Shown piece by piece: positions 1-64,000 of a stretch of DNA of 64,000 nucleotides. Source of the DNA: a virus (Duplodnaviria > Heunggongvirae > Uroviricota > Caudoviricetes); the IMG/VR virus record IMGVR_UViG_3300005260_000047. The stretch is one strand, 5' to 3'. The position numbers were made by a program, and so were the translations under genes. A model generated the notes under the pieces. The model was not told the DNA's origin, did not search any database, and worked only from the letters and a program-made list of their open reading frames with translations. How positions within the stretch are numbered: the first letter of the stretch is position 1; the number at the start of each line of letters is the position of its first letter.

Positions 1-1252
1 CTGCTTTTGCTTGCAAAAGAGCGTTGACGCGCTCGAAATCGTATGCCTTTGCCACGCCGGATGAGTTGTCGATACCGGCTGCGTTGTCTTCCTTGGTGCG
101 CTCGCCAGCCAGGCCGACCGTGTGGTAAATCTCGTTGATGATCTTGGAAATCACCGCCAGGATCACATGCGCCTGCTTCGGATCCGGCGACAGATAAAAC
201 GGTTGCGCGCCGCCCTCGCCGTCATACAGGAAGGTGCGATTGGTTCCCATTTCGACCAGCTTGGTGTAATTGTCCTCGCCAGGCAGCACGTTCTGTGCCG
301 GCATGGCCAGTTGGGAAAAGGTTTGATCCTGGATAATAGCGTCCAGGTTGGACAGGTAGTTCGCGCAGGCGCGATCCAGGTAAGCGATATCGTCAATCAG
401 CGAAGGCGATGTGAACTCCTCATCCGAAATGATGTTGTCATGCAAAATGACCGGCACTTCGCCCAGGTTATGTTCGCCGTGATCCACGATCACAACCACC
501 GACTTTCCGCCTTTGGTCTTTTGCTCTTCCAGCAGCGACCATTCCGTCTTTGTCCACAGTCGATAGCGCGGACGCACCTCTCCGGAAGAGCTTAACGGAT
601 CTTCGTCGTCGCGCTTGCTCTCTAAGACCAGGATCCAGTTCAGTTCGCCATTGTCATCCTTGGAGTAGTCGAGCAACTGCTTGGGGCCGACGATATAGGC
701 ATAAGTCTTGACGCCAAGCTTTCTTTCGTCCGCCCTGGAAATCGCGCTGCCGGAAGCGGCCGTGTTATCGACCACAATGCCGATACGACCGAGCGTAGAC
801 GCTTTTTTCGATGCCTGACGCATGAAGTCACGGATCTCAAGACCGTAGCGGGTGGAACTCTCCCAGAAGCGTTTAACGCTGTCAGGGGCGTCAACTTCAT
901 TGCGCGTGATGTTTTGCTTGAACAGATATTTGTTGACCAGATCAACCACTTCGCGGGTATGGTTAAAGCGATAGCAGCGCTTGATGCGATCGGCATATTC
1001 GCCTTCGCCTTCCTTGATGTAACGGAAAATGTTGCCGTCGTTGAACCAGTCGCGACCGCCCTCGTAGGTATCCTCCAGAAAATCCCAATGCCCCAGGTTT
1101 TCCTGGTATTCGGGGTGGCGACGCTCAATCAAATACCGCAGCTTCTTTTGCTCGGCATTCATGACTGGCGCGGTTGCCGCGCTAACCGAATTCGGATCGA
1201 CAATACCGACATTGCCAGTCTGCGGAAGGGGGCGGGTCTGTGTCATTTTCAT
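1..1252 (-). CDS. Structural protein, probably portal (partial; the 3' end runs off the window start)
   Basis: Stop-free minus-strand frame from ATG at 1252 to position 1, spot-translated by hand at three places (MKMTQTRPLPQTGNVGIVDP..., ...DDNGELNWILVLESKRDDE..., ...LAVISKIINEIYHTVGLAGE). It sits immediately downstream of terS-terL in the same orientation. The plus-strand ORFs in the track here (122..595, 914..1267, 1161..2429) look non-coding. Confidence 0.45.
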   Translation of the reverse strand, partial: MKMTQTRPLPQTGNVGIVDPNSVSAATAPVMNAEQKKLRYLIERRHPEYQENLGHWDFLEDTYEGGRDWFNDGNIFRYIKEGEGEYADRIKRCYRFNHTREVVDLVNKYLFKQNITRNEVDAPDSVKRFWESSTRYGLEIRDFMRQASKKASTLGRIGIVVDNTAASGSAISRADERKLGVKTYAYIVGPKQLLDYSKDDNGELNWILVLESKRDDEDPLSSSGEVRPRYRLWTKTEWSLLEEQKTKGGKSVVVIVDHGEHNLGEVPVILHDNIISDEEFTSPSLIDDIAYLDRACANYLSNLDAIIQDQTFSQLAMPAQNVLPGEDNYTKLVEMGTNRTFLYDGEGGAQPFYLSPDPKQAHVILAVISKIINEIYHTVGLAGERTKEDNAAGIDNSSGVAKAYDFERVNALLQAKA

Positions 1253-1292
1253 AGCTTTGGATACTAACTCAGTGGTGACTTATATGTCAAGC

Positions 1293-2537
1293 CTATCGAG
1301 ACAGGCCGCCAATCTCTACTTTGCGCACCGGATATTCCAGCTCGATGCAATAGCCGCCGGCGTCGGCGGAGTGTTCCACGCCGGCCGCCTTGTCTACATC
1401 GCGCGTGCCAGGCTTGTAAATGGTTTGTTCCAGCGCGTTGATGAAATGCTTGCAGCGCGCATCGACCTTCAACCGTACCGTGCCGTCGGCCGCCTTCAGC
1501 ATCCTGTTTACGGCATTGACGCGGTCAGCCACGAACGGATGCTTGCGGCGGTATTTGATGCGCTTGAAGCCTTTTTCTCGCAGGATGTCCAGGTCGGTCT
1601 CGCCGCGGGCGTGCTGGCGCTGGCCGCCGGCGGGGTCAGGGTAGACCACGATCTGCACCTGCTGACGCCAGTAGCGCTTCTCCAGCTCTTCGCAGACCTC
1701 TTCCGTGTTGGATCCGAACAGTACGATCTCATCCACCGCCCACAACTCACCGTTTTTCTGCGGCTGAAAAATCACCGCAGACATCGGGTCGATGTTGAAG
1801 TCCATACCAACCCAGATCGGCAGCTTCGGATTGAAGGCGTATTGGTCAACATGCTCGTTGCGGTCGAACGGATAGTAGACGCGGCCGGACATGGTTTCGA
1901 AGGATGCTTCAAACTCCTGCTTGAAGGATTTCTCGTCCATGTCGGCGCGCGCCGCCTCGATCTCGGACACAGGGATGAACGGCGACGTGATGGTCGGGAA
2001 TTGCCAGGACTCCCACAGTCCGCGCGTGACGTTCTTCGGATCCTGCCCCTTCTGGTAAATCGTGTAGAGGTAGTTGTAAGCCTTGGGCGTGCCGATGAAG
2101 ATTGCGTGGCCGCGGCGGTCAGCCAGCGTCGGGCGCAGGACTTTTGTCCAGGTGTCCTCGTCAATATCCTGGAATTCGTCCAGCACCAGAAAGTCCACGC
2201 CCACGCCGCGCAGCGAATCGCCCTTGTCGGCGCCCTTCAGTTCGATGCGGGTGCCGTTGACCAGCGTGATCGCCATATTGGTCTCGTTGACCTTGCGAAT
2301 CCAGCGCTTCGGGATAGCCTCCAGCAGATCGTTCCACATGATCTGCTTGGCCATCTTGTAGGTCGGCGCCACGTACCAGATTTTCGACTTCCGTTTTTTG
2401 GCGCGGGTAATGATCAGCACGCGGGATAATGCCGTCTTACCCCACCGGCGGCCGGCGACGACGACGCGAAAGCGCGCCGACGACTTGTAGACCGTCATCT
2501 GCTTGGGATGCAGCCGCAACGTGCTTCGCATCGCCAT
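1293..2537 (-). CDS. terL: Terminase large subunit (ATPase + nuclease)
   Basis: Walker A 'VVAGRRWGKTAL' and Walker B 'FLVLDEFQDI'. The C-terminal RNaseH-like nuclease region carries acidic residues. ATG at 2537, 1 nt after the terS stop. The track ORF 1293..2633 carries a non-coding-looking 32-aa N-terminal extension. Confidence 0.9.
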   Translation of the reverse strand: MAMRSTLRLHPKQMTVYKSSARFRVVVAGRRWGKTALSRVLIITRAKKRKSKIWYVAPTYKMAKQIMWNDLLEAIPKRWIRKVNETNMAITLVNGTRIELKGADKGDSLRGVGVDFLVLDEFQDIDEDTWTKVLRPTLADRRGHAIFIGTPKAYNYLYTIYQKGQDPKNVTRGLWESWQFPTITSPFIPVSEIEAARADMDEKSFKQEFEASFETMSGRVYYPFDRNEHVDQYAFNPKLPIWVGMDFNIDPMSAVIFQPQKNGELWAVDEIVLFGSNTEEVCEELEKRYWRQQVQIVVYPDPAGGQRQHARGETDLDILREKGFKRIKYRRKHPFVADRVNAVNRMLKAADGTVRLKVDARCKHFINALEQTIYKPGTRDVDKAAGVEHSADAGGYCIELEYPVRKVEIGGLSR

Positions 2538-2538
2538 G

Positions 2539-3168
2539 TCAGTCTTCCCTCTCCTCGACCACGCCGTTGTCGCCGTCAGGCCCGTCAGCCGGATCCTGCA
2601 CCGTCGGCAAGTCATCCAGGCCGGCATCGTCACGCTCGCGCAATTCCTGAATCTGCTCAGCGGTCAGCTCGGAAATGACCAATTCCGGCAGTTCGTCCGG
2701 ATCCACTGCGTCCGGCTTGTCCAGACCCAGAACGGCCCATTTCTCGGCGCGCGCCTTGGAAAGAACGCTCATCGCAGCATCCAGCGTCTTGATGTTGTTC
2801 AAGGCGGTGGCGATCGGAACGTTGTCCTGTTTGGTCTTGAGGATTTCATTCCAGGTGAGCTTGCCGATGGCGGATGCCATCTTGTAATGCTCTTCCTTGG
2901 TTTCCCTGATGCGCGCAGCCTGCACGGTTGCTTCATCGACTGCGGCTGCGGCCAGCTTTTCCTCGACCTTCTTCTTGGTGGCGGCTGCCTTGGCGCCCTT
3001 GATGACGCCATGCTTTTTGAAATGCCGCTCGAAGGTCGAGATCGACTTGCCGAACTTCTTGACCAAGTCCTCGTAAATGAAGTCGCCGGATTCCCACATG
3101 GCTTCTGCCTCGCGCCACTGCTTTGGCGTGAGGTTGCGTGTTTTCGGCTTTGTCGCGGTCTTCATCAC
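2539..3168 (-). CDS. terS: Terminase small subunit (HTH DNA-binding)
   Basis: Immediately upstream of terL. N-terminal HTH-like 'YEDLVKKFGKSISTFERHFKKHG' and an acidic C-terminus. The track start at 3168 is GTG; the in-frame ATG at 3165 has an AAGGA Shine-Dalgarno ~9 nt upstream. Confidence 0.6.
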   Translation of the reverse strand: MMKTATKPKTRNLTPKQWREAEAMWESGDFIYEDLVKKFGKSISTFERHFKKHGVIKGAKAAATKKKVEEKLAAAAVDEATVQAARIRETKEEHYKMASAIGKLTWNEILKTKQDNVPIATALNNIKTLDAAMSVLSKARAEKWAVLGLDKPDAVDPDELPELVISELTAEQIQELRERDDAGLDDLPTVQDPADGPDGDNGVVEERED

Positions 3169-3184
3169 GTCTTATCCTTTAGGC

Positions 3185-3212
3185 AAAAAAAATGGGCGCT
3201 AGGGAAGGCGCC
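3185..3212 (-). terminator. Rho-independent terminator (GGCGCC-loop-GGCGCC hairpin plus U8) between the 3271..3630 gene and terS
   Basis: Plus strand 'aaaaaaaatgGGCGCtagggaaGGCGCC'. On the minus strand the hairpin is followed by T8. Confidence 0.55.
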
Positions 3213-3234
3213 CAAGGAGAACGTATGAAACGAA

Positions 3235-3263
3235 TCTTGGGCTGGACTATATTGCATTTAAGG
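3235..3263 (-). promoter_or_regulatory. Sigma70-like promoter (TTGACA-N17-TATAGT) overlapping a palindromic operator and lying just upstream of the terminator above
   Basis: Minus strand reads AAGTCATCGGTGACTTGACAggagtccttaaatgcaaTATAGT. The -35 overlaps the right arm of the AAGTCA-N4-TGACTT site at 3273..3288. Confidence 0.4.
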
Positions 3264-3270
3264 ACTCCTG

Positions 3271-3630
3271 TCAAGTCACCGATGACTTATCTTCGGTAAT
3301 GACGAAATGCAGCGCTACGGCGGCGGCCGCGGCTTGCGTCTTTTGCGGCGTCGTTACCGCCACCATGCCGGCATGGTCGAAAATGCAAACCCACTTTCGC
3401 CCCGTAGTCGGCTTGATGTAGGCTTGCACGCCGCGCAACTCCAGGCATTCGAGCGCATGATCGGCCCACGCGCAGAAATCCGGAACCGAGGACAGCTCAA
3501 GGGCGGCAGCAATCGCCTGGTTGAGTTTGGGGCCGGCAGCAATCTCGCTCCCGACCTCCAGCACTTCCAGTTCCGCGCCCTTCTGGCTCCCGACGCTTGG
3601 GTGTTCCAACTGTTTTTCTAAAATATTCAT
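3271..3630 (-). CDS. Hypothetical protein
   Basis: 119-aa ORF that is first after the late-promoter-like region. No recognisable motifs. Confidence 0.5.
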   Translation of the reverse strand: MNILEKQLEHPSVGSQKGAELEVLEVGSEIAAGPKLNQAIAAALELSSVPDFCAWADHALECLELRGVQAYIKPTTGRKWVCIFDHAGMVAVTTPQKTQAAAAAVALHFVITEDKSSVT

Positions 3631-3742
3631 TACTTCTTTATTCAGTCATTACTTACTTATATAGTATTTATAGAAGCGGGTTGTGACTCCCAAGTAAATT
3701 CCCCTTCCTTATGAAAGGGGTTGGGACTCCCAAGTGTTTTTG
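3631..3742 (-). promoter_or_regulatory. Late-promoter-like region: 2x 18-bp direct repeat GGGTTG(T/G)GACTCCCAAGT flanking a CCCCTT/AAGGGG hairpin, followed by a 19-bp block TATATAGTATTTATAGAAG
   Basis: Direct repeats at 3677..3694 and 3719..3736. The block at 3658..3676 is repeated exactly at 14171..14189. On the minus strand it reads CTTC-TATAAAT-ACTATATAA, which is -10-like. Confidence 0.5.
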
Positions 3743-4090
3743 CTATTCCAACACTTCCTCAAGGATGGTTTCGTCTGCGGATTCGATGATCGAGGCGCCG
3801 GCTTTGGAACCCATTCCAACCATCTGACGCCCCAACTCGGTCGCCCCAATTACCACCCGCATGCGGTTGCGGCGCTTTTCCATCCCCAATTTTTCGATAA
3901 ATCCGTGCTTGATCAGCGCGCGGATCGAAAACTGAATGCTTTGCTTGGTGGTTTCGTACCTGACCCGCTCCAGGATCTCATCCAGGTCGGCCGGCTGCAT
4001 GGCGCCAGGCTTGTCCGGATGAGGGCCGTTGCCCTTGGCGATTACGGTCAGCAGTTCGATCTGCTTGACGGTCAAGCTCATCTTGCTCAT
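3743..4090 (-). CDS. Winged-helix-like DNA-binding protein (putative transcriptional regulator)
   Basis: A helix-turn-wing-like segment 'LDEILERVRYETTKQSIQFSIRALIKHGFIEKLG'. The ATG at 4090 overlaps the upstream gene's stop in an ATGA arrangement. The track ORF extends to 4111. Confidence 0.4.
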   Translation of the reverse strand: MSKMSLTVKQIELLTVIAKGNGPHPDKPGAMQPADLDEILERVRYETTKQSIQFSIRALIKHGFIEKLGMEKRRNRMRVVIGATELGRQMVGMGSKAGASIIESADETILEEVLE

Positions 4091-5073
4091 GTTTCTTCCT
4101 TTTCTCCCCAATCCTCATCGGATTCGGGGTCAACAATGTCAGTGGTAATCTGGATCCGGCTTAATTGTTCCGCAGCGCGCGCAACATCCAATAGTGCGTC
4201 AACCGGCTGGTTGTCGAAAGCGATCAGCGGCAGCCGCGGCGGCAGCGCATGCTTGCCGAAGTCGGGATTGGCGAACACGCCATACAGCGGGCTGGCCAGG
4301 ACGAGCTGCTGCAATGATTTGATCAGGTAGCCGACTTCCATGCCTTCGACCCGACTGGTGCCGTTGGCGCGGTTGTCGCCGCTTTTCTCCATCGCCGAGC
4401 AGGTGTAATAGAACTTGCGCATTTCAGCGATACACTTGTCTCGCACCGGCGCCGGCATCGCATCGAGTTCCTGCTTTATGCCGACATAGTCCATCGGCAT
4501 GGATTCAAACCAGCGCGCAAAAAAGCGCAAACCCTTCTCGTAATTGGAAGAGCGGCTTGGCTTGGTAAAGCGCATGCCGGCCTTGGCTGCAAACGGGTTG
4601 AACTTGCTCATTGAGGACTGAAACTCAACAATGCGGCAGCCTGTCATGCGCATCATCAGACTTTGCATGCGGTAGGCAATGCCGGCGCCGCGGAACATGG
4701 TGTCCAGAACGAGCCGGCTGTTGGTGCAGATATGCGCGTTCAACCAGAGCGCGCGGTGGCGGTTAATCAGCTTGGTATCGCGTCCATTCGTGTTCGGGCG
4801 CATATGGGGCATCACCTTGTTGCGACCGCCCAAAAGCATCTTCGGCACTGTCATGACGCCCACGCCGATGACCTGCCCGTCCAGCATGGCGCGGTAGACC
4901 CTGGGGCCGATCCCCAGGTTTTCCGCCTTGTAGTGCAGCTCATGCAGCAAATCCCAATCTGCCTTGGTGCCGCGCTCGATGTAGATACGCGGCAAAAGCG
5001 ACAGCGAGTGCCTTTTTGGCGGTTCGCGCCGCTCGATTAGCACATCCTGGTTGTCCGCAACGATGGTGTGCAT
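4087..5073 (-). CDS. Hypothetical protein (329 aa) paired with a downstream ABC-type ATPase
   Basis: Start MHTIVADNQ at 5073. The track ORF runs to 5172, but the extra N-terminal residues are Arg/Pro-rich and look non-coding. No confident family assignment. Confidence 0.5.
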   Translation of the reverse strand: MHTIVADNQDVLIERREPPKRHSLSLLPRIYIERGTKADWDLLHELHYKAENLGIGPRVYRAMLDGQVIGVGVMTVPKMLLGGRNKVMPHMRPNTNGRDTKLINRHRALWLNAHICTNSRLVLDTMFRGAGIAYRMQSLMMRMTGCRIVEFQSSMSKFNPFAAKAGMRFTKPSRSSNYEKGLRFFARWFESMPMDYVGIKQELDAMPAPVRDKCIAEMRKFYYTCSAMEKSGDNRANGTSRVEGMEVGYLIKSLQQLVLASPLYGVFANPDFGKHALPPRLPLIAFDNQPVDALLDVARAAEQLSRIQITTDIVDPESDEDWGEKEET

Positions 5074-5352
5074 GATGTTACTTGCCCTTGGCCGGCGTGA
5101 CTGGCGGCTTGACGGTGGCGGGGTCGCGCGGCAGCTTCTTCGATACGTCAGTTTGGCCATTGCGGCGCGCAACCTCTTCTGCGATGCGGGTGGCCGGATT
5201 GGGCTTTTTAGGAAATTGCATGATTACTCCAGGTGAAATATCAAGAATCGGTTACGCCGCGACCATGTCGCCGCCGCTAAAGTCATCGTCGTCAAACAGC
5301 TTGGTCAGAAAATCGACAATGAAAAAGAAAATAATCGATGCCATATCGTTCC

Positions 5353-6021
5353 TCACGATGCGGTGGCGGCGTCCGCCTTGTATCCTTCCGGCGCGCGCAC
5401 GATCTTGATCTTCTCGCGGTAGCGCTTTTCGATGTAAAGGGTCGGCGCCAGGTCGTCAACCATGTCGTGATGGGTGGTTGCCACCAGCAGTGTGGCGCCG
5501 ACGCTTCTGGCCACTTTCTGAAGGTTGAAGGCGATCACCTTGGCGGTCGTGCGATCCAGCACCGCCAGGAATTCGTCAGCGGCCCAGACTTTCGCGCCGG
5601 ATTCGATGATTTTGGCCAGGCGGAAGCGGTAGCGCTGGCCGTCGGACAGTTCGGCCGGCTTGCGAATGTAGAGATAGGCGTCATTGATGCCGGCGATCGC
5701 CAGAAAATTCAGCGCCTCTTGCGTGGTCTTTCCGATCTGGTCGATTAGCGGCGCATCCAAGAGCGGCACTTTGTCGATATCGACCACTGACAAGCCTTGC
5801 TGCGTCATCTGTGCGGCCAGCTCGCGCAAGACGGTCGATTTGCCGGCGCCGGACTGGCCGGTCACATACACCACGTCGCCCTGCTCGATCTCGATCGGCT
5901 GATTGTCGAACACCACGAATTCCTTGTCGTCCAGCCCCAGGCCAAAGGCTTCGGCGATCTCCAGCACGCGCGGCGTGCGCTGCACTTCGGTGTGGAAACG
6001 CTTGTCAACGGTATAGATCAT
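5353..6021 (-). CDS. ABC-type ATPase, single nucleotide-binding domain with no transmembrane domain
   Basis: Walker A 'GQSGAGKST', ABC signature 'LSDGQRYR', Walker B/D-loop 'VWAADEFLAVLD' and H-loop 'VATTHH'. Confidence 0.8.
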   Translation of the reverse strand: MIYTVDKRFHTEVQRTPRVLEIAEAFGLGLDDKEFVVFDNQPIEIEQGDVVYVTGQSGAGKSTVLRELAAQMTQQGLSVVDIDKVPLLDAPLIDQIGKTTQEALNFLAIAGINDAYLYIRKPAELSDGQRYRFRLAKIIESGAKVWAADEFLAVLDRTTAKVIAFNLQKVARSVGATLLVATTHHDMVDDLAPTLYIEKRYREKIKIVRAPEGYKADAATAS

Positions 6022-6252
6022 TTTTCATCCCACATTTTCAGCACATCGACCGGCGTTAGTGTTGTAATTTCTGTCTGCGGCAGCTTGTAGCTGGCATGCG
6101 CATAAGCGCGCACCAGCGCCCACTTGACGACGCGGCGCGGCAACAGGTGGTAAGCAATCCAGGACGTGATCAAGTCTTTCATTTTCATCGTGTCTTTCTC
6201 AGTTCGCGCCAGGCGTGATGCAGCCACGTTTCCAGCTTCGGGTTGTCGAGCA

Positions 6253-6537
6253 TCACCTGCATCCGCCGTTTGCCGACTGGCAGGCGATGGTTTCTTCTTC
6301 TTCGGCGCCGTCGGCAATCCCGTAGGAGTGATTCACCGCGTGGCCGATTTCATGAATCAGCGTGTTGACGAAGCGGTCGAGCGTCGATTCGCCATCGAGC
6401 AAGATCCGGCAGTCGTCAAAGAACGTCATGCCGTAGTTCTCGCCCAAGTCCGGCGCGCCGCTTTGCACCAGATGGATTGCAAAGGTGAAAGAACCTACCT
6501 TGACGCGCGCCGGCAGCTTGGCAATTAAGTCATTCAT
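6253..6537 (-). CDS. Small HExxH zinc-metallopeptidase-like protein
   Basis: 'LIHEIGHAVNHSYG' HExxH motif in a 94-aa ORF. It resembles ImmA/SprT-like minimal peptidases. Confidence 0.45.
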   Translation of the reverse strand: MNDLIAKLPARVKVGSFTFAIHLVQSGAPDLGENYGMTFFDDCRILLDGESTLDRFVNTLIHEIGHAVNHSYGIADGAEEEETIACQSANGGCR

Positions 6538-7178
6538 GACTTACCAGCCATGACGCGACAAAACTGCACAAAGGCGTCGGCGCCAGTCATGCCCGTATCC
6601 GCCTCGATCAAGGCCATCGCCGTGGCGACGACGCGCTCGTCTGCCCCCTTGATGGCTTTAAAACCAAGCGCCTTGGCGATCTGCACCGGCTTGTCGGCCG
6701 CCGCAGCGATGGTCGTCTTGGTTTCTTCCGCCTGCTGATTGATTTCAGCGTCCAGGTCGTCAACGAAGGCTGACGTATCGATCTCGCCAAGGTCGGCAAC
6801 GACGAACTTCAGTTCCTTTTCATCGAAGAAGCCTTCGAGCGAAAAATCCAGCGACGCCAGCTCTTTTTGCAGGATGTCGGTGTCGATATTGGAGATCGCC
6901 ACGCGGTTGTCCGCCAGGCGCAGCGCGCGCGCCTGCTCTACCGTCAAGTCGTCGCGCACCAATACCGGCACCTTGTCCATGCCAAGCGAGAGTGCCGCCA
7001 GGCGCCGGCCGTGTCCGGCGATGATCACGCCTTTGCTGTCAACGACGATCGGCTGCGTCCATCCGAATTCCTTGATCGATTTGGCGATCTTCTTGATTTG
7101 CGCGTCGTCATGGGTCTTGGCGTTCAATTCATAGGGAATGACGCGCTCGATTTCCCAGACTTGGATATTCGGTTTCAT
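6534..7178 (-). CDS. ParB-like nuclease / ParB-N (sulfiredoxin-fold) domain protein
   Basis: ParB-N arginine-rich motif 'IIAGHGRRLAAL'. The real start is MKPNIQVWEIERV at 7178; the track ORF to 7451 is over-extended. Confidence 0.8.
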   Translation of the reverse strand: MKPNIQVWEIERVIPYELNAKTHDDAQIKKIAKSIKEFGWTQPIVVDSKGVIIAGHGRRLAALSLGMDKVPVLVRDDLTVEQARALRLADNRVAISNIDTDILQKELASLDFSLEGFFDEKELKFVVADLGEIDTSAFVDDLDAEINQQAEETKTTIAAAADKPVQIAKALGFKAIKGADERVVATAMALIEADTGMTGADAFVQFCRVMAGKS

Positions 7179-7354
7179 GAAAATACTTTCAGCAAAAGGC
7201 AAATGACCCATGCGAATGCGGCCATGCCGCCGCAGGCTAACCAAACAATCGACGCGAGCGCGGCGATATACAGGTCGCGCGCCGTCAGCATCCACACCAG
7301 ACACAGGATAGACAGAACGGTCAAAAGCGTTGGGAAAATCCACCAGGCGATCAT
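7177..7354 (-). CDS. Small hydrophobic membrane protein (58 aa), translationally coupled to the ParB-like gene
   Basis: Hand translation gives MIAWWIFPTLLTVLSILCLVWMLTARDLYIAALASIVWLACGGMAAFAWVICLLLKVFS. The stop TGA overlaps the ATG of 6534..7178. It is below the 60-aa cutoff of the ORF track. Confidence 0.35.
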
Positions 7355-7581
7355 TGGACGCGCACCTCTTCATTGGTTTGGATCCATACCCGCGCACCGC
7401 ACGATAGCGGCTTATTCGGCTGGTAGACCACTTCGGCCACGACACGGCCATCCACGACGATCTGGGCGGTTGTGGCGCGACGGTTCCGCTTGTAATCCTT
7501 GACTGTCAGCGGCGGGTTCTGCACGCCGGTCTTGGTGTTGTCCTTGATGACATGCTGGTTGACGTGAATGATGGTTTTCAC
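7351..7581 (-). CDS. Hypothetical protein
   Basis: 76-aa ORF in the operon, with 4-nt overlaps to both neighbours. Confidence 0.45.
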   Translation of the reverse strand: MKTIIHVNQHVIKDNTKTGVQNPPLTVKDYKRNRRATTAQIVVDGRVVAEVVYQPNKPLSCGARVWIQTNEEVRVQ

Positions 7582-7760
7582 GCTGCCTCCTTGACTGGCT
7601 GAAAAAATCGGATGTTCTTCAAGTCATGAACGCCGAGTTCTTCGGACTCGTCGGTCGGCTCGAAATTGTCGCCATCCTCGCAGTCGTCACACTCGCCGGT
7701 CTGATTGCCGCAGTTGATGCAGTCTTCGCAGAATGGATAGCCCTTGTCGCAGCGCGTCAT
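7578..7760 (-). CDS. Small Cys-rich (zinc-ribbon-like) protein
   Basis: 'CEDCINCGNQTGECDDCEDGD' forms multiple CxxC pairs. The C-terminus is acidic. Confidence 0.45.
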   Translation of the reverse strand: MTRCDKGYPFCEDCINCGNQTGECDDCEDGDNFEPTDESEELGVHDLKNIRFFQPVKEAA

Positions 7761-7761
7761 G

Positions 7762-8412
7762 TCAGACCTCCACTTGATTCAAAAGCCACACCAGCGCGTC
7801 GCCGGCATTCGTCAGTTGGTCGGAATCGGTAAAGCCCTGACGCTTCATGACTTTTTCGATCTTGGTCTGCACATCCTTGCAATCCTCGGCCGGCACCTTA
7901 AAGCGCATTACTTGATGGGTCTGCACTGCCGGCGCTTTTGCTGCGCTTGGGGCAGCCGCGCCGTCGTCATCGGGAAGATCAAGCTCATCAAGGGCTATAG
8001 TTGCACTTGAGAAGATTGACGCGAAATCCGTGTCTGAATAAGGGAGGAAAGTTGAGAGGTCTTCGGGCGTGCCAAGCTCTTCGAGCAGTGCGGCCAGCCC
8101 CAGGGTGTCGTCTGCGCCGTAGCGCGCGTTGTCGATCAGTCCGATCTCTTTGGCCTTCTGGTCATCGATATAACCGAGGTTGAAGATGGGAACTTCATGC
8201 AGTCCAATCCGGATTGCCGCATCGCGTCGGTGCGCGCCGCCGAGAATTTGCAGCGTGCCGTCATGCAAGCTGCGCACGATGATCGGCTTGATGAAGCCAT
8301 GCCGGCGCAGCGAGGCGTCGATCTTGGCCTCGTTGTCCGGCGAGACAATGTTGGTGTTCCAGGGGTTCGGCTGCAACTGGCGCGGATCGGCGGTGCTTTG
8401 CATGAGTGGCAT
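7762..8412 (-). CDS. ParB-N domain protein (second copy)
   Basis: 'LQILGGAHRRDAAIRIG' is the ParB GxxRxxA box. An acidic linker follows. No HTH is evident. Confidence 0.75.
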   Translation of the reverse strand: MPLMQSTADPRQLQPNPWNTNIVSPDNEAKIDASLRRHGFIKPIIVRSLHDGTLQILGGAHRRDAAIRIGLHEVPIFNLGYIDDQKAKEIGLIDNARYGADDTLGLAALLEELGTPEDLSTFLPYSDTDFASIFSSATIALDELDLPDDDGAAAPSAAKAPAVQTHQVMRFKVPAEDCKDVQTKIEKVMKRQGFTDSDQLTNAGDALVWLLNQVEV

Positions 8413-8424
8413 CTTATAGAATGA

Positions 8425-8453
8425 TTGAAACTAAGTCAGTAATGACTTATACT
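8425..8453 (+). promoter_or_regulatory. Sigma70-like promoter TTGAAA-N17-TATACT, with a perfect AAGTCAgtaaTGACTT palindrome filling the spacer; divergent control region
   Basis: 8425 TTGAAA, 8433..8448 palindrome, 8448 TATACT. The ATG of the helicase gene is at 8473. The minus-strand ParB-like gene starts at 8412 on the other side. Confidence 0.5.
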
Positions 8454-8472
8454 TTATCCATATTTCCTGATT

Positions 8473-10221
8473 TTGGCAAGCCCCATGACAACTGTTTCTA
8501 TCGCCCATAACGCCATCAACGCCAAGCTGCACGATCCGAGCCGCGAAGTGAAGCTCGAAGTGCAGTCAATCCTGTCGTACCGCATTGACGGCGCTGAGCA
8601 TTCGATTCAGTTCAAGCGCGGCTATTGGGATGGGCGCAGCTCATTTCTGGATTTCAAGTCGGGCGTGTTCCCCGCCGGCTTCATCCATTTCGTGTCGGCG
8701 CACCTGCGGCGCAAGGGTTACACGGTCAATATCGTGAAAAGACCGTTGCCGGCGCCCCTGGGGCCGGAAAAGCCGGTCGTGGACGGCTTCGGTGACGATC
8801 CGCGCTACGACTATCATGATCATGTCATCGACAAGCTGTTAAAGCATGGCCAGATCATCGCGCAGGTAGCCACCGGCGGCGGCAAGAGCCGGATCGCGAA
8901 GAAGGCATTCGCCCGCATCAACCGGCCCGCGATGTTTTTGACCACGCGCGGCATCCTGATGTACCAGATGCATGCCGCATTCGAGCGCGACCTTGGCATC
9001 AAGGTATCGATTCTGGGCGATGGGAAATTCGGGCATACGGTGGTTGACGAACACGGCAACGAGCGCATGGCCATCAAGAAAATGAGCGTGGCGATGGTGC
9101 AAACCCTGGTGGCCCGCCTGGAGGAAAAGACAGTCGATGGCGAGATCGAGAAGATGGTCGAGGCGCGCGTCAAGAAAGAGTTAAAGGAGCTGTCCGCCTA
9201 CCGCAAGAGTCTGGAAAAGAAAGGGCTGCCGGCACCGCAGATCACTATCCTGTGCAACAAGTTTGAACGAAAGCAGGAGGCGTCGCGCCCGTCCGAGAAG
9301 GAAGTCGTCGCAGTCGCGACCGCCAAGGTGGCCGAACACATGGCCTTGCGCGCCAAGACGATCGATCTTTTGAAGAAATTCGAGCTGGTAATCCTGGAAG
9401 AAGCGCATGAGGCATCCGGCAACTCCTATTACGAGATTCTGCGCCACTGTGCCAATGCGCATTACCGGCTGGCCTTGACCGCCACGCCCTTCATGAAGGA
9501 TTCGGAAGAGTCGAACATGCGGTTGATGGCTTGCTCCGGCCCGATCGCGATCAAGGTGTCGGAGGCGCTGCTGATCGACCGCGGCATCCTGGCGCAACCC
9601 TACTTCAAGTTCATCAAGGCGCGCCAGAAACCGGCCAAGCTGTTCAAGCACACCGGCTGGCAAAGCGCTTACCGGATCGGGATTGTCGAAAACCCTTATC
9701 GCAACGCCGATATTGTGGCCGAATGCGCGCGGTTTGCCGGCTACGGGCTGACTTCGATGGTGCTGATTCAGCAAACCGCGCATGGCGATCGCCTGGTGAA
9801 CATGATGACGGCAGCCGGCCTGCGAGTCGAATTCATCAAGGGTGAGGATGATCAGGACGGCAGAAAAGCCGCATTGGCGCGACTGGCTGCCGGCGAGCTG
9901 GACGTATTGATCGGCACCACCATCCTCGATGTCGGCGTGGACGTGCCGGCGGTCGGTCATGTTTGCTTGGCCGGCGGCGGCAAGGCGGAGGTGGCGCTGC
10001 GCCAGCGGATTGGCCGCGGGTTGCGCGCCAAGAAATTCGGCCCGAACGTCTGCTTCGTCACCGATTTCGAGGACGAGTTCAACACGCATCTGCGTGAGCA
10101 TGCCAAGACCCGTCAGGCGATCATCGAGGGAACGCCAGGCTTTGACCGATACATTCTGCGCAATGGCGCCGACTTTGATCTGAAGGGCTTGGGCTTTTCG
10201 CGTCTGGCGGCAGCGGCTTGA
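8473..10221 (+). CDS. SF2 DEAD/DEAH-box helicase
   Basis: Motif I 'ATGGGKSR', motif II 'ILEEAHEA', motif III 'TATP', motif VI 'QRIGRGLR'. There is an N-terminal ~120-aa extension. The 361-aa antisense ORF 9181..10266 is rejected. Confidence 0.85.
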   Translation: MASPMTTVSIAHNAINAKLHDPSREVKLEVQSILSYRIDGAEHSIQFKRGYWDGRSSFLDFKSGVFPAGFIHFVSAHLRRKGYTVNIVKRPLPAPLGPEKPVVDGFGDDPRYDYHDHVIDKLLKHGQIIAQVATGGGKSRIAKKAFARINRPAMFLTTRGILMYQMHAAFERDLGIKVSILGDGKFGHTVVDEHGNERMAIKKMSVAMVQTLVARLEEKTVDGEIEKMVEARVKKELKELSAYRKSLEKKGLPAPQITILCNKFERKQEASRPSEKEVVAVATAKVAEHMALRAKTIDLLKKFELVILEEAHEASGNSYYEILRHCANAHYRLALTATPFMKDSEESNMRLMACSGPIAIKVSEALLIDRGILAQPYFKFIKARQKPAKLFKHTGWQSAYRIGIVENPYRNADIVAECARFAGYGLTSMVLIQQTAHGDRLVNMMTAAGLRVEFIKGEDDQDGRKAALARLAAGELDVLIGTTILDVGVDVPAVGHVCLAGGGKAEVALRQRIGRGLRAKKFGPNVCFVTDFEDEFNTHLREHAKTRQAIIEGTPGFDRYILRNGADFDLKGLGFSRLAAAA

Positions 10222-10290
10222 TGGAAACAGCTTGCGAAGGCCACTTATTTCCGGTATGGTGATCATTCACTACTTACTTATGGTGCGGAT

Positions 10291-10524
10291 ATGACCCAAG
10301 CGATGTTCATTTTGCTGTCCTACATCGGCGCAATCGTCGGATTGACCGCCTTTCTTCATAATCCGGTGGTGTTGCTGGCCTTGGCCTTCGTTCCTTCCTT
10401 AATGCAAGACCTGCCTTTCGGTCTGATCGCCGCGCAAATGCAAGCTGACGCGGTATCCGGCATGGATCCGGACGACGAGGCGCAACCAATGGGCTTTACG
10501 CAAAACGTGCAATCCAAAAAGTAA
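10291..10524 (+). CDS. Small membrane protein
   Basis: Two hydrophobic helices (ILLSYIGAIVGLTAFL, VVLLALAFVPSL). Followed by a terminator. Confidence 0.5.
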   Translation: MTQAMFILLSYIGAIVGLTAFLHNPVVLLALAFVPSLMQDLPFGLIAAQMQADAVSGMDPDDEAQPMGFTQNVQSKK

Positions 10525-10545
10525 TCTTTCCTTGAATGTCCTTTT

Positions 10546-10570
10546 AAGCGCCTTCGGGCGCTTTTTTTTG
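10546..10570 (+). terminator. Rho-independent terminator (AAGCGCC-ttcg-GGCGCTT plus T8)
   Basis: Perfect 7-bp stem followed by tttttttt, directly after the 10291..10524 gene. Confidence 0.7.
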
Positions 10571-10628
10571 CACGTATAAGCGACACGCAAGCTATAATCA
10601 TCGCATTCGATGCACGTAAGGGAAAATC

Positions 10629-10937
10629 ATGCCAAGAATGAAAGATGCGCCGGTCAATCCGGATGAAGTGAGCCGCTATACGCAACGCCTGACCAACCGG
10701 CACCAATTCAAGTTGGCACAGCTCGCCAAAGAACACATGATCAGCCAGCAGGAAGTGTTGGAGGTCATGATCGACCAGCTCGACCTGGACGCAATGGGGC
10801 CGCTCTTCAAGAAAATCCGCGAAGACAAGGTGACTGCGCGCACCCAGAAGAAGGAATTGGTCAAGCAGCTCGCCAAGCTCGATGTGAAAGAGCTGGAAAA
10901 GTTAGTCGAGCGCGATAAACAGGAGGCATCAGCGTGA
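10629..10937 (+). CDS. Hypothetical protein (charged, helical)
   Basis: 102-aa ORF, K/E-rich. Confidence 0.45.
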   Translation: MPRMKDAPVNPDEVSRYTQRLTNRHQFKLAQLAKEHMISQQEVLEVMIDQLDLDAMGPLFKKIREDKVTARTQKKELVKQLAKLDVKELEKLVERDKQEASA

Positions 10938-11173
10938 ACGGCATACAGGCGGCGACTATTTTTGGGGTAAAGATACTGGATCCGCGCGATGACACATACA
11001 AGGCGTCATCCAATCCCGCCCTGATTCTCTTGGATGCCTGCCGGCGCGAAACTGGCGTATTGCCGAATAACCTGGATTTCTATCGAGGCTTGGCAAACTG
11101 GTGTGATGAAAAAGGCTTCAGTTATAACGGCTCGCCGTCAAGCATAGTCGATATTCTGGCAAATATTCGATGA
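10934..11173 (+). CDS. Hypothetical protein
   Basis: 79-aa ORF with a 4-nt overlap to each neighbour. Confidence 0.45.
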   Translation: MNGIQAATIFGVKILDPRDDTYKASSNPALILLDACRRETGVLPNNLDFYRGLANWCDEKGFSYNGSPSSIVDILANIR

Positions 11174-11520
11174 AAGTCCTGGTCTGCGGCGGTAGGCGCT
11201 ACACTGACCAGACCTTCGCCTTTGCCGTTCTCGACCGCGTGCATGTAAAGCGCCCCATCACCCTGATCATTGAAGGCGGCGCAACCGGCGCTGATAGATT
11301 CGCGCGGGAGTGGGCCATTGCGCGCGGGGTGCGATACCAGACCTTCGAAGCGAATTGGCAACGCTACGGGAATCGTGCCGGCCCTGTGCGCAATCATACG
11401 ATGCTACGCGAGGGCAAGCCCGACTTCGTGGTTGCGTTCGCGGGCGGATCCGGCACTGCACACATGGTCAGAATCGCCAAAGAAGCCAGTACGCGCGTGC
11501 TGGAAACCTGGAAATACTAA
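11170..11520 (+). CDS. DUF2493 / SLOG-family Rossmann-fold protein
   Basis: 'MKVLVCGGRRYTD...IIEGGATGADRFAREWA...GPVRNHTML...FAGGSGTAHMV' matches the DUF2493 (DprA/LOG-related) pattern. Confidence 0.6.
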   Translation: MKVLVCGGRRYTDQTFAFAVLDRVHVKRPITLIIEGGATGADRFAREWAIARGVRYQTFEANWQRYGNRAGPVRNHTMLREGKPDFVVAFAGGSGTAHMVRIAKEASTRVLETWKY

Positions 11521-11627
11521 AAGAGCCTGTCTCGAATTTTTTTGGATGTATAAGAGTGTTAGCTTTTTTTTGCCTGCCGTGCGGATGCGCGCTCTTGCTT
11601 CAGACACGAAAATTTTTGCTATAAGGC

Positions 11628-11960
11628 TTATACGGCAATAGCTTGTGGCTTTTTGGCAGAAACAAACAGTGCGCTTCCCAACACGCTAATCGCCAATCCT
11701 ACCCAGATCGCCATCATTGCCTTGTCCTGCATTGCTTTAGCTGAAGCCATCGCCCTAGCGTATCCTGACGGCGACCCTACAATGATAAAAGCCTGATCGG
11801 CAGACAGCCTGGCATCTGGATCAACCTTGTTTAACAGCTCGGTATATTCGCCTTCCTTGCGCGTATAGGTTTTCTTGCTGTCATAGTTGATCAATGCTCC
11901 CACCAACACGGCAAGCAAGCCGATGACGGTAATTATTTTGGCAAATTTACGAATATCCAT
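11628..11960 (-). CDS. Membrane protein (N- and C-terminal transmembrane helices)
   Basis: Start MDIRKFAKIITVIGLLAVLV. Convergent with the plus-strand block. Confidence 0.5.
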   Translation of the reverse strand: MDIRKFAKIITVIGLLAVLVGALINYDSKKTYTRKEGEYTELLNKVDPDARLSADQAFIIVGSPSGYARAMASAKAMQDKAMMAIWVGLAISVLGSALFVSAKKPQAIAV

Positions 11961-12257
11961 TGGGCCTCCCGATTGCGATAAGTGCAATTATAGTGGGGGC
12001 TGGCCAAGTTTCCCTGGCGCTGTATCCAAGCTGCAACTGTTTATCGTGGAACACCGCGGATCCGGAATATGTTTATGGCATCGACCTGTCCGGCGGATCT
12101 GTCGATTTTCAATGGATTTTCGAACATATCGCTGGCTGTATAAGGATAGGGGCTGCCGGCTGCCAGGATTCTATAAGGATAGGGTTGGGAGGGTGGAAGA
12201 CGAGGAAGGCTGGGCCTACCAGGTCGAGCGATCGTCCTAAGACTTCGCCCTTTTTAT

Positions 12258-12397
12258 TGCTGCTTAATATTTCATCAACTCTGCTTGATGCTTGTGCGCG
12301 GTTAGTAGTGCGTTATCAAGTGCGCGCACTGCGCACACCATGCATGACACTGTAGAAACAACGAACACTAAAACGATTGCGAGATTTTTAAACATGA
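12258..12397 (-). CDS. Small hydrophobic peptide (45 aa), putative
   Basis: Hand translation gives MFKNLAIVLVFVVSTVSCMVCAVRALDNALLTAHKHQAELMKY. GGGAAA lies 8 nt upstream. Confidence 0.2.
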
Positions 12398-12424
12398 TCT
12401 TTTTCCCTGTTTGATGTTTGAGAA

Positions 12425-12446
12425 CTAGACCGCTTGCGCGGTCTAG
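12425..12446. repeat. Perfect inverted repeat CTAGACCGC-ttgc-GCGGTCTAG
   Basis: 9-bp arms immediately downstream of the 12462..13055 gene and next to a motif site at 12451..12465. Confidence 0.6.
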
Positions 12447-12461
12447 TAATTCACTAATGAC

Positions 12462-13055
12462 TTATGCGTTTGCGGTAAATAACGCGCTAAATGCTTTCGC
12501 TCTGTCATTGTCACAAAACCGCGTTATATCATTACGCTTGCCCTTTTGAACTTCGCAGATACCGAGATGCAAAAACATCATGCGCGTTGATGATGCTTGC
12601 GTTGATGCTGTACCCGCAGTGCATGACAAGCGCCCTATCAACGCTTTCGCTTGCTCTAATTCATCGTATTGCACCGCAGTAGACAAGCACATAAGGGTTT
12701 CTTTGTTGTTCAAATCATCAACTTTCAAAAGATTCTTTACAATCGCCCTTGTATATGGGTCAACTTCGCTTTTCAGGTTTTGACCGAGTGCAACCAATGA
12801 AGAAACAATTTTAACTAACACTTTGACCGCGATAAAATTCGCTTTGTCTTGCTTATGGTCTGCAATACGCGCTTTTTTCAATAGGTCTTTTGCGAGTTCT
12901 GCAAACTCAGGTTTGCTCATGACTAGATCAATAGCTGCTGAACCTGCTTGCGCGTTATTCAATGCGGTTTGTGTATCTTTGCTGAACTGTTCAGCATTAC
13001 GGGCGGTCAACACTTCAACGAATTTCACTGAAAAGGTTTTAGCTTGCTTAGACAT
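12462..13055 (-). CDS. Hypothetical all-alpha protein in an AT-rich island
   Basis: 197 aa. Local GC is visibly lower than the surrounding sequence. Confidence 0.55.
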   Translation of the reverse strand: MSKQAKTFSVKFVEVLTARNAEQFSKDTQTALNNAQAGSAAIDLVMSKPEFAELAKDLLKKARIADHKQDKANFIAVKVLVKIVSSLVALGQNLKSEVDPYTRAIVKNLLKVDDLNNKETLMCLSTAVQYDELEQAKALIGRLSCTAGTASTQASSTRMMFLHLGICEVQKGKRNDITRFCDNDRAKAFSALFTANA

Positions 13056-13104
13056 GATTTTTTCCCTTGTTTAGTTTGCTGCATCAACGTGATGCAGTAA
13101 CTAC

Positions 13105-13133
13105 ATAATAATTCACTACGGACTTATTTACAA
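13105..13133 (-). promoter_or_regulatory. Sigma70-like promoter TTGTAA-N17-TATTAT with an operator-like half-site in the spacer
   Basis: Minus strand reads TTGTAAataagtccgtagtgaatTATTAT, upstream of the 12462..13055 gene. Confidence 0.5.
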
Positions 13134-13445
13134 GCTTTTTTGCACGTATTTTTGAATTTATTTTTACATGCTTATTTTTGTTGTATTTGTGCAAATCGCT
13201 TGACATACGTGCAAAAACAAGATACACGCATGCGCGCACGCAGTCTTAGGATAGGCGTCGGCTTGGCGCGGGGTTGGAAGAGGCGCCCGACCGGCGCATC
13301 CTGGGCATATCAGGAAAACCTGCCATACAGCCGTTCCTAGGCCCGCAGCCGTATTCAGGCACAGCGCCGTACCCGGCCGGCGAGCCAGATCCTAGGCATG
13401 GGCGTGACGTGGAAAAGCGCCGATGCCAGCGCTTTCCTGTCAGGC

Positions 13446-13712
13446 TCAATGTCTGGCGCTGATCCTGGGTGTGCGTACCGGACGCACATAGCGGCCCTTG
13501 GCGCGGTGCAGGCTGTCTTCCGCATCCCACTGCATCAGTTCCAGCGCCGACACCGGCTCGTCATGGCTGGTGTCGTGACCAGGACAGTCGTCGGAAAAGC
13601 ATCCGTTGGGCGACACCGGCTCTTCATATACCCGTCCGCAATGCGGGCATTCAAAGGCGGCGCAAGTGCTGACGGGGCGCGCATGCGAGGCGATGGCGTG
13701 GATGGATTTCAT
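13446..13712 (-). CDS. Zinc-ribbon protein
   Basis: Start MKSIHAIAS with an AGGAG Shine-Dalgarno. 'CAAFECPHCG...CFSDDCPGH'. A motif site at 13725..13739 lies directly upstream. Confidence 0.5.
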   Translation of the reverse strand: MKSIHAIASHARPVSTCAAFECPHCGRVYEEPVSPNGCFSDDCPGHDTSHDEPVSALELMQWDAEDSLHRAKGRYVRPVRTPRISARH

Positions 13713-13758
13713 ACAAAACTCCTTATAAGTCATTAATGATTGATTCAACCAGGCGCAA

Positions 13759-13992
13759 TTACTGCGCGATCTGGCGCGGTGCGCGTCCGAAGAGAATGAA
13801 ATACGCCTGTTCAAAGGGAATGCCGCGGTTGCGCAGGTAACGCACACCAGCCCATGTTCCAAACTGCTTGATCTTTGAACGGTAAAACGCGAGGTCTTTG
13901 GCACTCATTTCGATTCCCTGTCTGGTTCGTTGCTGCGTCACGCGATGCAGTAGACGCATAGTCTCGAACCGCACCAGGATTGTCTGCGGCAA
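13759..13992 (-). CDS. Hypothetical protein
   Basis: 77-aa ORF; start uncertain. Confidence 0.35.
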   Translation of the reverse strand: MPQTILVRFETMRLLHRVTQQRTRQGIEMSAKDLAFYRSKIKQFGTWAGVRYLRNRGIPFEQAYFILFGRAPRQIAQ

Positions 13993-14099
13993 GCTGCATC
14001 CGTCCTGACAGGGAAAGGCGGCCGGCGGCCTAGGCGTGGCCTGAACGTTTCCTGGCCTGGGTGTCGTGTGGCCGGCAACTTGTTTATTTGTCAGGCGTG

Positions 14100-14192
14100 T
14101 CGTGTCCGGAGCCGCAGCCTGGCCTACCCAAGCGTTTCCTAAATACTTTATTACTTCACTACTTACTTATTTATATTTATATAGTATTTATA
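14100..14192 (-). promoter_or_regulatory. Second copy of the late-promoter-like block (CTTGGG repeats plus TATATAGTATTTATAGAAG)
   Basis: Minus strand reads cTTGGGGCtgcCTTGGcgttgCTTGGGGCC...CTTC-TATAAATACTATATAA. 14171..14189 is identical to 3658..3676. Confidence 0.45.
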
Positions 14193-14375
14193 GAAGACCC
14201 TGTCCGGCCCCAAGCAACGCCAAGGCAGCCCCAAAGCTAGGATTGATCCATGCCGGCGCCTAGGCTTCTTATAGCAGGCAGACAGGCATTTCTCCTATCC
14301 TGCTCCTATCTGGCTCCGTCACCGTATCTCTTACGGGCCGGTCAGCCATACATACTGCCAGCCCGCCGTATCCTG

Positions 14376-14555
14376 TCAGGCGTCGGTCAGGTTCTTCAAA
14401 TTGTTGGCGATCAAGGTGCCGAACTGCTCGACAAACCGCGGATCGTCAAAGGCTTTCTGCTCCTTTGCGTAAAGCAGTGCCGCACGGACGGTCATCGCAT
14501 CAATAATAGGCTCGCCGGCCCTCGTCAATACCTGTCCAATGTAATCAATAGTCAT
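14376..14555 (-). CDS. Small protein (59 aa), putative
   Basis: Hand translation gives MTIDYIGQVLTRAGEPIIDAMTVRAALLYAKEQKAFDDPRFVEQFGTLIANNLKNLTDA. AGGAG lies 6 nt upstream. It is below the cutoff of the ORF track. Confidence 0.35.
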   Translation of the reverse strand: MTIDYIGQVLTRAGEPIIDAMTVRAALLYAKEQKAFDDPRFVEQFGTLIANNLKNLTDA

Positions 14556-14828
14556 GCTCTCTCCTTGTGTGATGCTTACAGTTTCTCAAGCGGTTGCAGG
14601 CTTGTCTGTGGCAATCTATAAGATGCATTTCTCCTAGGCGCAACCTCAACCTTATACAGAGCGGGCCTGAACTATAATGGTCTTATACCAAGGCGAGTGC
14701 TTGGTTCCGGAGTGCTGCGACATGGCTGACAGGCGGCTCCACAGAGGGAAAATCAGGGTAAATTGCTGTAAGGCTTTCGAATAAGAGGCTTGAAGACGAT
14801 GAATGGAATACGTACCTCTCCAACTCTT

Positions 14829-14864
14829 TCACATACGATTTCACATACGATACATACGATTTCC
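14829..14864. repeat. Tandem CATACGAT(T) repeats (x3) inside a ~650-bp non-coding region (14556..15212)
   Basis: tcacatacgatt / tcacatacgata / catacgatttcc, followed by CCTAC/CA-rich low-complexity sequence. There is no credible ORF; the 14790..15020 plus-strand ORF is a translation of the repeats. Confidence 0.6.
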
Positions 14865-15198
14865 CCTACGACACCCATGCCTACCCATACTCATTCACAC
14901 GCTCCTACAGCACATGCGTCTACATATCCTTTCACGCTCATGCTCTTGTTGCCTGTGTTATTCCTCATTCCTGTTTGGCCGGTGAATTTTCATGGCCTGA
15001 CCAAAGCCTTGGCTTGGTGAATTGGTCTGGCTAATATATGTTCCGATTTCAAGCCTGACCTGCTGCTACTACTGCTCTTACTACTTATCCTGCCAACCAC
15101 GCTCCTATTGCCAATAACGCTTTAAACACTGCCCAAATAAATGCGATTGCTTCCAATATAAGCATCAAATCTCCTACTGTTTTACTTAACGCTGATCA

Positions 15199-15245
15199 AA
15201 GCCAGGTTCCTCCTACGGGCCTGGCTTTATTGTTTTTGCTTTCTC
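15199..15245 (+). terminator. Hairpin GCCAGG-N13-CCTGGC followed by TTTATTGTTTTTGC, a plus-strand terminator-like element
   Basis: It overlaps the 3' end of the minus-strand gene 15213..15557. Its orientation suggests it terminates a plus-strand transcript coming out of the non-coding region. Confidence 0.35.
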
Positions 15246-15557
15246 GATGATCTTATTGGCGAGATTGTGCAAGATGCGTTTTTCCTGGTCGGTTGCATTG
15301 TCCAAAATATCGGGTGCTGGATTACGCTCTTGGATATCTTGCCAAACGATGTTTTCGTCAATTAACAGTTGAACACCGTGTCCACCCTGCGCCCATCCAT
15401 ACCGGCGCGCGGTTTCATCGATTCTTTGCACTAGGGCGCTAAACTGTCTTGGGTGAACGGTTGGCAGGTCGCTTATTGCTTCGACTGCCTTTAACAGCCT
15501 GTCGTGAATTGCCTGCTCTTCTGGTGTAGCCGGTCGGAGCTTGCGTTCCTGGTTCAT
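15213..15557 (-). CDS. Hypothetical protein
   Basis: 114 aa. Confidence 0.5.
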   Translation of the reverse strand: MNQERKLRPATPEEQAIHDRLLKAVEAISDLPTVHPRQFSALVQRIDETARRYGWAQGGHGVQLLIDENIVWQDIQERNPAPDILDNATDQEKRILHNLANKIIEKAKTIKPGP

Positions 15558-15754
15558 GCGATCTCCTTTCTGCGTTTGATTTCGCGCGGCAGTCCTTTGG
15601 ATCCGGACAGTTCAGCCTGGATATCGGGATGGCGGCCGCCTGGAATGAATTCTTCTTGAAATTCGGTAATCGGGTCGATCGACAGGCTGAAGTAGTCGAT
15701 CCAGGAGTCGCCATGCTGGTTAATGGCAATGCGGATTGAGGTTTTATGGCTCAT
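15554..15754 (-). CDS. Hypothetical protein
   Basis: 66 aa. A TTGTAA-N17 promoter-like sequence with a motif site lies upstream at 15790..15818. Confidence 0.45.
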   Translation of the reverse strand: MSHKTSIRIAINQHGDSWIDYFSLSIDPITEFQEEFIPGGRHPDIQAELSGSKGLPREIKRRKEIA

Positions 15755-16109
15755 GGTGTTGTGTTGCGTGGTTCGTTGTTCGAAGTTCTATCATTCACGA
15801 ATGACTTAGGCGTTACAAGTTGGAAGATCATCTAGCCGACCGTTTTAAACGCGATTTAAGCTCTTTTGAAGTCGGGCGCTGTCTTGGTATGTCTTGCTTG
15901 AAATAATCGCAGGCCAGCCCGTTTGATGCGGTTGCCGAGCGTGTTTTAAGTTGACGGTTTTATCGTGTCGCATTTGGGCAGGAGCGTTTAGCACTTGTTG
16001 CGCGTTGGTTTTCAGCGCAGGCATAAATTATTGTTTGAAATCAAATACTTAGCCTAGGCTTGCCAAAGAATTGCCAAAACAGCCATTTTGGCTGCTTGGT
16101 AAGGGTGGA

Positions 16110-16520
16110 TTAAAGGCGAAATTCCGTCGAACAAATCTCGCCTTTACCATCCTTCAGGGTGGTTTCCAGCCACTTGATTACTTCGGCTTGAGGCTTGGAA
16201 TCATTAAGGAATTGAAGCACATGAGCCTGATCGACGGTCATGCCGGTCATTGCGACAATGTTGTTCCTGCCGAAGTGTTCCGCTACGGTTTTCAAGTCCT
16301 GACCATTCAAGGATTCGCCGTCGGAGTTCTGAGCCAACCCGATTTCGCGAAGCTGCTTCGGCGTGAAGAACTGTCCAATAATGCAGTGCCGACCATTCTT
16401 CGGCTGAAAGTAGCTGTTCTTTTCCAATTTATTGCTCCTGGCATATGCCAATGCACTCTCCAATGCCTGTCGCAGTGTTTTAGGCGCATACTTCAATGCC
16501 GGATGCGTTGCCGTAGTCAT
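16110..16520 (-). CDS. Hypothetical protein
   Basis: 136 aa. Followed by a weak hairpin with U-run at 16074..16095. Confidence 0.5.
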   Translation of the reverse strand: MTTATHPALKYAPKTLRQALESALAYARSNKLEKNSYFQPKNGRHCIIGQFFTPKQLREIGLAQNSDGESLNGQDLKTVAEHFGRNNIVAMTGMTVDQAHVLQFLNDSKPQAEVIKWLETTLKDGKGEICSTEFRL

Positions 16521-16530
16521 AATTTCTCCT

Positions 16531-16773
16531 TTAAGGTTCGTCGGCGTAAATTTGCTCCACCCTTACCCACTCATGCAGCATTTCCAGCCTGTCATGATGG
16601 CTGGCGGTGGGCCACCAGTCGAGTCCGCGGTAGCCGGAAAATACAATGCCAGCCACGCCACCCTCATCGATGCCAACCTGATCCATGATGCTGCGCACAG
16701 CATCGTCCAGATCGTCGATCTTGGCGGCCGCTTCGAGCATGTCGTCGGCGATCTTATAGGCGGGGTGGGTCAT
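16531..16773 (-). CDS. Hypothetical protein
   Basis: 80 aa, acidic. Confidence 0.45.
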   Translation of the reverse strand: MTHPAYKIADDMLEAAAKIDDLDDAVRSIMDQVGIDEGGVAGIVFSGYRGLDWWPTASHHDRLEMLHEWVRVEQIYADEP

Positions 16774-16982
16774 AACAGACGCTCCAGTCCGGTTTTAAGA
16801 AGGCGTCGTCGTGCGCGCTTTGCCTGCCAGCGCCAGCGATAGACTGGAGTCACGTTCTGCTGCTGATTCACATCAAAGACGACATAAGGCCCGCGCCGCG
16901 CGTCACCTTCCCAACAACCATCCTCGCCGGTGCCGTCGATTACCAGTTGGCGTTCGCCTTTCTCAGTCACAGTGTTTGCCAT
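16770..16982 (-). CDS. Hypothetical protein
   Basis: Start MANTVTEKGE chosen to avoid a 76-nt overlap. Confidence 0.35.
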   Translation of the reverse strand: MANTVTEKGERQLVIDGTGEDGCWEGDARRGPYVVFDVNQQQNVTPVYRWRWQAKRARRRLLKTGLERLL

Positions 16983-17305
16983 ATCGCAGCTCCTTTCTTC
17001 CGATATTTCATGGTTGTGCAGCCAACGTCGCTCATAGCCCAATCCAGCGGCTCGAAGGCAGAGTCGCCGTCCTGGTCATCGAGATTCAGGCACACGCCTT
17101 CGTAGTAAAGCTCGCCATCGTCGTCATACAGGCGGAATTCGAAATTGCAAGCGTCGATCCACGCCTGCTTGATCGCGGGCCTGGCTTCTGCCGGCGCCGC
17201 ATCCCACGCTTCGCGGCGCTTCCTGCTGCCGGCATTCAGGTAGCCGACGCGGTTGGTGTCGTCAGGCTCGGTGTTGATCAGGTCTTTCGTGATGATCCAA
17301 AGCAT
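16967..17305 (-). CDS. Hypothetical protein
   Basis: 112 aa. Confidence 0.45.
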   Translation of the reverse strand: MLWIITKDLINTEPDDTNRVGYLNAGSRKRREAWDAAPAEARPAIKQAWIDACNFEFRLYDDDGELYYEGVCLNLDDQDGDSAFEPLDWAMSDVGCTTMKYRKKGAAIWQTL

Positions 17306-17392
17306 GTTTCCCTCTTATAGATGCATCGCATATCGCGATATGCACATAATCTCAAGCTGAAGTTGGCGTTGTGTTGGCTAGATGCACCTTGC

Positions 17393-17689
17393 CTAGAAAC
17401 TGCCGAAGTCAGGGTGTGCCGGTTGATCCAGGCGCAGCGCCGACTCCTTGACCGGAAACCACGGCGAATCGGAATTCACTAGGTAACGCGCGCCCGCGGC
17501 ATACATGGCATTTGGAGAGGGGCGATAGAAGCCGGTAATCCGGAATTTGAATTCGATACCGGCGTCATTCGTATAGATGACGCTGTCGCCTATCCCGAAC
17601 TTGAGCGGTTGACCGTTTTCAGGCGCAAAGGGCTTTTCCGCATCGTGCTGTTCAACCATGCGCTTCGCCCATTCCCAATGGCTACTCAT
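17393..17689 (-). CDS. Hypothetical protein
   Basis: Start MSSHWEW. Confidence 0.45.
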   Translation of the reverse strand: MSSHWEWAKRMVEQHDAEKPFAPENGQPLKFGIGDSVIYTNDAGIEFKFRITGFYRPSPNAMYAAGARYLVNSDSPWFPVKESALRLDQPAHPDFGSF

Positions 17690-17987
17690 TAGAAGCCCCC
17701 CATCCTGGCGGTCGCTTAACGCCAGGCAGATGATCGAAATCGGCTTGTTCCGCCGGCCGATCGCCGTTCTCAATCTCCTTCATCGTCATTTCGGACGGTT
17801 CGAAGTTGTCAGGCGCGTCGGTTACATGGTAGTTCTGGCTGCAATGCAGGCATTCCTCATGCCGAACGCCATCTTCTTGCGTGGAAATCAGCTTTGTCCT
17901 GGCGCCACAATAAATACAGGTGGTTTGCTCCTCGCCTACCTCGATATTCTCGATAGGTGAACGCCAGCGACTTTCTTTGGCGATCAC
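17682..17987 (-). CDS. Zinc-ribbon protein
   Basis: 'CIYCGARTK...CLHC' forms two CxxC pairs. Confidence 0.5.
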   Translation of the reverse strand: MIAKESRWRSPIENIEVGEEQTTCIYCGARTKLISTQEDGVRHEECLHCSQNYHVTDAPDNFEPSEMTMKEIENGDRPAEQADFDHLPGVKRPPGWGASNE

Positions 17988-18313
17988 ACCGTCCTCCCAC
18001 GCTGGCGCAGGATCTCTGCCGACTTTTCCAATGCTTCGTCGTCGCAGTCGCGCTTATCCTCGTCGTCAGCGATCTCCACCCAATTGGCCAGGCAGTCGCG
18101 CAGCTCGGCAATCGTGTCGAGCAGGCTGTCGTCGGTAGTGTTGATCTTCTCGCACAGGCGGTCGATATCGCCAAGCTCCTGTCCAACATCAACCTTGCCA
18201 TCGGCAAGGATTTCTTCGATCGCATCAGGAAGTGCGCACAAGTGCGCCATATCCCGCTGTAACAGGCGCAGGCCCGCCAGGACGAGCGCAGTTTCCTTGT
18301 CATTTAGTTGCAT
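17984..18313 (-). CDS. Acidic hypothetical protein
   Basis: 109 aa, D/E-rich. Confidence 0.45.
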   Translation of the reverse strand: MQLNDKETALVLAGLRLLQRDMAHLCALPDAIEEILADGKVDVGQELGDIDRLCEKINTTDDSLLDTIAELRDCLANWVEIADDEDKRDCDDEALEKSAEILRQRGRTV

Positions 18314-18593
18314 TGATTTCTCCTAGTGAGACATACAGTGATTCATCGCCTGACGCCACCGTGATTTGCAAGCCTGCCATCAGCGGTTCACAGTCTTTAA
18401 ACTCGCGCCAAGCCTCCTTGCTCCCATTCAGGCACACCAGCTCGCCGCGTGAGTTCATCTTGCCCGCCTCTTGCCACTTGTCCGGATCCGCGCGATAGCT
18501 TTTACCTGCGTCGCCTTCAAACCCTTCTCGGCTGACAATGCGGCACTGCCCTGCCTGATCCGACCATGCCGGCACGATGTAAAACGTGATCAT
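18300..18593 (-). CDS. Hypothetical protein
   Basis: 97 aa. Confidence 0.45.
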   Translation of the reverse strand: MITFYIVPAWSDQAGQCRIVSREGFEGDAGKSYRADPDKWQEAGKMNSRGELVCLNGSKEAWREFKDCEPLMAGLQITVASGDESLYVSLGEINATK

Positions 18594-18820
18594 TTCAGCT
18601 CTCCAATGGCTTTATGAAGTTCTGACCGGCCGTAGTCGGCGGCGTTAAAGGTGCATTGCGCAATGTCGTCCAACTGTTTGATGATCTCCAACAGCGTCGC
18701 TCGGTTATCGCCGCGCAGACGCTTTGCCATCTCATGCAGCCGTTCGATCGGGCCAGCCAGGAAATCCTCCGCGGGAAACTGGCCCATCGCCTCATTAATG
18801 TAGACTTTGGCGCCATCCAT
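18590..18820 (-). CDS. Hypothetical protein (possible frameshift with the overlapping 18595..18915 frame)
   Basis: Frame A begins MSLTPKEHFRLHGTLPAEQIEELIDV, which is protein-like. It then turns junk-like where frame B (MDGAKVYINEAMGQ...) begins. Confidence 0.4.
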   Translation of the reverse strand: MDGAKVYINEAMGQFPAEDFLAGPIERLHEMAKRLRGDNRATLLEIIKQLDDIAQCTFNAADYGRSELHKAIGELK

Positions 18821-18911
18821 ATCCGGCAGGTTGCCTGCACATCGATCAGCTCCTCGATCTGCTCAGCAGGCAACGTGCCATGCAGGCGAAAATGTTCTTT
18901 GGGCGTGAGGC

Positions 18912-19220
18912 TCACCGAGTCGCCTCCTTCTTCAAGATGATTTCCGCCGCTTTGATCATTGCGTTGTCCAATCCATGCGGGATGACGTGACGGGTGCGAA
19001 TCGGGCCTTCATACAGCACCCAGGCGCTACCTTCGCAGCAAAGATTGCCTGCCCGACCCTGCTCTGTCGTCAGTGTCCAATTGGATTGGGCGGCTGCTTC
19101 AGCGATGAGAACCGCGTTTGTATCCTCATCCGTGAACAGGTATTTGCCTGGAAGCTTGGTCATCCCGTAATCCTTGCCGCCGATCTCCAGGACGGGGATG
19201 CCTTCTGCTGTCGCTTGCAT
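18912..19220 (-). CDS. Hypothetical protein
   Basis: 102 aa. Confidence 0.45.
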   Translation of the reverse strand: MQATAEGIPVLEIGGKDYGMTKLPGKYLFTDEDTNAVLIAEAAAQSNWTLTTEQGRAGNLCCEGSAWVLYEGPIRTRHVIPHGLDNAMIKAAEIILKKEATR

Positions 19221-19283
19221 TGGTCGCTCCTTTCAGTGCGCGTTGTCGATAACTGCATGGTCTCAAGCCGTTGCAGGCTTTTA

Positions 19284-19301
19284 AAGTCATTTGTGACTTA
19301 T
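19284..19301. promoter_or_regulatory. Operator palindrome AAGTCAtttgTGACTTAT
   Basis: Perfect 6-bp arms. Intergenic between 19220 and 19304. Confidence 0.5.
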
Positions 19302-19303
19302 TC

Positions 19304-19996
19304 CTAATGAAAGTCCACGCGATCGTAGGCAGATACATGCCGAAAGTTGAATTCTTGATCCTTCTCATGCACGCGCACATAGAGCAGATCGCCTTCGTCG
19401 CCATGCTTGTATTTGTTCGCTTCCTCACCCATGCACTCGGTCAGCCAAGCAATGCCGCTCGGTGACGCATCCTTGAACCGCTGCCGGCAGGCAGCGTAGC
19501 CAAGTCGCAGCCATTGCTCCGCGCGCACGATGTATGGCGATTCCTCGCTGACCAAGCCATTCTCGTCATGGTCGTGTTTGCGCTCCTGGTTGATAAGGCG
19601 AATGGCTTCAGCCATGATGTCGTTAGTGCAGAAGGATTCATCTTTCGTCAACATGCGTCTTGGCTTCGCAGGCATGCCGTCGCTATCGGCGTCATTCGGA
19701 TCGAAATACAGGTTGCGCAAGATGTTTTCCAACTCCTGCGCCCATGATTCTTCTGGCGTGACCAGGAAGCGCTGTTGATACCAGTAGCCGCCATCGACGC
19801 GAATCCACCAGCGCGCGCCAAGCGCCAGCAACTCGTCCGCTGCCGCTCCATGCCGCTTCCCACGCGGGAAGTGTTCCAGGCAGTCATGCGCGAACGTGTC
19901 GCCTCTGGTAATGTTGAAGTTCGGATAGTCTTTGGCGATCCAGCCAAAGTCGCCAAACTCTTGATCCTCGCGCCATTCAAAAATCATCAAGCTCAT
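19304..19996 (-). CDS. Hypothetical protein
   Basis: 230 aa. Confidence 0.5.
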   Translation of the reverse strand: MSLMIFEWREDQEFGDFGWIAKDYPNFNITRGDTFAHDCLEHFPRGKRHGAAADELLALGARWWIRVDGGYWYQQRFLVTPEESWAQELENILRNLYFDPNDADSDGMPAKPRRMLTKDESFCTNDIMAEAIRLINQERKHDHDENGLVSEESPYIVRAEQWLRLGYAACRQRFKDASPSGIAWLTECMGEEANKYKHGDEGDLLYVRVHEKDQEFNFRHVSAYDRVDFH

Positions 19997-20246
19997 AGAT
20001 CCACCATCGGTAAAACGTAGCCCTTGAAGCAGCCGAGCGCCATGTTGAACTGCTCTTGCCCCAATCCGAACAGCTCACTTTCGAAACTGTGCAATTTCGT
20101 TGTGGCGTCACCGATCTGCTTTTCGACGCGATAGCCTGCATGATGGTCGCCATCGAAAAGACTCAACAGGCGCACACGCATGCCTGTCTCTTCATATTCG
20201 CGCAAGACGTATTGGCTGTTCGCGCCGTCGATGTATCCGAGTGCCA
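19993..20246 (-). CDS. Hypothetical protein
   Basis: Start MALGYIDG with a GAGGG Shine-Dalgarno. Confidence 0.45.
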
Positions 20247-20582
20247 TTTGTTTTCCCTCGTTGTGTTGTTGCGATATGCGTATCTTCGCAACCGCACTCA
20301 GGCTTGTCTGTGGCGAGTTACCAAGTCGCCTGACCAAGCAACGCGGCTCTGGCGGCAGCCATTGCCTGCTGCTGCTTCTTTTCAGCCATCTTTTTGTGCC
20401 AGCCTGACTGCTTGCGCTTGATTTGTTTCAGGCGTTCTTCTGCTTCACATTCATGCCACTACTCCTTGTTCGGGTGCTTATCCTTGCGCCGGTAATCCTT
20501 CTTCCGGTCGCGTTGAGTTTGGGTCGGCATCACGCCTGCCCGCCGCTTGGGTCGCGGCACCGGCACGGTGATGGTTTCGCGT

Positions 20583-21017
20583 TCAGGCTTCTTCATTGAG
20601 AATGACTCCATCGAGATAAGCGGCCCAACCCCAATCCATGCTCTGCTCGATCTCCTCTAGCAGAGCGATGCAGATACCTTTGCGTCCACCCATATCCTGC
20701 AACATCACAAATCGTTCATCGGGCCGGCGCCGGTCGCCCACCAGGACGCCGCACGAACCCATGCCGCAGGACAGCTTGATGATGTGGTTGCCAAAGTTGT
20801 GTTCGGTGATGCGTTTGCGGTAATACTTGAGAAACTTCTTGGCGAAGCGCTCCCGCACCGCCTCAATCGCCTCTTCCAGTTGGTCTTCCAACTTTTGGAA
20901 TTTCGGATCTGCTTCCAGGTGATTGAAAGCGCGCGAAGGCGGGCCACCCATGTTGCCGCGATGCCATTGGGTGACTTCCCCTCGCTTGTCGCTGCGCGCA
21001 ATAAGTGGCTTGGTCAT
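20583..21017 (-). CDS. Hypothetical protein
   Basis: Start MTKPLIARSD. Confidence 0.45.
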   Translation of the reverse strand: MTKPLIARSDKRGEVTQWHRGNMGGPPSRAFNHLEADPKFQKLEDQLEEAIEAVRERFAKKFLKYYRKRITEHNFGNHIIKLSCGMGSCGVLVGDRRRPDERFVMLQDMGGRKGICIALLEEIEQSMDWGWAAYLDGVILNEEA

Positions 21018-21517
21018 TGCGATACATGCAGCCTGGCTGCTTCTTCGGCGCTTTCGACCGGACGGCACAGCGGCTCTTCGCCGCGCATGACGGTATAGGC
21101 GTGGTTTTCATGGTTGAGCATACTGGCGCAGTCCTCGCAGTAGAAGGCGTGAGAGCCGCGGTTATACCAGTTGGCACCTTCTGCCAGGCATTGCGTCCTG
21201 TTGCACAGCAGGTTGAACCGCCCTTTCAAGCCAAGCGATCTCGCCTCATCAGCAAGCTCATGCATGGCTTCATGGCGCGCGCTCAAACCCATTGAGCTGC
21301 CCTGGACGCGCCTGCGCTTAGCAACGAAAGCCGCCAATCGGTCGAGAGTCGGCGTGCTGCCGCGCTTGTCAGGTTCAGCCTGCTTTGCAGAGGCGTGGTT
21401 TGACGCCGCAATCCGTGCGATGTTGGAAACGGTAGCATTAACGCCTTTACCATTTCTCATACCAGCCCATTCGTGCCGAACCTTCACCAGCCTGCCATTC
21501 AAAACTGTATAAGCCAT
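21014..21517 (-). CDS. Hypothetical protein with a Cys-rich C-terminus
   Basis: 'CNRTQC...YCEDC...LC'. Confidence 0.45.
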   Translation of the reverse strand: MAYTVLNGRLVKVRHEWAGMRNGKGVNATVSNIARIAASNHASAKQAEPDKRGSTPTLDRLAAFVAKRRRVQGSSMGLSARHEAMHELADEARSLGLKGRFNLLCNRTQCLAEGANWYNRGSHAFYCEDCASMLNHENHAYTVMRGEEPLCRPVESAEEAARLHVSQ

Positions 21518-21717
21518 TATTTCTCCAGCCAAATATAGGTGCCGGTCGCCACATTGCGCTCGACTGGCTCGTCATACGGTTGATAGTCACTGCCGTCCAG
21601 CTTGCATTTACCAATCGCCAAAAACTTGCTGGTTGGCGTCGCCGGTAGCGGCTCCTTGTTCACTACGTCGCACCAAGCGCGCCCGTTGCGAATCGCTTTC
21701 GGATCGCAGTTACCCAT
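21517..21717 (-). CDS. Hypothetical protein
   Basis: 66 aa. Confidence 0.35.
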   Translation of the reverse strand: MGNCDPKAIRNGRAWCDVVNKEPLPATPTSKFLAIGKCKLDGSDYQPYDEPVERNVATGTYIWLEK

Positions 21718-21934
21718 CGATCATCTCCGTGTAGGAAACCTCGCCAACAAAATTGCCGTTGACATCCCTGACGCCCTGCACGCCTATCAGTCCATGTATC
21801 GCAATGTGGTCGGCTAGTTGGCGCAAGATCCGCGCCAGCTCAGGTTCCGCGTTCGGGTCAAAGGCTGCGTCGCCGCAGGACACGCTCAGTCGAAAGTGGC
21901 TGATTCTCATGACCTTCTCACCTCCTTTTTCCAC
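21710..21934 (-). CDS. Hypothetical protein
   Basis: 74 aa. Confidence 0.4.
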   Translation of the reverse strand: MEKGGEKVMRISHFRLSVSCGDAAFDPNAEPELARILRQLADHIAIHGLIGVQGVRDVNGNFVGEVSYTEMIDG

Positions 21935-22197
21935 TGCTTAAACAGTGCGCGATCCCGCCTAAACTCCTCGAATAGAATTTCGGTGTTGATATACTTCCTG
22001 AACTTGTTGTAGTCAGCGCCTCCCAATATCGTGTAACCGCCCTGCTTTGGATCTTCCGAAGTAACTATCTGCCACTTGCCGCCTGGCGTGAATTCGCACT
22101 CAAAAATCAGGCGCCCCCGATAGCGAATTGGCTTTGCGTTGATGCGCATGCTCGGGTAGGCGTCGGTCAGCTTTTTATATATTTCTTGTTCACCCAT
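21907..22197 (-). CDS. Hypothetical protein
   Basis: 96 aa. Confidence 0.45.
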   Translation of the reverse strand: MGEQEIYKKLTDAYPSMRINAKPIRYRGRLIFECEFTPGGKWQIVTSEDPKQGGYTILGGADYNKFRKYINTEILFEEFRRDRALFKQWKKEVRRS

Positions 22198-22206
22198 GTC
22201 TTCCTC

Positions 22207-22590
22207 CTAGTATTCGCGTGGCAAAAGGATCGTGTTGCCGGTGAAGTAGAACTTCCACTCGCCTGGCGGGCAGTCGGTGTATTCGATTTCGCGCCGGTAG
22301 ACCACGTCCTGGAAGCCGGTGTTTTCGCTGTAGTCGCGCGCCACCGTCAGCACCGCTTTCGAATCCTCGACCTTCAGCATCGCGATGCAAAAGCTATGCT
22401 CCTTCACGCCATTCAGGATCTCCGGCTGCGTAGCCAGGATGTCCAGTAGCCAGTAGGCGCCGCCACCGGCATTCCGCGCGAAAAAGCGCACGCCTTCGGT
22501 GTAGTTCACCCGCGCATTCAAAGCATGGCGGTAAATGGTTTCGCTGCCGGTGAAATGCACCAGCTCGCTTTGCAATTCCTGGGTATTCAT
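22207..22590 (-). CDS. Hypothetical protein
   Basis: Start MNTQELQ with a GGGAGG Shine-Dalgarno. The track start at 22644 is over-extended. Confidence 0.5.
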   Translation of the reverse strand: MNTQELQSELVHFTGSETIYRHALNARVNYTEGVRFFARNAGGGAYWLLDILATQPEILNGVKEHSFCIAMLKVEDSKAVLTVARDYSENTGFQDVVYRREIEYTDCPPGEWKFYFTGNTILLPREY

Positions 22591-22632
22591 GGTTGCCTCC
22601 CTTGTTTTGCTGTCGCACTCGCGACAAACAGA

Positions 22633-22677
22633 ATGATAAGTCACAAATGAAGGATATGCAAGTCACTTGTGACTTAT
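22633..22677 (-). promoter_or_regulatory. Sigma70-like promoter TTGCAT-N17-TATCAT bracketed by two operator palindromes
   Basis: Sites at 22637..22653 (AAGTCAcaaaTGAagg) and 22660..22677 (AAGTCActtgTGACTT). One overlaps the -35 and the other overlaps the spacer/-10. Confidence 0.45.
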
Positions 22678-22892
22678 TCCAACAAATTACAGATGATCGC
22701 CTGGCATCAAGCCTGTCAATGCGAAAAGCGGGCTATGCCTGCCTTGTCATGTCGGCGCATGGTTCGGTATTGACCGACCGTCGAAAAGCTAGGCCAGCGC
22801 GTTCTCAAAAGGAGGCATACGAGCGCCTAACGGATGAAACGCGGTATATTTGCTATTCGCGAAAGGCGGGCATATTCCTAGGCTTAACCACT

Positions 22893-22921
22893 CTCAAAAC
22901 AAAGGCGCCTTCCTGGCGCCC
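22893..22921 (-). terminator. Rho-independent terminator (GGCGCC-ttcct-GGCGCC plus U-run)
   Basis: On the minus strand the hairpin is followed by TTTGTTTTG. It is directly downstream of gene 22926..23255. Confidence 0.55.
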
Positions 22922-22925
22922 TTCA

Positions 22926-23255
22926 TTACCAGGATCCACCGGCAGCAGTGGTCGCTGGCTTGACGACTGGTTTCGGCACGACCGGCGTCAAGAACTGCGG
23001 GTGGACGCGCCACTTCTGCGGTCTGCCAAAAGCATTCAACTGCGGGCGTCCATATTCATTCACGCGCTCACCCATGACGTTCTTTGGCCCGCGTCCGGTA
23101 ATCCGGATGATGACTTCCTCGCCACCGCGCGCTTCGAACTTCGCCAGCTTACCCACGCTGTATAGCCGACGACGGCGGTTTTCCATTTCATTATCCAGCG
23201 CCTCTTTCAACTGCGCCAATGCGTGATCGGAAAGGGCCGAGAGCTTGTCCATCAT
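22926..23255 (-). CDS. Hypothetical protein
   Basis: 109 aa. Confidence 0.45.
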   Translation of the reverse strand: MMDKLSALSDHALAQLKEALDNEMENRRRRLYSVGKLAKFEARGGEEVIIRITGRGPKNVMGERVNEYGRPQLNAFGRPQKWRVHPQFLTPVVPKPVVKPATTAAGGSW

Positions 23256-23323
23256 GATGCATCCCCTGCGTGTTTGTCTGAAAAGAGGGTGACGCTCGCC
23301 ACCCTCCCCGAATTGCCCGCCGA

Positions 23324-24247
23324 TTACGACAGGGCCAACATCTGCTTGATCATCGGCAGCAGGGCGCTGTCGGGATTGGCGACCATCTTGCCCTTTTCCT
23401 TGACCGTGATGCCAAGCAGCGGGAACAGCATGAACATCTGATTCGCCTGGCTGCGCGCGGTGCCGATCGAATACGGTTTCGCCAGCAGGTTCAATTGGAG
23501 ATTACCCTTGTCGCCCGAAGTCAGTTCGCCAGTCTGATGCAGCACCGCAAAGGCGCGCCGCATGACTTCGTTCAAGCTGTCAGCGCCGCCACCCTTGTGC
23601 ATCCAAGTGAACAGCATGATCGCCTTTTCGCGCACCTTGTCGGCAATCGCCTCGCGGTCGTTCATTTTGTCGATGAATTCTTCGGCTTTCTTTTCCAGCT
23701 CGACCGTGCCAAGCGTTGCCGCATCGTTCATCGAAAACACCAGGAACTCGCTCCACTTCGCGCCGAGCTTTACTTTCAGCAAGTCGCCTGGCTTGTGCGT
23801 GACTGATGTGGCGCGCGGCTCTTTCGGCGTTTTTGGTTCTTGCGGCTCGGTCGATTTCGCTTTCTTGCCGCCCCTTTTCTTTTTGCCGGTAACGGCTTCA
23901 GGGCTGGTTTCGGGCGCAGAACCATCGCTTTCTTCCGGCTGCTGCTCGTTATACAGAGCTTGCTTTTGCGCCTGGCGTTCAGCATCGCCGACGATTTCCT
24001 CCAGTAGCGATTCATCAGTGACAACCGAATCGGTATCGGCAGCGCCCAACGCAGCACCTTCGGCCGGATCGATCACGCCATCATCGAAAACTTCATCACC
24101 GGACGCTGCGACCGTGGTATCACCTTCAACCGCTTCCAATTGCTCCAGCAGATCGCCGAGTATTGAGTCATCCGGCGTCGTGACGTTGTTCAGCGGCAGT
24201 TCAGCTTCGAGGTTGACGTTCTTGGCGTTGCGAGCTTTCTTAGTCAT
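23324..24247 (-). CDS. Hypothetical protein (acidic N-terminal half, basic linker, conserved-looking C-terminal domain)
   Basis: 307 aa. Confidence 0.5.
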   Translation of the reverse strand: MTKKARNAKNVNLEAELPLNNVTTPDDSILGDLLEQLEAVEGDTTVAASGDEVFDDGVIDPAEGAALGAADTDSVVTDESLLEEIVGDAERQAQKQALYNEQQPEESDGSAPETSPEAVTGKKKRGGKKAKSTEPQEPKTPKEPRATSVTHKPGDLLKVKLGAKWSEFLVFSMNDAATLGTVELEKKAEEFIDKMNDREAIADKVREKAIMLFTWMHKGGGADSLNEVMRRAFAVLHQTGELTSGDKGNLQLNLLAKPYSIGTARSQANQMFMLFPLLGITVKEKGKMVANPDSALLPMIKQMLALS

Positions 24248-24582
24248 GGCATTCTCCTGTAAAGGTTGTTTGGTTTGTCGTTTCGTTTCGCGACAATTGC
24301 AGTTTCACAGTCAGGTATAGGAGGTTCAAGCGATGCTCTTGGCTACTTTTTGCTGCTCCTACCGTTGCTGCTTTTGCTGCGTTGTCTCAATCGACAATGC
24401 ATAGTCTCAACCCCCACTAGGAGAACAAAGCGTCTGCGCAGGCAACGCCGTGTAGGCGACAGGACAGATGCGCCAGGTAGGAACTGATTAACAATGCGCG
24501 ATGCGCGCACATGCGCGAATACCACATGACACCAGGCGCCTTTGCGGCAAGACGCGCAATATCCGAGGATAGAAAAGCGGGA

Positions 24583-24608
24583 ATAAAAAAGCGGCCCATT
24601 CGGGCCGC
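24583..24608 (-). terminator. Rho-independent terminator (GCGGCCC-attc-GGGCCGC plus U7)
   Basis: Perfect 7-bp GC stem. The A7 on the plus strand is a U-run on the minus strand. It follows the HicA-like gene. Confidence 0.7.
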
Positions 24609-24626
24609 AAAGACTAAGACGGAAAA

Positions 24627-24845
24627 TCAGACCGGCGCGCCCGCTTGTCTTGCCTGGCTGATCCAGTTCAGCGTGGCGCGGCGATCGCTTGGGGTCTTGG
24701 GTATGACGAGCGTCGCCTTACCGTCCGGACTGCGTAGTTTCGGGTGGCGATTGCCAATGATTAGTTCCCATCCTTGCTTGATCAAGTTCTTGACGATAGC
24801 ATTGATCTTGTCGCAGGTGGAATATCTTCGCATGGTTTTACTCAT
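24627..24845 (-). CDS. HicA/YcfA-like small protein (orphan)
   Basis: 'LIKQGWELIIGNRHPKLRSPDGKATLVIP' resembles the HicA dsRBD-like fold. No adjacent HicB-like ORF was found. Confidence 0.45.
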   Translation of the reverse strand: MSKTMRRYSTCDKINAIVKNLIKQGWELIIGNRHPKLRSPDGKATLVIPKTPSDRRATLNWISQARQAGAPV

Positions 24846-24881
24846 TGATGACTTACTCCTATAGTTACAGTGATGGCGTTG

Positions 24882-25070
24882 TTAGCGCCAGGGGCTGAAA
24901 AGAACAGCGGTGGCGAAAAAGGCAAGCGAGCCAAGCTGTGCGGGAAGCATCCACCAGCGCCGACCTTCCGGAAAGTAGGCAACCATCAATCGCATGCCGA
25001 CAAATTGAAACACCAATTCAATCGCCAATAAAAGCCAGGCGGCCCAAAAGATTACATACATTTCATTCAT
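24882..25070 (-). CDS. Small membrane protein
   Basis: Two hydrophobic helices. Confidence 0.4.
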   Translation of the reverse strand: MNEMYVIFWAAWLLLAIELVFQFVGMRLMVAYFPEGRRWWMLPAQLGSLAFFATAVLFSPWR

Positions 25071-25263
25071 GGATTTTCCTTTCCGCCGCCTTGCGCAGCC
25101 GGTCGATCAGGGCAAGGATGACGGCTGGCGAGCATGCCCGATGCCAATCTGCATTTGCCTTCCAGTTGTTGTCGTCGCGGGGATCCGTGTATATGTGCTG
25201 CCCTTCGCCTTGAGTGGCCGCTTCTGCTGCCGCCTGCAAAGCATCCAAATCAATGTGTGTCAT
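25063..25263 (-). CDS. Hypothetical protein
   Basis: 66 aa. Confidence 0.4.
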   Translation of the reverse strand: MTHIDLDALQAAAEAATQGEGQHIYTDPRDDNNWKANADWHRACSPAVILALIDRLRKAAERKIHE

Positions 25264-25472
25264 GGTTTATCCTTCCCGACCTGCAAGATTGCTTCGTTGA
25301 TTAACGACTCAATGCTGATTCCAGTGGCTGACCAACTACGCCCGACTAGGCCGCATAGCATTTTCTCTACATCGATAAATCGCGCCATCAGCTCGGCATT
25401 CTGCTGTTCCAGCGCGGCGATGCGCTTGGCTGCTCCTAGTAGCGCTTCTTGCGCACGTTCTTTAGGTGTCAT
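25260..25472 (-). CDS. Hypothetical coiled-coil protein
   Basis: 70 aa. Confidence 0.4.
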   Translation of the reverse strand: MTPKERAQEALLGAAKRIAALEQQNAELMARFIDVEKMLCGLVGRSWSATGISIESLINEAILQVGKDKP

Positions 25473-25585
25473 TACTGTTCTCCCTTATCTGGTGCTGGCC
25501 CGTTTAGAAAAACCAACAAACCAAACGTCTTTGTATCCGACGCCGAACAGTCGCCAACCCCATCCGGGCGTTCCAAAATAAAATT

Positions 25586-26266
25586 TCATGACTCATCCTT
25601 TCCGCTGTCTTGTGCGCTTGGCTGGCTGGCGGCATAGAGGGGCTCAATCCACGCATCACGCCACCCATGAAAATCTATCTGCTCGGCCATCCAACTTTCT
25701 GCTGATTTCAAGTCAAAGAAACCTGCGGGCAGCGCATAATCTGGCTGTATTGGCTGGCCTTTTGCGACACGATGCACAATCCAATGCTTCGCTACAGGCT
25801 CAGGGGAGGGCTGCGCTTTTACCTTTTCAAATAAATCTTTATAGGTGTTATATAGGTTAAGCGCAGTCCTCATTTCTTTTGCTGAGAAGGTCAGCGACTT
25901 TTCATCTTCGGTATTTCTCAATGTACTTAGAATTTCTTTAACACTCCGATCAGCTTGCTGCGCTCCCTGTGCCGGATCGGCTGGCGCGTCAAGTTGAGCG
26001 CACCTCCATCCGGTCAAAACAGCGTAATCCCATAAAGCCCCGATGCTCGGGTAGGGCATATCCTCCGGGAACTTCGGTAAGTTTGGAATGGAGATGCTGC
26101 GCATCGTCGCGGCTGGCGCATCCAGTTGAGTGCATAGGGCTGCTATTGCATCCTTAGCCTTTGCGACATGGCATTCCGGCGCATCGTTGTCTGGTGTGTC
26201 GCCGTCGCAAAAGGGTTTCAGGGCTTCTATCGCTTGCTCCATCGCCTTGCGCTGTGCGTCAGTCAT
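25586..26266 (-). CDS. Hypothetical protein
   Basis: 226 aa with a 4-nt overlap to the RF-like gene. Confidence 0.5.
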
Positions 26267-27015
26267 GCGAACCTCGGTTTAGTTGGTTGATCGTCTTTAA
26301 GCGGAGGAATCTTGGCCTGCAGCTTTTCGATATGCCTTGCCTGCTGCAACGCAAGTTCTTCCACGCTGTCTACGGCGTAAAAGTCCATGAGCTGCTTTAA
26401 CTCTGGCGCTACCGGCTCGGCTGGCTTGGATGCTTGGGCAAGCAGAGCGCGTACATCGCGGACGAATTCGAGCAAACGAACACCGTCGGGGAAGTGCCAC
26501 CCCGTGGCTGTCCATACCGTGTGGCTATGCGCTAACTCATATATTTCCCCGTCGCTGATCTGCGGGGAGGGCGCTACCAGCTCGGCTGTCTGTACCAGCT
26601 CGCTGGCATGGCTGGCGGCTACGTACTTGGCGTACAGTTTTGCCACATCCCGCAAAGCTACGGTATCGTAATCGGGGTGAATATCGTCCCCCTCTTTCCA
26701 GTATCCAAACGATGCCGTACTGATTGCAGCTAGCCGCATTACTTCCCGCTCATCCATCACTTCTGGCGCTGCGCTGGTGGCTTCCGGCAGGTCCACCTGT
26801 GCCGGTTCGACTGGCAAATTCGCCAGAATGCACCGCAGCTTCTCCAGCGCCACAGCCTTATTCTTGTGCTGACTGCGATCACCTGAGTATTCAACCGCAA
26901 TGCCTGACGGCAGATGCGTCAGGCGAACACCAGCATCATGCTTGGCAATAAAGCCACCTCCACCACCAGGAATGAAGGTGTCAATGCGCAAATCTTTCGG
27001 ATCGATTTCTACCAT
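26263..27015 (-). CDS. Class-I release-factor-like (GGQ-domain) protein with GGQ replaced by GGG, plus a 180-aa C-terminal extension of unknown function
   Basis: The N-terminus '[63 protein letters not shown]' aligns residue by residue with RF1/RF2 domain 3 ('...[49 protein letters not shown]...'). The sequence was re-translated by hand from the DNA. Confidence 0.7.
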
Positions 27016-27458
27016 GCTCCTACTCCTCCTAATACATCGTCGTCAGCCGCGGTAGTCGGCTTGTTCGGGTCGGGTGGCGGTGGCGGCGTCAAGATATTTC
27101 CCTCTTCAACGAACTCGCCTGCCTCGTCTATCTGGCTTTCTGTCCATTTCTCAAGGAATTCCTGATACCGTTTGATGCCCGCCTCTTCAGTCGGGAATGC
27201 CTGGTCGTTGTCCACCGGATCGTTGACCAGCGTGCCATCCTGCTTGTAATTCTTGACCAGCAGGATGAATACCGGCCAATATTCGGCATACGTCGATGCG
27301 GCCGCGCCATCGATCCGGCCATTCCATTGCAGCGTGACGCGCACCACGCCATTGTCATATTCCTTGACCGTCTTATAGGCAGGGTCAGCTTGCAGCTTCT
27401 TCCACTGCGCTTCGCTAATTGCCTTGCCTTCACGGTCGCGATATTGAGTTCGTGCCAT
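27009..27458 (-). CDS. Hypothetical protein
   Basis: 149 aa; Pro-rich segment PPPPPDP. Confidence 0.45.
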
Positions 27459-27467
27459 ATTCCCGCC

Positions 27468-27614
27468 TCACTGCACGCTAACTGCCGCCGGCGCCGTTTC
27501 CCGCCTGGCTTTAGCGCCGTTCTTAAGCATGTCTGACACCGTGACCGCCATAATGGCGATGATGGAGATAACGATCGCCAGTTCGATCAGGGTGAATCCT
27601 TTTGCATTTCTCAT
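27468..27614 (-). CDS. Prepilin-type N-terminal cleavage/methylation-domain peptide (48 aa)
   Basis: 'MRNAK-G|FTLIELAIVISIIAIMAV' is a class-III leader with G-1/F+1/E+5, checked by hand. GAGGAAAG Shine-Dalgarno. The ORF-track frame 27468..27830 has a non-coding-looking 5' extension. Confidence 0.5.
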   Translation of the reverse strand: MRNAKGFTLIELAIVISIIAIMAVTVSDMLKNGAKARRETAPAAVSVQ

Positions 27615-27970
27615 AGCTCTTTCCTCTTGTATAGCGGCTCGATCTTGTGCGGCGTGCCTTGCTTGAACTGCGCGTTGTTGTCCGGTTCCCACCATGAGCG
27701 AAGGCCAGGCGGCGTCACAAGCCAACCGGCCTGCTCCACGCCCATCGTGAATTCGATTTCGTTGTCTTTGAACGGCTGAATCGGCGATCCCATAAAGCAG
27801 TGCGGGCCAAAAATGTGCATCAAATCCCACAGTGGCACCTCCAGCACATCGCCTTCCGCTTTAGGCGTCCAGCTCCGCTCCGATAGCGCCAGTCGGTGAT
27901 GCGCGTTGTGAGCGGCGGCGCCTAGTTTTGTTAGCCTGACCCTGACCTGCGCATTGATATTGAATTTCAT
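27611..27970 (-). CDS. Hypothetical protein
   Basis: 119 aa with an ATGA overlap to the pilin-like ORF. Confidence 0.45.
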   Translation of the reverse strand: MKFNINAQVRVRLTKLGAAAHNAHHRLALSERSWTPKAEGDVLEVPLWDLMHIFGPHCFMGSPIQPFKDNEIEFTMGVEQAGWLVTPPGLRSWWEPDNNAQFKQGTPHKIEPLYKRKEL

Positions 27971-27978
27971 AGCCTGGC

Positions 27979-28170
27979 TTACGAGTTCAGGGCCATTTTC
28001 ATGGCGCGCTGTTTCTTACGGTTCGGCTCTTTCCAGCCGAAGCGCTTGAATGTCTGCCGCACATCGGTCGAGGCGCTGTTCAAATAGGAAAAGCGCGCAT
28101 CGGTGATCGGCAATGTCGGCAATGCGTTACCATCGGATACGGTTGCTTCGATTTGTTTAGCTTGGTTCAT
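27979..28170 (-). CDS. Hypothetical protein
   Basis: 63 aa. Confidence 0.35.
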   Translation of the reverse strand: MNQAKQIEATVSDGNALPTLPITDARFSYLNSASTDVRQTFKRFGWKEPNRKKQRAMKMALNS

Positions 28171-28268
28171 GGTTTCTCCTTTACGTTGAATCGTTCGTTG
28201 TTTCGAACAGGTCTATAGTCTCAGTCGCACGCAGGCATTGCGCTGGAAATGCGATTTCTGCCGGCAGC

Positions 28269-28679
28269 CTAGACTTCGCTTCTCATAGCCACACCGGCTT
28301 CTGCTTTCGCATTCAGGCGATTGGCAAAATAATTCGGGTCGGCGTCATACTTGGCTTCGCAGAGCGCCATCTCCCTTGCCTCCAGGTCGTCCGCTGACAC
28401 GCCAAGCAGTTCACACAGCACCAGCAGCGTTACGCCAACACCACCCACTTCCGACGCTACAGTGCCAACCGGCCGTGAATAGACGCGATCCACCAGCTTC
28501 ACAGCCAATTCCTTTGGCACATCGCATACCTGCGCCAGCTCGATCGCCTCTTCCAGAAAGCGGGCGCCGCGCTCGACGCGGTTTTCCGCCACACCCTTGC
28601 CGAATGCCTTTGCGCACCAGTTGTAGGCGCGCGTTTGCCGCACATAGCGCGGCATGATGGATATTGTTCCAAAGCTCAT
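28269..28679 (-). CDS. Possible MazG-like all-alpha NTP pyrophosphohydrolase
   Basis: Start MSFGTIS with an AGGAG Shine-Dalgarno. 'RFLEEAIELAQ...LCELLG' is weakly MazG-like. Confidence 0.35.
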   Translation of the reverse strand: MSFGTISIMPRYVRQTRAYNWCAKAFGKGVAENRVERGARFLEEAIELAQVCDVPKELAVKLVDRVYSRPVGTVASEVGGVGVTLLVLCELLGVSADDLEAREMALCEAKYDADPNYFANRLNAKAEAGVAMRSEV

Positions 28680-28687
28680 GAAAACTC

Positions 28688-28903
28688 CTAAGTCAGTTGT
28701 GAGTAAAGCACATTGCCGATAAGAATCAGCAGTCCGATCAGCATGATCATGACGCCGGCCGTGATGGCACCTGCACCGTCGCCATACTCCGGCTCCAGCC
28801 TGGCTTGCAGCGTGTCGCCAAGATAAAACAGGGCGCCGCAGACTGGCGGCAGGCAAATCATCATGGCGCCGACGGTGGTGATAGCGATTTGCATTGGTGT
28901 CAT
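28688..28903 (-). CDS. Small two-transmembrane-helix membrane protein
   Basis: 71 aa with two hydrophobic helices. Confidence 0.4.
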   Translation of the reverse strand: MTPMQIAITTVGAMMICLPPVCGALFYLGDTLQARLEPEYGDGAGAITAGVMIMLIGLLILIGNVLYSQLT

Positions 28904-29457
28904 GCGGCCACCTTCAAATCGAGATCTGGAACAACATAGAAGCCTCTGTCAAGCCCTCTGAAAAAACACTTGATCATTACCTCCACATCATAAAAGGCAC
29001 TGTGCGCCAAAGCAGGGTCATACTCGACGCCTAGCGCAAAGCACAGTTCTTGCAGCTTCGGGAATTTCCCATCAGGACACGCCCATCTGGCGTTTTCCAT
29101 CGTGCAGAACGAAGTTCTGTCCGGCACCTTCATGCCTACACGCAGCAGCTCGGCAGCGATGAACGGGCCATCGAAATCCATGTTATGCGCCACCAGCAGT
29201 CCAGCAGCGTTCAATTTCGCCTCGATAGTTGGCGCAACCTCTTCCCACTTCGGACATCCAACCAGCTCGTTATAGGAAATGCCATGCACTTCCTGCGCCG
29301 ACGCCTGGATCGAGCGTTCCGGATCGATGCGCTGCACGTATTTGTCCACCAGCTTGCGACTCTTGCTGTCGTAAGTCAGGATGGCGATCTCGATGATGCG
29401 GTGGCCATCTGCCTGCTCCAGTCCGGTGGTTTCAGTATCAAGTCCGGCGATTAACAT
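28900..29457 (-). CDS. DnaQ-like 3'-5' exonuclease (DEDDh)
   Basis: Exo I 'AGLDTETTGL', Exo II 'VAHNMDFD', Exo III 'HSAFYDVEVM'. Confidence 0.8.
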   Translation of the reverse strand: MLIAGLDTETTGLEQADGHRIIEIAILTYDSKSRKLVDKYVQRIDPERSIQASAQEVHGISYNELVGCPKWEEVAPTIEAKLNAAGLLVAHNMDFDGPFIAAELLRVGMKVPDRTSFCTMENARWACPDGKFPKLQELCFALGVEYDPALAHSAFYDVEVMIKCFFRGLDRGFYVVPDLDLKVAA

Positions 29458-29544
29458 CAGCCTTCTCCTTCTTTTGTTGTGGCTGCCGCGGGTTAAACGG
29501 AATCAGCGCCATTTCCCACATCAGCAGCCAGATTGCATAAAGGC

Positions 29545-30177
29545 TCATACGATCAACTCCAATACGCGGTCGCGCAGCGCCTCGAATTCTGCCCGTGACG
29601 GTTGGCGCGAGTTCGGGTATTTCAGCTTGCCGTCGGCTTCTGGCGAAAGGAAAACCTTGGTCAACCTTTTCACATCCTCGAACTGAGTCAGTCCAAGCAC
29701 GATCGGGCCTGAGTTAAGCGGCGTTTGCAGTGTGTGGATTTCATGCGAATCCACAAAATATTCCGCTCCCGTATCGAAAGCTTCCACACTCATGTCAAGA
29801 AGGCATTTATGAGGGCGCGCCTTGAATAAGGCTCGCAAATCGCTGTCGTAATGAAAGGCATCCCATCGATCGCCATTAGCTTCCGTGAAGCGGATATGCT
29901 GGATGCCGCCATGCAGAACGGTCGTGTTAAAGGCATACCGATGCGAATGAGGATGCACAAGAAAGCCAGCATTCGGATTGGTCGGACGCTCGATGAAATA
30001 AATTTTGTAAGTCAGCGTAGCCGACCGATGCAGGCACAAGTAGTGCATACCATCAACGTGATGATTGATCACCGAATGCCTGGCCAGCTCGCTCGGATCG
30101 GAACGCTTGAGGAGTTCTGTGTAAATGTTCACAGTTGCCCTTCCTCTTTCAGATATTCGCGCACGCGGCGCAGCCAT
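29545..30177 (-). CDS. Hypothetical protein with an HxH...H metal-site-like segment
   Basis: 'FLVHPHSHRY...HGGIQH'. Confidence 0.4.
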   Translation of the reverse strand: MAAPRARISERGRATVNIYTELLKRSDPSELARHSVINHHVDGMHYLCLHRSATLTYKIYFIERPTNPNAGFLVHPHSHRYAFNTTVLHGGIQHIRFTEANGDRWDAFHYDSDLRALFKARPHKCLLDMSVEAFDTGAEYFVDSHEIHTLQTPLNSGPIVLGLTQFEDVKRLTKVFLSPEADGKLKYPNSRQPSRAEFEALRDRVLELIV

Positions 30178-30548
30178 ACCTGCTTGTCGGTCAGGGCGCG
30201 CCAGCCACCCGCGCGCTCATGATATTGGCGGGCGTTGAACAGTTTCAGCGCATCAGCGTGAGGAAGATTGAAAACCTTCGCCATCTGGCCTGAATAGGCG
30301 CGCGCATTGTCGGCTGCGCTGCCCGAATCCAGATGCAAGCGAAAGCCGCCCAATCCACCCTGCACGACACTCAGTCCAAGCTTGTTGAACTTCGGATGCA
30401 TACCCAACCAGCCGGCCGCGCAGGCAATGGTGCCGCAATCGAGCGATTCGCCCTTTTCACTTACAACATGATTCAAATTCACCACCTTGTCCGGAATGCC
30501 GTCGATGATGGCGTAGGCGTCTTTCAATAGTTCGTATTTCGGTGTCAT
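30129..30548 (-). CDS. Hypothetical protein
   Basis: Start MTPKYELLKD. Confidence 0.45.
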   Translation of the reverse strand: MTPKYELLKDAYAIIDGIPDKVVNLNHVVSEKGESLDCGTIACAAGWLGMHPKFNKLGLSVVQGGLGGFRLHLDSGSAADNARAYSGQMAKVFNLPHADALKLFNARQYHERAGGWRALTDKQVWLRRVREYLKEEGQL

Positions 30549-30581
30549 TGCTTTCCCCTTGTGAATGGATACGAAATCCTT

Positions 30582-30623
30582 ACTCTGCATATCGGTCATT
30601 ACTGACTGACCGATATGCATGAT
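30582..30623. repeat. Perfect 12-bp inverted repeat GCATATCGGTCA-ttactgac-TGACCGATATGC
   Basis: Intergenic, upstream of gene 30129..30548. It embeds a TCA..TGA operator-like core. Confidence 0.65.
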
Positions 30624-30634
30624 AAGAACTCAGC

Positions 30635-30940
30635 TCAGGCTTGCGCGACTGAAACCGCGCTTTCCTTTGCGGTTGCCTTCTTGCGCGGGCGGCGCACGAC
30701 CAGGACATCGTTCAGCAGGCGGCGCAGGCCGTCGGCATTACGGACGATGAAGTCGGCCAAGTCATCTTCCGGATAGATCACGTTGTTGCCGCGGTCATCC
30801 TTGTAGAACTGCGAATAGTCAAGGGCGGCAACGAATTTGTCTGCTGCCGGCTTCAAGCGCAGCGTCAAATTGTGCGCCTCCATATCGGCTTTCTTGGCGT
30901 GAATGCTGCCGTCTTGCGCTTTATACATTGTGACTTTCAT
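30635..30940 (-). CDS. Hypothetical protein
   Basis: 101 aa. Confidence 0.45.
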   Translation of the reverse strand: MKVTMYKAQDGSIHAKKADMEAHNLTLRLKPAADKFVAALDYSQFYKDDRGNNVIYPEDDLADFIVRNADGLRRLLNDVLVVRRPRKKATAKESAVSVAQA

Positions 30941-30981
30941 GGTTTTCTCCTGTGATAGTAAGTTAATGCGTATTGCCAGGA

Positions 30982-31509
30982 TTAGCGGCGCACTACGTTC
31001 TGAGCCAAACGACGCATTGGCCCACCAGGACGCTTGCCAGTCTCCGGAGATGGTTCAGGAAGCGTGATCTTCTTCGCAATGCCGTCATCAATCTTTTTGA
31101 GTCTAATCGCCTCGACGTAGTGCTGATCAGGCACGCCTTTATCCATGCCCGTCTTGTCCGTGATGGTAGGCTGAACGAGAAGCGCCTCGCAGCCATTCAT
31201 GTAAGTGGCCTTTTGCGTGACGAAACCCTCAAAGCCGGACAGAATGTCCTTCACCTTGTTGCCAAGCGCGATGTCGGTAGGGTTCGGAACGGGAGTTACT
31301 TTGTCAGAAACGCCAACCTCAACATATTCGAGCATGTGATGATCGATAAGAATGGCGTTTGGCATTTCTGATGAATTCTTACCGCAAAGCGGCTGAACTG
31401 CCCATTGGATATTGCCATTTAACTGCTCAACCTTATGAATCAATGTTCCCTTAAAGCCTGTTGCGAGGTCTTTAGCGATGCAGCCAAGTGTTACTTCTTT
31501 CTTTGCCAT
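30982..31509 (-). CDS. Hypothetical protein with an internal tandem domain duplication
   Basis: 'KDLATGFKGTLIHKVEQLNGNIQWAVQP' and 'KDILSGFEGFVTQKATYMNGCEALLVQP'. Confidence 0.5.
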   Translation of the reverse strand: MAKKEVTLGCIAKDLATGFKGTLIHKVEQLNGNIQWAVQPLCGKNSSEMPNAILIDHHMLEYVEVGVSDKVTPVPNPTDIALGNKVKDILSGFEGFVTQKATYMNGCEALLVQPTITDKTGMDKGVPDQHYVEAIRLKKIDDGIAKKITLPEPSPETGKRPGGPMRRLAQNVVRR

Positions 31510-31597
31510 TTTGTTCTCCATATAAGTTGGCCATTCAGCCCATTAAAAAAACATTCACTCAAGATGCCGACACCAGCCGGCATCTTTGGTGAAGGCT

Positions 31598-32389
31598 TTA
31601 CTTGCCGACGTTGATCATCTTGGACGACGAGCTGCCGTCGAGAATCACCGTGCCGCCCTTCTTAGCAAATTCCAACAAAGCTTGGTTGTATTCATGCTGA
31701 AGGAATGCCGGTGTCAGCGTGTTGGCCGTTTTCGCAACCGCTTCGGCGTTCTTTTCGGCGATCGCCACCTGAAGGTTGGCCGCTTCGAGTTCCTTGCCTT
31801 TTGCCACCACATTGCGGATCGAGGCTTCGACAGTCGGATCGGTCGTCACCTGTCGCACCACGACACGGGTAATGGTGAAGGCATTCGGATCAGATGCGTC
31901 GAGGCTCTTTTGAATAGCCATTCTGACTTCGTTTTCCAGCTCGTTTCGCCGCGTGTGAATCACAAGGCTGTCATGGTGCGATACCGCATCGGCAACTTCG
32001 GACTTGGCGATCGACTCGACCAGCCGGTAGGCGGGCGTAAGAAAGCTATCACCTTCGAATCTCACCGATTGACCGGCCCGCTTGACGGCAAGGTCGCGCA
32101 CCGCCTGGGGTGAATTGACCTTGTAATAGACGGTGACATCCAACTCCTTCAAGGAAAGGTTGTCGTGTGCCTTTGGCGTCATGTTTTCCAGATTGACCGC
32201 CACTTCCTTCAACGTGTATTGGTCAACATGGCTCATGAGCGCCGTGTAAAGACCTTCCTGCTCGACTTTGGAATTGACCGTGCCGTTGAAATCGGTGCGC
32301 AGCCCGACATTGCCGGTTTCGATCCGGCCGTAACAGCCAGTCAGCGTGAGGGTGGCGACCAGCGCCATCAGATAAAACAGTTTTTTCAT
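31598..32389 (-). CDS. SPFH/band-7 (prohibitin/HflKC-like) lipoprotein
   Basis: Signal peptide plus a 'LTLTGC' lipobox. SPFH-like core followed by a coiled-coil. Confidence 0.65.
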   Translation of the reverse strand: MKKLFYLMALVATLTLTGCYGRIETGNVGLRTDFNGTVNSKVEQEGLYTALMSHVDQYTLKEVAVNLENMTPKAHDNLSLKELDVTVYYKVNSPQAVRDLAVKRAGQSVRFEGDSFLTPAYRLVESIAKSEVADAVSHHDSLVIHTRRNELENEVRMAIQKSLDASDPNAFTITRVVVRQVTTDPTVEASIRNVVAKGKELEAANLQVAIAEKNAEAVAKTANTLTPAFLQHEYNQALLEFAKKGGTVILDGSSSSKMINVGK

Positions 32390-32417
32390 TGGAACTCCCT
32401 TTCAGTGGATAAAGCAG

Positions 32418-32615
32418 TTAAAAAAGATGATCGAGATTGCTGATGATGGAAAACAGCGCAATGGCAAACAGTGCGCCGCCCAATGCGACGAAGGCGCCTT
32501 TAATGACGCGCTCGACGCGATCGGCAGTCACGTAATTGGTGTAAAACAGCAGATACAGCCCGCCTACTCCCGTCAGAAACAGCAGCAGGCAAATCAAGCC
32601 AATGCGAAATAACAT
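32418..32615 (-). CDS. Small two-transmembrane-helix membrane protein (upstream partner of the SPFH gene)
   Basis: 65 aa, almost entirely hydrophobic. Two operator-like sites with TATAAT/TATATA lie upstream at 32626..32668. Confidence 0.45.
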   Translation of the reverse strand: MLFRIGLICLLLFLTGVGGLYLLFYTNYVTADRVERVIKGAFVALGGALFAIALFSIISNLDHLF

Positions 32616-32694
32616 TTATTTCCCCTTTTTTTATATAGTCACTGATGACTTATATATTATATCTCAGTAATGACTTATTTTAGCGGATAAGCGA

Positions 32695-32898
32695 TTAATC
32701 GCTCGGCTGGTTTTCAAAACGCTGCCAGCCAACAACAATCACTTCGACCAAGTTCCATTTATCCGCAATCATTTCTTGCAGTCCGCGCACATCGTCAATG
32801 CAGGCAATGGGTCGTTCGCATTTGATTTCGGCGTTGCCCGTCACTACCATCGTTCTACCCACGTCCTTCGCCTCATAGGCGACAAAATAGGGAATCAT
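32695..32898 (-). CDS. Hypothetical protein
   Basis: 67 aa. Confidence 0.35.
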   Translation of the reverse strand: MIPYFVAYEAKDVGRTMVVTGNAEIKCERPIACIDDVRGLQEMIADKWNLVEVIVVGWQRFENQPSD

Positions 32899-33200
32899 CA
32901 GTCCTCCTTCGCGTCAATGTTGGCCAAGCCAGCCGCCTTCAGCTTGCGGCACAGCCTGCGCTCGTCGGCATCCTTCTTGTAGCTGTCCTCCCGCTTTTGC
33001 CAGTAAAGGTTGTAAGTGGCGTCCGCGCCGCCGGCACATAGCGGCATGCCGTGGTCAACCACCCAACCAGGACAAGCGCCAGTGATCTTGGCGGTTTCAG
33101 GGCAAGGATGCGTTTTGCGGAATTCGCGGATCACTTTCGGATCGCGCGCCTGGGCCGCGGTAGCAACCAACAGCGCCAGGATGATGACGAACTTTTTCAC
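32898..33200 (-). CDS. Secreted small HNH-motif (His-Me finger) protein
   Basis: Signal peptide 'MKKFVIILALLVATAAQA', followed by 'CPGWVVDHGMPLCAGGADATYNLYWQ', which is HNH-like. Confidence 0.45.
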   Translation of the reverse strand: MKKFVIILALLVATAAQARDPKVIREFRKTHPCPETAKITGACPGWVVDHGMPLCAGGADATYNLYWQKREDSYKKDADERRLCRKLKAAGLANIDAKED

Positions 33201-33412
33201 TTCATTGCCTTTCGATTGTAATGGCGGCGCACAAAGTAGCCGCGCACGATTGACCAGATGGTGAAAACAGCCACAAACAGAAAGCTTTGCCCGACCGAGG
33301 CTTTTACGCCAAACAGCACAGGGATTAGCACGTAGTTAATGATCATGGAGCCAACGAAACCTATGACGGTTCCGACGATTACTTCTTCCAGGCTATGACG
33401 GCGAGATTGCAT
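33197..33412 (-). CDS. Small membrane protein
   Basis: 71 aa with two transmembrane segments. Confidence 0.4.
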   Translation of the reverse strand: MQSRRHSLEEVIVGTVIGFVGSMIINYVLIPVLFGVKASVGQSFLFVAVFTIWSIVRGYFVRRHYNRKAMK

Positions 33413-33675
33413 TACAGCGCGATCCTGGTGGCCTTAACGGTTTCGATTTCAACCTTATAGTCCTCGCGGCCGATCAGCGCCTTCAGACGCGGCTGGAACG
33501 ATTCTTCCAGCGCTTGCTGACGGTCGAAGGCGACTGCTGGCGACACGGCGATCTCGCCTTCTTCCTTGACGGTTGCCTCGATGCCGACTTGATTCAGGCA
33601 TTTCTGGATGAATTGGGCGATGGTGGTCTTGCCAGCTTGGGCTTCGCCTTCTACTGTGATGCGGAGTGTGTTCAT
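33412..33675 (-). CDS. Hypothetical protein with a P-loop-like GxxxxGKT
   Basis: 'EGEAQAGKTTIAQ'. It is very short at 87 aa. Confidence 0.35.
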   Translation of the reverse strand: MNTLRITVEGEAQAGKTTIAQFIQKCLNQVGIEATVKEEGEIAVSPAVAFDRQQALEESFQPRLKALIGREDYKVEIETVKATRIAL

Positions 33676-33707
33676 GGTTTCTTTCAGTCAGTTGTGATTA
33701 ATCGATA

Positions 33708-34040
33708 TTACGCATTGACGCCAGGCTTATTACTGGCAATCAGAGTGCAGCCATAGTTCTGTCCGCGCTTGACGAACTGGAAGGTGCCGCTGATCTTGCC
33801 GCCAACCATATGCGGGATCATTTCTTCCAGCTCTTTCAGAAAAACCGTTACCTGCTTGCCGTCAGCGCGCGTGAAGTGGAAGTAAGCGGCAGACTGGCCG
33901 CGGGAATAGCTGTCGTATGTCAGCGTGTCCTCAAACAGCTCGTTCGGTCGCCAGTTAATGCCACCCCATCCATCCGGATAGTGTTTTTGATTGCCTTGTT
34001 CATCGAAAGGAATCTCGTAATTGCCGACTGTCTTTGCCAT
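33708..34040 (-). CDS. Hypothetical protein
   Basis: 110 aa. Confidence 0.45.
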   Translation of the reverse strand: MAKTVGNYEIPFDEQGNQKHYPDGWGGINWRPNELFEDTLTYDSYSRGQSAAYFHFTRADGKQVTVFLKELEEMIPHMVGGKISGTFQFVKRGQNYGCTLIASNKPGVNA

Positions 34041-34052
34041 GTCAGTTGCCTT

Positions 34053-34481
34053 TCAAATCTTTTTCATTTGTCGAAGGCGTTGATCGACATCCCTGTCGAT
34101 ACGCCGCTGTTCTTCAGATACCGGCTCATGCCAGCCTCGCTCATTTCTCGTCTGCTTTGGTCGCGCCCGATACCAGTCAACAGCGAGTTGCGCCTGCTCT
34201 CGTTTCAGGATCAAATCTGGAAGGATTGCCTCAAGAAGCGCTGCCGCCGACTCGCCCTGGATAAGCCAGTTGAATTTCTCTCTCGCGCCGCGTGATGGAT
34301 ATTTACTCACCTTGCCGCCGAACCGCCCCTGCATACTGTTCAAAAGGCTTTCCGACTCAAGGCTTTTGTTTTGGACGACTTGAACGACTAGCGTGTGGGA
34401 GGACTTCCGCCCATTCTCATAGACGGAAATACAGCCTTCACCATCCACAAAACCTGCGATATAAGCGAGTGGCGGACACAC
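34053..34481 (-). CDS. LAGLIDADG-family homing endonuclease (single-motif, free-standing)
   Basis: 'LAYIAGFVDGEGC' is the LAGLIDADG motif. It lies 2 nt downstream of rtcB. Confidence 0.7.
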   Translation of the reverse strand: MCPPLAYIAGFVDGEGCISVYENGRKSSHTLVVQVVQNKSLESESLLNSMQGRFGGKVSKYPSRGAREKFNWLIQGESAAALLEAILPDLILKREQAQLAVDWYRARPKQTRNERGWHEPVSEEQRRIDRDVDQRLRQMKKI

Positions 34482-34482
34482 G

Positions 34483-35697
34483 TTAGTTTCCTTTTACGCA
34501 CAAAACCTGCTTCAAAACATGCAGGACTTCCACAAGGTCTTGTTGATTAGCCATTACTTCGTCAATGTTTTTATAAGCCGAAGGAATCTCGTCCAGCACC
34601 GCGTCGTCCTTGCGGCACTCCACGCCTTTGGTTTGCTCGACCAGATCGCGGATCGTGAATTTCTTTCTGGCTGCCGAACGGCTCATGGCGCGGCCGGCAC
34701 CGTGGCTGCATGAGCAATAAGCTTCATGATTGCCTTTGCCGCGCACGATGTAGCTGCGCTGACCCATCGAGCCAGGAATGATGCCGAGATCGCCTTCGCG
34801 GGCGCGAATAGCGCCTTTTCGCGTGACCCACAGATTGCGGCCGAAGTGGTTTTCCTTCTCCACATAGTTGTGGTGACAGTTGATCGCCTCCTGTGTGATG
34901 GTGAATTCCTTCGGGATGTGCCGGCGCAGCGCTGCGATCACCACATCCATCATCACGCGGCGGTTTTCCAGCGCGTAGTCTTGCGCCCACTTGACCGCCT
35001 CGACGTAGTCGTTGAAGTCGTCAGTGTCTTCCGGCAGATAGGCCAGGTCGCCATCTGGCAGGTGGATGAAATACTGCTCCATGCGGCGCTTAGCCTTTTC
35101 GATGAAATAGCTGCCGATCATATTACCGATGCCGCGGGAGCCAGAATGCAGCATGATCCACACATCCTGGTTCTCATCCAGGCAGAGTTCGATGAAGTGA
35201 TTGCCAGAGCCGAGCGAGCCGAGTTGCGTTCTCGCCTTGTCGTTACGACCGATAAGAGCCGGATGCTTCTGCTCAATACGATGAAGCGCGCACCACATAT
35301 CCACTTGTGCCGGCGAATTTAACGGACGCGCAGGGTCGTTTGCTCCACCCGCACCAAGCGGCACATCACGCTCGATCTGACCGCGGATCGCCGCCAGGGA
35401 GTCCGGCAGGTCGGTTGCCTTCAGCGACAATCGCACCGCATTCATGCCGCAACCGATGTCAACACCAACGGCAGCAGGAATGATCGCTTTATCGGTCGCA
35501 ATCACGCTGCCAATAGTGCTGCCCTTGCCCGCATGCACATCGGGCATCAAGGCAACGCCGTTACCCGCAATGAAGGGCAGGCGCGCGAGATTCTTCGCTT
35601 GTTGCAGCGCTTCATCCTCGATCTGCAACGCGCCGTCTTCATTCTCGCCAACCCACGCCTTGATAGGGCGCGAACCTTCTTCCTTGATTACTTTCAT
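34483..35697 (-). CDS. rtcB: RtcB RNA 3'-phosphate ligase
   Basis: 'MPDVHAGKGSTIGSV', 'GVDIGCGM', 'HSGSRGIGN' and the C-terminal 'CSHGAGRAMSR' (catalytic His). Confidence 0.9.
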   Translation of the reverse strand: MKVIKEEGSRPIKAWVGENEDGALQIEDEALQQAKNLARLPFIAGNGVALMPDVHAGKGSTIGSVIATDKAIIPAAVGVDIGCGMNAVRLSLKATDLPDSLAAIRGQIERDVPLGAGGANDPARPLNSPAQVDMWCALHRIEQKHPALIGRNDKARTQLGSLGSGNHFIELCLDENQDVWIMLHSGSRGIGNMIGSYFIEKAKRRMEQYFIHLPDGDLAYLPEDTDDFNDYVEAVKWAQDYALENRRVMMDVVIAALRRHIPKEFTITQEAINCHHNYVEKENHFGRNLWVTRKGAIRAREGDLGIIPGSMGQRSYIVRGKGNHEAYCSCSHGAGRAMSRSAARKKFTIRDLVEQTKGVECRKDDAVLDEIPSAYKNIDEVMANQQDLVEVLHVLKQVLCVKGN

Positions 35698-35706
35698 GTT
35701 TTCTCC

Positions 35707-36171
35707 TTATTTGCCTGCCGCTTTAATTAATTCCGCCTTCAGAGCTGCGCGCGCCGCCGTACCGAAATCAGGCTGCTTAATGAGGACTTTGGCAACGTGC
35801 ATCATCCCTTTCAAGAAAGGATTGCGCTTTTGCTTTGACTTGCGACCGACCGGCTTGGATGGTGCCGCCGTCACGGTTTTGGCATAGACTGCCGCGCGCA
35901 TGATCAATTGCTGCTTGCCAGATGCGCCGCGCCTGGTGTCGCCCAAACGAACGATAAGTCCGGCGTCTTCCAGCTCTGAAAAGCGCCCCGTCACCCTTCC
36001 GGTATTGCTTTCGTCCGACGACAGCCCCTTGCGGAAAGTGGCAATTACGTCATCCTGGATGCAGCCGTCTTCGCCATAACTCTCTATGATTTCAAGCACC
36101 CGCTCACGCAAGGATGCGATTGGCGATGTATGAAACGCCGCTACCGATGTGCTTTTAACCCTCACTGTCAC
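35707..36171 (-). CDS. Winged-helix-like protein
   Basis: 'LRERVLEIIESYGEDGCIQDDVIATF...GLIVRLGDTRRG'. Confidence 0.4.
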   Translation of the reverse strand: MTVRVKSTSVAAFHTSPIASLRERVLEIIESYGEDGCIQDDVIATFRKGLSSDESNTGRVTGRFSELEDAGLIVRLGDTRRGASGKQQLIMRAAVYAKTVTAAPSKPVGRKSKQKRNPFLKGMMHVAKVLIKQPDFGTAARAALKAELIKAAGK

Positions 36172-36176
36172 CCTCC

Positions 36177-36380
36177 TTACCAGCTTGACCAGCCGATTTC
36201 GTCGCCCTGATCCTGTTCAATCTGTAAAACTGCTTCCTCAATGCGGTTCTCGGCCAGGCGCTCGACCTGTCGCGTGAAAACCGCCGTCAGGAAACGCTTT
36301 CGGGCCGCATACACAGCGATCTGCCCTGCCAGCGTGGATAACGCCTGCTCGCGTTCAGAGTTCTGCATAGCCCTCGCCAA
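36177..36380 (-). CDS. Hypothetical protein
   Basis: 67 aa. Confidence 0.35.
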   Translation of the reverse strand: MARAMQNSEREQALSTLAGQIAVYAARKRFLTAVFTRQVERLAENRIEEAVLQIEQDQGDEIGWSSW

Positions 36381-36780
36381 TCAGCTTGCCTGCCGCGCGC
36401 TCCATCGCCTTGCGCGCCATCTCCGGTGAGGCGGCTGTGATGGTCGGGCCGCCGATTTCTGACCCATCCAAGCGCTTTTCCACCTTCATGATCGATTCGT
36501 CAGCCGTCCATTCGAGCGTCACAATCAGGTTTTCTTTGACGAAATGGCGCTTGATGACCGCAAGCTTTGCCGGCACTTCGTCAGACGCCGTCGTGATCAA
36601 GTCCACCACATCGGCATCAACCAAACCGGAAGTCGCCATGAATAAGGCGTCAAGGCCGCAACGAAACTGCGGCTCGGTTAGCTTGCCCTTGTCATAGGAA
36701 GTAATCAGCCAGTCGATTGTCTCGAATGCCTTGCGGTCGAGTTCTTCGCGAATGGTTGGAAGTCGCGGCAGTGCGCTCAT
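36355..36780 (-). CDS. Hypothetical protein
   Basis: Start MSALPRLPT. Confidence 0.45.
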   Translation of the reverse strand: MSALPRLPTIREELDRKAFETIDWLITSYDKGKLTEPQFRCGLDALFMATSGLVDADVVDLITTASDEVPAKLAVIKRHFVKENLIVTLEWTADESIMKVEKRLDGSEIGGPTITAASPEMARKAMERAAGKLIGEGYAEL

Positions 36781-36974
36781 TTCGGCCAAAATGCCCAAAC
36801 CGTGTAGCCGATCAGAATAAATGGCCCGATGCGCACGACCATTGCCACGACCATCGCTGGCGGCAGCTTGCTCCAGCCGCCAACGAACATGGCCAGCGGC
36901 GTCAATACGCACCAGAGGACAAAGGCGATTACCGCGCCCCACGCACCCAATGCAATCCATTGATGTTCTGTCAC
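36777..36974 (-). CDS. Small membrane protein
   Basis: Likely GTG start with an AGGAGG Shine-Dalgarno 5 nt upstream. Confidence 0.4.
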   Translation of the reverse strand: MTEHQWIALGAWGAVIAFVLWCVLTPLAMFVGGWSKLPPAMVVAMVVRIGPFILIGYTVWAFWPK

Positions 36975-37002
36975 TTTCCCCTCCTTGCGCAACATTGCGC
37001 TA

Positions 37003-37075
37003 AGTCATTACTGACATCATAACGCGGTCGGTCAGGACTTACAAGTCAGTTGTGACTTATCGTCCTGACCGACAA
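37003..37075 (-). promoter_or_regulatory. Compound control region: TTGTAA-N17-TATGAT promoter, two operator palindromes, and a flanking 12-bp perfect inverted repeat GTCGGTCAGGAC/GTCCTGACCGAC
   Basis: Operator sites at 37003..37017 (downstream of the -10) and 37043..37058 (overlapping the -35). The large inverted repeat spans 37027..37075. Confidence 0.5.
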
Positions 37076-37197
37076 TACATCACGCCTTTTTCAGCTCTAC
37101 CCGCTTGGCGATATCCGGCATCAATAAGGTACTCGCCGCCTTCCCGGCGGGTGCCGGTCACCTTCCAGCCTGGAAGGTCAAGGATGTCGGTCATGAA

Positions 37198-37566
37198 TCA
37201 AGAGCCAAGGTCGTCAGGGTGCAGTCCGAACAGGCGGGCTATTGGCTCGCGCATGCCTTGCTTCAGCTCTTCCAGCGTTTCACTGAGATAGGCGTTTCGG
37301 GCTTCGCTCTCGCTCAGCCCATCCGCCTGCATTCGGGCCGCCGCCTCATACGTCTCATCACGTACATAGCTGAGGTCGCCAAATCCGGACAGACTATAGC
37401 CAATTAGCTGAGCAAACTGCTCGTAGTCTTCTTGAGGAAAGTCTTTTTGCGCCAGATGGTTCAAGTCGAAGGGGCCAGAGTCAAGAAGATACCTGACGAT
37501 GGCATTTTGCTTGAACCTCAACGTACCGTTTGCATCTGCTTCAACAGGCTGTATTGGGTGCTTCAT
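37198..37566 (-). CDS. Hypothetical protein
   Basis: 122 aa. Confidence 0.45.
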   Translation of the reverse strand: MKHPIQPVEADANGTLRFKQNAIVRYLLDSGPFDLNHLAQKDFPQEDYEQFAQLIGYSLSGFGDLSYVRDETYEAAARMQADGLSESEARNAYLSETLEELKQGMREPIARLFGLHPDDLGS

Positions 37567-37605
37567 GACCAGCTCCTTTCCACACGATTATCCAGAGCTA
37601 CAGCA

Positions 37606-37794
37606 TTACACAGATTCACGTTTTACACGCGTTATTCCGCATACCCAATGAAACATCGTTTCAAAATCGACGCCACATAATTGAGCCTCAATTGCTATAT
37701 TTGTCACACACTCATCAACGCCATCTTGAATAGATTGCGGCTTAAAGCCCTCACTAGCAATTGCATTCATCTGCGAACCCTCGCAATGTTTCAA
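37606..37794 (-). CDS. Hypothetical protein
   Basis: 62 aa. An operator site lies upstream at 37829..37846. Confidence 0.35.
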   Translation of the reverse strand: MKHCEGSQMNAIASEGFKPQSIQDGVDECVTNIAIEAQLCGVDFETMFHWVCGITRVKRESV

Positions 37795-37862
37795 TACCGC
37801 TATATTACCGACGACAGTCAGGACTTACAAGTCAGTGATGACTTAGCCTGATCGTTTGCCGC

Positions 37863-38501
37863 TCAATGCAACATACCGCCTTGCGCCAACAGGCTTTCCT
37901 TTTGCTGCCGCAATTGATACCCCGACTGCCGCACCGCCGACTCCAATGCCGTGATCCGGTCGTCCATATCAGTCAGCGCGCGCAGGATGTAAAAATGCGA
38001 ACACTTGATACGCTCATCGACCGTCAGGCCCAACATCAGGCTATTCAAATGCTCGATATAAGCCTGATTGATCGCCGCCTTACCCTCCTCTTCTATCAGA
38101 GGAATGCCTGGCTGCACCAGCACCAGCGTCGAAAACCGCCGATTAGTGACTTCAAAGCAGCGTTCCGCATACTTCGCAAAACGCGCCTGATCAGCACCTC
38201 CCACCGTATGCCCGATCGCTTCCGCCATCGTGTAGCCAAGCATATCAATCGGCGTGCGGTCAACGATCGCAAAGCTGACTGGCGCCACCATCGAATACAT
38301 GGCGTCCAGCCGCTCAAGAATCACTTCCTGGATATCAAGCCTCGTCTTGAAGTCGAACGACGCGGCCGGATCCAGGCCCAACTCTTTGAAGATTGCCGAC
38401 ACGGAGGTCTCCATGAAGGCGATCCCATGCTTTTTGGCATAAGCTTTAGCCAGGCTGGTTTTGCCGGTGCGGTGCGCGCCGCACAAACCGATTAAGCTCA
38501 T
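37863..38501 (-). CDS. P-loop kinase/ATPase (AAA_28/dNMP-kinase-like)
   Basis: Walker A 'GAHRTGKTS'. Size and layout are typical of a nucleotide kinase. Confidence 0.55.
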   Translation of the reverse strand: MSLIGLCGAHRTGKTSLAKAYAKKHGIAFMETSVSAIFKELGLDPAASFDFKTRLDIQEVILERLDAMYSMVAPVSFAIVDRTPIDMLGYTMAEAIGHTVGGADQARFAKYAERCFEVTNRRFSTLVLVQPGIPLIEEEGKAAINQAYIEHLNSLMLGLTVDERIKCSHFYILRALTDMDDRITALESAVRQSGYQLRQQKESLLAQGGMLH

Positions 38502-39214
38502 TAGGCGGCCTTTTGCGAACCTTCGAGGATCGCGCGCTCGTTGGCAAGATCGCGATTCAAGGCGGCGACAGCATCGAAGTCACCCTGGCTGTAGCGGCCC
38601 TTCAGCTTTTCATTGCCTTGCAGCTTGGCGATGTTGGTAATGCGGCTGCCGGCTTCGGAAAAATCAACCGGATTCAAGCCGCCTGCTTGCGCCAGCTTCA
38701 TCATTTCATCGATCTCGATGGCGTTATACCATTGGGTATCGCCATTCTCTTCGCGGTAGTTGATCAGATCCAGCCCCTTGCCTTCATACTGCGCCAGCAG
38801 GGCTTCGAGCTTTTCGCCGTTTTCAGTGAAGCCGCCGATTGCCGCATGCAGCAGGCGAATATTCAGGTTGGTGAGCTTCATGCCGGCGATTTCGGCATCC
38901 ATACCGATCGCGTCCAAAGCTTCTTGCGAAAGCGGCTGGTTGGCTTCGGACTGTTCCAGCTCAGCGCCCTCCTCCACATTCTGCGTAACCGCGCCGACAT
39001 AGTTCGTCGTTTGAATCAGGAGTTGCAAATGTTTGTCGAGATTGGCGATGTCAAGCGGCTTGCCGTAAAACAGCCGGCGCTTGACCTGATCCATCACGCG
39101 GCCGGCGGCGATCGCCAGGACGAAAGAGGCGTGGAGAACGGTTTGATTGATTTTCAGCTCGGCCGGCACGCTTTCGGTCTTGGTGGCCAGTGCGATGTAT
39201 TGTTTGGATTCCAT
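38501..39214 (-). CDS. Hypothetical protein
   Basis: 237 aa. Preceded by a 10-bp-arm palindrome GCCTTAGTCA-gtgg-TGACTAAGGC at 39244..39267. Confidence 0.45.
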   Translation of the reverse strand: MESKQYIALATKTESVPAELKINQTVLHASFVLAIAAGRVMDQVKRRLFYGKPLDIANLDKHLQLLIQTTNYVGAVTQNVEEGAELEQSEANQPLSQEALDAIGMDAEIAGMKLTNLNIRLLHAAIGGFTENGEKLEALLAQYEGKGLDLINYREENGDTQWYNAIEIDEMMKLAQAGGLNPVDFSEAGSRITNIAKLQGNEKLKGRYSQGDFDAVAALNRDLANERAILEGSQKAA

Positions 39215-39278
39215 AGATGTTCTCCTGTAAGTGAGGTTGGAAACGCCTTAGTCAGTGGTGACTAAGGCGTGTATCGGG

Positions 39279-39599
39279 TTAATTGAAGCGGACGGAGCGC
39301 AGACCTTCCACGCCTTCATTCGCTTCGGGTTCGTCGTCACCGATGAAGGTAGCGATCTTGGCGCGCTTATTGCGGGCGCGGCTTGCTTCGCGGCGGGCAG
39401 CCTCCAGAGCCGCCGATGCTTCTGCAAGGGCTTGCTCCTGGCGCGCTGCTTCTGCTTCTTCCTGCGCTTCGACAGCATTCAGCTCATCGATGGCGCGGTT
39501 GAAGTGAACGAGTGCGCCATCGACAGTGCGCTTGGATGGCCCGAACGGGATGAAGCCGGTATGGAAGCGGGCAAACAAAAAGGAAAGCAGGTTTTTCAT
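39279..39599 (-). CDS. Hypothetical coiled-coil protein
   Basis: A/E/R-rich. Confidence 0.4.
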   Translation of the reverse strand: MKNLLSFLFARFHTGFIPFGPSKRTVDGALVHFNRAIDELNAVEAQEEAEAARQEQALAEASAALEAARREASRARNKRAKIATFIGDDEPEANEGVEGLRSVRFN

Positions 39600-39619
39600 G
39601 ATGGATCTCCTAAAGATGG

Positions 39620-40177
39620 TTAAGAGGTTTGTCGATACTGTGGTTTTTGTGAAACCCGCCAGGATTTGCCATAAACCCTGTCGAGCGCCTTTGGGATTGT
39701 GTTGCGGCTTACCCCAAGCCTTTCTGCTATTGAAATCAACTTTTCGCCAGAGAAAACCGCGCTATACGCCTGCTTAACCTGATCTTCCGAAAGCTTCGCT
39801 GATCCATTAGCAAAGCCTTTCGAGTCGATTAAGCCAGTCGCAATGCCGTGCTGGATGTTCTCTAATTCAGTTACCCATTCAAGATTGCTTACGGCGTTAT
39901 TGTGCTTATTTCCGTCTTTATGATTTACCCCCGGCTTATTGTTTGGATTTGGGATGAACGCTTCTGCAACGAGCCTGTGAACACGATGCGTTCTAACCTC
40001 CCCGCCCTTCGCAAGACGAATGGTCAAGTATCCAGTGCAGTGTTCCGACAGCTTTCGTTCCATACCTGGCACGAATTGTCTCCCCAGCCGCGTGTGAGGC
40101 ACCCATCTTTCTAATGAAAAGATGCGTCCATCTTCCGTAACTGCGTAAAGCCCTTCGTAGCCAGGTATTGCTTTCAT
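39620..40177 (-). CDS. HNH homing endonuclease (NUMOD4-like N-terminus, HNH_3, C-terminal HTH)
   Basis: 'GYEGLYAVTEDGRIFS', 'VNHKDGNKHNNAVSNLEWVT' and 'ISIAERLGVSRNTIPKAL'. Confidence 0.8.
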   Translation of the reverse strand: MKAIPGYEGLYAVTEDGRIFSLERWVPHTRLGRQFVPGMERKLSEHCTGYLTIRLAKGGEVRTHRVHRLVAEAFIPNPNNKPGVNHKDGNKHNNAVSNLEWVTELENIQHGIATGLIDSKGFANGSAKLSEDQVKQAYSAVFSGEKLISIAERLGVSRNTIPKALDRVYGKSWRVSQKPQYRQTS

Positions 40178-41013
40178 TTCGTGAATTCCGTTTCAACCAG
40201 CTCACGGTATTGACGCCAACCGAAGAAATTCTTTGACTGTTGTGTTGCCAAAGAAAGCGGGTAGCCGCTATGCTCAATGGGTGACGCATGCAGCGGACGG
40301 CTACCAACCAGGCGGTCATACAGCGCCAGGTCTTCCTCGATATTTGGCGTGCGGCCGTCGTGCGTCAGATAGGACACGCGCGCAGAACGGGCGGCCGAAA
40401 TCTTGGCGAGGAAGCCAGGGTCATGCCGATACATCACTCGTTCATCTGCCGTTACATAGGGCAAATGCCAGGCGTCGGCAATCTGGCGATCACGCGGACG
40501 CAATACCGGCTGCGAAGCCTGCATTGCCGCTTTCATCTGAATCGCCAGTTCGTGAATCTCTGGCTGTGCGTCCGGATGGTCGCGCAGTTCAAAGAAGTTA
40601 TCGAACTCGGTGGCGGTCATGATCACCGAGATATGCAGGAACGGCTCCAGGATGCGGTTGACCACTTGCTTGTGTGCGCCATCACCACTCATAACAGCGG
40701 CATAGTTGGCGGCTTCATTAGCAGCTTGTCGCCACAGGCGTTGCACATTTGTCAGTTCATCGCCGGTCAGTTGCTCGTTCGCCTGCATGCCTGGCTGGTT
40801 CTTACCCCAATGGATAGGCATGGCGGGTTCGGTGCGCACCTGCTCGATCATCTTGGCGACCGGAATGGCGCGCGAAGACGAGGCGTTACGGCTGAAAACG
40901 CGGTGCGTCATGAACTCGGCATGGATAAAGCGCGGGTAACGCAACTGCAATGTGGTCAGGCGCTTGCCATGATAGGCAACGCTGTCCTCAATCACTTTAG
41001 CTTCAATGGTCAT
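40174..41013 (-). CDS. thyX: Flavin-dependent thymidylate synthase ThyX
   Basis: ThyX signature 'RHRVFSRNASSSRAI' (RHRX7S). Start MTIEAKV with an AGGAG Shine-Dalgarno. Confidence 0.9.
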   Translation of the reverse strand: MTIEAKVIEDSVAYHGKRLTTLQLRYPRFIHAEFMTHRVFSRNASSSRAIPVAKMIEQVRTEPAMPIHWGKNQPGMQANEQLTGDELTNVQRLWRQAANEAANYAAVMSGDGAHKQVVNRILEPFLHISVIMTATEFDNFFELRDHPDAQPEIHELAIQMKAAMQASQPVLRPRDRQIADAWHLPYVTADERVMYRHDPGFLAKISAARSARVSYLTHDGRTPNIEEDLALYDRLVGSRPLHASPIEHSGYPLSLATQQSKNFFGWRQYRELVETEFTK

Positions 41014-41019
41014 TGTTTC

Positions 41020-41240
41020 TCCTGTTAAAAACGAATGTTGGGAGCGGTCGGATCGCACGCCCGACGTTGGCTCCAAGACCTTTCGGACAGCGGCCCATTC
41101 GGGTGGAAGTCCTACTCGGATCGATTGCACTCCCAACAGAAAGGCGCCCTACTCCGTGTTCCCGCACGTGTCGTCCTTAAAAGGTTTAAGGACACAAGAC
41201 GCCTTTCTGTTGGGCGGGTTTCCCCGCCTGGTGATCAGCC
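41020..41240 (-). ncRNA. Structured non-coding leader upstream of thyX, with nested long-range helices; class unknown
   Basis: Complementary segments GTTGGGAG(41038)/CTCCCAAC(41139), GGTCGGATCG/CGGATCGATT, CAGAAAGGCG(41148)/CGCCTTTCTG(41198) and GTCCTTAAA/TTTAAGGAC. No ORF. Not a canonical tRNA. Confidence 0.3.
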
Positions 41241-41358
41241 GTGTTTCCTGAAAAACTTGGTGACTTTGTGAGTCAGGTATCCACCACCTGCCATGCCTGC
41301 GATGAAACTGCATGCAGCAACGATGAGGACCGCCTGACCGTTAAAGATCGTCGTCATG

Positions 41359-41946
41359 TCAGCGGCGTCCGGATGAGTAGCTGCTGCGGCTGCTCGAATA
41401 GCTGGAGCTGCTGCCATAGGACGAGCTGCGGCTGCTGCTGCTGGAATAGCTCGACGACGAGGATTTGCTCGGCGAATAGCTGCTATAAGACGAAGACACT
41501 GACTTGGTCGGAGCTGGTGTCGGCTTCACGGACGAATACACGCTGCCGTAGCTGCTCGATGTCGTCTTGGTCGGTGCCGGCGTTGGCGCATAAGACGGTG
41601 TCGCGGGAGCTTTGGCAGCCGGCGCGGCTGAAGCAACCGGAGCTGGTGTCGGCACAGGACGGTCGCGATAGCGGACGACTTCGCGCTCCACTACGCGGGT
41701 CTCGTTGCGTGAGCCACCCGAAAACAGGTTGCCGATATAAGCACCCATCGCCATGTGACCGAGCGTATCCATGAACGAACCGCCCGATTGCGGCCGCTGC
41801 TGAACAATCACAGTTTGCGGCGCTGCTTGACCAGGCTGTGCTGCCGGTGCGACTACTTGTGGCACCTGTTGCGCGACATCAGAGCTGCTGCCACCACAAC
41901 CGGCAAGTGCCACAGCCAGGAAGATGGCAAGGTAAGTCTTTTTCAT
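41359..41946 (-). CDS. Lipoprotein with a Pro/Ala-rich linker and a Ser/Tyr-rich low-complexity C-terminus
   Basis: Signal peptide plus 'LAGCGG' lipobox. The C-terminal ~60 aa is encoded by GCTGCT-repetitive DNA and also overlaps an alternative frame (41235..41417), so its frame is uncertain. Confidence 0.45.
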   Translation of the reverse strand: MKKTYLAIFLAVALAGCGGSSSDVAQQVPQVVAPAAQPGQAAPQTVIVQQRPQSGGSFMDTLGHMAMGAYIGNLFSGGSRNETRVVEREVVRYRDRPVPTPAPVASAAPAAKAPATPSYAPTPAPTKTTSSSYGSVYSSVKPTPAPTKSVSSSYSSYSPSKSSSSSYSSSSSRSSSYGSSSSYSSSRSSYSSGRR

Positions 41947-41994
41947 TTTGTTGCTCCCTTGAAAATGTTGATTTAATGATGGTATGAAACCGAG

Positions 41995-42303
41995 TCAGGA
42001 CTGAACAGCGATCACACCGGCTAGAATCAGGCAATTCAGCGCAGCTCGCGCCCGTTTGCCGTCGTCATGACCGCTCGATACCGGCCCGCCTACCCGACCA
42101 TTCCCTGCGTAGAACATGAGCGCCTGGACGACCATCTGCATCGGATCGATTACTTGCGCTGGCTGTGCAGTCTGCGCAGGCATCGGAACAACGGTGTGGT
42201 CAGCAAAACCAACAGGCTCAGGGTCGCGGAGCTTTTCCACAGCGGTTGCTTCGACGCCGACCGGCGGACGCTTCTTGGTCGGGAATTGGAATACATTGCT
42301 CAT
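41995..42303 (-). CDS. Hypothetical protein
   Basis: 102 aa with a GAAGGAGAAAGG Shine-Dalgarno. The 5' UTR has a GCGGGTGA/TCACCCGC hairpin and a TATAAT downstream of an operator site at 42363..42378. Confidence 0.45.
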   Translation of the reverse strand: MSNVFQFPTKKRPPVGVEATAVEKLRDPEPVGFADHTVVPMPAQTAQPAQVIDPMQMVVQALMFYAGNGRVGGPVSSGHDDGKRARAALNCLILAGVIAVQS

Positions 42304-42391
42304 TGCCTTTCTCCTTCGATGAGCGGGTGAATCGTCACCCGCTGCTTACACTTCTATTATAGCTCAGTGCTGACTTACTTTTGAGGACGGA

Positions 42392-43393
42392 TTAAAAATC
42401 CAGATCGAGCGCGCCGCCCGACTGGTAGTCCATCACCTTCCCTTCGAAGAAGTTCGTGTTCATGCCATTAACCTTGGAGAACTCCTCGATCCACGGCGTC
42501 GGGTTCTTCACGCCTGGATAAAGCGGACTCCAGCCCATGCTTTCAGCGCGCACGTTCGCCAAATGCTTGATGCGTTGCTCGACAATGGCATTGGTTCGGC
42601 CCAAAACGCCGCCTTCGATGGTGTGCTGACCCCAGGCGATTTCCAGATCGACCGATGCATGAATCAGGTTTCGCGCCTTCTCGTAAAAGGCGGTCGTGAA
42701 AATCTCTGGATTTTCCTGCTGGAGCGTGTAATACATGCCGAGAAAGCCTTCCAGATGCGTTTCCTCGTCGCGCTGGATGTATTTGATCTGGTCGGCGCTC
42801 TTGGACATTTTGCCGTTCTTCGCCAGCGTGTAGAAGTTGTCAAAGCCGGAATAGAAGTAGATGCCTTCCAAGGCGATGTTACCCACGACAGCCAACCCGA
42901 AGCGCTCGGCGGTATAGCCGTCTTTAAGCGCGTCGGATTGCGCCATGATGAATTTGTTCTTGGCCGCCAGGATGTCGTCGGTCTCAAACAAGCCATAGAT
43001 TTGCAGCGGATCGAGCGCCATCGACTCGATCATGAGCGAGTAGGCAATCACATGGTTGGCTTCTTCATACGCCTGGCGCGAGAGCATCATCGACGCTTCC
43101 GGACTGGTAATGTGCGTGCCGATATTGGTGATCAGGTTGTTGAACTGGATACCGTCAAGGTTGGACAGAAATGCCAGCGAACGCACATACATCTGGCGCT
43201 CGGCGTCATCAAGGCGCTCCTTGAAGCACAGCACATCATCACCCATTGCGATGGATTGCGGATACCAGTCGTTTTTAGTCATCTTGCGAAACGTATCCAT
43301 CGCCCACTTATGTTTGAGTGGCGAAATACACATTAACTTGTCATGCGGCCCGTTGATCAGACGGCGTTTATTAATCAATTCGCGAATATTCAT
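42392..43393 (-). CDS. nrdB: Ribonucleotide reductase class Ia beta subunit
   Basis: Ferritin-like diiron motifs 'EEANHVIAYS' and 'DEETHLEGF', tyrosyl-radical region and a C-terminal alpha-binding tail. Start MNIRELI with a GAGGAA Shine-Dalgarno. Confidence 0.9.
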   Translation of the reverse strand: MNIRELINKRRLINGPHDKLMCISPLKHKWAMDTFRKMTKNDWYPQSIAMGDDVLCFKERLDDAERQMYVRSLAFLSNLDGIQFNNLITNIGTHITSPEASMMLSRQAYEEANHVIAYSLMIESMALDPLQIYGLFETDDILAAKNKFIMAQSDALKDGYTAERFGLAVVGNIALEGIYFYSGFDNFYTLAKNGKMSKSADQIKYIQRDEETHLEGFLGMYYTLQQENPEIFTTAFYEKARNLIHASVDLEIAWGQHTIEGGVLGRTNAIVEQRIKHLANVRAESMGWSPLYPGVKNPTPWIEEFSKVNGMNTNFFEGKVMDYQSGGALDLDF

Positions 43394-43399
43394 TATTTT

Positions 43400-43427
43400 C
43401 CTCAGAAAAGCGGGGCCGAAGCCCCGC
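43400..43427 (-). terminator. nrdA-nrdB intergenic hairpin (GCGGGGC-cgaa-GCCCCGC plus UUUUCU): attenuator/terminator-like
   Basis: Perfect 7-bp stem. It overlaps the nrdB ribosome-binding site. Confidence 0.4.
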
Positions 43428-43442
43428 ATAGTTGCTGCGCTG

Positions 43443-45707
43443 TTACTGGCAAGATTCGCAGTTCGGGTTGTCCAGACTGCACATAACCGGCTCGGCTTCC
43501 ATCTTCGACACTTCGACCGGCGCCGGCTGCTCTGCCTTCTTGGCTGATTGCGTTTTCAGGTAGTAAGTCGTCTTGCAGCCAATGCGCCACGCCCTCGTAT
43601 AGATGGCGTCCAGATCCTTGCCCTTGACGGTGGACTTGACGAAGATATTGGTGGACTGCGCCTGGTCGAACCACTTGCCGCGCACGCCGGCCGCCGTCAC
43701 CAGATGGAGCTGGTCAATGTCATGCGCGACCTTGCACAGTTCCGGACGACCGTATTTGAAGCTCGGATCGACCACCTTGAACGGGCCGGACAGGTTTTTC
43801 TTTTTCTCCACCAGCTCGAAGCTTGGCTCGATGGTGGGCGTGGTGCCGACGATGTTGGAAATCGTCGCGGTCGGTGCGATCGCCATCGTGTTGGAGTTGC
43901 GCATACCCTGGCGCATGACCTTGCGCCGCAACGCTTCCCAATCCAGCTCATAGGAGCGCATCGTCAGCGCCTTTGCTTCTGCTTTCGCGGTATCGATTGG
44001 CAAAATACCCTTACTCCACAGCGAACCCGCAAAGGAAGCGTAAGCGCCGCGCTCGGCCGCCAGATCGCTGCTCGCCTCGATGGTGTAGAAGCTGAAATGC
44101 TCCATCAACTGATCAGCCCATTCCAGATGCGCTTGGCTTTCCCAATCGATGCCGCATGCCACCATCGCCTCGGTGTAACCCATCAAGCCTGAGCCGATCG
44201 GACGGTGGCGCGTGTTGGCGTTGCGGGCGCGGTCGGATCCATAGAAGTTGATGTCGATCACGTTATCCAGCATGCGCACGGCGGTGCGCGCGGTGCGGCG
44301 CAGTTTGTCGAAATCCAGCTTACCTTGATGGATATGCTTGGCCAGATTGATCGAGCCGATGTTGCACACGGCGGTCTCGTCATCGGACGTGTTCAGCGTG
44401 ATTTCGGTGCAAAGATTGCTGTTGTGGATAACGCCGACATGCTGCTGCGGATTGCGGCGGTTGCACTCGTCCTTGAACGTGATCCAGGGGTGGCCCGTTT
44501 CGAACAATGACGACAGCATTTTCTTCCACACTTCCTTTGCTGGAATCTGGTGCGTGTAGGCGCCGGCCGCTTCCAGCTCTTCGTAGCGCTGCTTGAAGGC
44601 GTCGCCCCACAGTTCATGCAGTTCCGGATATTTCTTCGGTGAAAAGAAGCTCCACATGCCGTTGGCTTCCTTGCGCTCGAAAAACAAGTCATTGACCCAC
44701 AGCGCCGGATAAATGTCGTGCGCGCGCAGGCGCTCGTCGCCGGATTCCTTCTTCAAGTCGCAGTAGGCATACAGGTCGGGGTGATGCGGCTCGATATACG
44801 GCGCAAAACTACCCTGGCGCTTGCCACCCTGATTGACGGCGACTGCCACGTCGTTGTAAATCTTCAGATAGGGAACGGGGCCGGAGGACGTGCCGTCGGT
44901 TCCCTTGATCCAGCTACCGAGTTCGCGCACCCGATGCCAGTCAGTGCCGACGCCGCCGGCGTATTTGGACAGGATCGCGCATTCGGTGATGGTTCCCATG
45001 ATCGACGCATACGGATGGGCGTCGGAATCAGCCACCAGCGTGTCGGCAACCGTGTTCAAGAAGCAGCTTGCCAACTGACTGTGGCGGGTGCCGGCATTGA
45101 ACAGTGTCGGCGTTGAATTCGAGAAGGCATGCGTGGACAGTACATCGTAAAATTCAATGACGCTGGCGGTTTTGTCGGCTTCATTCAAGGCCAAACCCAT
45201 CGCCACGCGCATGTAGAAATGCTGCGGCAGCTCGATCACGCGGCCCTTCTCGCCTTCACGGATGAAATAGCGGTCAGCCAGCGTTTGAATGCCGAGATAG
45301 GTAAATTGCAAGTCGCGCGCCGGCACTACATGCATATCCAGCGCTTCCAGGTCGAAATCGGTCGCCAGCCGCGGGTCGAGCTTGCCTTCAGCCACGCCTT
45401 TTTCGATATAGGCGCGCAGGGTCGGATATTCGATCGAATTCCAGGCTTCCTTATACAGCTTTTGCAGCACATGACGCGCGGCGACATAGGTATAGTCTTG
45501 GCGCTCCAGTGAAATCAGGCTGGCGGCCGCCTGGGTCAGCGAATCGTGGATCTTGGTCGTGGGCATGCCATCGTAAAACATCAGATCGGCTTCCATTTCG
45601 AGTTCGGATTGGGAAACATCGAGACCGTCGCAGGCCCATTCCGTAGCCTTGTGGATCTTGTTGATGTCTCGCGGCTCTTTACTGCCGTCGCGCTTCGTTA
45701 CAAACAT
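43443..45707 (-). CDS. nrdA: Ribonucleotide reductase class Ia alpha subunit
   Basis: N-terminal ATP-cone 'VTKRDGSKEPRDINKIHKA'. Catalytic-site 'NLCTEI' and 'PIGSGLMG'-type segments and a C-terminal CxxC tail. A TATAAT promoter with an operator site lies upstream at 45740..45767. Confidence 0.9.
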   Translation of the reverse strand: MFVTKRDGSKEPRDINKIHKATEWACDGLDVSQSELEMEADLMFYDGMPTTKIHDSLTQAAASLISLERQDYTYVAARHVLQKLYKEAWNSIEYPTLRAYIEKGVAEGKLDPRLATDFDLEALDMHVVPARDLQFTYLGIQTLADRYFIREGEKGRVIELPQHFYMRVAMGLALNEADKTASVIEFYDVLSTHAFSNSTPTLFNAGTRHSQLASCFLNTVADTLVADSDAHPYASIMGTITECAILSKYAGGVGTDWHRVRELGSWIKGTDGTSSGPVPYLKIYNDVAVAVNQGGKRQGSFAPYIEPHHPDLYAYCDLKKESGDERLRAHDIYPALWVNDLFFERKEANGMWSFFSPKKYPELHELWGDAFKQRYEELEAAGAYTHQIPAKEVWKKMLSSLFETGHPWITFKDECNRRNPQQHVGVIHNSNLCTEITLNTSDDETAVCNIGSINLAKHIHQGKLDFDKLRRTARTAVRMLDNVIDINFYGSDRARNANTRHRPIGSGLMGYTEAMVACGIDWESQAHLEWADQLMEHFSFYTIEASSDLAAERGAYASFAGSLWSKGILPIDTAKAEAKALTMRSYELDWEALRRKVMRQGMRNSNTMAIAPTATISNIVGTTPTIEPSFELVEKKKNLSGPFKVVDPSFKYGRPELCKVAHDIDQLHLVTAAGVRGKWFDQAQSTNIFVKSTVKGKDLDAIYTRAWRIGCKTTYYLKTQSAKKAEQPAPVEVSKMEAEPVMCSLDNPNCESCQ

Positions 45708-45782
45708 GCTTACTTCCTTTAAAAAGATTGGGGTTGGAGATTATACTTAACTCAGTTGTGACTTAATATAAGGGTCGCAAAA

Positions 45783-46253
45783 CTACCAGGCATCGGCCGC
45801 AGTTTGCGGTCGGTCGGGATTGCTCAGCACTTCTTCTTGCACTTTGGCATGCGCGTATTCACGCGGAGGAAATGGCATATAAGCTTGATCGATCTCATGA
45901 CTGACCCGCTTCGGACAAGGCAAAGGCTCCCCCGCCCTGCCCGAACCAGCCCTGCAAATCGCCGTCATGGTGATTCGCTGATCCATGTCAGTCTGCTCAC
46001 GCATGGAATCCACGCGCATATCCACCTGGTCGCAACCATAGCAAGCGGGCAAATCTTGGGCAATCTTTGCCTTGATTTGCCCCTCCATCCTGCGGAGCAT
46101 TTCCTTCTGCATCGCTTCTACCTCCTCTCTTTCGAGAAAGAGATTCAGCTTTTGGGTCGCCTGAATGCGCTGATTGTCCAGGCGCGGACTGGTGTCGATG
46201 CGGCGCTCGATGATTGGCTCACCGAACGCCTCGCGCGGTTCTACTACTGCCAT
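45783..46253 (-). CDS. Hypothetical protein with a Cys cluster
   Basis: 'CYGCDQ...C...C'. An operator plus TATAAT lies upstream at 46286..46307. Confidence 0.45.
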   Translation of the reverse strand: MAVVEPREAFGEPIIERRIDTSPRLDNQRIQATQKLNLFLEREEVEAMQKEMLRRMEGQIKAKIAQDLPACYGCDQVDMRVDSMREQTDMDQRITMTAICRAGSGRAGEPLPCPKRVSHEIDQAYMPFPPREYAHAKVQEEVLSNPDRPQTAADAW

Positions 46254-46289
46254 TGCCGTGTTCCCTAGTTGATCGCTACCCGCTTATTA

Positions 46290-46307
46290 TAGTCAGTAAT
46301 GACTTAT
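46290..46307. promoter_or_regulatory. Operator palindrome tAGTCAgtaaTGACTTat abutting a perfect TATAAT on the minus strand
   Basis: Representative member of the AAGTCA-N4-TGACTT family; see findings for the full list. Confidence 0.5.
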
Positions 46308-46311
46308 CTTA

Positions 46312-46914
46312 TCAGGCGGCAATCAGCATTTTTGAAAAAAGCGGCGATGACCGCCATATCGCCAGCGTTTGCCGGAACTCGTCGGATGCCAGCCCCGCCT
46401 CGATGGCAGCAATCGCGTCGGCCAAATGTTCGCACTTGCTGGCAATCGGCGTTTTCGCCCCCTTGACCACTTTCATGGGCCAGGGTGCGTTCGGGTGTTT
46501 TGCCACCATCGCCTCGATCATTTCTTCCTTTGTTGCAGTCTTGATGCCGCAGCCGGCCAGCTTGACCTCGGTTGGCGTTACCTGAATCAGCGGCAGCGCC
46601 TCAGCCACGCCTGCCAGGATTCCCACACACACGCCATACGACGCCATTGCGCGCGACGACTGGCTGCCTACCGGCACTTCGGCAAATACCATAAATGCAT
46701 TCTTAGCCGCTTCCATCGCCCCCTTATACAAGAGCCTGGCGCGTTCCAGATCCTCGCTGTTCTTGCGCACCTGCTTGCGGACTTTCTTGTCTTTTTCGGG
46801 TTCGGTTTGCACCAGTTGTAAGTCATCCACTTCGAACTTCAGTGTTTCGATGTCGAGTGTCGCGAAGGCGATCCCGAAATTGCTCAGGGATGGATCCATG
46901 CCCGCAATTTTCAT
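46312..46914 (-). CDS. RuvC-like Holliday-junction resolvase
   Basis: 'MKIAGMDPSLSNFGIAFATLD' is the RuvC/YqgF-like N-terminal Asp motif. Further acidic residues follow later in the sequence. Confidence 0.6.
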   Translation of the reverse strand: MKIAGMDPSLSNFGIAFATLDIETLKFEVDDLQLVQTEPEKDKKVRKQVRKNSEDLERARLLYKGAMEAAKNAFMVFAEVPVGSQSSRAMASYGVCVGILAGVAEALPLIQVTPTEVKLAGCGIKTATKEEMIEAMVAKHPNAPWPMKVVKGAKTPIASKCEHLADAIAAIEAGLASDEFRQTLAIWRSSPLFSKMLIAA

Positions 46915-46916
46915 TT

Positions 46917-47483
46917 TCATGCTGTTTTCTCCAGTTTGTAGAACGACTCTTTCAATATTGACCGCGCGCGCCGGATCAGATCGGGGTTCGCCTTTGTCAG
47001 CATATCAAGCATCTGACGCTTTTCTTCCAGATACACTTTGGCAAACTTCGGGTCATACTCCACGATGGTTGATGTATTGGAGATCAAGTCAGCCACCTTG
47101 ATCGTCTGCACTTCCGCGCACTGCGCTTTCAAATGCAGGCAATTGATCTCGAACCGCCTTTGCCGATTGCCGTCTGCCGGCTTTGCGAAATTGGTCAATC
47201 CCGATACGTAATGCGCCACTATCGGGCCAAAGCAATTGCGAATGTCCAGCTCCGATACTTTGGTATCCTCGATCACGTCATGCAGATAGGAAGCCTCCAG
47301 CATTTCGGTGATATGCGGCACGGTGGCGACAATCTCCGCAACTTCGTCCGGATGAACGATATACGGCTCCAGCGTGTATTTGCGAAGCTGCCCTACGGCG
47401 GAATGCGCAGCAAGTGCGAACCAGCGCGCCGCGCGCAACCGACCGGCGTCCTGGCGCGCCTGTTCATATAGCGGCACTACCAT
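46917..47483 (-). CDS. HD-domain phosphohydrolase (SpoT/RelA-HD-like)
   Basis: 'HPDEVAEIV...ASYLHDVIEDT' gives the H...HD...D pattern. Confidence 0.6.
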   Translation of the reverse strand: MVVPLYEQARQDAGRLRAARWFALAAHSAVGQLRKYTLEPYIVHPDEVAEIVATVPHITEMLEASYLHDVIEDTKVSELDIRNCFGPIVAHYVSGLTNFAKPADGNRQRRFEINCLHLKAQCAEVQTIKVADLISNTSTIVEYDPKFAKVYLEEKRQMLDMLTKANPDLIRRARSILKESFYKLEKTA

Positions 47484-48538
47484 GATCCAAACCCGATGTC
47501 CTTATAGACATCAGCCTTTTCCGCCAGGCGCTCGGCGTCACGCTGTTGTGTCACCTCTTTTTTAATATCATTCATTCGTGACTTATAGCCGTCGGCACAA
47601 GAAGCCTCTGCCGCCTCAGCAAAGCCTGCCATCTTCACTAGCGCGTCATCGACCGGCATTTCGGCATGCTGGTATGCCGCTGCTTCCCTTGGCTTGAAAC
47701 AGGCAATCAGCTTTCCCTTCTTGCCAAGGTAGATACTTTGCGGCACGAATTCTTCACCGCCGATGTGACCAGCCTTTTGATAGCCCTTCGATGTCATCAG
47801 AACGGTCAGCGATTCCGGCGCCAGCAGCGTCACCACCGGCTTGGCGCTTTCAAATCCTTTCTGCATTTCAGCCGCCAGCTTTTCCAGCGCGGCTTTGCTT
47901 ACTTCACTCATTTCAGTTGTTGCCATTTCATCCTCTACATGGTTAATCTGAGCTACCTCATCCGTAATGATCCAATCCGCCGTCCGACCTTTTATCTTCG
48001 TAAAATCACCAAACAAATCATTCTTGCGCAGCGGCGTGGACATGAGCATCGACTTGCCAAACGGCCGAATGGATGAAGAGATGCCCAAATCCGGATTGAA
48101 CTGATATTGCTGCTCGAATGATTCTCTGAACGAATCTGCCAACTGTGCTTTAGACTTCTCCACCTGTGCTTTGGACTTCTCCACCATTGCCCAAATTTCC
48201 TTGAGATCATCAGCGGACAGCGACTTGGATGGAGCCGCATTGGTGGTTGTCGCCGTTCCGCTACCGCCAAGGGTTGCAGCAAGCGAGGCTTTCATCAAAG
48301 CCTCACTCAGCTCGTTTCTCGCCTTCATCAAAGCCTCACTCAGCTCGTTTCTCGCCGGTGCCGGAGCGGCCGGCAGGCTGATCTTGAAGTCGTGCAGCGT
48401 AGGCAGCTCCGGAGTAATCGACGCCAATAGCGCATCCGGCGAAGTCAGCGGCTTGTCGCTTCCCTTGCCGACAAACTTCTCCGTATCATTGAGCGCCTTG
48501 ACTTCATCGGGCGACAAACCCTTGAACATTTGTGCCAT
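47477..48538 (-). CDS. Hypothetical protein containing two in-frame tandem DNA repeats
   Basis: A 33-bp x2 repeat at 48291..48356 encodes RNELSEALMKA twice. A 21-bp x2 repeat at 48143..48184 encodes VEKSKAQ twice. Start taken as MAQMFKGL. Confidence 0.45.
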   Translation of the reverse strand: MAQMFKGLSPDEVKALNDTEKFVGKGSDKPLTSPDALLASITPELPTLHDFKISLPAAPAPARNELSEALMKARNELSEALMKASLAATLGGSGTATTTNAAPSKSLSADDLKEIWAMVEKSKAQVEKSKAQLADSFRESFEQQYQFNPDLGISSSIRPFGKSMLMSTPLRKNDLFGDFTKIKGRTADWIITDEVAQINHVEDEMATTEMSEVSKAALEKLAAEMQKGFESAKPVVTLLAPESLTVLMTSKGYQKAGHIGGEEFVPQSIYLGKKGKLIACFKPREAAAYQHAEMPVDDALVKMAGFAEAAEASCADGYKSRMNDIKKEVTQQRDAERLAEKADVYKDIGFGSW

Positions 48539-48617
48539 GCTCTTTTTCGGCGGATTGAACTCCGGATCGCTTGAGCGCGCGCCTGGTCGGGCCAGAAAGT
48601 CAGCCCATTGATTTCCG

Positions 48618-50567
48618 CTAGAAGCCACGATGCGTTGCTCCCGACACGGTTGAAATGCCACTTTCCTTCTTAACGTGGATCACATTGTCGATCCAGTCGC
48701 CAAGTGCGTTGTGCGACACCACCATCACGGTGCCGCGCTCTTTTGCCTTACGATCCAATACCGTCATCAACCTCTCCAGACCTGGCTCGTCAAGCGCATG
48801 GTCGATCTCGTCCGCCATGAACAAGTTGATCGGCTTGGTGGCGCGCGACGCGACCATGTCTTGCAGCGCCATTGCCGCAGCCAGGCGCACCTTGCGTTTT
48901 TCACCGCCGGACAGCGCCTTGAAGGTTTTGCCGCCCTTGTCATTGATGACATCGATGTTGAACTTTTCCTTCAACTCGCCCTTGCTGGTTTTCGCCAGTG
49001 TTGACCATGTCGCGTGAATATTCCCGTCCGCCAATGCACCCAGATATTCACCAGTACGCGCATTGAGAAATGGCGTGACGGTATCGAGAATATGCGCACG
49101 CACGCCGGCTGGCCCGAACACTTTCACGGCGTCAGAAAAAAGCGCATGTTTTTCGGACAAATCATCCACGTCTTTTTGCCGACTCAAAATGGCCAACTCC
49201 ATCTCTTCCAACTGACGCTTTCTCTCAGCAACCGCCTTGACGTAGGGATTTGGCTCAGCCAACTTGACTTTAGCGGCCGCCTTGATCGATTCAACCATAC
49301 GCTCACCATTGGCGACCTCGGCGCGACAACGGGTCAACGTTGCCAGCTCATCGTTGATCGCTGACAATTCCACCGACGCCGCCGACACATCGGTCATACT
49401 TGCCTTAAAGGTGGTGGCCGCCGTCTGCGCGGCATTGAACTCCTCCATCGCTTTTCTGTATTCCTCAACGTTGACGCGCAGGTTAGCAAGAGCCGCTGCG
49501 ATGTTGGTCGAGCGCGCCTTTTTAGCGCCCTCCAGGTCGTGTTCGCAATACGCCTTGCCGCATTCGCCGCACGGCTTACCTACCTGCGCATCAATGTCGG
49601 AAAGATCCTGTTTTTGCTTGTCGATCCGCCTTTTCTCGGTTTCGATATTGGCGCGCAGACTGGCGCAGCGACGGTCGGCGGCGCGAACGACACCCTCCAA
49701 CCTGGCATGCTCCGCTTCCTGCATGGTGCGCGCCGACAATTCTGTCTCCAGCTCACCCTTGCGCGTCGTCAGCGCTTTCTCATCAATGGCGGCCATTACC
49801 GCGCAGGTACGTTTGATCTGTTCAGTCAATGGCATGGTTTTCGCCAACTCTGTCTTGGCGCGATCCTTGCGACCCGCTTCAAACACAGTATGCTCGTTTT
49901 CAATCAGCTCCAGTCCGGACTTGGCGCCCTTCACGCTAGACTGCGCCGAATCGAGCGCCACCTGCGCGGCTTTCAACTCTCCCTCCACCTTCAGGCACGC
50001 CTGACGCGCTTCGGCATAAGCGGCCGCCAGCTCTTCGACGCCGGCCGCTTCCTCGACAATCAGCTTTAACTGCTTGTCGGTCATGCCTGGCAGATCGGGC
50101 ATTGCTTCCTGACCCGCATAGATCGCGCCAACGAACACGTCCAGGCTGCAACCCATGATTCTCTCCACCACCGCCTGCGTTTCTTTATCGGTGCCTTTGG
50201 ACAGGTCGATTGACGGGCCGGTCGGGTCATCGATCTGAAAAGCAAACAGTTGATTCTTGAACCTGGCATGCTTGCGGTAGCGTTCGATCTTATAGAGCGT
50301 GCCGCCATCTTCCAGCATGACGATCACGCTGCAATCTTTTTTGGCGGTCGTGTTGACAATATCGTCGCCGGACACGCCGCGCGCCGTTTCGCCAAACAAA
50401 CACCAGCACAAGGCATCGAGAATCGAAGACTTGCCAGCGCCGTTGGACTTGGCTGACGTATCGTCGCGGTTTTCACCCTGCACCAACAGCAAACCGCGGC
50501 TGTCCAATTCCAGCTCGGCATGCCCGATGGTCAGGCAATTGCGAATCGATAGTGATTTAATGTCCAT
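48618..50567 (-). CDS. sbcC: SbcC/Rad50-family ATPase
   Basis: N-terminal Walker A 'NGAGKSSILDAL', long coiled-coil, C-terminal signature 'LSGGEKRKVRLA' and Walker B 'LFMADEIDHALD'. Confidence 0.85.
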   Translation of the reverse strand: MDIKSLSIRNCLTIGHAELELDSRGLLLVQGENRDDTSAKSNGAGKSSILDALCWCLFGETARGVSGDDIVNTTAKKDCSVIVMLEDGGTLYKIERYRKHARFKNQLFAFQIDDPTGPSIDLSKGTDKETQAVVERIMGCSLDVFVGAIYAGQEAMPDLPGMTDKQLKLIVEEAAGVEELAAAYAEARQACLKVEGELKAAQVALDSAQSSVKGAKSGLELIENEHTVFEAGRKDRAKTELAKTMPLTEQIKRTCAVMAAIDEKALTTRKGELETELSARTMQEAEHARLEGVVRAADRRCASLRANIETEKRRIDKQKQDLSDIDAQVGKPCGECGKAYCEHDLEGAKKARSTNIAAALANLRVNVEEYRKAMEEFNAAQTAATTFKASMTDVSAASVELSAINDELATLTRCRAEVANGERMVESIKAAAKVKLAEPNPYVKAVAERKRQLEEMELAILSRQKDVDDLSEKHALFSDAVKVFGPAGVRAHILDTVTPFLNARTGEYLGALADGNIHATWSTLAKTSKGELKEKFNIDVINDKGGKTFKALSGGEKRKVRLAAAMALQDMVASRATKPINLFMADEIDHALDEPGLERLMTVLDRKAKERGTVMVVSHNALGDWIDNVIHVKKESGISTVSGATHRGF

Positions 50568-51007
50568 CAGAATGTTCCTCCTTGTGGGTAGTGGCCCGCC
50601 TCGTTGATCGTGACATCCACCTTCAGGTTTTCATTAATGTAATCGTGCGCCCTCTTGGCGGCTTCGCGCTCGATCGCTGACTTAATTTCCTTGCGAATGT
50701 CTGAGGCTGGCGGGAACAGCTCCCTAATTCGGTTTTCGATCGCCTGGTTAATCAAGCTATCGAGCTTGCGCTCCTTTAGCGTGTTGTTGACTGTCTCCTG
50801 CGTCATTGCTCGCGCCGCGATTTTGATTTCATTAAAATTCAAACCGTTAGCAAGCAGTGAGGCGCGCACTGCATTCTTGATTTCCTCGCGCGCTTTGGCG
50901 ACTGCCTTCTTGCGTGAAGTGGACAATGCATCAATCTGCTGTGCGGAAAGCGGGAAACCAGCTTCCGCCAGCTCATCAACAATCGTCTTGACGAAAAAGT
51001 CGCTCAT
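50567..51007 (-). CDS. Hypothetical protein
   Basis: 146 aa, between sbcD and sbcC. Confidence 0.45.
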   Translation of the reverse strand: MSDFFVKTIVDELAEAGFPLSAQQIDALSTSRKKAVAKAREEIKNAVRASLLANGLNFNEIKIAARAMTQETVNNTLKERKLDSLINQAIENRIRELFPPASDIRKEIKSAIEREAAKRAHDYINENLKVDVTINEAGHYPQGGTF

Positions 51008-51282
51008 GGCTTCACTCCCCGCACCTGTTCTTCCTGCGCCTCAAGCTCAATAAGGCATCGCATAGCGTGTTGCGCTTTTTTGGCAAACTCAAACGTTGCG
51101 GCATCTTTCGGGAAGATCATTTGACAAACCGCGCCGAAAGATGGGTGATAAATAGTGGTTCGGTAGTCCTTTTCGCATGAATACAGCCGCAACACCCTGC
51201 ATCCAGCATAAGATTTAACCTTGTGCGTTCTTGTCTTGCTCATGCTGTCACGCTCCTTACTCTGGTCAAGATATCGCCACAC
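51004..51282 (-). CDS. Hypothetical protein
   Basis: 92 aa; start uncertain because it overlaps the sbcD 3' end. Confidence 0.35.
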   Translation of the reverse strand: MWRYLDQSKERDSMSKTRTHKVKSYAGCRVLRLYSCEKDYRTTIYHPSFGAVCQMIFPKDAATFEFAKKAQHAMRCLIELEAQEEQVRGVKP

Positions 51283-52304
51283 AAGCGTTTCAGTTCTTCC
51301 TGGCGGTTGAACCCCTGCGCGGTGACAAAGTCGCCAATCGACGCTTCGAGCGTTGCGCCCGCCTTCATGGTCACGCCGCCTGTGCGGGCAACCGGCGCCG
51401 CCTTTACGTCTTGCAGCACGATCACGCCTTTAGCACCGCTATCGAGCATGAACTGGCGCATGGTCTCGACATCGGCCGCCTTGCTGGAATTGATGGTCAC
51501 ACGCACGTAATTGCCATCGACAATCAGCGGGATTTCATCCGGATCGGTCGAACCATCCACTTCCACGAATGCGGGCGCGTGACTGGCGAACCATTTGACT
51601 TCGTCGTCGGACACGATCAGAAAGCCGGATTTCGCATTAACATCGCCCCAGGTCTGCGGCGTCAAGCTGCCGATCGAATACACGCGATTGCCAAAGTTCT
51701 TGTGATGGTGATAGTGGCCAGCGAACACGCGGCGGTAGCCAAGCGAAGCCAGATAGGCGTCATTCAACCCATGATCGGGCAAGCCTGGAATGACACCATC
51801 GATCGGCGCGTGGATCAGCACGTCCAGCTCCTTACGCACCGTCATGTCCACCAGCTCCAATTGCATCTTGAGCGCGGCGATATCAGCAATCCAGGGGATC
51901 ACATACATGCCGGTGCAATCACTGCGGCTGTGAATTTCCGGTTTGTTGACCACCTTGCAACCAACCCCTTCCAACGCCGTGATCGCCGACGATACGCGGG
52001 CCGCCTCCTTGCCTTCGAGGTCGTGATTACCTGCGTCAATGACGACTTGAATGCCATCTTCGATAATGGCCCGATAGCAATCAGTGGTTGGATTTAACAC
52101 CGAAGGCGCGATCGATCCGCGCACATGAAACAGGTCGCCGCCGTGATACAGCGTGTCGCCGCCCGCCTTTTTGATTTCTTGGGCGCAGCGCCAGGTTTCA
52201 TCCAAAATGATTTGCAGGCGGCTATTGACGCCCGACGGCAATACGGTCGCAAATGCAGACCAGCCATGATTGTGGGTATCGGACATCACTCCGTAAGGTT
52301 TCAT
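51240..52304 (-). CDS. sbcD: SbcD/Mre11-family nuclease (calcineurin-like phosphoesterase)
   Basis: 'VMSDTHNH', 'GGDLFHVRG', 'GNHD' and 'GHYHH'. Start MKPYGV with an AAAGGAGAG Shine-Dalgarno. Confidence 0.85.
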   Translation of the reverse strand: MKPYGVMSDTHNHGWSAFATVLPSGVNSRLQIILDETWRCAQEIKKAGGDTLYHGGDLFHVRGSIAPSVLNPTTDCYRAIIEDGIQVVIDAGNHDLEGKEAARVSSAITALEGVGCKVVNKPEIHSRSDCTGMYVIPWIADIAALKMQLELVDMTVRKELDVLIHAPIDGVIPGLPDHGLNDAYLASLGYRRVFAGHYHHHKNFGNRVYSIGSLTPQTWGDVNAKSGFLIVSDDEVKWFASHAPAFVEVDGSTDPDEIPLIVDGNYVRVTINSSKAADVETMRQFMLDSGAKGVIVLQDVKAAPVARTGGVTMKAGATLEASIGDFVTAQGFNRQEELKRLCGDILTRVRSVTA

Positions 52305-52314
52305 TTGCTCTCCT

Positions 52315-52332
52315 TTAGTCACCGATGACTTA
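52315..52332. promoter_or_regulatory. Operator palindrome tAGTCAccgaTGACTTat immediately upstream of the sbcD ribosome-binding site
   Basis: Same 4-nt spacer (ccga) as the site at 3273..3288. Confidence 0.5.
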
Positions 52333-52773
52333 TTACGCAAGTTTATAGAAAATATGTTGCCCGATCAAGCGCACTCTCATCATTGCCAGTCGCCACTTCG
52401 GATGCACTTGCTTGGTGTGGTAAAAAGTCGCGCCGCGCGTGAAGTCGTAAGCCTTGCCCGTCAACACCACCTTTGCGATACGCTGCGCCAGCCACCATGC
52501 CTGTTTCTCTTTTGGCTGCCCTGCTTTCAACAGCCGCTTGTTGCGTACCATTTTCGTCGTCCATGAAAACTGATGCGGTTTGAGGACGACTCCACATACC
52601 TTGCTTTTATCATGCTTGGCGCGGTTCATCGTCACCATCGCCACTGCATACTGCCCCGCGATATTCTCGCCCCTTGCTTCGTGATAGATGTTTAACGCTA
52701 AACACATCGCCGCTGTTGCTAAAATCATGCTTACCCCTTGTCTGTTTTTCATTACCAGCATGGTACGAAACAC
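52333..52773 (-). CDS. SleB/CwlJ-like cell-wall hydrolase (Hydrolase_2)
   Basis: 'NIYHEARGE...AVAMVTMNR...HQFSW'. N-terminal signal-like segment. Confidence 0.6.
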   Translation of the reverse strand: MFRTMLVMKNRQGVSMILATAAMCLALNIYHEARGENIAGQYAVAMVTMNRAKHDKSKVCGVVLKPHQFSWTTKMVRNKRLLKAGQPKEKQAWWLAQRIAKVVLTGKAYDFTRGATFYHTKQVHPKWRLAMMRVRLIGQHIFYKLA

Positions 52774-52785
52774 ACTTAGGACTTA

Positions 52786-53163
52786 CTACCGCATCTTGAC
52801 GGCGCTTTCGATATATTTCGTGTTTTTGCCTGGGTCGATTCGGAACCGCGATAACGGCAGCCCGCGCTGGCGCGATGAACTGAAACGCGCAAACGAATGC
52901 GGACTTTCGAAAAAGTCGTTCACATGCGTCAACCAGACCAGCCGGTCTTTACCGTTGCGACGCACAACCCCCACCGCATAGATACCTTCCGCACGGCATC
53001 GCTCCAGTGTTGAAACGTCAATGTACCAGGCGTGGTGCTTACGACAGACATCCTCCGCTTTGCGATGCGCGAGATACAGACGATTGCCCTTGGCGGTCTC
53101 GTACCAGCAACCGAAAAGCTTGCCATTGACGGTATGGTAGGTTTTTTTCAAAACACGCCCCAC
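52786..53163 (-). CDS. Hypothetical protein
   Basis: 125 aa. Confidence 0.45.
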   Translation of the reverse strand: MGRVLKKTYHTVNGKLFGCWYETAKGNRLYLAHRKAEDVCRKHHAWYIDVSTLERCRAEGIYAVGVVRRNGKDRLVWLTHVNDFFESPHSFARFSSSRQRGLPLSRFRIDPGKNTKYIESAVKMR

Positions 53164-53486
53164 GCCTCATACGCGATCGTCGGCTCTGCCGGCGGCGGCG
53201 GCACATGCGACACTCCTTCGCCCGCTTGCGTCATCAAGCCGAGCGACTGCCAGGTCTTGTACTTGGCACGCAGCGACTTCGACTCCTGGATCGTCATGTC
53301 CAGCAGCGTGTTGACTTCCGCGTTGAAGAAATTCGTCTGGACATTCTTGGTGCGGCGCTCCTCGCGCAGCCACACCAAGTAGCCCGAATCTTCCTTATAA
53401 ACAGTCTCGATCGTCTTACCTTTGTGTCTGCCAAAGGTGATTACGTCTTCCAGGCCAATATGTTCAATAACGTCGGCAGCTTTCAT
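53148..53486 (-). CDS. Hypothetical protein (DUF3820-like 'GKHKGKT...YLVWL' motif)
   Basis: 112 aa. Confidence 0.4.
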   Translation of the reverse strand: MKAADVIEHIGLEDVITFGRHKGKTIETVYKEDSGYLVWLREERRTKNVQTNFFNAEVNTLLDMTIQESKSLRAKYKTWQSLGLMTQAGEGVSHVPPPPAEPTIAYEAWGVF

Positions 53487-53495
53487 TCCAACCTC

Positions 53496-54065
53496 CTATA
53501 CATTTGTCCAAGACCTTCCGGTCTTGATATCAGAAATAGTCGTCTGATCAACGCCAAACTCTTTTGCCAAACGCGATACATCACCCCACCTTGCGGCTTG
53601 CAATCGCCTTTTTATTTCAATCACTTGTGACTTATTCAACGTGGCGGCGGGATTTCGCTCACCTTGAAAGTCGGTTCCATGCTTTTTCTTGTCCGCATGG
53701 TTCGCAGTGACCGTCTTCCACTCAAGATTCGTTAGCGCGTTATTTGAAGGATCGCCATCGTTGTGTGCGCCATGAACATTGCGCGGATCCCCTGGACGCG
53801 ACCCAACAAATGTCTCCAAAACTAAGACGTGAACGGACTCATATTTAACTTCACCGCCCTTCCTCAAACCCACCCGCAAGTAGCCACTAGGTTCTCGCTT
53901 TAGCTTCATCAATGTTGGAGTAGAAGCAAGACTATGGCTATTTCCGGCTCGTCTCGACAGCCAACTTCTGACATTCCCGCTGTCAGAAACGTCGTAAAGT
54001 CCTTCATACCCACGAATCTGCGCCCACTGCTCCATCACTCGATCCTTCTCAAATAAATCACACAC
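53496..54065 (-). CDS. HNH homing endonuclease (NUMOD4-like, HNH, HTH)
   Basis: 'GYEGLYDVSDSGNVRS', 'HGAHNDGDPSNNALTNLEW' and a C-terminal 'FGVDQTTISDI'. Confidence 0.8.
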   Translation of the reverse strand: MCDLFEKDRVMEQWAQIRGYEGLYDVSDSGNVRSWLSRRAGNSHSLASTPTLMKLKREPSGYLRVGLRKGGEVKYESVHVLVLETFVGSRPGDPRNVHGAHNDGDPSNNALTNLEWKTVTANHADKKKHGTDFQGERNPAATLNKSQVIEIKRRLQAARWGDVSRLAKEFGVDQTTISDIKTGRSWTNV

Positions 54066-54388
54066 GACTTTTTTTCGTGCTTTGCGATATGCGGCCCGTA
54101 AATCTTCTGCATATATTTGAACAGTCGCTCCGGTGCGTCGGCAGGATCGTTCGCCAGCTCACGGTGATTTTTCGCGGCATGCAGCAAACATAATTCCCCC
54201 AACTTCCCCGCTTCGATGCGCACAACCTGCGCGCGTCCAAACACTACCTTGTTCTTGCCATCCATCAGAAAGACCTCCTGGCCCTCCTTCAGACGCTTGA
54301 TCAGTGTTCCGCCAAGTCGGAAGGTGTTGAACTCGCTTTCAACGCCCTCGACTGGCGGGATGAAATCTAAAACTGGTATTGCTTCCAT
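54035..54388 (-). CDS. Hypothetical protein
   Basis: 117 aa. Confidence 0.45.
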   Translation of the reverse strand: MEAIPVLDFIPPVEGVESEFNTFRLGGTLIKRLKEGQEVFLMDGKNKVVFGRAQVVRIEAGKLGELCLLHAAKNHRELANDPADAPERLFKYMQKIYGPHIAKHEKKSCVIYLRRIE

Positions 54389-54447
54389 TTGACCTCTCCA
54401 TAACGGGTGACTGACTTACCCATTATAGAAAGGTCTCCTGTTGTTAC

Positions 54448-55455
54448 TTAGGCTGTCAGCATGGCCACCAGCTTGGGGGTCAGCTTTTCAGCGCGAACGA
54501 TATCGGCAAATTCACGCTTGCTGCGGCGCTTACCTTCCCACTCCACGTAACCCTTGCTCGGCTCCGGCAGCTTCTTTTGCTCCAGCAGCACTTCGACCAG
54601 CGAGAATTCCTTGTCGAAGTAAGCCACGCCGGATTCATCAAAGGTCAGCCGCATAGCGGTTTCCTTAAACGGCTTGGTCAGCTTGGATTTCACGCACTGA
54701 ATGTTGATCTTTTGCCCGACGAATTCCTTGCTGCCGGCAACCTGCTGCATGATCTTTTCGCGACCAAGCGCCAGCCGTGCAGTGGCGTAGAATTCCATCG
54801 CCTTGCCGCCAGGCGTGGTGCGCGGGTCGCCGTAGACGACGCCAGGCTTCAGTCGCATTTGGTTCAGGTAGACGAAGATGGCATTGAAGCGCTCGGCATA
54901 CTGCGCCATCGATTTCAGCGTGGTGGAAGTCACGCGCGCCAACGCTGTCGTGTCGTTCATCGAATATTCATCGAAATCTTTTTCCTGCATCGACTTCGGC
55001 ACGGCGGCAGCAATCGAGTCCAGCACGATCAGAACCGGCGCGTCTTCCGCGATCACCTTGTTTTCGCGAATCCATTTGGCATATTTGGCCGCCATCGTAT
55101 TGCCCTGCTCCCATGTTTCCGGCTTTTGATAGAACCACAGCGGCTTGTCCGCCTTTAAGCCGTAACCATGCACGGCGACATCTTCATTGAAGGAGCGCTC
55201 CCAATCGATGAAGCCGGCGGCGCCGCCCATGCTTTGTGCGCGCGCCATCCAGTCGGTCGCCAGCGCGGTCTTGCCGGTGGATGATTCGCCAAATACTTCG
55301 ATCATGCGACCGTAAGGCAAGCCACCTTCGGCGCGGCCAGACATGATCATATTCAGCGGCGCAAAGCCGGTATCGACAAACTGTGTCGGTGTCGCATTGT
55401 CGGCGTTGCCGCCGAAGGCTTTCTCGAAGTCTGCAATTAGTGCAGCGGTTGTCAT
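54448..55455 (-). CDS. RecA/UvsX-family recombinase
   Basis: Walker A 'GESSTGKT' and Walker B 'LIVLDSIAA', a RecA-like core. Confidence 0.75.
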   Translation of the reverse strand: MTTAALIADFEKAFGGNADNATPTQFVDTGFAPLNMIMSGRAEGGLPYGRMIEVFGESSTGKTALATDWMARAQSMGGAAGFIDWERSFNEDVAVHGYGLKADKPLWFYQKPETWEQGNTMAAKYAKWIRENKVIAEDAPVLIVLDSIAAAVPKSMQEKDFDEYSMNDTTALARVTSTTLKSMAQYAERFNAIFVYLNQMRLKPGVVYGDPRTTPGGKAMEFYATARLALGREKIMQQVAGSKEFVGQKINIQCVKSKLTKPFKETAMRLTFDESGVAYFDKEFSLVEVLLEQKKLPEPSKGYVEWEGKRRSKREFADIVRAEKLTPKLVAMLTA

Positions 55456-55463
55456 AATGTTTC

Positions 55464-56366
55464 CTATTGTTTAAAAAGGGTGGTGAACTCGTCCAGGTTT
55501 TTCAGGATCGAGACAAAGGACAGCTCTTCGCAGATGCCGGCGAAGGCGTCGATATCGAACCGGCCGGCATCCATCGTGGTCAGCTCCTTCTTCGGCGGCT
55601 CGACGCGAAACAGTTGCATCAGTTGGAAATTGCGCTTGTAAAGAGCGCGCCCCTCCGGCGAAGCCAGCTTCTTGTGCTTGGTCAGTCGTGGCACAAAGGT
55701 GCCGGTATCGACTTGCTGCCAGAAGTTGCGCACTGAACCGAATTCCGCCAGGAATTCCGGTGCGCCCTTCTCGCCAATGCCGCCCACGCCCGTGATTTCG
55801 TCAGACGTGTCGCCTTGCAAAATCTTCGATTCGAGGAACTGGAAGGGAGATTTGCAGCCGGTCTTGTCGTAGAAATTCTTGTGATCCACGAACTTGGAGT
55901 CGTCGCGCAAATCGCGCCACCAGACGGTCGGGCCAACCAACTGGCGCCAGTCTTCGTCGTCTGTCACCAAGCCGACGCGGTTGTTCGGGTCGGCGGTCAG
56001 CTTGCGCACGAAGTAGCCGGCCAAGTCGTCCGCTTCCTTGTCAGCTACCGTCAACTGCCGCACACCGAGGTGGCGCAGCGCGGTGGTGATGAAGGGAACC
56101 TGCGCCTTGTAAGCGGCTTTTTGCGCCAGCTTGACAGGATCGCTCTTGCGCGATTCCTTGTAGCCAGGGTAAAGCTTGTAGCGCCAGTCAGCGTGTCCAT
56201 CCCACAGCACCAGCGGCGTGTAGGAGGTCGTGCGGGTGCGCAGCGTTTTCATAGTTTTTAAAAACCCGAAAATCGCCTGCGTTTCCATGCCGTTGGCGGT
56301 TAGCTTGGTCGCGTGATTTGCAGCGCGGCCAATTGAGTTAGCGTCAATCAAAAGTGTCTTGGACAT
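55464..56366 (-). CDS. 5'-3' exonuclease / flap endonuclease (FEN, RNase H-like)
   Basis: PIN-like N-terminal 'LLIDANSI' with acidic clusters. H3TH 'GVGGIGEKGA'. Confidence 0.75.
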   Translation of the reverse strand: MSKTLLIDANSIGRAANHATKLTANGMETQAIFGFLKTMKTLRTRTTSYTPLVLWDGHADWRYKLYPGYKESRKSDPVKLAQKAAYKAQVPFITTALRHLGVRQLTVADKEADDLAGYFVRKLTADPNNRVGLVTDDEDWRQLVGPTVWWRDLRDDSKFVDHKNFYDKTGCKSPFQFLESKILQGDTSDEITGVGGIGEKGAPEFLAEFGSVRNFWQQVDTGTFVPRLTKHKKLASPEGRALYKRNFQLMQLFRVEPPKKELTTMDAGRFDIDAFAGICEELSFVSILKNLDEFTTLFKQ

Positions 56367-56435
56367 AATGGTCTCCAGATAGAAGGGGCCGGCCCTTGTG
56401 AGACCGGCCCGTCATCAATCACAGCGATAAGCTGA

Positions 56436-57296
56436 TCAGATGTCGTTCAGGAGATCGTCCAGCTCGGAGTCGAGCGCAACTTCAGTGCTTGCCGGCGCAG
56501 CTTTAGTGCCGGATTCAGCGAAGTCAGGCACGTCTTCGAACGCCTGGGTTGGCGCTGCCAGACGAGAAGCCGAGGTTTTCGGCACGTCGCCGCCCGACGA
56601 GGCTGACGGCGCCGGCAAGAAGCCCGCTACCGAATTGACAGCGGCGATCGCCTTACGCTTTTGCTCTTCAGACTCTTGCGCAACGTATTCATCCAGGTTG
56701 TGCAATTGCGTGAGCGCGGCGGCCGGCACCTTGTAGACTTTCGGGCCGATCTGGGCGTCATACTTCGTGGTCAGGCCAGTGCCTTCGCGGGTCATGATGA
56801 TTTCCTGGCCCATTTCCGGATCCAGCGGCTTGCCTTCCCATTCCATGATGATTTCAGTCAGCTTGGCAAACACGCCGCGCTTGAGTTCGAGAATGACCGG
56901 CGTATTCGGCTGATCGGAGTCGAGCATCAGGGCGTTGACGAGGATGGTCGAGGAAGCTTTTGCTTTCGCCAGCACTTCCATTGCATCATCGTCAGCGCCG
57001 CGCGAGGCGGAAGCCAGAGCGGAGCAGACTTCGCATGGCTTGCCGTAAGTGGCGTTGTTGCACAGGTAGACCGCCTGAAGCTGGTCGGCGGTATCTTTGA
57101 TGAAGTGCTGACCGAAATCATGGAAAAATGTCGGGTCGCCTTCGGGGTTGATTGCGCCGGTTTTGGGATCGACTGCGCGCCAGCCAGGCAGAATGCGGAC
57201 GCGGTTTTTGCCAGGCTTGAGCTTGGCCGTCTTCTCCATTTTCTTCATCGATTTTTTCTTGTTTGCCAGGAGTTCCATCAGTTTTGATTGAGCCAT
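56436..57296 (-). CDS. ssDNA-binding protein, T4 gp32-like (Zn-binding)
   Basis: 'H...H...C-x9-C-x2-C' (LCNNATYGKPCEVC) matches the gp32 zinc-site spacing. The acidic C-terminal tail is 'DSELDDLLNDI'. Confidence 0.55.
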   Translation of the reverse strand: MAQSKLMELLANKKKSMKKMEKTAKLKPGKNRVRILPGWRAVDPKTGAINPEGDPTFFHDFGQHFIKDTADQLQAVYLCNNATYGKPCEVCSALASASRGADDDAMEVLAKAKASSTILVNALMLDSDQPNTPVILELKRGVFAKLTEIIMEWEGKPLDPEMGQEIIMTREGTGLTTKYDAQIGPKVYKVPAAALTQLHNLDEYVAQESEEQKRKAIAAVNSVAGFLPAPSASSGGDVPKTSASRLAAPTQAFEDVPDFAESGTKAAPASTEVALDSELDDLLNDI

Positions 57297-57448
57297 TTTC
57301 GTGTCTTTCTATAAGGATGTTTGAGTTAAAAGTTCGAAGTTCGAAGTTCAATGTCGATCAACCGTCGCCATTGCGGGCCAGGTCGTTATCGACACTATTA
57401 TTATAGTTCAGTTGTGACTTATTTAATCAGCCAAAACTGAGGCAATAA

Positions 57449-58471
57449 TTAAGCAGCCTGACGGCTGACCGCCGATACCGCGCGCGCCTTCACGTCATCA
57501 TGCGCAAGCGTGCGCACCTGGCCTTTGGTTTCTTCGCGGCGGTCAGCGCCCAACTGCACGATCATGTCCTTGCGGTGACGCAACGCCTCGACAGCCCCCT
57601 TGTTGAAGCCTGACAGCATTTCCGCTTCGATCACCATGTTTTTGGCTTGCAGGTATTCCGGATCCATTTTGACGGCGTTTTCAACCATCTTTTCCGTCAC
57701 CTTCTCGCCAGACAGAGACAGTGCCTTGCGATGCTGGTCATACAGCTTGGCTTCGACCACTTCGAAACGCAACTTAACCCGCGCATGCTGTGCTTCCGCG
57801 CGTGCCGCTTCAGCAGCATGGAATGCAAACAATCCCGCCTGCCCCATCATCGCGCTGTCCAGATTGTTGTCGGACACCGTGATGTCGCTCTTGAACGAAT
57901 CAATGTCCAGGTAAAACTGCAATTGCGGCGCTTTCTTGGCCGGCTTCGGGTTCGGATGCGCCGGCTCTTCCAGTGCGGCAGGCGTAGTCGCCATTTCAGC
58001 CACGCCTGCCACAACAGGCGACGCAACGTGCAAAACGGCCGCCTTGACCGGCTCGTCCAACTGCGCTGCGGCTGGCGCGGCTTGTTCGGCGTCGAGTTCC
58101 GCTTGCAGGGCTACCAGCTCGTCCACGTCAGCCTGGCCACCCTGGCGCGCCAGGTCAGCTTGCGCTAGTGCGACCGCGTCATTCGTGGACACTTTGCCTT
58201 TTGCATTCAATTCAGCGGCAGCCGTCGTAATGTCGGCGTCACTTACCACGGCGACGCCTTCTGCGCTCGCCTGGTCGCGTAACTGCTCGGCATCGATTTC
58301 GTCCAATCCATCCAGGTCGGACTCATTCAGCTCGGCGGTCGGTGCCGGCGTCGGTGTCGCTGCGGTCGCCACAGTTGGCGTCACAACCATATCTTTGGTT
58401 TCTGCGTCGAGTTCTGCCATCAGAGCATCCAGCTCTGCATCATCCATCGGGATTTCTTTTTGCGCTGCCAT
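57449..58471 (-). CDS. Hypothetical protein (acidic low-complexity N-terminus; C-terminal domain possibly UvsY-like recombination mediator)
   Basis: It sits next to the SSB and UvsX-like genes. The similarity to UvsY is only a weak pattern match. Confidence 0.4.
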   Translation of the reverse strand: MAAQKEIPMDDAELDALMAELDAETKDMVVTPTVATAATPTPAPTAELNESDLDGLDEIDAEQLRDQASAEGVAVVSDADITTAAAELNAKGKVSTNDAVALAQADLARQGGQADVDELVALQAELDAEQAAPAAAQLDEPVKAAVLHVASPVVAGVAEMATTPAALEEPAHPNPKPAKKAPQLQFYLDIDSFKSDITVSDNNLDSAMMGQAGLFAFHAAEAARAEAQHARVKLRFEVVEAKLYDQHRKALSLSGEKVTEKMVENAVKMDPEYLQAKNMVIEAEMLSGFNKGAVEALRHRKDMIVQLGADRREETKGQVRTLAHDDVKARAVSAVSRQAA

Positions 58472-58551
58472 GTTTATCTCCTATAAGAGTTTGCTTCGTG
58501 ATTCAATACTACCTACCGTTTGCAGGATTTTGTTATTCAGTTGTGACTTAT

Positions 58552-59811
58552 TTATGCAAGCATATCGGCCACCTTTTCAAATATCGCCTTCAAGACTTCC
58601 GCCTTGCTAGAATCGAAAATGATCTGTTGCGCATTGATGCCGCAGACGATTGAGGCATCCAGCGCCGGATCGTAAATCACCCTGCCCGCCAGCTCCGCGG
58701 TGCCACCCTTGACGCCAGGCACGAAGCGCTTGATGGCGGCACTCCCCAACGCTACGATGATCGGCGGCTTGATCAGCGCAATCTCATGGTCAAGAAACGC
58801 CTTGCAGCCGTTGATCTGCCCGTTGGAAAGGAACTTGTCGTTTTTCTTCGCCTTGACCAGCGTCGTGTAATAGCCATCGGCCGGCGACAGCCCGACATCC
58901 GTAATGGCGGCTTTGATGAAATCAGCCGCATCCCCTTCAAGCAGCTTGTCTGCTTTTTCTTCCTGCCAGGATGGGCAGTCTGATACCACCATGAACTTGA
59001 TGTTAGCCTTCATGCGCACGGCCGGATGAGGCTGACCAGCCAAATCGCAACCTTCACACTTGCGGTAATCCTGGATCAAATGAATGATCTTGGTGCGCAA
59101 GAACGGATCCTTCACATCGGTCGAGCGATCCGCCTTGACGCTATCGATAATCAGTCCTGGCATCAGGTCGAGCTGATCCTTGCGGCGATCCAGATGCCGT
59201 GCAGGTTTGCTTCCCGCCTCAATATCGGCAAGCGCACCAACCAGCCGCAGATTCTCGACCACCTTGGCGTTGACCTTCGAGCCTGGCTGTGAAGCTGCCA
59301 GCATGAATTCTTCAGCCGTATCGAAGCGGCCCTTGCATGGCGAATCTTCATCCAATCCATAGACTGCTTCGATCGTGCCGTCGCGCTTCTTTTTCTGCTT
59401 GACGACTTTCCAGCCCCGATTGCGCTCCCGCAATTCAACAATGCGCTTTGCCGTGTTTTCAGAAATGCCCTTGACGCTTGAGAAGGGCGCCAAAAGATGC
59501 TTGTCGTCGGGAATAGTGAAGCGATGTGTGGAGCGGTTGACATCGGGCGGCAAGACCTCGATGCCATACTCGCGCGCATCCTTGACCAGCCCTTCGAGCT
59601 TGTCGTCGCCTACGATCGACAGGCAAGCGGCAAAGTATTCAGCCGGATAGCGCACCCGCAGCCACATTGTCCAATAACTCACAATCGAATATTCAATGGC
59701 GTGTGATCTGTTGAATCCATATCCGGCGAACGCGGCGATCTTGTCGAACAGACTATCTGCCGCCGACTCACTCATGCCATTTTTAAGCGGCTTGACACTC
59801 TTGATTTTCAT
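58552..59811 (-). CDS. DNA polymerase III alpha (DnaE-type) C-terminal fragment, plus a possible UDG-like C-terminal domain
   Basis: '[43 protein letters not shown]' matches DnaE '[35 protein letters not shown]'. This continues where the 60539..62893 ORF loses homology. Confidence 0.7.
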   Translation of the reverse strand: [419 protein letters not shown]

Positions 59812-60496
59812 TATTCATCCTCACTAAATTGTGAATCTGCGTCCGCGACACATCAAACATTTCCGCCAACTTTTGAATGGTGGCACCCTCCGCCCGCTTT
59901 TTCTTTACCTCCAGCTTTTCGCTGTCAGTCAAAAAACGCACGACACGTTTCGCCTCGGTCAGCGGGCCGCCAGCATTGGGCCACTTCTTTCCTGCGCAGA
60001 TATGCCACACGTAGACATCAGGCAAGTTGTAGTCTTTGCCGATCGAAGCAAGCGACTCGTCATTCGCACGCCGGCACCTGATTGCCACAACATCCTTCTC
60101 CTTCAACTTGTGCCAGGAAATCAGCTCGCCTGCTGGTTGCGTTCCGTGCATCAGCTTGTCTTCGCAGTTCTCTGTTGGCGTGCCGTAGCGCAGGTTAGCC
60201 AGTCTATTGTTGGACGGGGTGTTATCACCGTGAAGAACGTAATACCCTTCAGGGCAAGGCCCGACGAACGCCTCCATCACAAGCCGGTGTCCGAAATCAC
60301 AATGCCTAACTCCCGCCACCGAGAACTCAAACCAGTGATAACCCCAAGGGTGGCGACGCGACTTGAGAATTCGCCCGCGCGCCAGCCGCTTATGGCCGTT
60401 CTTGCAGTTAACCATCGAATCAACCCTCCTAACGCGGCCTTGATCCGATACCTCGATCACATTTCCAAACCTGGCGAGTGGCTTCCAGACTTCCAT
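59783..60496 (-). CDS. HNH homing endonuclease inserted within the DnaE gene
   Basis: 'GYYVLHGDNTPSNNRLANLRYGTPTENCEDK' is the HNH motif. C-terminal HTH 'TIQKLAEMFDVSRTQIHNLV'. Confidence 0.8.
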   Translation of the reverse strand: MEVWKPLARFGNVIEVSDQGRVRRVDSMVNCKNGHKRLARGRILKSRRHPWGYHWFEFSVAGVRHCDFGHRLVMEAFVGPCPEGYYVLHGDNTPSNNRLANLRYGTPTENCEDKLMHGTQPAGELISWHKLKEKDVVAIRCRRANDESLASIGKDYNLPDVYVWHICAGKKWPNAGGPLTEAKRVVRFLTDSEKLEVKKKRAEGATIQKLAEMFDVSRTQIHNLVRMNNENQECQAA

Positions 60497-60670
60497 GTTG
60501 ATTACCTTCGATGAATGGGCAAGAAAGACACGTTACACTCACCACTGACTGATGTCAACACCGTCTTTGATGGCGGTTTCAACCGTCCTTTTAATGCCAT
60601 CGACGCACATGAACTTGGCGCTGCGATGCACGCGCTTGATCGTGCCATCCTCCAGCTCGACCTCGATCTC
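59785..60670 (-). mobile_element. ~0.9-kb intervening sequence splitting dnaE (group I intron with an HNH ORF, or a free-standing HEG insertion)
   Basis: DnaE homology stops ~43 codons before the stop of ORF 60539..62893 and resumes at residue ~10 of ORF 58552..59811. The HNH ORF fills the gap. Confidence 0.5.
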
Positions 60671-62893
60671 GCCCGCCGCCGCGCCTTCGACGAACTTCTT
60701 GCGCTGCTCCTCCATCTCCGCAGGCAGCTTCTTGCCCATGATCTTGCGCAACTTGTCGGCGTCCGCCATCGAATACCCCGCCAGGTCACGCGCCACCTGC
60801 ATCACCTGCTCCTGATAGACAATCACGCCCGACGTGGACTTGAGCGCCGCTTCCATGTTCGGATGGTCGTAGTAGGGAGCTTTTGCCCCCTGCTTGATTT
60901 GCACGAAGTCTTCCATCAGGCCCGAATCCATCGGGCCAGGACGGTAGAGCGCGGTCGCCGCGGTAATATCTTCGAACGTCAGCCGGCCGCCCTGCGCCAA
61001 GTCGCGCAGCAGCTTTTTCATGCCAGGTGATTCGAACTGAAACACGCCGGTCGTGTCGCCACGACCGAAACTATCCATGATGTCCGGCTCTTCCAACGGC
61101 AGGCTGATGTACGAAATATTCCTGCCATGCCGATCCTTGATGTATTGACGGGCGATCTCCAGCACATCGAGTGTGGACAGCCCCAAAATATCCATCTTGA
61201 CCAAGCCCCAATCTTCCACTACGCGCTTATCCCAATTGACTACAGGAATGCCTTCCTCGTCGCGGGTCTCCAGCACGGCGCGGTTGATCAGCGGCTCGCC
61301 ACCGACCACCACACCGGCCGCATGCTTGGCAAACGCCCGCATGACGCCTTCGAGCTTGAGCGCGTGATTCCAGATTTCAGCATGCTCGTCGCGGAATTTC
61401 TCCAGCTCCGGCACGACTTTCGCCGATTCAGTCAGCGTGTAGGACTGACCATGCTCTTTCGGCACCAGCTTGGTTGCCGACAGCGTCAAGTTATCCAGCT
61501 CGTAGACGCGGCCCGCATCGCGCAGCGCGGAGGCTGACGCCAGCGTCGAGAAGTTCGAAATGCCCGCCACACGATCGGCGCCGTGTCGATCACGCAGGTA
61601 GTCAATCACCTCATGGCGGCGCGTGGACATGAAGTCCAGGTCGGCGTCGGGCAAGTCAAGGCGCTCCGGATTGATGAAACGCTCAAACAGCAAATCAAAG
61701 CGCAGCGGATCGACATCAGTAATGCCAACCAAGTAAGCGACCAGCGAGCCACCGACCGAACCACGGCCAGGGCCGACGATGATGCCGTTCTTCTTGGCCC
61801 ACATGACCAGATCCTCGACCAGCAGAAAGTAGCCGGCAAAGCCCATCTTTTTCAAGACCGCCAGCTCGTATTTCAGACGCTCCTGGTATTTGGGAATATC
61901 GGCAGCGTCAGGCTTGTAACCCAATATCGGCTGCGTAAAGCGGCGCTTCCAACCCTCGATGCATTTCTTGCCGAGCGCTTCGAATTCATTGGTCGCCATC
62001 TGCGGCAGCGAGACCGGCAGTTTCTTGAATTCATAGGTGCAGGCGGCGGCCAGCGTGTCGATGTTTTCGAGACCCTGCTTCCACAATGCTGCTTCATTAA
62101 CGCCATTCCATTTAACCTGACGCTTGTGCGCTTCGACCATTTTCTTGCCAAGATTGAGCGCTGGCTTGAAGCCAAAGTCGCGCACATGCTGGACGGGCCG
62201 GTAGCGCACCGACATTTTCGTGTTGGTCGTGATGGCATTCAATACCGACAGCGTGCCGGCATCAGCATCGTCCTGATACATGAATGGGTACGTGACCAGT
62301 GTCGGCAGACTACAATCCTTCGCTACCTTCAACGCCTTTGCGTTTAACGTATCAAAGAGTGGCGTATTAATTGGCGTCAGTTCCACATACAAGCGCTCAA
62401 AATTGCAGCGCAGCGCCGCGATCCGGTCGGGGTATTGCGGATGATGAAACAGATTGAAGAAGTCGCCAGTCGTGACCGCGACGCCCTCCAGCTCCAGCAC
62501 GTCCTTCCAGCCGACGCGAGAATGATAGTAGAAGTATTCCTTGCTATTGGCTTTGGACAAGAGCTTCAACAGGGAATTGATGCCGCGCTCGTCGGTGGCG
62601 TAGACCTTGATCATCACCAGCGGGTTCGGCTCTTCCTTGATGCCGGAAGATTTGGAAGGCTTGCGGTAGGTCGGATCATCCACCACGCGCAGCCGGCAGC
62701 CGATGATCGGCTTGATGCCGGCTTTCTTGCAGCGGTTGGAAAAATCAACCATATTGTGAATGGACATATCATCCACCAGCGCGACCGACTGATAGCTGTG
62801 CTTTTTCGCCTGCTCGATGATGTGATCCACCTGAAGCAGAGAATTGCCGACCGAGAAGTCAGAGCGCACCGATAAGGCGTGATTGATGTTCAT
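60539..62893 (-). CDS. dnaE: DNA polymerase III alpha (DnaE-type) N-terminal part (PHP, palm, thumb, fingers)
   Basis: PHP N-terminus; 'GPGRGSVGGSLVAYLVGIT', 'DPLRFDLLFERFINPER...PDADLDF' (catalytic Asp pair), 'KMDILGLSTL', 'GDTTGVFQFES', 'ALYRPGPM' and 'VYQEQVMQVA'. Confidence 0.9.
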   Translation of the reverse strand: MNINHALSVRSDFSVGNSLLQVDHIIEQAKKHSYQSVALVDDMSIHNMVDFSNRCKKAGIKPIIGCRLRVVDDPTYRKPSKSSGIKEEPNPLVMIKVYATDERGINSLLKLLSKANSKEYFYYHSRVGWKDVLELEGVAVTTGDFFNLFHHPQYPDRIAALRCNFERLYVELTPINTPLFDTLNAKALKVAKDCSLPTLVTYPFMYQDDADAGTLSVLNAITTNTKMSVRYRPVQHVRDFGFKPALNLGKKMVEAHKRQVKWNGVNEAALWKQGLENIDTLAAACTYEFKKLPVSLPQMATNEFEALGKKCIEGWKRRFTQPILGYKPDAADIPKYQERLKYELAVLKKMGFAGYFLLVEDLVMWAKKNGIIVGPGRGSVGGSLVAYLVGITDVDPLRFDLLFERFINPERLDLPDADLDFMSTRRHEVIDYLRDRHGADRVAGISNFSTLASASALRDAGRVYELDNLTLSATKLVPKEHGQSYTLTESAKVVPELEKFRDEHAEIWNHALKLEGVMRAFAKHAAGVVVGGEPLINRAVLETRDEEGIPVVNWDKRVVEDWGLVKMDILGLSTLDVLEIARQYIKDRHGRNISYISLPLEEPDIMDSFGRGDTTGVFQFESPGMKKLLRDLAQGGRLTFEDITAATALYRPGPMDSGLMEDFVQIKQGAKAPYYDHPNMEAALKSTSGVIVYQEQVMQVARDLAGYSMADADKLRKIMGKKLPAEMEEQRKKFVEGAAAGEIEVELEDGTIKRVHRSAKFMCVDGIKRTVETAIKDGVDISQW

Positions 62894-63123
62894 TTCAACA
62901 GGACTCCAATAGCAATACCGACAAGAATGATGATGTTAGCTACAGCGACTCGTCTGAGAAATGTTGATGCGCTGGCGCGACGACGCTCCTGGATCCGGCC
63001 GTCAGCATCACGGATAAACTCGACAGTTTCATCCCGCGTCTCTGCACTGAGGCGGGAAAGAAATACCGCCTGCTGTTTATTAAAACCCACCTTTAGGGCT
63101 TCTGCGTATGTGCCACCTTTCAT
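62890..63123 (-). CDS. Hypothetical protein with a C-terminal transmembrane helix
   Basis: 77 aa. Confidence 0.4.
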   Translation of the reverse strand: MKGGTYAEALKVGFNKQQAVFLSRLSAETRDETVEFIRDADGRIQERRRASASTFLRRVAVANIIILVGIAIGVLLK

Positions 63124-63377
63124 GTATTGTCCTCTTCAGTTGGTTGATACAGTTCCCATACCGCCAGCACGACGTAATAGCCGATTTGTGTCTCCGACGT
63201 GGATGTCGAAAACCCCGCATTCGTCGGCGGCACCGTGCCGGAAATCGAGCGCGATACTTCCACAATCTTCGACTCCCGCAAACGCCAGGGCCGTGCATCC
63301 GGCGTGGGTAATGGCTTCGTAATGCTTGCGACATCGAGCGGCGTTACGCTTGTTTGGTATTCATACATTTTGACCAC
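63120..63377 (-). CDS. Hypothetical protein
   Basis: 85 aa. Confidence 0.4.
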   Translation of the reverse strand: MVKMYEYQTSVTPLDVASITKPLPTPDARPWRLRESKIVEVSRSISGTVPPTNAGFSTSTSETQIGYYVVLAVWELYQPTEEDNT

Positions 63378-63990
63378 CGAGCGCAGGATTGAGAACGAAC
63401 TTGTCGCCCTCCATCTTCACAATGCCGAACGAAAACATCAGCGCGGCCGCCATCGCAACATGCGACGCTGCTGTGCCATCCGTCCAGTCCAGCTCTTGCA
63501 TCATTTGCGACTTGAGCGATGCTTTCGTGAAGCCGCCACTCAAAACCATGCTGCACACCACGCGCATGAATGTTGGCCCATTCGTAGCGAAGGGATTGAT
63601 GCCCTTCGGGAGTTCCTTGCGCATCGCATCAATCTTATTTGTCTTGCACAAGACGATCGCCTGCGCTTTCGTCTTTGAGCTTTTCTCGCCAATTTTCATG
63701 ACCACCGCCTGATCCGCGTCCGAGATGGAGAACGTCACGCGCTGCATGGTTGTCTTGCGCTCGACCGGCTTGGTGATCGGCTTTGGTTGCGCCACCGGAA
63801 TTGGTGACGACTCGACCGGCTGCGGCGCGACAGGCTTGGCGCGGGCGTCGGCGGCGCGCTTTCTGGCCGCCTGGTGACGCGCCAGCAGATCCGCAACATT
63901 GATGACCGACTTGATGGATTCGAGCGTCTTGAGCGCCGCATCGCCGCACTCCTTGAATGCCGCGCATGCCTGGCATACCTGCGAGTCCAT
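63361..63990 (-). CDS. Hypothetical protein (N-terminal Cys pair CQAC...C)
   Basis: 209 aa. Its start lies near the window end and may extend further. Confidence 0.45.
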   Translation of the reverse strand: MDSQVCQACAAFKECGDAALKTLESIKSVINVADLLARHQAARKRAADARAKPVAPQPVESSPIPVAQPKPITKPVERKTTMQRVTFSISDADQAVVMKIGEKSSKTKAQAIVLCKTNKIDAMRKELPKGINPFATNGPTFMRVVCSMVLSGGFTKASLKSQMMQELDWTDGTAASHVAMAAALMFSFGIVKMEGDKFVLNPALGGQNV

Positions 63991-64000
63991 ACTGTAGACG

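What the first reader, a model, noticed from the sequence alone, without database searches (positions are those of the whole stretch)
58552..62893. DnaE-type replicative polymerase gene split by an HNH homing endonuclease, with a possible UDG-like C-terminal domain
ORF 60539..62893 encodes the PHP-palm-thumb-fingers part of Pol III alpha, with clear catalytic motifs. Homology to DnaE ends at '...KKFVEGAAAG', about 43 codons before its stop. Homology resumes in ORF 58552..59811 at '...[34 protein letters not shown]', which matches the DnaE segment '[24 protein letters not shown]'. The ~0.9-kb gap is filled by a complete HNH endonuclease ORF (59783..60496).

Two readings are possible. It may be a group I intron carrying a homing endonuclease gene, as in T4 td/nrdB or SPO1 DNA polymerase. 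Or it may be a Pol III alpha made as two polypeptides, analogous to mobE-split nrdA in Aeromonas phage Aeh1.

The downstream fragment also ends in a segment (VVSDCPSW...[13 protein letters not shown]) that loosely resembles family-4 uracil-DNA-glycosylase motifs.
Basis: partly seen in the sequence, partly recalled or inferred. Interest (0 to 1): 0.7.

Follow-up and report, generated by a model that had tools for sequence, protein, structure and literature searches.

The report
Split phage polymerase with dead-intein remnant
A phage's replicative DNA polymerase gene is cut in two by a selfish endonuclease gene, and the two protein halves carry conserved end-pieces that look like leftovers of a protein-splicing element that can no longer splice and probably now just holds the halves together.

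Summary
On the minus strand, dnaE is broken at one precise point. ORF1 (60539..62893) carries DnaE residues 1-740 plus a 44-aa tail. A complete NUMOD4-HNH-HTH endonuclease gene follows (59783..60496). ORF3 (58552..59811) starts with a 9-aa head and then the rest of DnaE, fused to a divergent family-4 UDG-like domain. No DnaE residue is missing.

The intron reading is not supported and the two-polypeptide reading is. The unexpected part is the tail and head. Both are conserved as protein in dozens of diverged phages, whichever endonuclease sits between them, and also when none does. SSU5-like phage-plasmids carry the same ~52-aa module in frame within an unsplit DnaE.

Sequence profiles and two template-free AlphaFold models place the module in the Hint (intein) fold, closest to DnaE split inteins. 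The tail matches IntN ~57-98 and the head matches the first strand of IntC. The endonuclease gene sits exactly at the natural split site. All splicing residues are absent.

Best reading: this is a non-splicing intein remnant. It is tolerated as an insertion, and in split alleles it probably re-joins the halves non-covalently. Sequence mosaicism shows the cassette spreads horizontally. It is a new variant of "fractured" and genes-in-pieces arrangements.

The parts
60674..62893 (-). dnaE N-fragment, DnaE-homologous part (ORF1 residues 1-740): PHP, palm/thumb and the first part of the fingers domain
   Evidence: Pfam PHP, DNA_pol3_alpha and DNA_pol3_finger. NCBIfam PRK05673 positions 9-732 of 1146. 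Aligned with unsplit DnaE up to ...FVEGAAA.
60542..60673 (-). 44-aa C-terminal tail of ORF1 (GEIEVELEDG...DISQW). It is net acidic and matches the C-terminal ~40 residues of DnaE split-intein N-fragments (IntN ~57-98). It is followed by a TGA stop at 60539..60541.
   Evidence: Conserved in 14 or more diverged N-fragments and in 43 clusters of the 1.84-billion-protein library. Window vs L003: pS 0.92, pN 0.07. In a PDB profile search, 13 of the top 14 hits are DnaE inteins. hhalign scores 33.3 against a shuffle maximum of 18.2.
60497..60538 (-). 42-nt spacer. It contains a second in-frame stop (TAA) and an AAGGT ribosome-binding-like motif 8 nt before the HNH ATG.
   Evidence: Read directly from the sequence.
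59783..60496 (-). Free-standing homing-endonuclease-type gene (237 aa; NUMOD4, HNH_3 and a C-terminal HTH). It occupies the slot between tail and head, and its TAA stop overlaps ORF3 codons 9/10.
   Evidence: Pfam. Homologs at 48-66% identity. In relatives the same slot holds a 174-182 aa NUMOD4-HNH, an unrelated NUMOD3-HNH, deletion remnants, or nothing.
59818..59822 (-). GAGGA Shine-Dalgarno sequence for ORF3, 6 nt upstream of its ATG and inside the HNH coding sequence
   Evidence: Sequence. Equivalent SD-like motifs precede the C-fragment start in L003-L008.
59785..59811 (-). 9-aa N-terminal head of ORF3 (MKIKSVKPL). It is net basic, is predicted to form a beta strand, and aligns with the first strand of the DnaE intein C-fragment (Npu MIKIATRKYL).
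   Evidence: Conserved in all split loci examined. The AF2 strand at model residues 52-57 completes the sheet. The whole-module profile aligns the head to IntC residues 1-10.
59095..59784 (-). dnaE C-fragment, DnaE-homologous part (ORF3 residues 10-239): the rest of the fingers domain ([10 protein letters not shown] motif) and the helix-hairpin-helix domain, plus a variable linker
   Evidence: NCBIfam PRK05673 positions 726-853. Pfam HHH_6. Aligned with unsplit DnaE.
58555..59094 (-). Divergent family-4 UDG-like C-terminal domain (ORF3 residues ~240-419). It replaces the usual DnaE OB/tau-binding end. The stop codon is at 58552..58554.
   Evidence: Pfam UDG 33.6 bits, above the gathering score. 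NCBIfam Arch_udg, UdgX and UDG_fam4 at 41-45 bits, below cut-offs of 125-250. PDB 1vk2 E 2e-8, with GEGPG replaced by SDCPS. The domain is conserved in all unsplit relatives.

Best explanation
The window carries a phage or phage-plasmid dnaE gene of the Nickievirus/SSU5-like group. The gene is expressed as two separately translated polypeptides. The break lies inside a ~53-residue module inserted in the fingers domain.

That module is a catalytically dead remnant of an intein. It keeps the part of the Hint fold that flanks the canonical endonuclease-insertion and split site: about 44 residues of the N-fragment (the tail on ORF1) and the first strand of the C-fragment (the head on ORF3). It has lost the outer parts that carry every splicing residue.

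A selfish HNH homing-endonuclease gene sits in the slot between tail and head. This is exactly where endonuclease domains sit in inteins and where free-standing endonuclease genes sit in 'fractured genes'. The endonuclease gene is the transient part. Across relatives it has been exchanged for other families, has decayed, or has been lost. The tail, the head and the split persist.

Inferred mechanism: after translation, the acidic four-strand-plus-helix tail and the basic head strand re-form the small Hint-like sheet by strand complementation. This tethers the two DnaE halves so that the fingers domain and active site are rebuilt without any RNA or protein splicing. The whole cassette, with some flanking dnaE sequence, spreads between phages by homing-type gene conversion.

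Shown here: the anatomy, the conservation, the Hint-fold and DnaE-intein similarity, the absence of catalytic residues, the variable slot content, and the mosaic flanks.

Inferred: separate translation, non-covalent reassembly through tail and head, and endonuclease activity.
For: **Anatomy.**
- The breakpoint is exact and no DnaE residue is missing.
- ORF3 has its own GAGGA and ATG.
- No promoter or terminator signal lies between the ORFs.

**Tail and head are selected as protein.**
- They are conserved across N-fragments that share only 64-82% identity.
- Tail pS is 0.67-0.93 and pN 0.07-0.50. The head behaves likewise.
- Tails carry net charge -2 to -8, with one at 0. Heads carry +2 to +4.

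**The split is independent of the endonuclease.**
- Across loci the slot holds NUMOD4-HNH-HTH, a shorter NUMOD4-HNH, an unrelated NUMOD3-HNH, a 57-aa remnant, a frameshifted deletion, an unrelated 56-aa ORF, or only 20-85 nt.

**A contiguous form exists.**
- Klebsiella phage ST13-OXA48phi12.3, SSU5 and relatives have a single dnaE CDS with the module in frame.

**Intein origin.**
- Tail profile against all PDB sequences: 13 of the top 14 hits are DnaE inteins, always at IntN ~57-98, with E 0.03-0.24.
- hhalign gives 90% probability. Scores are 33.3 (Npu) and 33.7 (Ssp). 400 composition-matched shuffles give mean 9.4 and maximum 18.2.
- The whole-module profile is colinear across the split site, and the head aligns to IntC residues 1-10 (91-93% probability).
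- AF2 (no templates, family-only alignment) gives a four-strand, helix, head-strand mini-domain for both a contiguous homolog and the window's own tail plus head.
- Foldseek places DnaE inteins on top (7qil: E 0.016, probability 1.0).

**Context.**
- Relative L029 has a canonical split intein, with Cys1, TxxH and HN|C plus an HNH gene, at an upstream site of the same dnaE. It also has the degenerate junction.

**Mobility.**
- The window matches unsplit P0003/P0004 at 86-88% over the body but only 58-60% over the 50-aa flank.
- It matches distant split P0026/P0082 at 68-69% over the body but 82% and 76% over the flank.

**Precedent.**
- The Aeh1 NrdA-a/NrdA-b tails are essential and oppositely charged, and were speculated to be degenerate-intein remnants (PMC3045599).
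- Split inteins associate through an anionic IntN region and a cationic IntC (PMC11766414).
- The natural split site is the canonical endonuclease insertion site (PMC6801210).
Against: - No expression, protein or activity data exist. Separate translation and non-covalent reassembly are inferred from sequence only.
- Sequence similarity to inteins is statistically modest in database-wide terms (best E about 0.03 against 177,635 PDB sequences). Pfam Hint and intein models do not hit the tail.
- The head alone is too short to test. Adding it did not extend HMMER local alignments.
- In Aeh1 the tails were not needed for the two halves to associate. The tail and head here might therefore serve another role. 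They might also be conserved only because a misfolded insert would damage DnaE, as in the contiguous SSU5-like form, where no reassembly is needed.
- The module sits 22 residues upstream of the cyanobacterial DnaE-intein site. It is not simply a decayed copy of that allele, and how both outer parts of an intein were lost in frame is unexplained.
Confidence: 0.7

Rival explanations
1. The tail and head are functionally neutral leftovers, whether or not they are intein-derived. The two DnaE halves associate through their own fingers-domain interface. The module is conserved only because it must fold harmlessly, or because it is repeatedly re-introduced with the mobile cassette.
For: The contiguous SSU5-like form shows that the module is tolerated where no reassembly is needed. 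In Aeh1 the heterodimer formed without the tails. Co-conversion shows that the cassette and its flanks move horizontally, which can mimic conservation.
Against: Strong purifying selection acts on both tail and head while synonymous sites are saturated. The tail and head persist in lineages where the endonuclease has decayed or gone, so recent re-introduction is unlikely there. Charge complementarity between tail and head is maintained. Seven tail positions are invariant across 14 sequences (G1, E4, G10, H16, R17, T30, E32).
Confidence: 0.17
2. The insert is a group I (or other self-splicing) intron carrying the HNH gene. Splicing of the mRNA restores a continuous dnaE reading frame.
For: A stop codon soon after the 5' junction is typical of such introns.
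Against: Rfam gives no hit at E<=10, either in the window or in endonuclease-free relatives. The fold energy of the 5' 200 nt is not unusual (z -1.4). No sequence remains 3' of the HNH stop to form a core, because that stop coincides with the end of the insert. Synonymous sites are saturated while the peptide is conserved. A contiguous in-frame form of the same sequence is translated as part of DnaE in SSU5-like phages.
Confidence: 0.03
3. The tail and head form an ultra-minimal or atypical split intein that still ligates the two halves by protein trans-splicing.
For: The tail and head are homologous to DnaE split-intein fragments and flank the natural split site. Canonical split inteins exist in the same gene family (L029).
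Against: Every defining catalytic element is missing:
- There is no Cys, Ser or Ala nucleophile at the N-junction (the sequence is A|G-x-I-E).
- The block B Thr and His positions are H and A/S.
- There are no blocks F or G and no terminal His-Asn.
- The +1 residue is K, E, D, N or H.

The module has 53 residues. In the fractured-gene split inteins of Dassa 2009, the N-terminal part alone is 88-105 residues. The contiguous SSU5-like form likewise shows none of these splice-junction residues.
Confidence: 0.03
4. The split dnaE is a decaying pseudogene, inactivated by the endonuclease insertion, and replication relies on another polymerase.
For: Insertion of a mobile gene into an essential gene is normally disruptive. 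No functional data exist.
Against: Both halves keep full-length, highly conserved DnaE motifs. The split form occurs in dozens of diverged lineages, and purifying selection acts on the tail and head, the only part tested here. Every locus has intact start signals.
Confidence: 0.03

Closest known systems
Aeromonas phage Aeh1 nrdA-a / mobE / nrdA-b (genes-in-pieces ribonucleotide reductase; Friedrich 2007, Crona 2011, PMC3045599)
   Same: An essential DNA-metabolism gene is split by a free-standing HNH-family endonuclease gene. The two halves are translated separately from one operon. The N-terminal half has a C-terminal tail and the C-terminal half has an N-terminal tail, both derived from the insertion and oppositely charged. 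No RNA or protein splicing occurs. The authors speculated that the tails might be remnants of a degenerate intein.
   Different: The host gene here is dnaE. The tail and head show detectable sequence and predicted-fold homology to a specific intein class, which was never shown for Aeh1. The polarity of charge is reversed (acidic tail, basic head). The arrangement is widespread across many lineages, with exchangeable or absent endonuclease genes, and a contiguous unsplit form of the same module exists. The functional need for the tails is untested here.
'Fractured genes' (Dassa et al. 2009, PMC2677866): split intein halves with a free-standing homing-endonuclease gene between them, including three metagenomic dnaE loci
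   Same: The gene order is the same: N-half with an intein N-piece, then an endonuclease gene, then an intein C-piece with the C-half. They occur mainly in phages. The endonuclease sits at the intein's split site. dnaE is one of the hosts. Relative L029 has a bona fide example at another dnaE site.
   Different: Fractured-gene split inteins keep all six Hint motifs and the five catalytic residues, and their N-parts are 88-105 aa. Here only ~44 + 9 residues remain and no catalytic residue is present. The endonucleases here are HNH types, which that paper predicted but did not observe (it found GIY-YIG and Vsr-like types).
Cyanobacterial split DnaE intein (Ssp / Npu DnaE; PDB 1zd7, 2keq, 4kl5, 4qfq)
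   Same: The host protein family is the same (Pol III alpha), and it is split in the fingers domain into pieces of about 770 and 420 aa. These inteins are the closest sequence and structure matches to the tail and head. The N-piece is acidic and the C-piece basic.
   Different: The cyanobacterial intein is complete (102-123 + 36 aa), it trans-splices, and its halves are encoded at distant loci without an endonuclease gene. Its insertion point maps to ORF3 Y31|G32, 22 residues downstream of the module here.
Phage T4 topoisomerase gp39 / mobA / gp60
   Same: An essential enzyme is split by a mobile endonuclease gene, and both products have tail-like extensions (discussed in PMC3045599).
   Different: T4 gene 60 also uses ribosomal bypassing (own knowledge). 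No intein homology of its tails is known, and nothing suggests bypassing here: there are two in-frame stops and a 714-nt gene between the halves.

Membership tests
Intein (protein-splicing Hint domain) | Hint fold | tested here: inconclusive
Intein (protein-splicing Hint domain) | N-terminal nucleophile (Cys/Ser, or Ala in class 2/3) in block A at the N-extein junction | tested here: not met
   The junction is ...GAxA|G-x-[IV]-E. The alignment to Npu IntN starts at residue ~51-57, and block A is absent.
Intein (protein-splicing Hint domain) | Block B Thr-x-x-His | tested here: not met
   Npu T69 and H72 align with an invariant His and a variable Ala/Ser/Leu position (RATKDHKF against RVHRSAKF).
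Intein (protein-splicing Hint domain) | Blocks F and G with a C-terminal His-Asn, and a +1 Cys/Ser/Thr on the C-extein | tested here: not met
   The head ends ...KPL...KVL or ...TAS. The next residue is K, E, D, N or H. Only IntC residues ~1-10 have a counterpart.
Fractured gene (Dassa 2009) | [quoted passage not shown] | tested here: met
   The gene order and the position of the HNH gene at the position equivalent to the intein split site are confirmed.
Fractured gene (Dassa 2009) | A split intein with all Hint motifs and catalytic residues, implying trans-splicing | tested here: not met
   See the intein rows above. In contrast, junction 1 of L029 meets this feature.
HEG-split genes-in-pieces with assembly tails (Aeh1 NrdA type) | A free-standing endonuclease gene splitting an essential gene, with independent translation signals for the downstream half | tested here: met
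   ORF3 has a GAGGA and ATG, and its frame opens only one codon upstream. The signals recur in relatives. Translation itself was not observed.
HEG-split genes-in-pieces with assembly tails (Aeh1 NrdA type) | Insertion-derived, oppositely charged tails that are required for activity | not testable with these tools
   The tails are present, conserved and oppositely charged. Whether they are required needs biochemistry.
Group I intron | A conserved catalytic RNA core (P3-P9, G-binding site) | tested here: not met
   No Rfam match at E<=10 in the window or in endonuclease-free relatives. No nucleotide-level conservation.
DnaE (Pol III alpha, C-family polymerase) | PHP, palm with catalytic aspartates, fingers and HhH domains in order | tested here: met
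   Pfam and NCBIfam cover profile positions 9-732 (ORF1) and 726-853 (ORF3) of PRK05673. Scores are below the equivalog cut-offs because each ORF is only part of the protein and the usual C-terminal OB/tau region is replaced.
Family-4 uracil-DNA glycosylase | UDG-superfamily fold with family-4 sequence signature | tested here: met
   Pfam PF03167 is above its gathering score. PDB 1vk2/1l9g give E 2e-8.
Family-4 uracil-DNA glycosylase | Catalytic motif A GE(A/G)PG, four Fe-S cysteines, and curated family thresholds | tested here: not met
   Motif A is SDCPS. The third cysteine position is Ala (VKCRP becomes VKAKK). NCBIfam scores of 41-45 bits fall below cut-offs of 125-250.
HNH homing endonuclease (NUMOD4/HNH_3, I-HmuI-like) | HNH_3 catalytic motif with a NUMOD4 and a DNA-binding HTH | tested here: met
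   Pfam HNH_3 6.7e-13, NUMOD4 2.6e-5, HTH_23 5e-5.
HNH homing endonuclease (NUMOD4/HNH_3, I-HmuI-like) | Site-specific cleavage of the endonuclease-free allele, and homing | not testable with these tools
   Indirect support only: mosaic, co-converted flanks and presence/absence polymorphism among near-identical phages.

The most novel reading that the evidence does not exclude
The 53-residue tail-plus-head unit is a naturally occurring 'dead' split intein. It is a Hint half-domain that has lost every splicing residue but has been kept, and spread among phages, as a non-covalent heterodimerisation clamp that reassembles an essential replicative polymerase. That would make it direct sequence-level evidence for the proposal by Crona et al. 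that assembly tails on endonuclease-split genes descend from inteins. It would also show that one intein-derived module can exist in unsplit, split-with-endonuclease and split-without-endonuclease states at one site.
Probability: 0.5. Interest if true: 0.75.

Novelty: new variant of a known kind. Interest (0 to 1): 0.66.

Why it matters
Genes broken by selfish endonucleases must be repaired somehow. The known solutions are RNA splicing, protein splicing, and in one studied case (Aeh1 NrdA) short assembly tails of unknown origin.

This locus links the last two. The tails on a split replicative polymerase are recognisably the inner part of a DnaE-type split intein, stripped of its chemistry.

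If the tails do mediate assembly, several things follow:
- Inteins can decay into permanent structural parts of their host proteins rather than being cleanly lost.
- This would explain how an essential gene can stay split after both the splicing activity and the endonuclease are gone.
- Phages would already have tested a small natural heterodimerisation pair (44 + 9 residues) on a large enzyme, which may be useful for protein engineering.
- Annotation should change. 'Truncated' dnaE genes and unexplained ~50-aa inserts in SSU5-like phage-plasmids, which are clinically relevant Enterobacteriaceae elements, should be read as one system.

Tried and rejected
- **Pfam on the tail.** Pfam scans of the tail alone, tail plus head, and tail plus HNH at E<=10 gave no Hint or intein family.
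- **Adding the head in HMMER.** Adding the head to the profile did not extend or improve HMMER local matches to PDB inteins, and one spurious repeat protein (a de novo TIM barrel) outranked them. The head's match to IntC appears only in hhalign, either with greedy alignment or after trimming the 4-residue linker.
- **DNA search.** Megablast of the 4.6-kb region against 50,697 phage records found nothing. Relatives are detectable only at the protein level.
- **Contiguous form in the large database.** The third large-database search, using the contiguous SSU5-like segment, returned only 15 fragments, so the diversity of the contiguous form remains poorly sampled.
- **Genome scans.** With tail plus flank it matched only the DnaE flank in unrelated bacteria, so no host information was gained.
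- **Structure-prediction input.** A reduced alignment with the window's own chimera as first row was accepted.
- **A real split intein as comparator.** The canonical split intein at the upstream site in L029 is not similar in sequence to the tail profile (score -2.2). The tail's affinity is specifically to the cyanobacterial DnaE-intein type, not to the intein next door.
- **Reading frames.** ORF1 and the HNH ORF share a frame in the window. This was rejected as meaningful because two stops intervene and the frames differ in relatives.
- **Paper not held.** Shah et al. 2013 ('capture and collapse') is not in the library. The mechanism is cited through a review instead.
- **Native extein residues.** The native extein residues of the Npu intein could not be found in PMC3585056. 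The cyanobacterial site was mapped with NCBIfam PRK07373 instead.

Full report
**1.

On the minus strand the window has three consecutive ORFs at the coordinates given: ORF1 60539..62893 (784 aa), ORF2 59783..60496 (237 aa) and ORF3 58552..59811 (419 aa).

Pfam assigns these domains:
- ORF1: PHP, DNA_pol3_alpha and DNA_pol3_finger.
- ORF2: HNH_3, NUMOD4 and a helix-turn-helix.
- ORF3: HHH_6 and UDG.

I aligned the ORFs with the uninterrupted DnaE of Pseudomonas phage hairong (1127 aa) and Stenotrophomonas phage ANB28 (1102 aa). Both phages have the same downstream synteny as the window: hypothetical genes, then a 5'-3' exonuclease, then RecA. The alignment places the break exactly. DnaE homology runs to ORF1 residue 740 (...FVEGAAA) and resumes at ORF3 residue 10 (KNGMSES...), and no DnaE residue is missing.

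The foreign DNA is window 59785..60673 (889 nt). It consists of:
- 44 codons that extend ORF1 (the 'tail'), then TGA and a second in-frame stop;
- a 42-nt spacer;
- the HNH gene;
- the first nine codons of ORF3 (the 'head').

The ORF3 ATG lies inside the 3' end of the HNH gene, and the HNH stop overlaps ORF3 codons 9/10.

The window comes from a 260-kb soil-metagenome contig. The identical ORF1 product is on five independently assembled contigs, so this is not an assembly or frameshift error.

**2. It is not an intron.**

- Rfam gives no match of any kind at E<=10 over 58400..63100.
- The 200 nt at the 5' end of the insert fold no better than shuffled sequence (z -1.4).
- Nothing remains 3' of the HNH stop to build a ribozyme core.
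- In relatives whose slot contains no endonuclease gene, where a small intron would be easy to detect, Rfam again finds nothing.
- Most tellingly, synonymous sites in the tail are saturated between relatives (pS 0.67-0.93) while non-synonymous change is low. The window against L003 gives pS 0.92 and pN 0.07.

What is conserved is therefore a peptide, not an RNA.

ORF3 has an unambiguous start. Its frame opens only one codon upstream of the ATG, and a GAGGA lies 6 nt before it. Relatives have equivalent signals. No σ70-like promoter or minus-strand terminator separates the ORFs.

**3. The tail and head are the stable feature. The endonuclease gene is not.**

A search of 5.8 billion proteins with ORF1 found mostly unsplit 1120-1155 aa DnaE-UDG fusions, up to 85% identical. 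It also found a recurring class of 777-789 aa N-fragments at 64-82% identity. Every one ends in a tail matching G-x-[IV]E[VI]xLEDGxxxxVHRxxKF...TVEE.... Seven tail positions are invariant across 14 sequences.

A profile of the tail, searched against 1.84 billion representative proteins, found 43 clusters. Apart from one repeat protein with seven short matches, those examined are DnaE. In the N-fragments the tail is the C-terminal end, including in DnaEs much more distant than the window's clade.

I fetched the loci. The C-fragment always begins with a conserved head, M/V/L-K-I-[KTV]-x-[VIA]-[KR]-x-L. The slot between tail and head varies:

| Slot content | Loci |
|---|---|
| 237-aa NUMOD4-HNH-HTH | the window |
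| 174-182 aa NUMOD4-HNH, 35% identical to the window's | L003, L004, L008 |
| unrelated NUMOD3-HNH architecture | L005, L007 |
| 57-aa remnant lacking the HNH core | L006 |
| frameshifted internal deletion of the intact 192-aa gene found in sister phages | L014, compared with L013 |
| unrelated 56-aa ORF | L028 |
| no gene (20, 69 and 85 nt between stop and start) | P0072 contig, L025, L027 |

This is the classical invasion, decay and loss cycle of a homing-endonuclease gene, played out inside a split that itself does not revert.

**4. The same module also exists unsplit.**

The tail matches inside the single dnaE CDS of cultured SSU5-like phage-plasmids: Salmonella phage SSU5, Klebsiella phage ST13-OXA48phi12.3, E. 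coli phage Cyrano and others. In the Klebsiella phage the 1172-aa DnaE reads ...QAQAG|WIDVVMEDGTAQRIHRAEHFKCEDGKLRTVEEALDAGVKLP|MAVVSVTGS|HPGLSE...AYQFNKSH. The tail and head are joined in frame with no stop.

Metagenomic variants of this contiguous form exist too, alongside split members of the same sub-clade.

This one dnaE site therefore occurs in four states: empty, contiguous ~52-aa insert, split with an endonuclease gene, and split without one.

**5. The module is a piece of an intein.**

*Sequence evidence.*
- An unbiased profile search of the tail against all 177,635 distinct PDB sequences returned DnaE split inteins as 13 of the top 14 hits: Npu 4lx3/4qfq/2keq/4kl5, Ssp 1zd7/1zde/3nzm/4gig, and 5ol1-7 and 7qil. 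All align at the same place, IntN residues ~57-98. Individual E-values are modest (0.03-0.24).
- hhalign against Npu IntN gives 90% probability and 33% identity over 40 columns.
- The scores are 33.3 (Npu) and 33.7 (Ssp). 400 composition-preserving shuffles give mean 9.4, sd 2.1 and maximum 18.2.
- A profile of the whole module aligns colinearly with a fused Npu intein across the split site. The tail aligns to IntN 57-98 and the head MKIKSVKPL to IntC (M)IKIATRKYL. Including the head raises the score from 36.8 to 39.0 (91-93% probability).

*Structure evidence.*
- AlphaFold2, run without templates on family-only alignments, predicts the same mini-domain for a contiguous homolog (pLDDT 75, core 79-84) and for the window's own tail fused to its head (pLDDT 71, five concordant models). 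The fold is four short strands, a helix, and then a long strand formed by the head.
- Foldseek ranks DnaE inteins first (7qil: E 0.016, probability 1.0, TM 0.57 over 61 columns; 4qfq: 1.7 Å over 40 columns).

*Every residue needed for splicing is absent.*
- The N-junction has no nucleophile (...GAxA|G...) and block A is missing.
- The positions of the block B Thr and His are occupied by an invariant His and a variable small residue.
- Blocks F and G and the terminal His-Asn are missing.
- The residue after the head is K, E, D, N or H.

The module has 53 residues. In the fractured-gene split inteins the N-terminal part alone is 88-105 residues (PMC2677866). By those criteria it is not an intein. 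It is a fragment of one: the inner part that flanks the natural split site. That site is also the canonical endonuclease insertion site of inteins (PMC6801210).

A relative provides an internal control. L029 encodes a three-piece dnaE. Its upstream junction is a textbook fractured gene: IntN CLAGDSMV...IKATADHRF, a 253-aa HNH gene, and IntC ...FIANEIVVHN|C. Its downstream junction is the degenerate tail / HNH / head arrangement.

**6. The cassette is mobile.**

| Compared with the window | Body identity (residues 1-660) | Flank identity (50 residues before the break) |
|---|---|---|
| Nearest unsplit relatives (P0003, P0004) | 86-88% | 58-60% |
| Distant split alleles (P0026, P0082) | 68-69% | 82% and 76% |

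Identity to the unsplit relatives returns to 100% within ~40 residues downstream. This mosaic is the footprint of gene conversion with co-conversion of flanks, as expected for homing.

**7. How it most likely works.**

*Shown:* the anatomy, the conservation, the fold assignment, the absence of catalytic residues, the variable slot and the mosaic flanks.

*Inferred:* ORF1 and ORF3 are translated separately. The net-acidic tail (-2 here, 0 to -8 in relatives) and the basic head (+3 here, +2 to +4 in relatives) re-form the small Hint-like sheet by strand complementation. This holds together the two parts of the fingers domain, which lie on either side of the active-site-proximal [10 protein letters not shown] motif.

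The inference rests on two precedents:
- Split inteins associate through an anionic IntN region and a cationic IntC before any chemistry occurs (PMC11766414, citing Shah 2013).
[quoted passage not shown] The authors speculated, without sequence evidence, that they were remnants of a degenerate intein (PMC3045599).

*Main rival.* The module may be a harmless passenger, with the halves associating on their own. The contiguous SSU5-like form needs no clamp. In Aeh1 the tails were not needed for heterodimer formation.

Trans-splicing, an intron and a pseudogene are each unlikely, for the reasons given above.

**8. Open points.**

- The cyanobacterial DnaE-intein site maps to ORF3 Y31|G32 (NCBIfam PRK07373 position 33 corresponds to residue 28). 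That is 22 residues downstream of this module, so the module is not a decayed copy of that allele.
- How both outer parts of an intein were lost in frame is unexplained. So is the alternative, in which an endonuclease gene carried only the inner intein pieces to a new site.
- The direction of change between the contiguous and split forms is also unresolved.

**9. The UDG-like domain.**

ORF3 residues ~240-419 are homologous to family-4 UDGs (PDB 1vk2/1l9g, E 2e-8; Pfam above its threshold). Three things argue against glycosylase activity:
- NCBIfam scores are 41-45 bits against cut-offs of 125-250.
- Catalytic motif A GEGPG is replaced by SDCPS.
- One Fe-S cysteine position is lost.

The domain is present in all unsplit relatives. 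It is a clade feature and is unrelated to the split. Glycosylase activity is doubtful, and a DNA- or uracil-binding role is possible.

**10. Novelty and verdict.**

The split of a phage gene by an HNH endonuclease gene, fractured genes, and split DnaE inteins are all known. I found no paper describing a non-splicing Hint remnant that serves as the tails of an endonuclease-split gene, nor this module in SSU5-like or Nickievirus-like DnaE.

I classify it as a new variant of a known kind. Interest is moderately high. It turns a speculation about the origin of assembly tails into something directly testable with a few constructs.

Noticed in passing
window 53496..54065 (-) and 39620..40177 (-): Two further free-standing NUMOD4-HNH_3 endonuclease genes, 31% and 28% identical to the one inside dnaE. 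One lies downstream of the RecA-like gene. The other overlaps by 4 nt the end of a ThyX-like gene (40174..41136). Neither appears to split a gene.
   Followed up: partly
L029 1610..6857: A relative carries a three-piece dnaE. Piece 1 (718 aa) ends in a canonical split-intein N-fragment with Cys1 and TxxH. A 253-aa HNH gene follows. Piece 2 (201 aa) starts with an IntC ending HN|C and ends with the degenerate tail. A 180-aa NUMOD4-HNH gene follows, then piece 3 (388 aa). This is a 'fractured gene' with an HNH-type endonuclease, a combination that Dassa et al. predicted but did not observe.
   Followed up: partly
window 59095..59400 approx. (ORF3 residues ~140-175; virtual spliced DnaE residues ~871-930): A second variable region lies between the HhH domain and the UDG-like domain. 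The window has an extra segment ([31 protein letters not shown]) that the closest unsplit relatives P0003 and P0004 lack: identity to them is 10% in the 871-900 block and 43% in 901-930. P0007 shares it (73% identity).
   Followed up: no
L004, L005, L006, L007 spacers just after the N-fragment stop (e.g. L004 ~6356..6400): Several relatives share a short motif, TAAGTCAC(N3)GTGAC or a similar small inverted repeat, in the spacer between the tail stop codon and the endonuclease start. The window's spacer lacks it. It could be a regulatory hairpin or promoter element carried with the endonuclease genes.
   Followed up: no
window 56436..57296 (-), 55464..56366 (-), 54448..55455 (-), 40174..41136 (-): The neighbourhood is a phage replication/recombination module: a gp32-like ssDNA-binding protein, a 5'-3' exonuclease (FEN), RecA and ThyX. 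Its synteny matches Nickievirus and SSU5-like phages. No tRNA genes occur in the 64-kb window.
   Followed up: partly
ORF1 residues 736-740 (window ~60674..60688) compared with unsplit relatives: All split alleles read G-A-x-[A/L]-G at the junction, where unsplit relatives read G-C-[E/A]-[A/T]-[K/T]. A cysteine just before the insertion point in empty alleles is always alanine in occupied ones. This may simply be part of the co-converted flank, or it may relate to the endonuclease target or to an ancestral splice junction.
   Followed up: no
L026 ~2400..2840: One IMG/VR locus of the L013 group has the tail-coding region disrupted: the N-fragment frame stops early, and the tail sequence reappears as a short separate ORF. 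It also has the deleted endonuclease remnant. It may be a decaying dnaE or a sequencing error.
   Followed up: no
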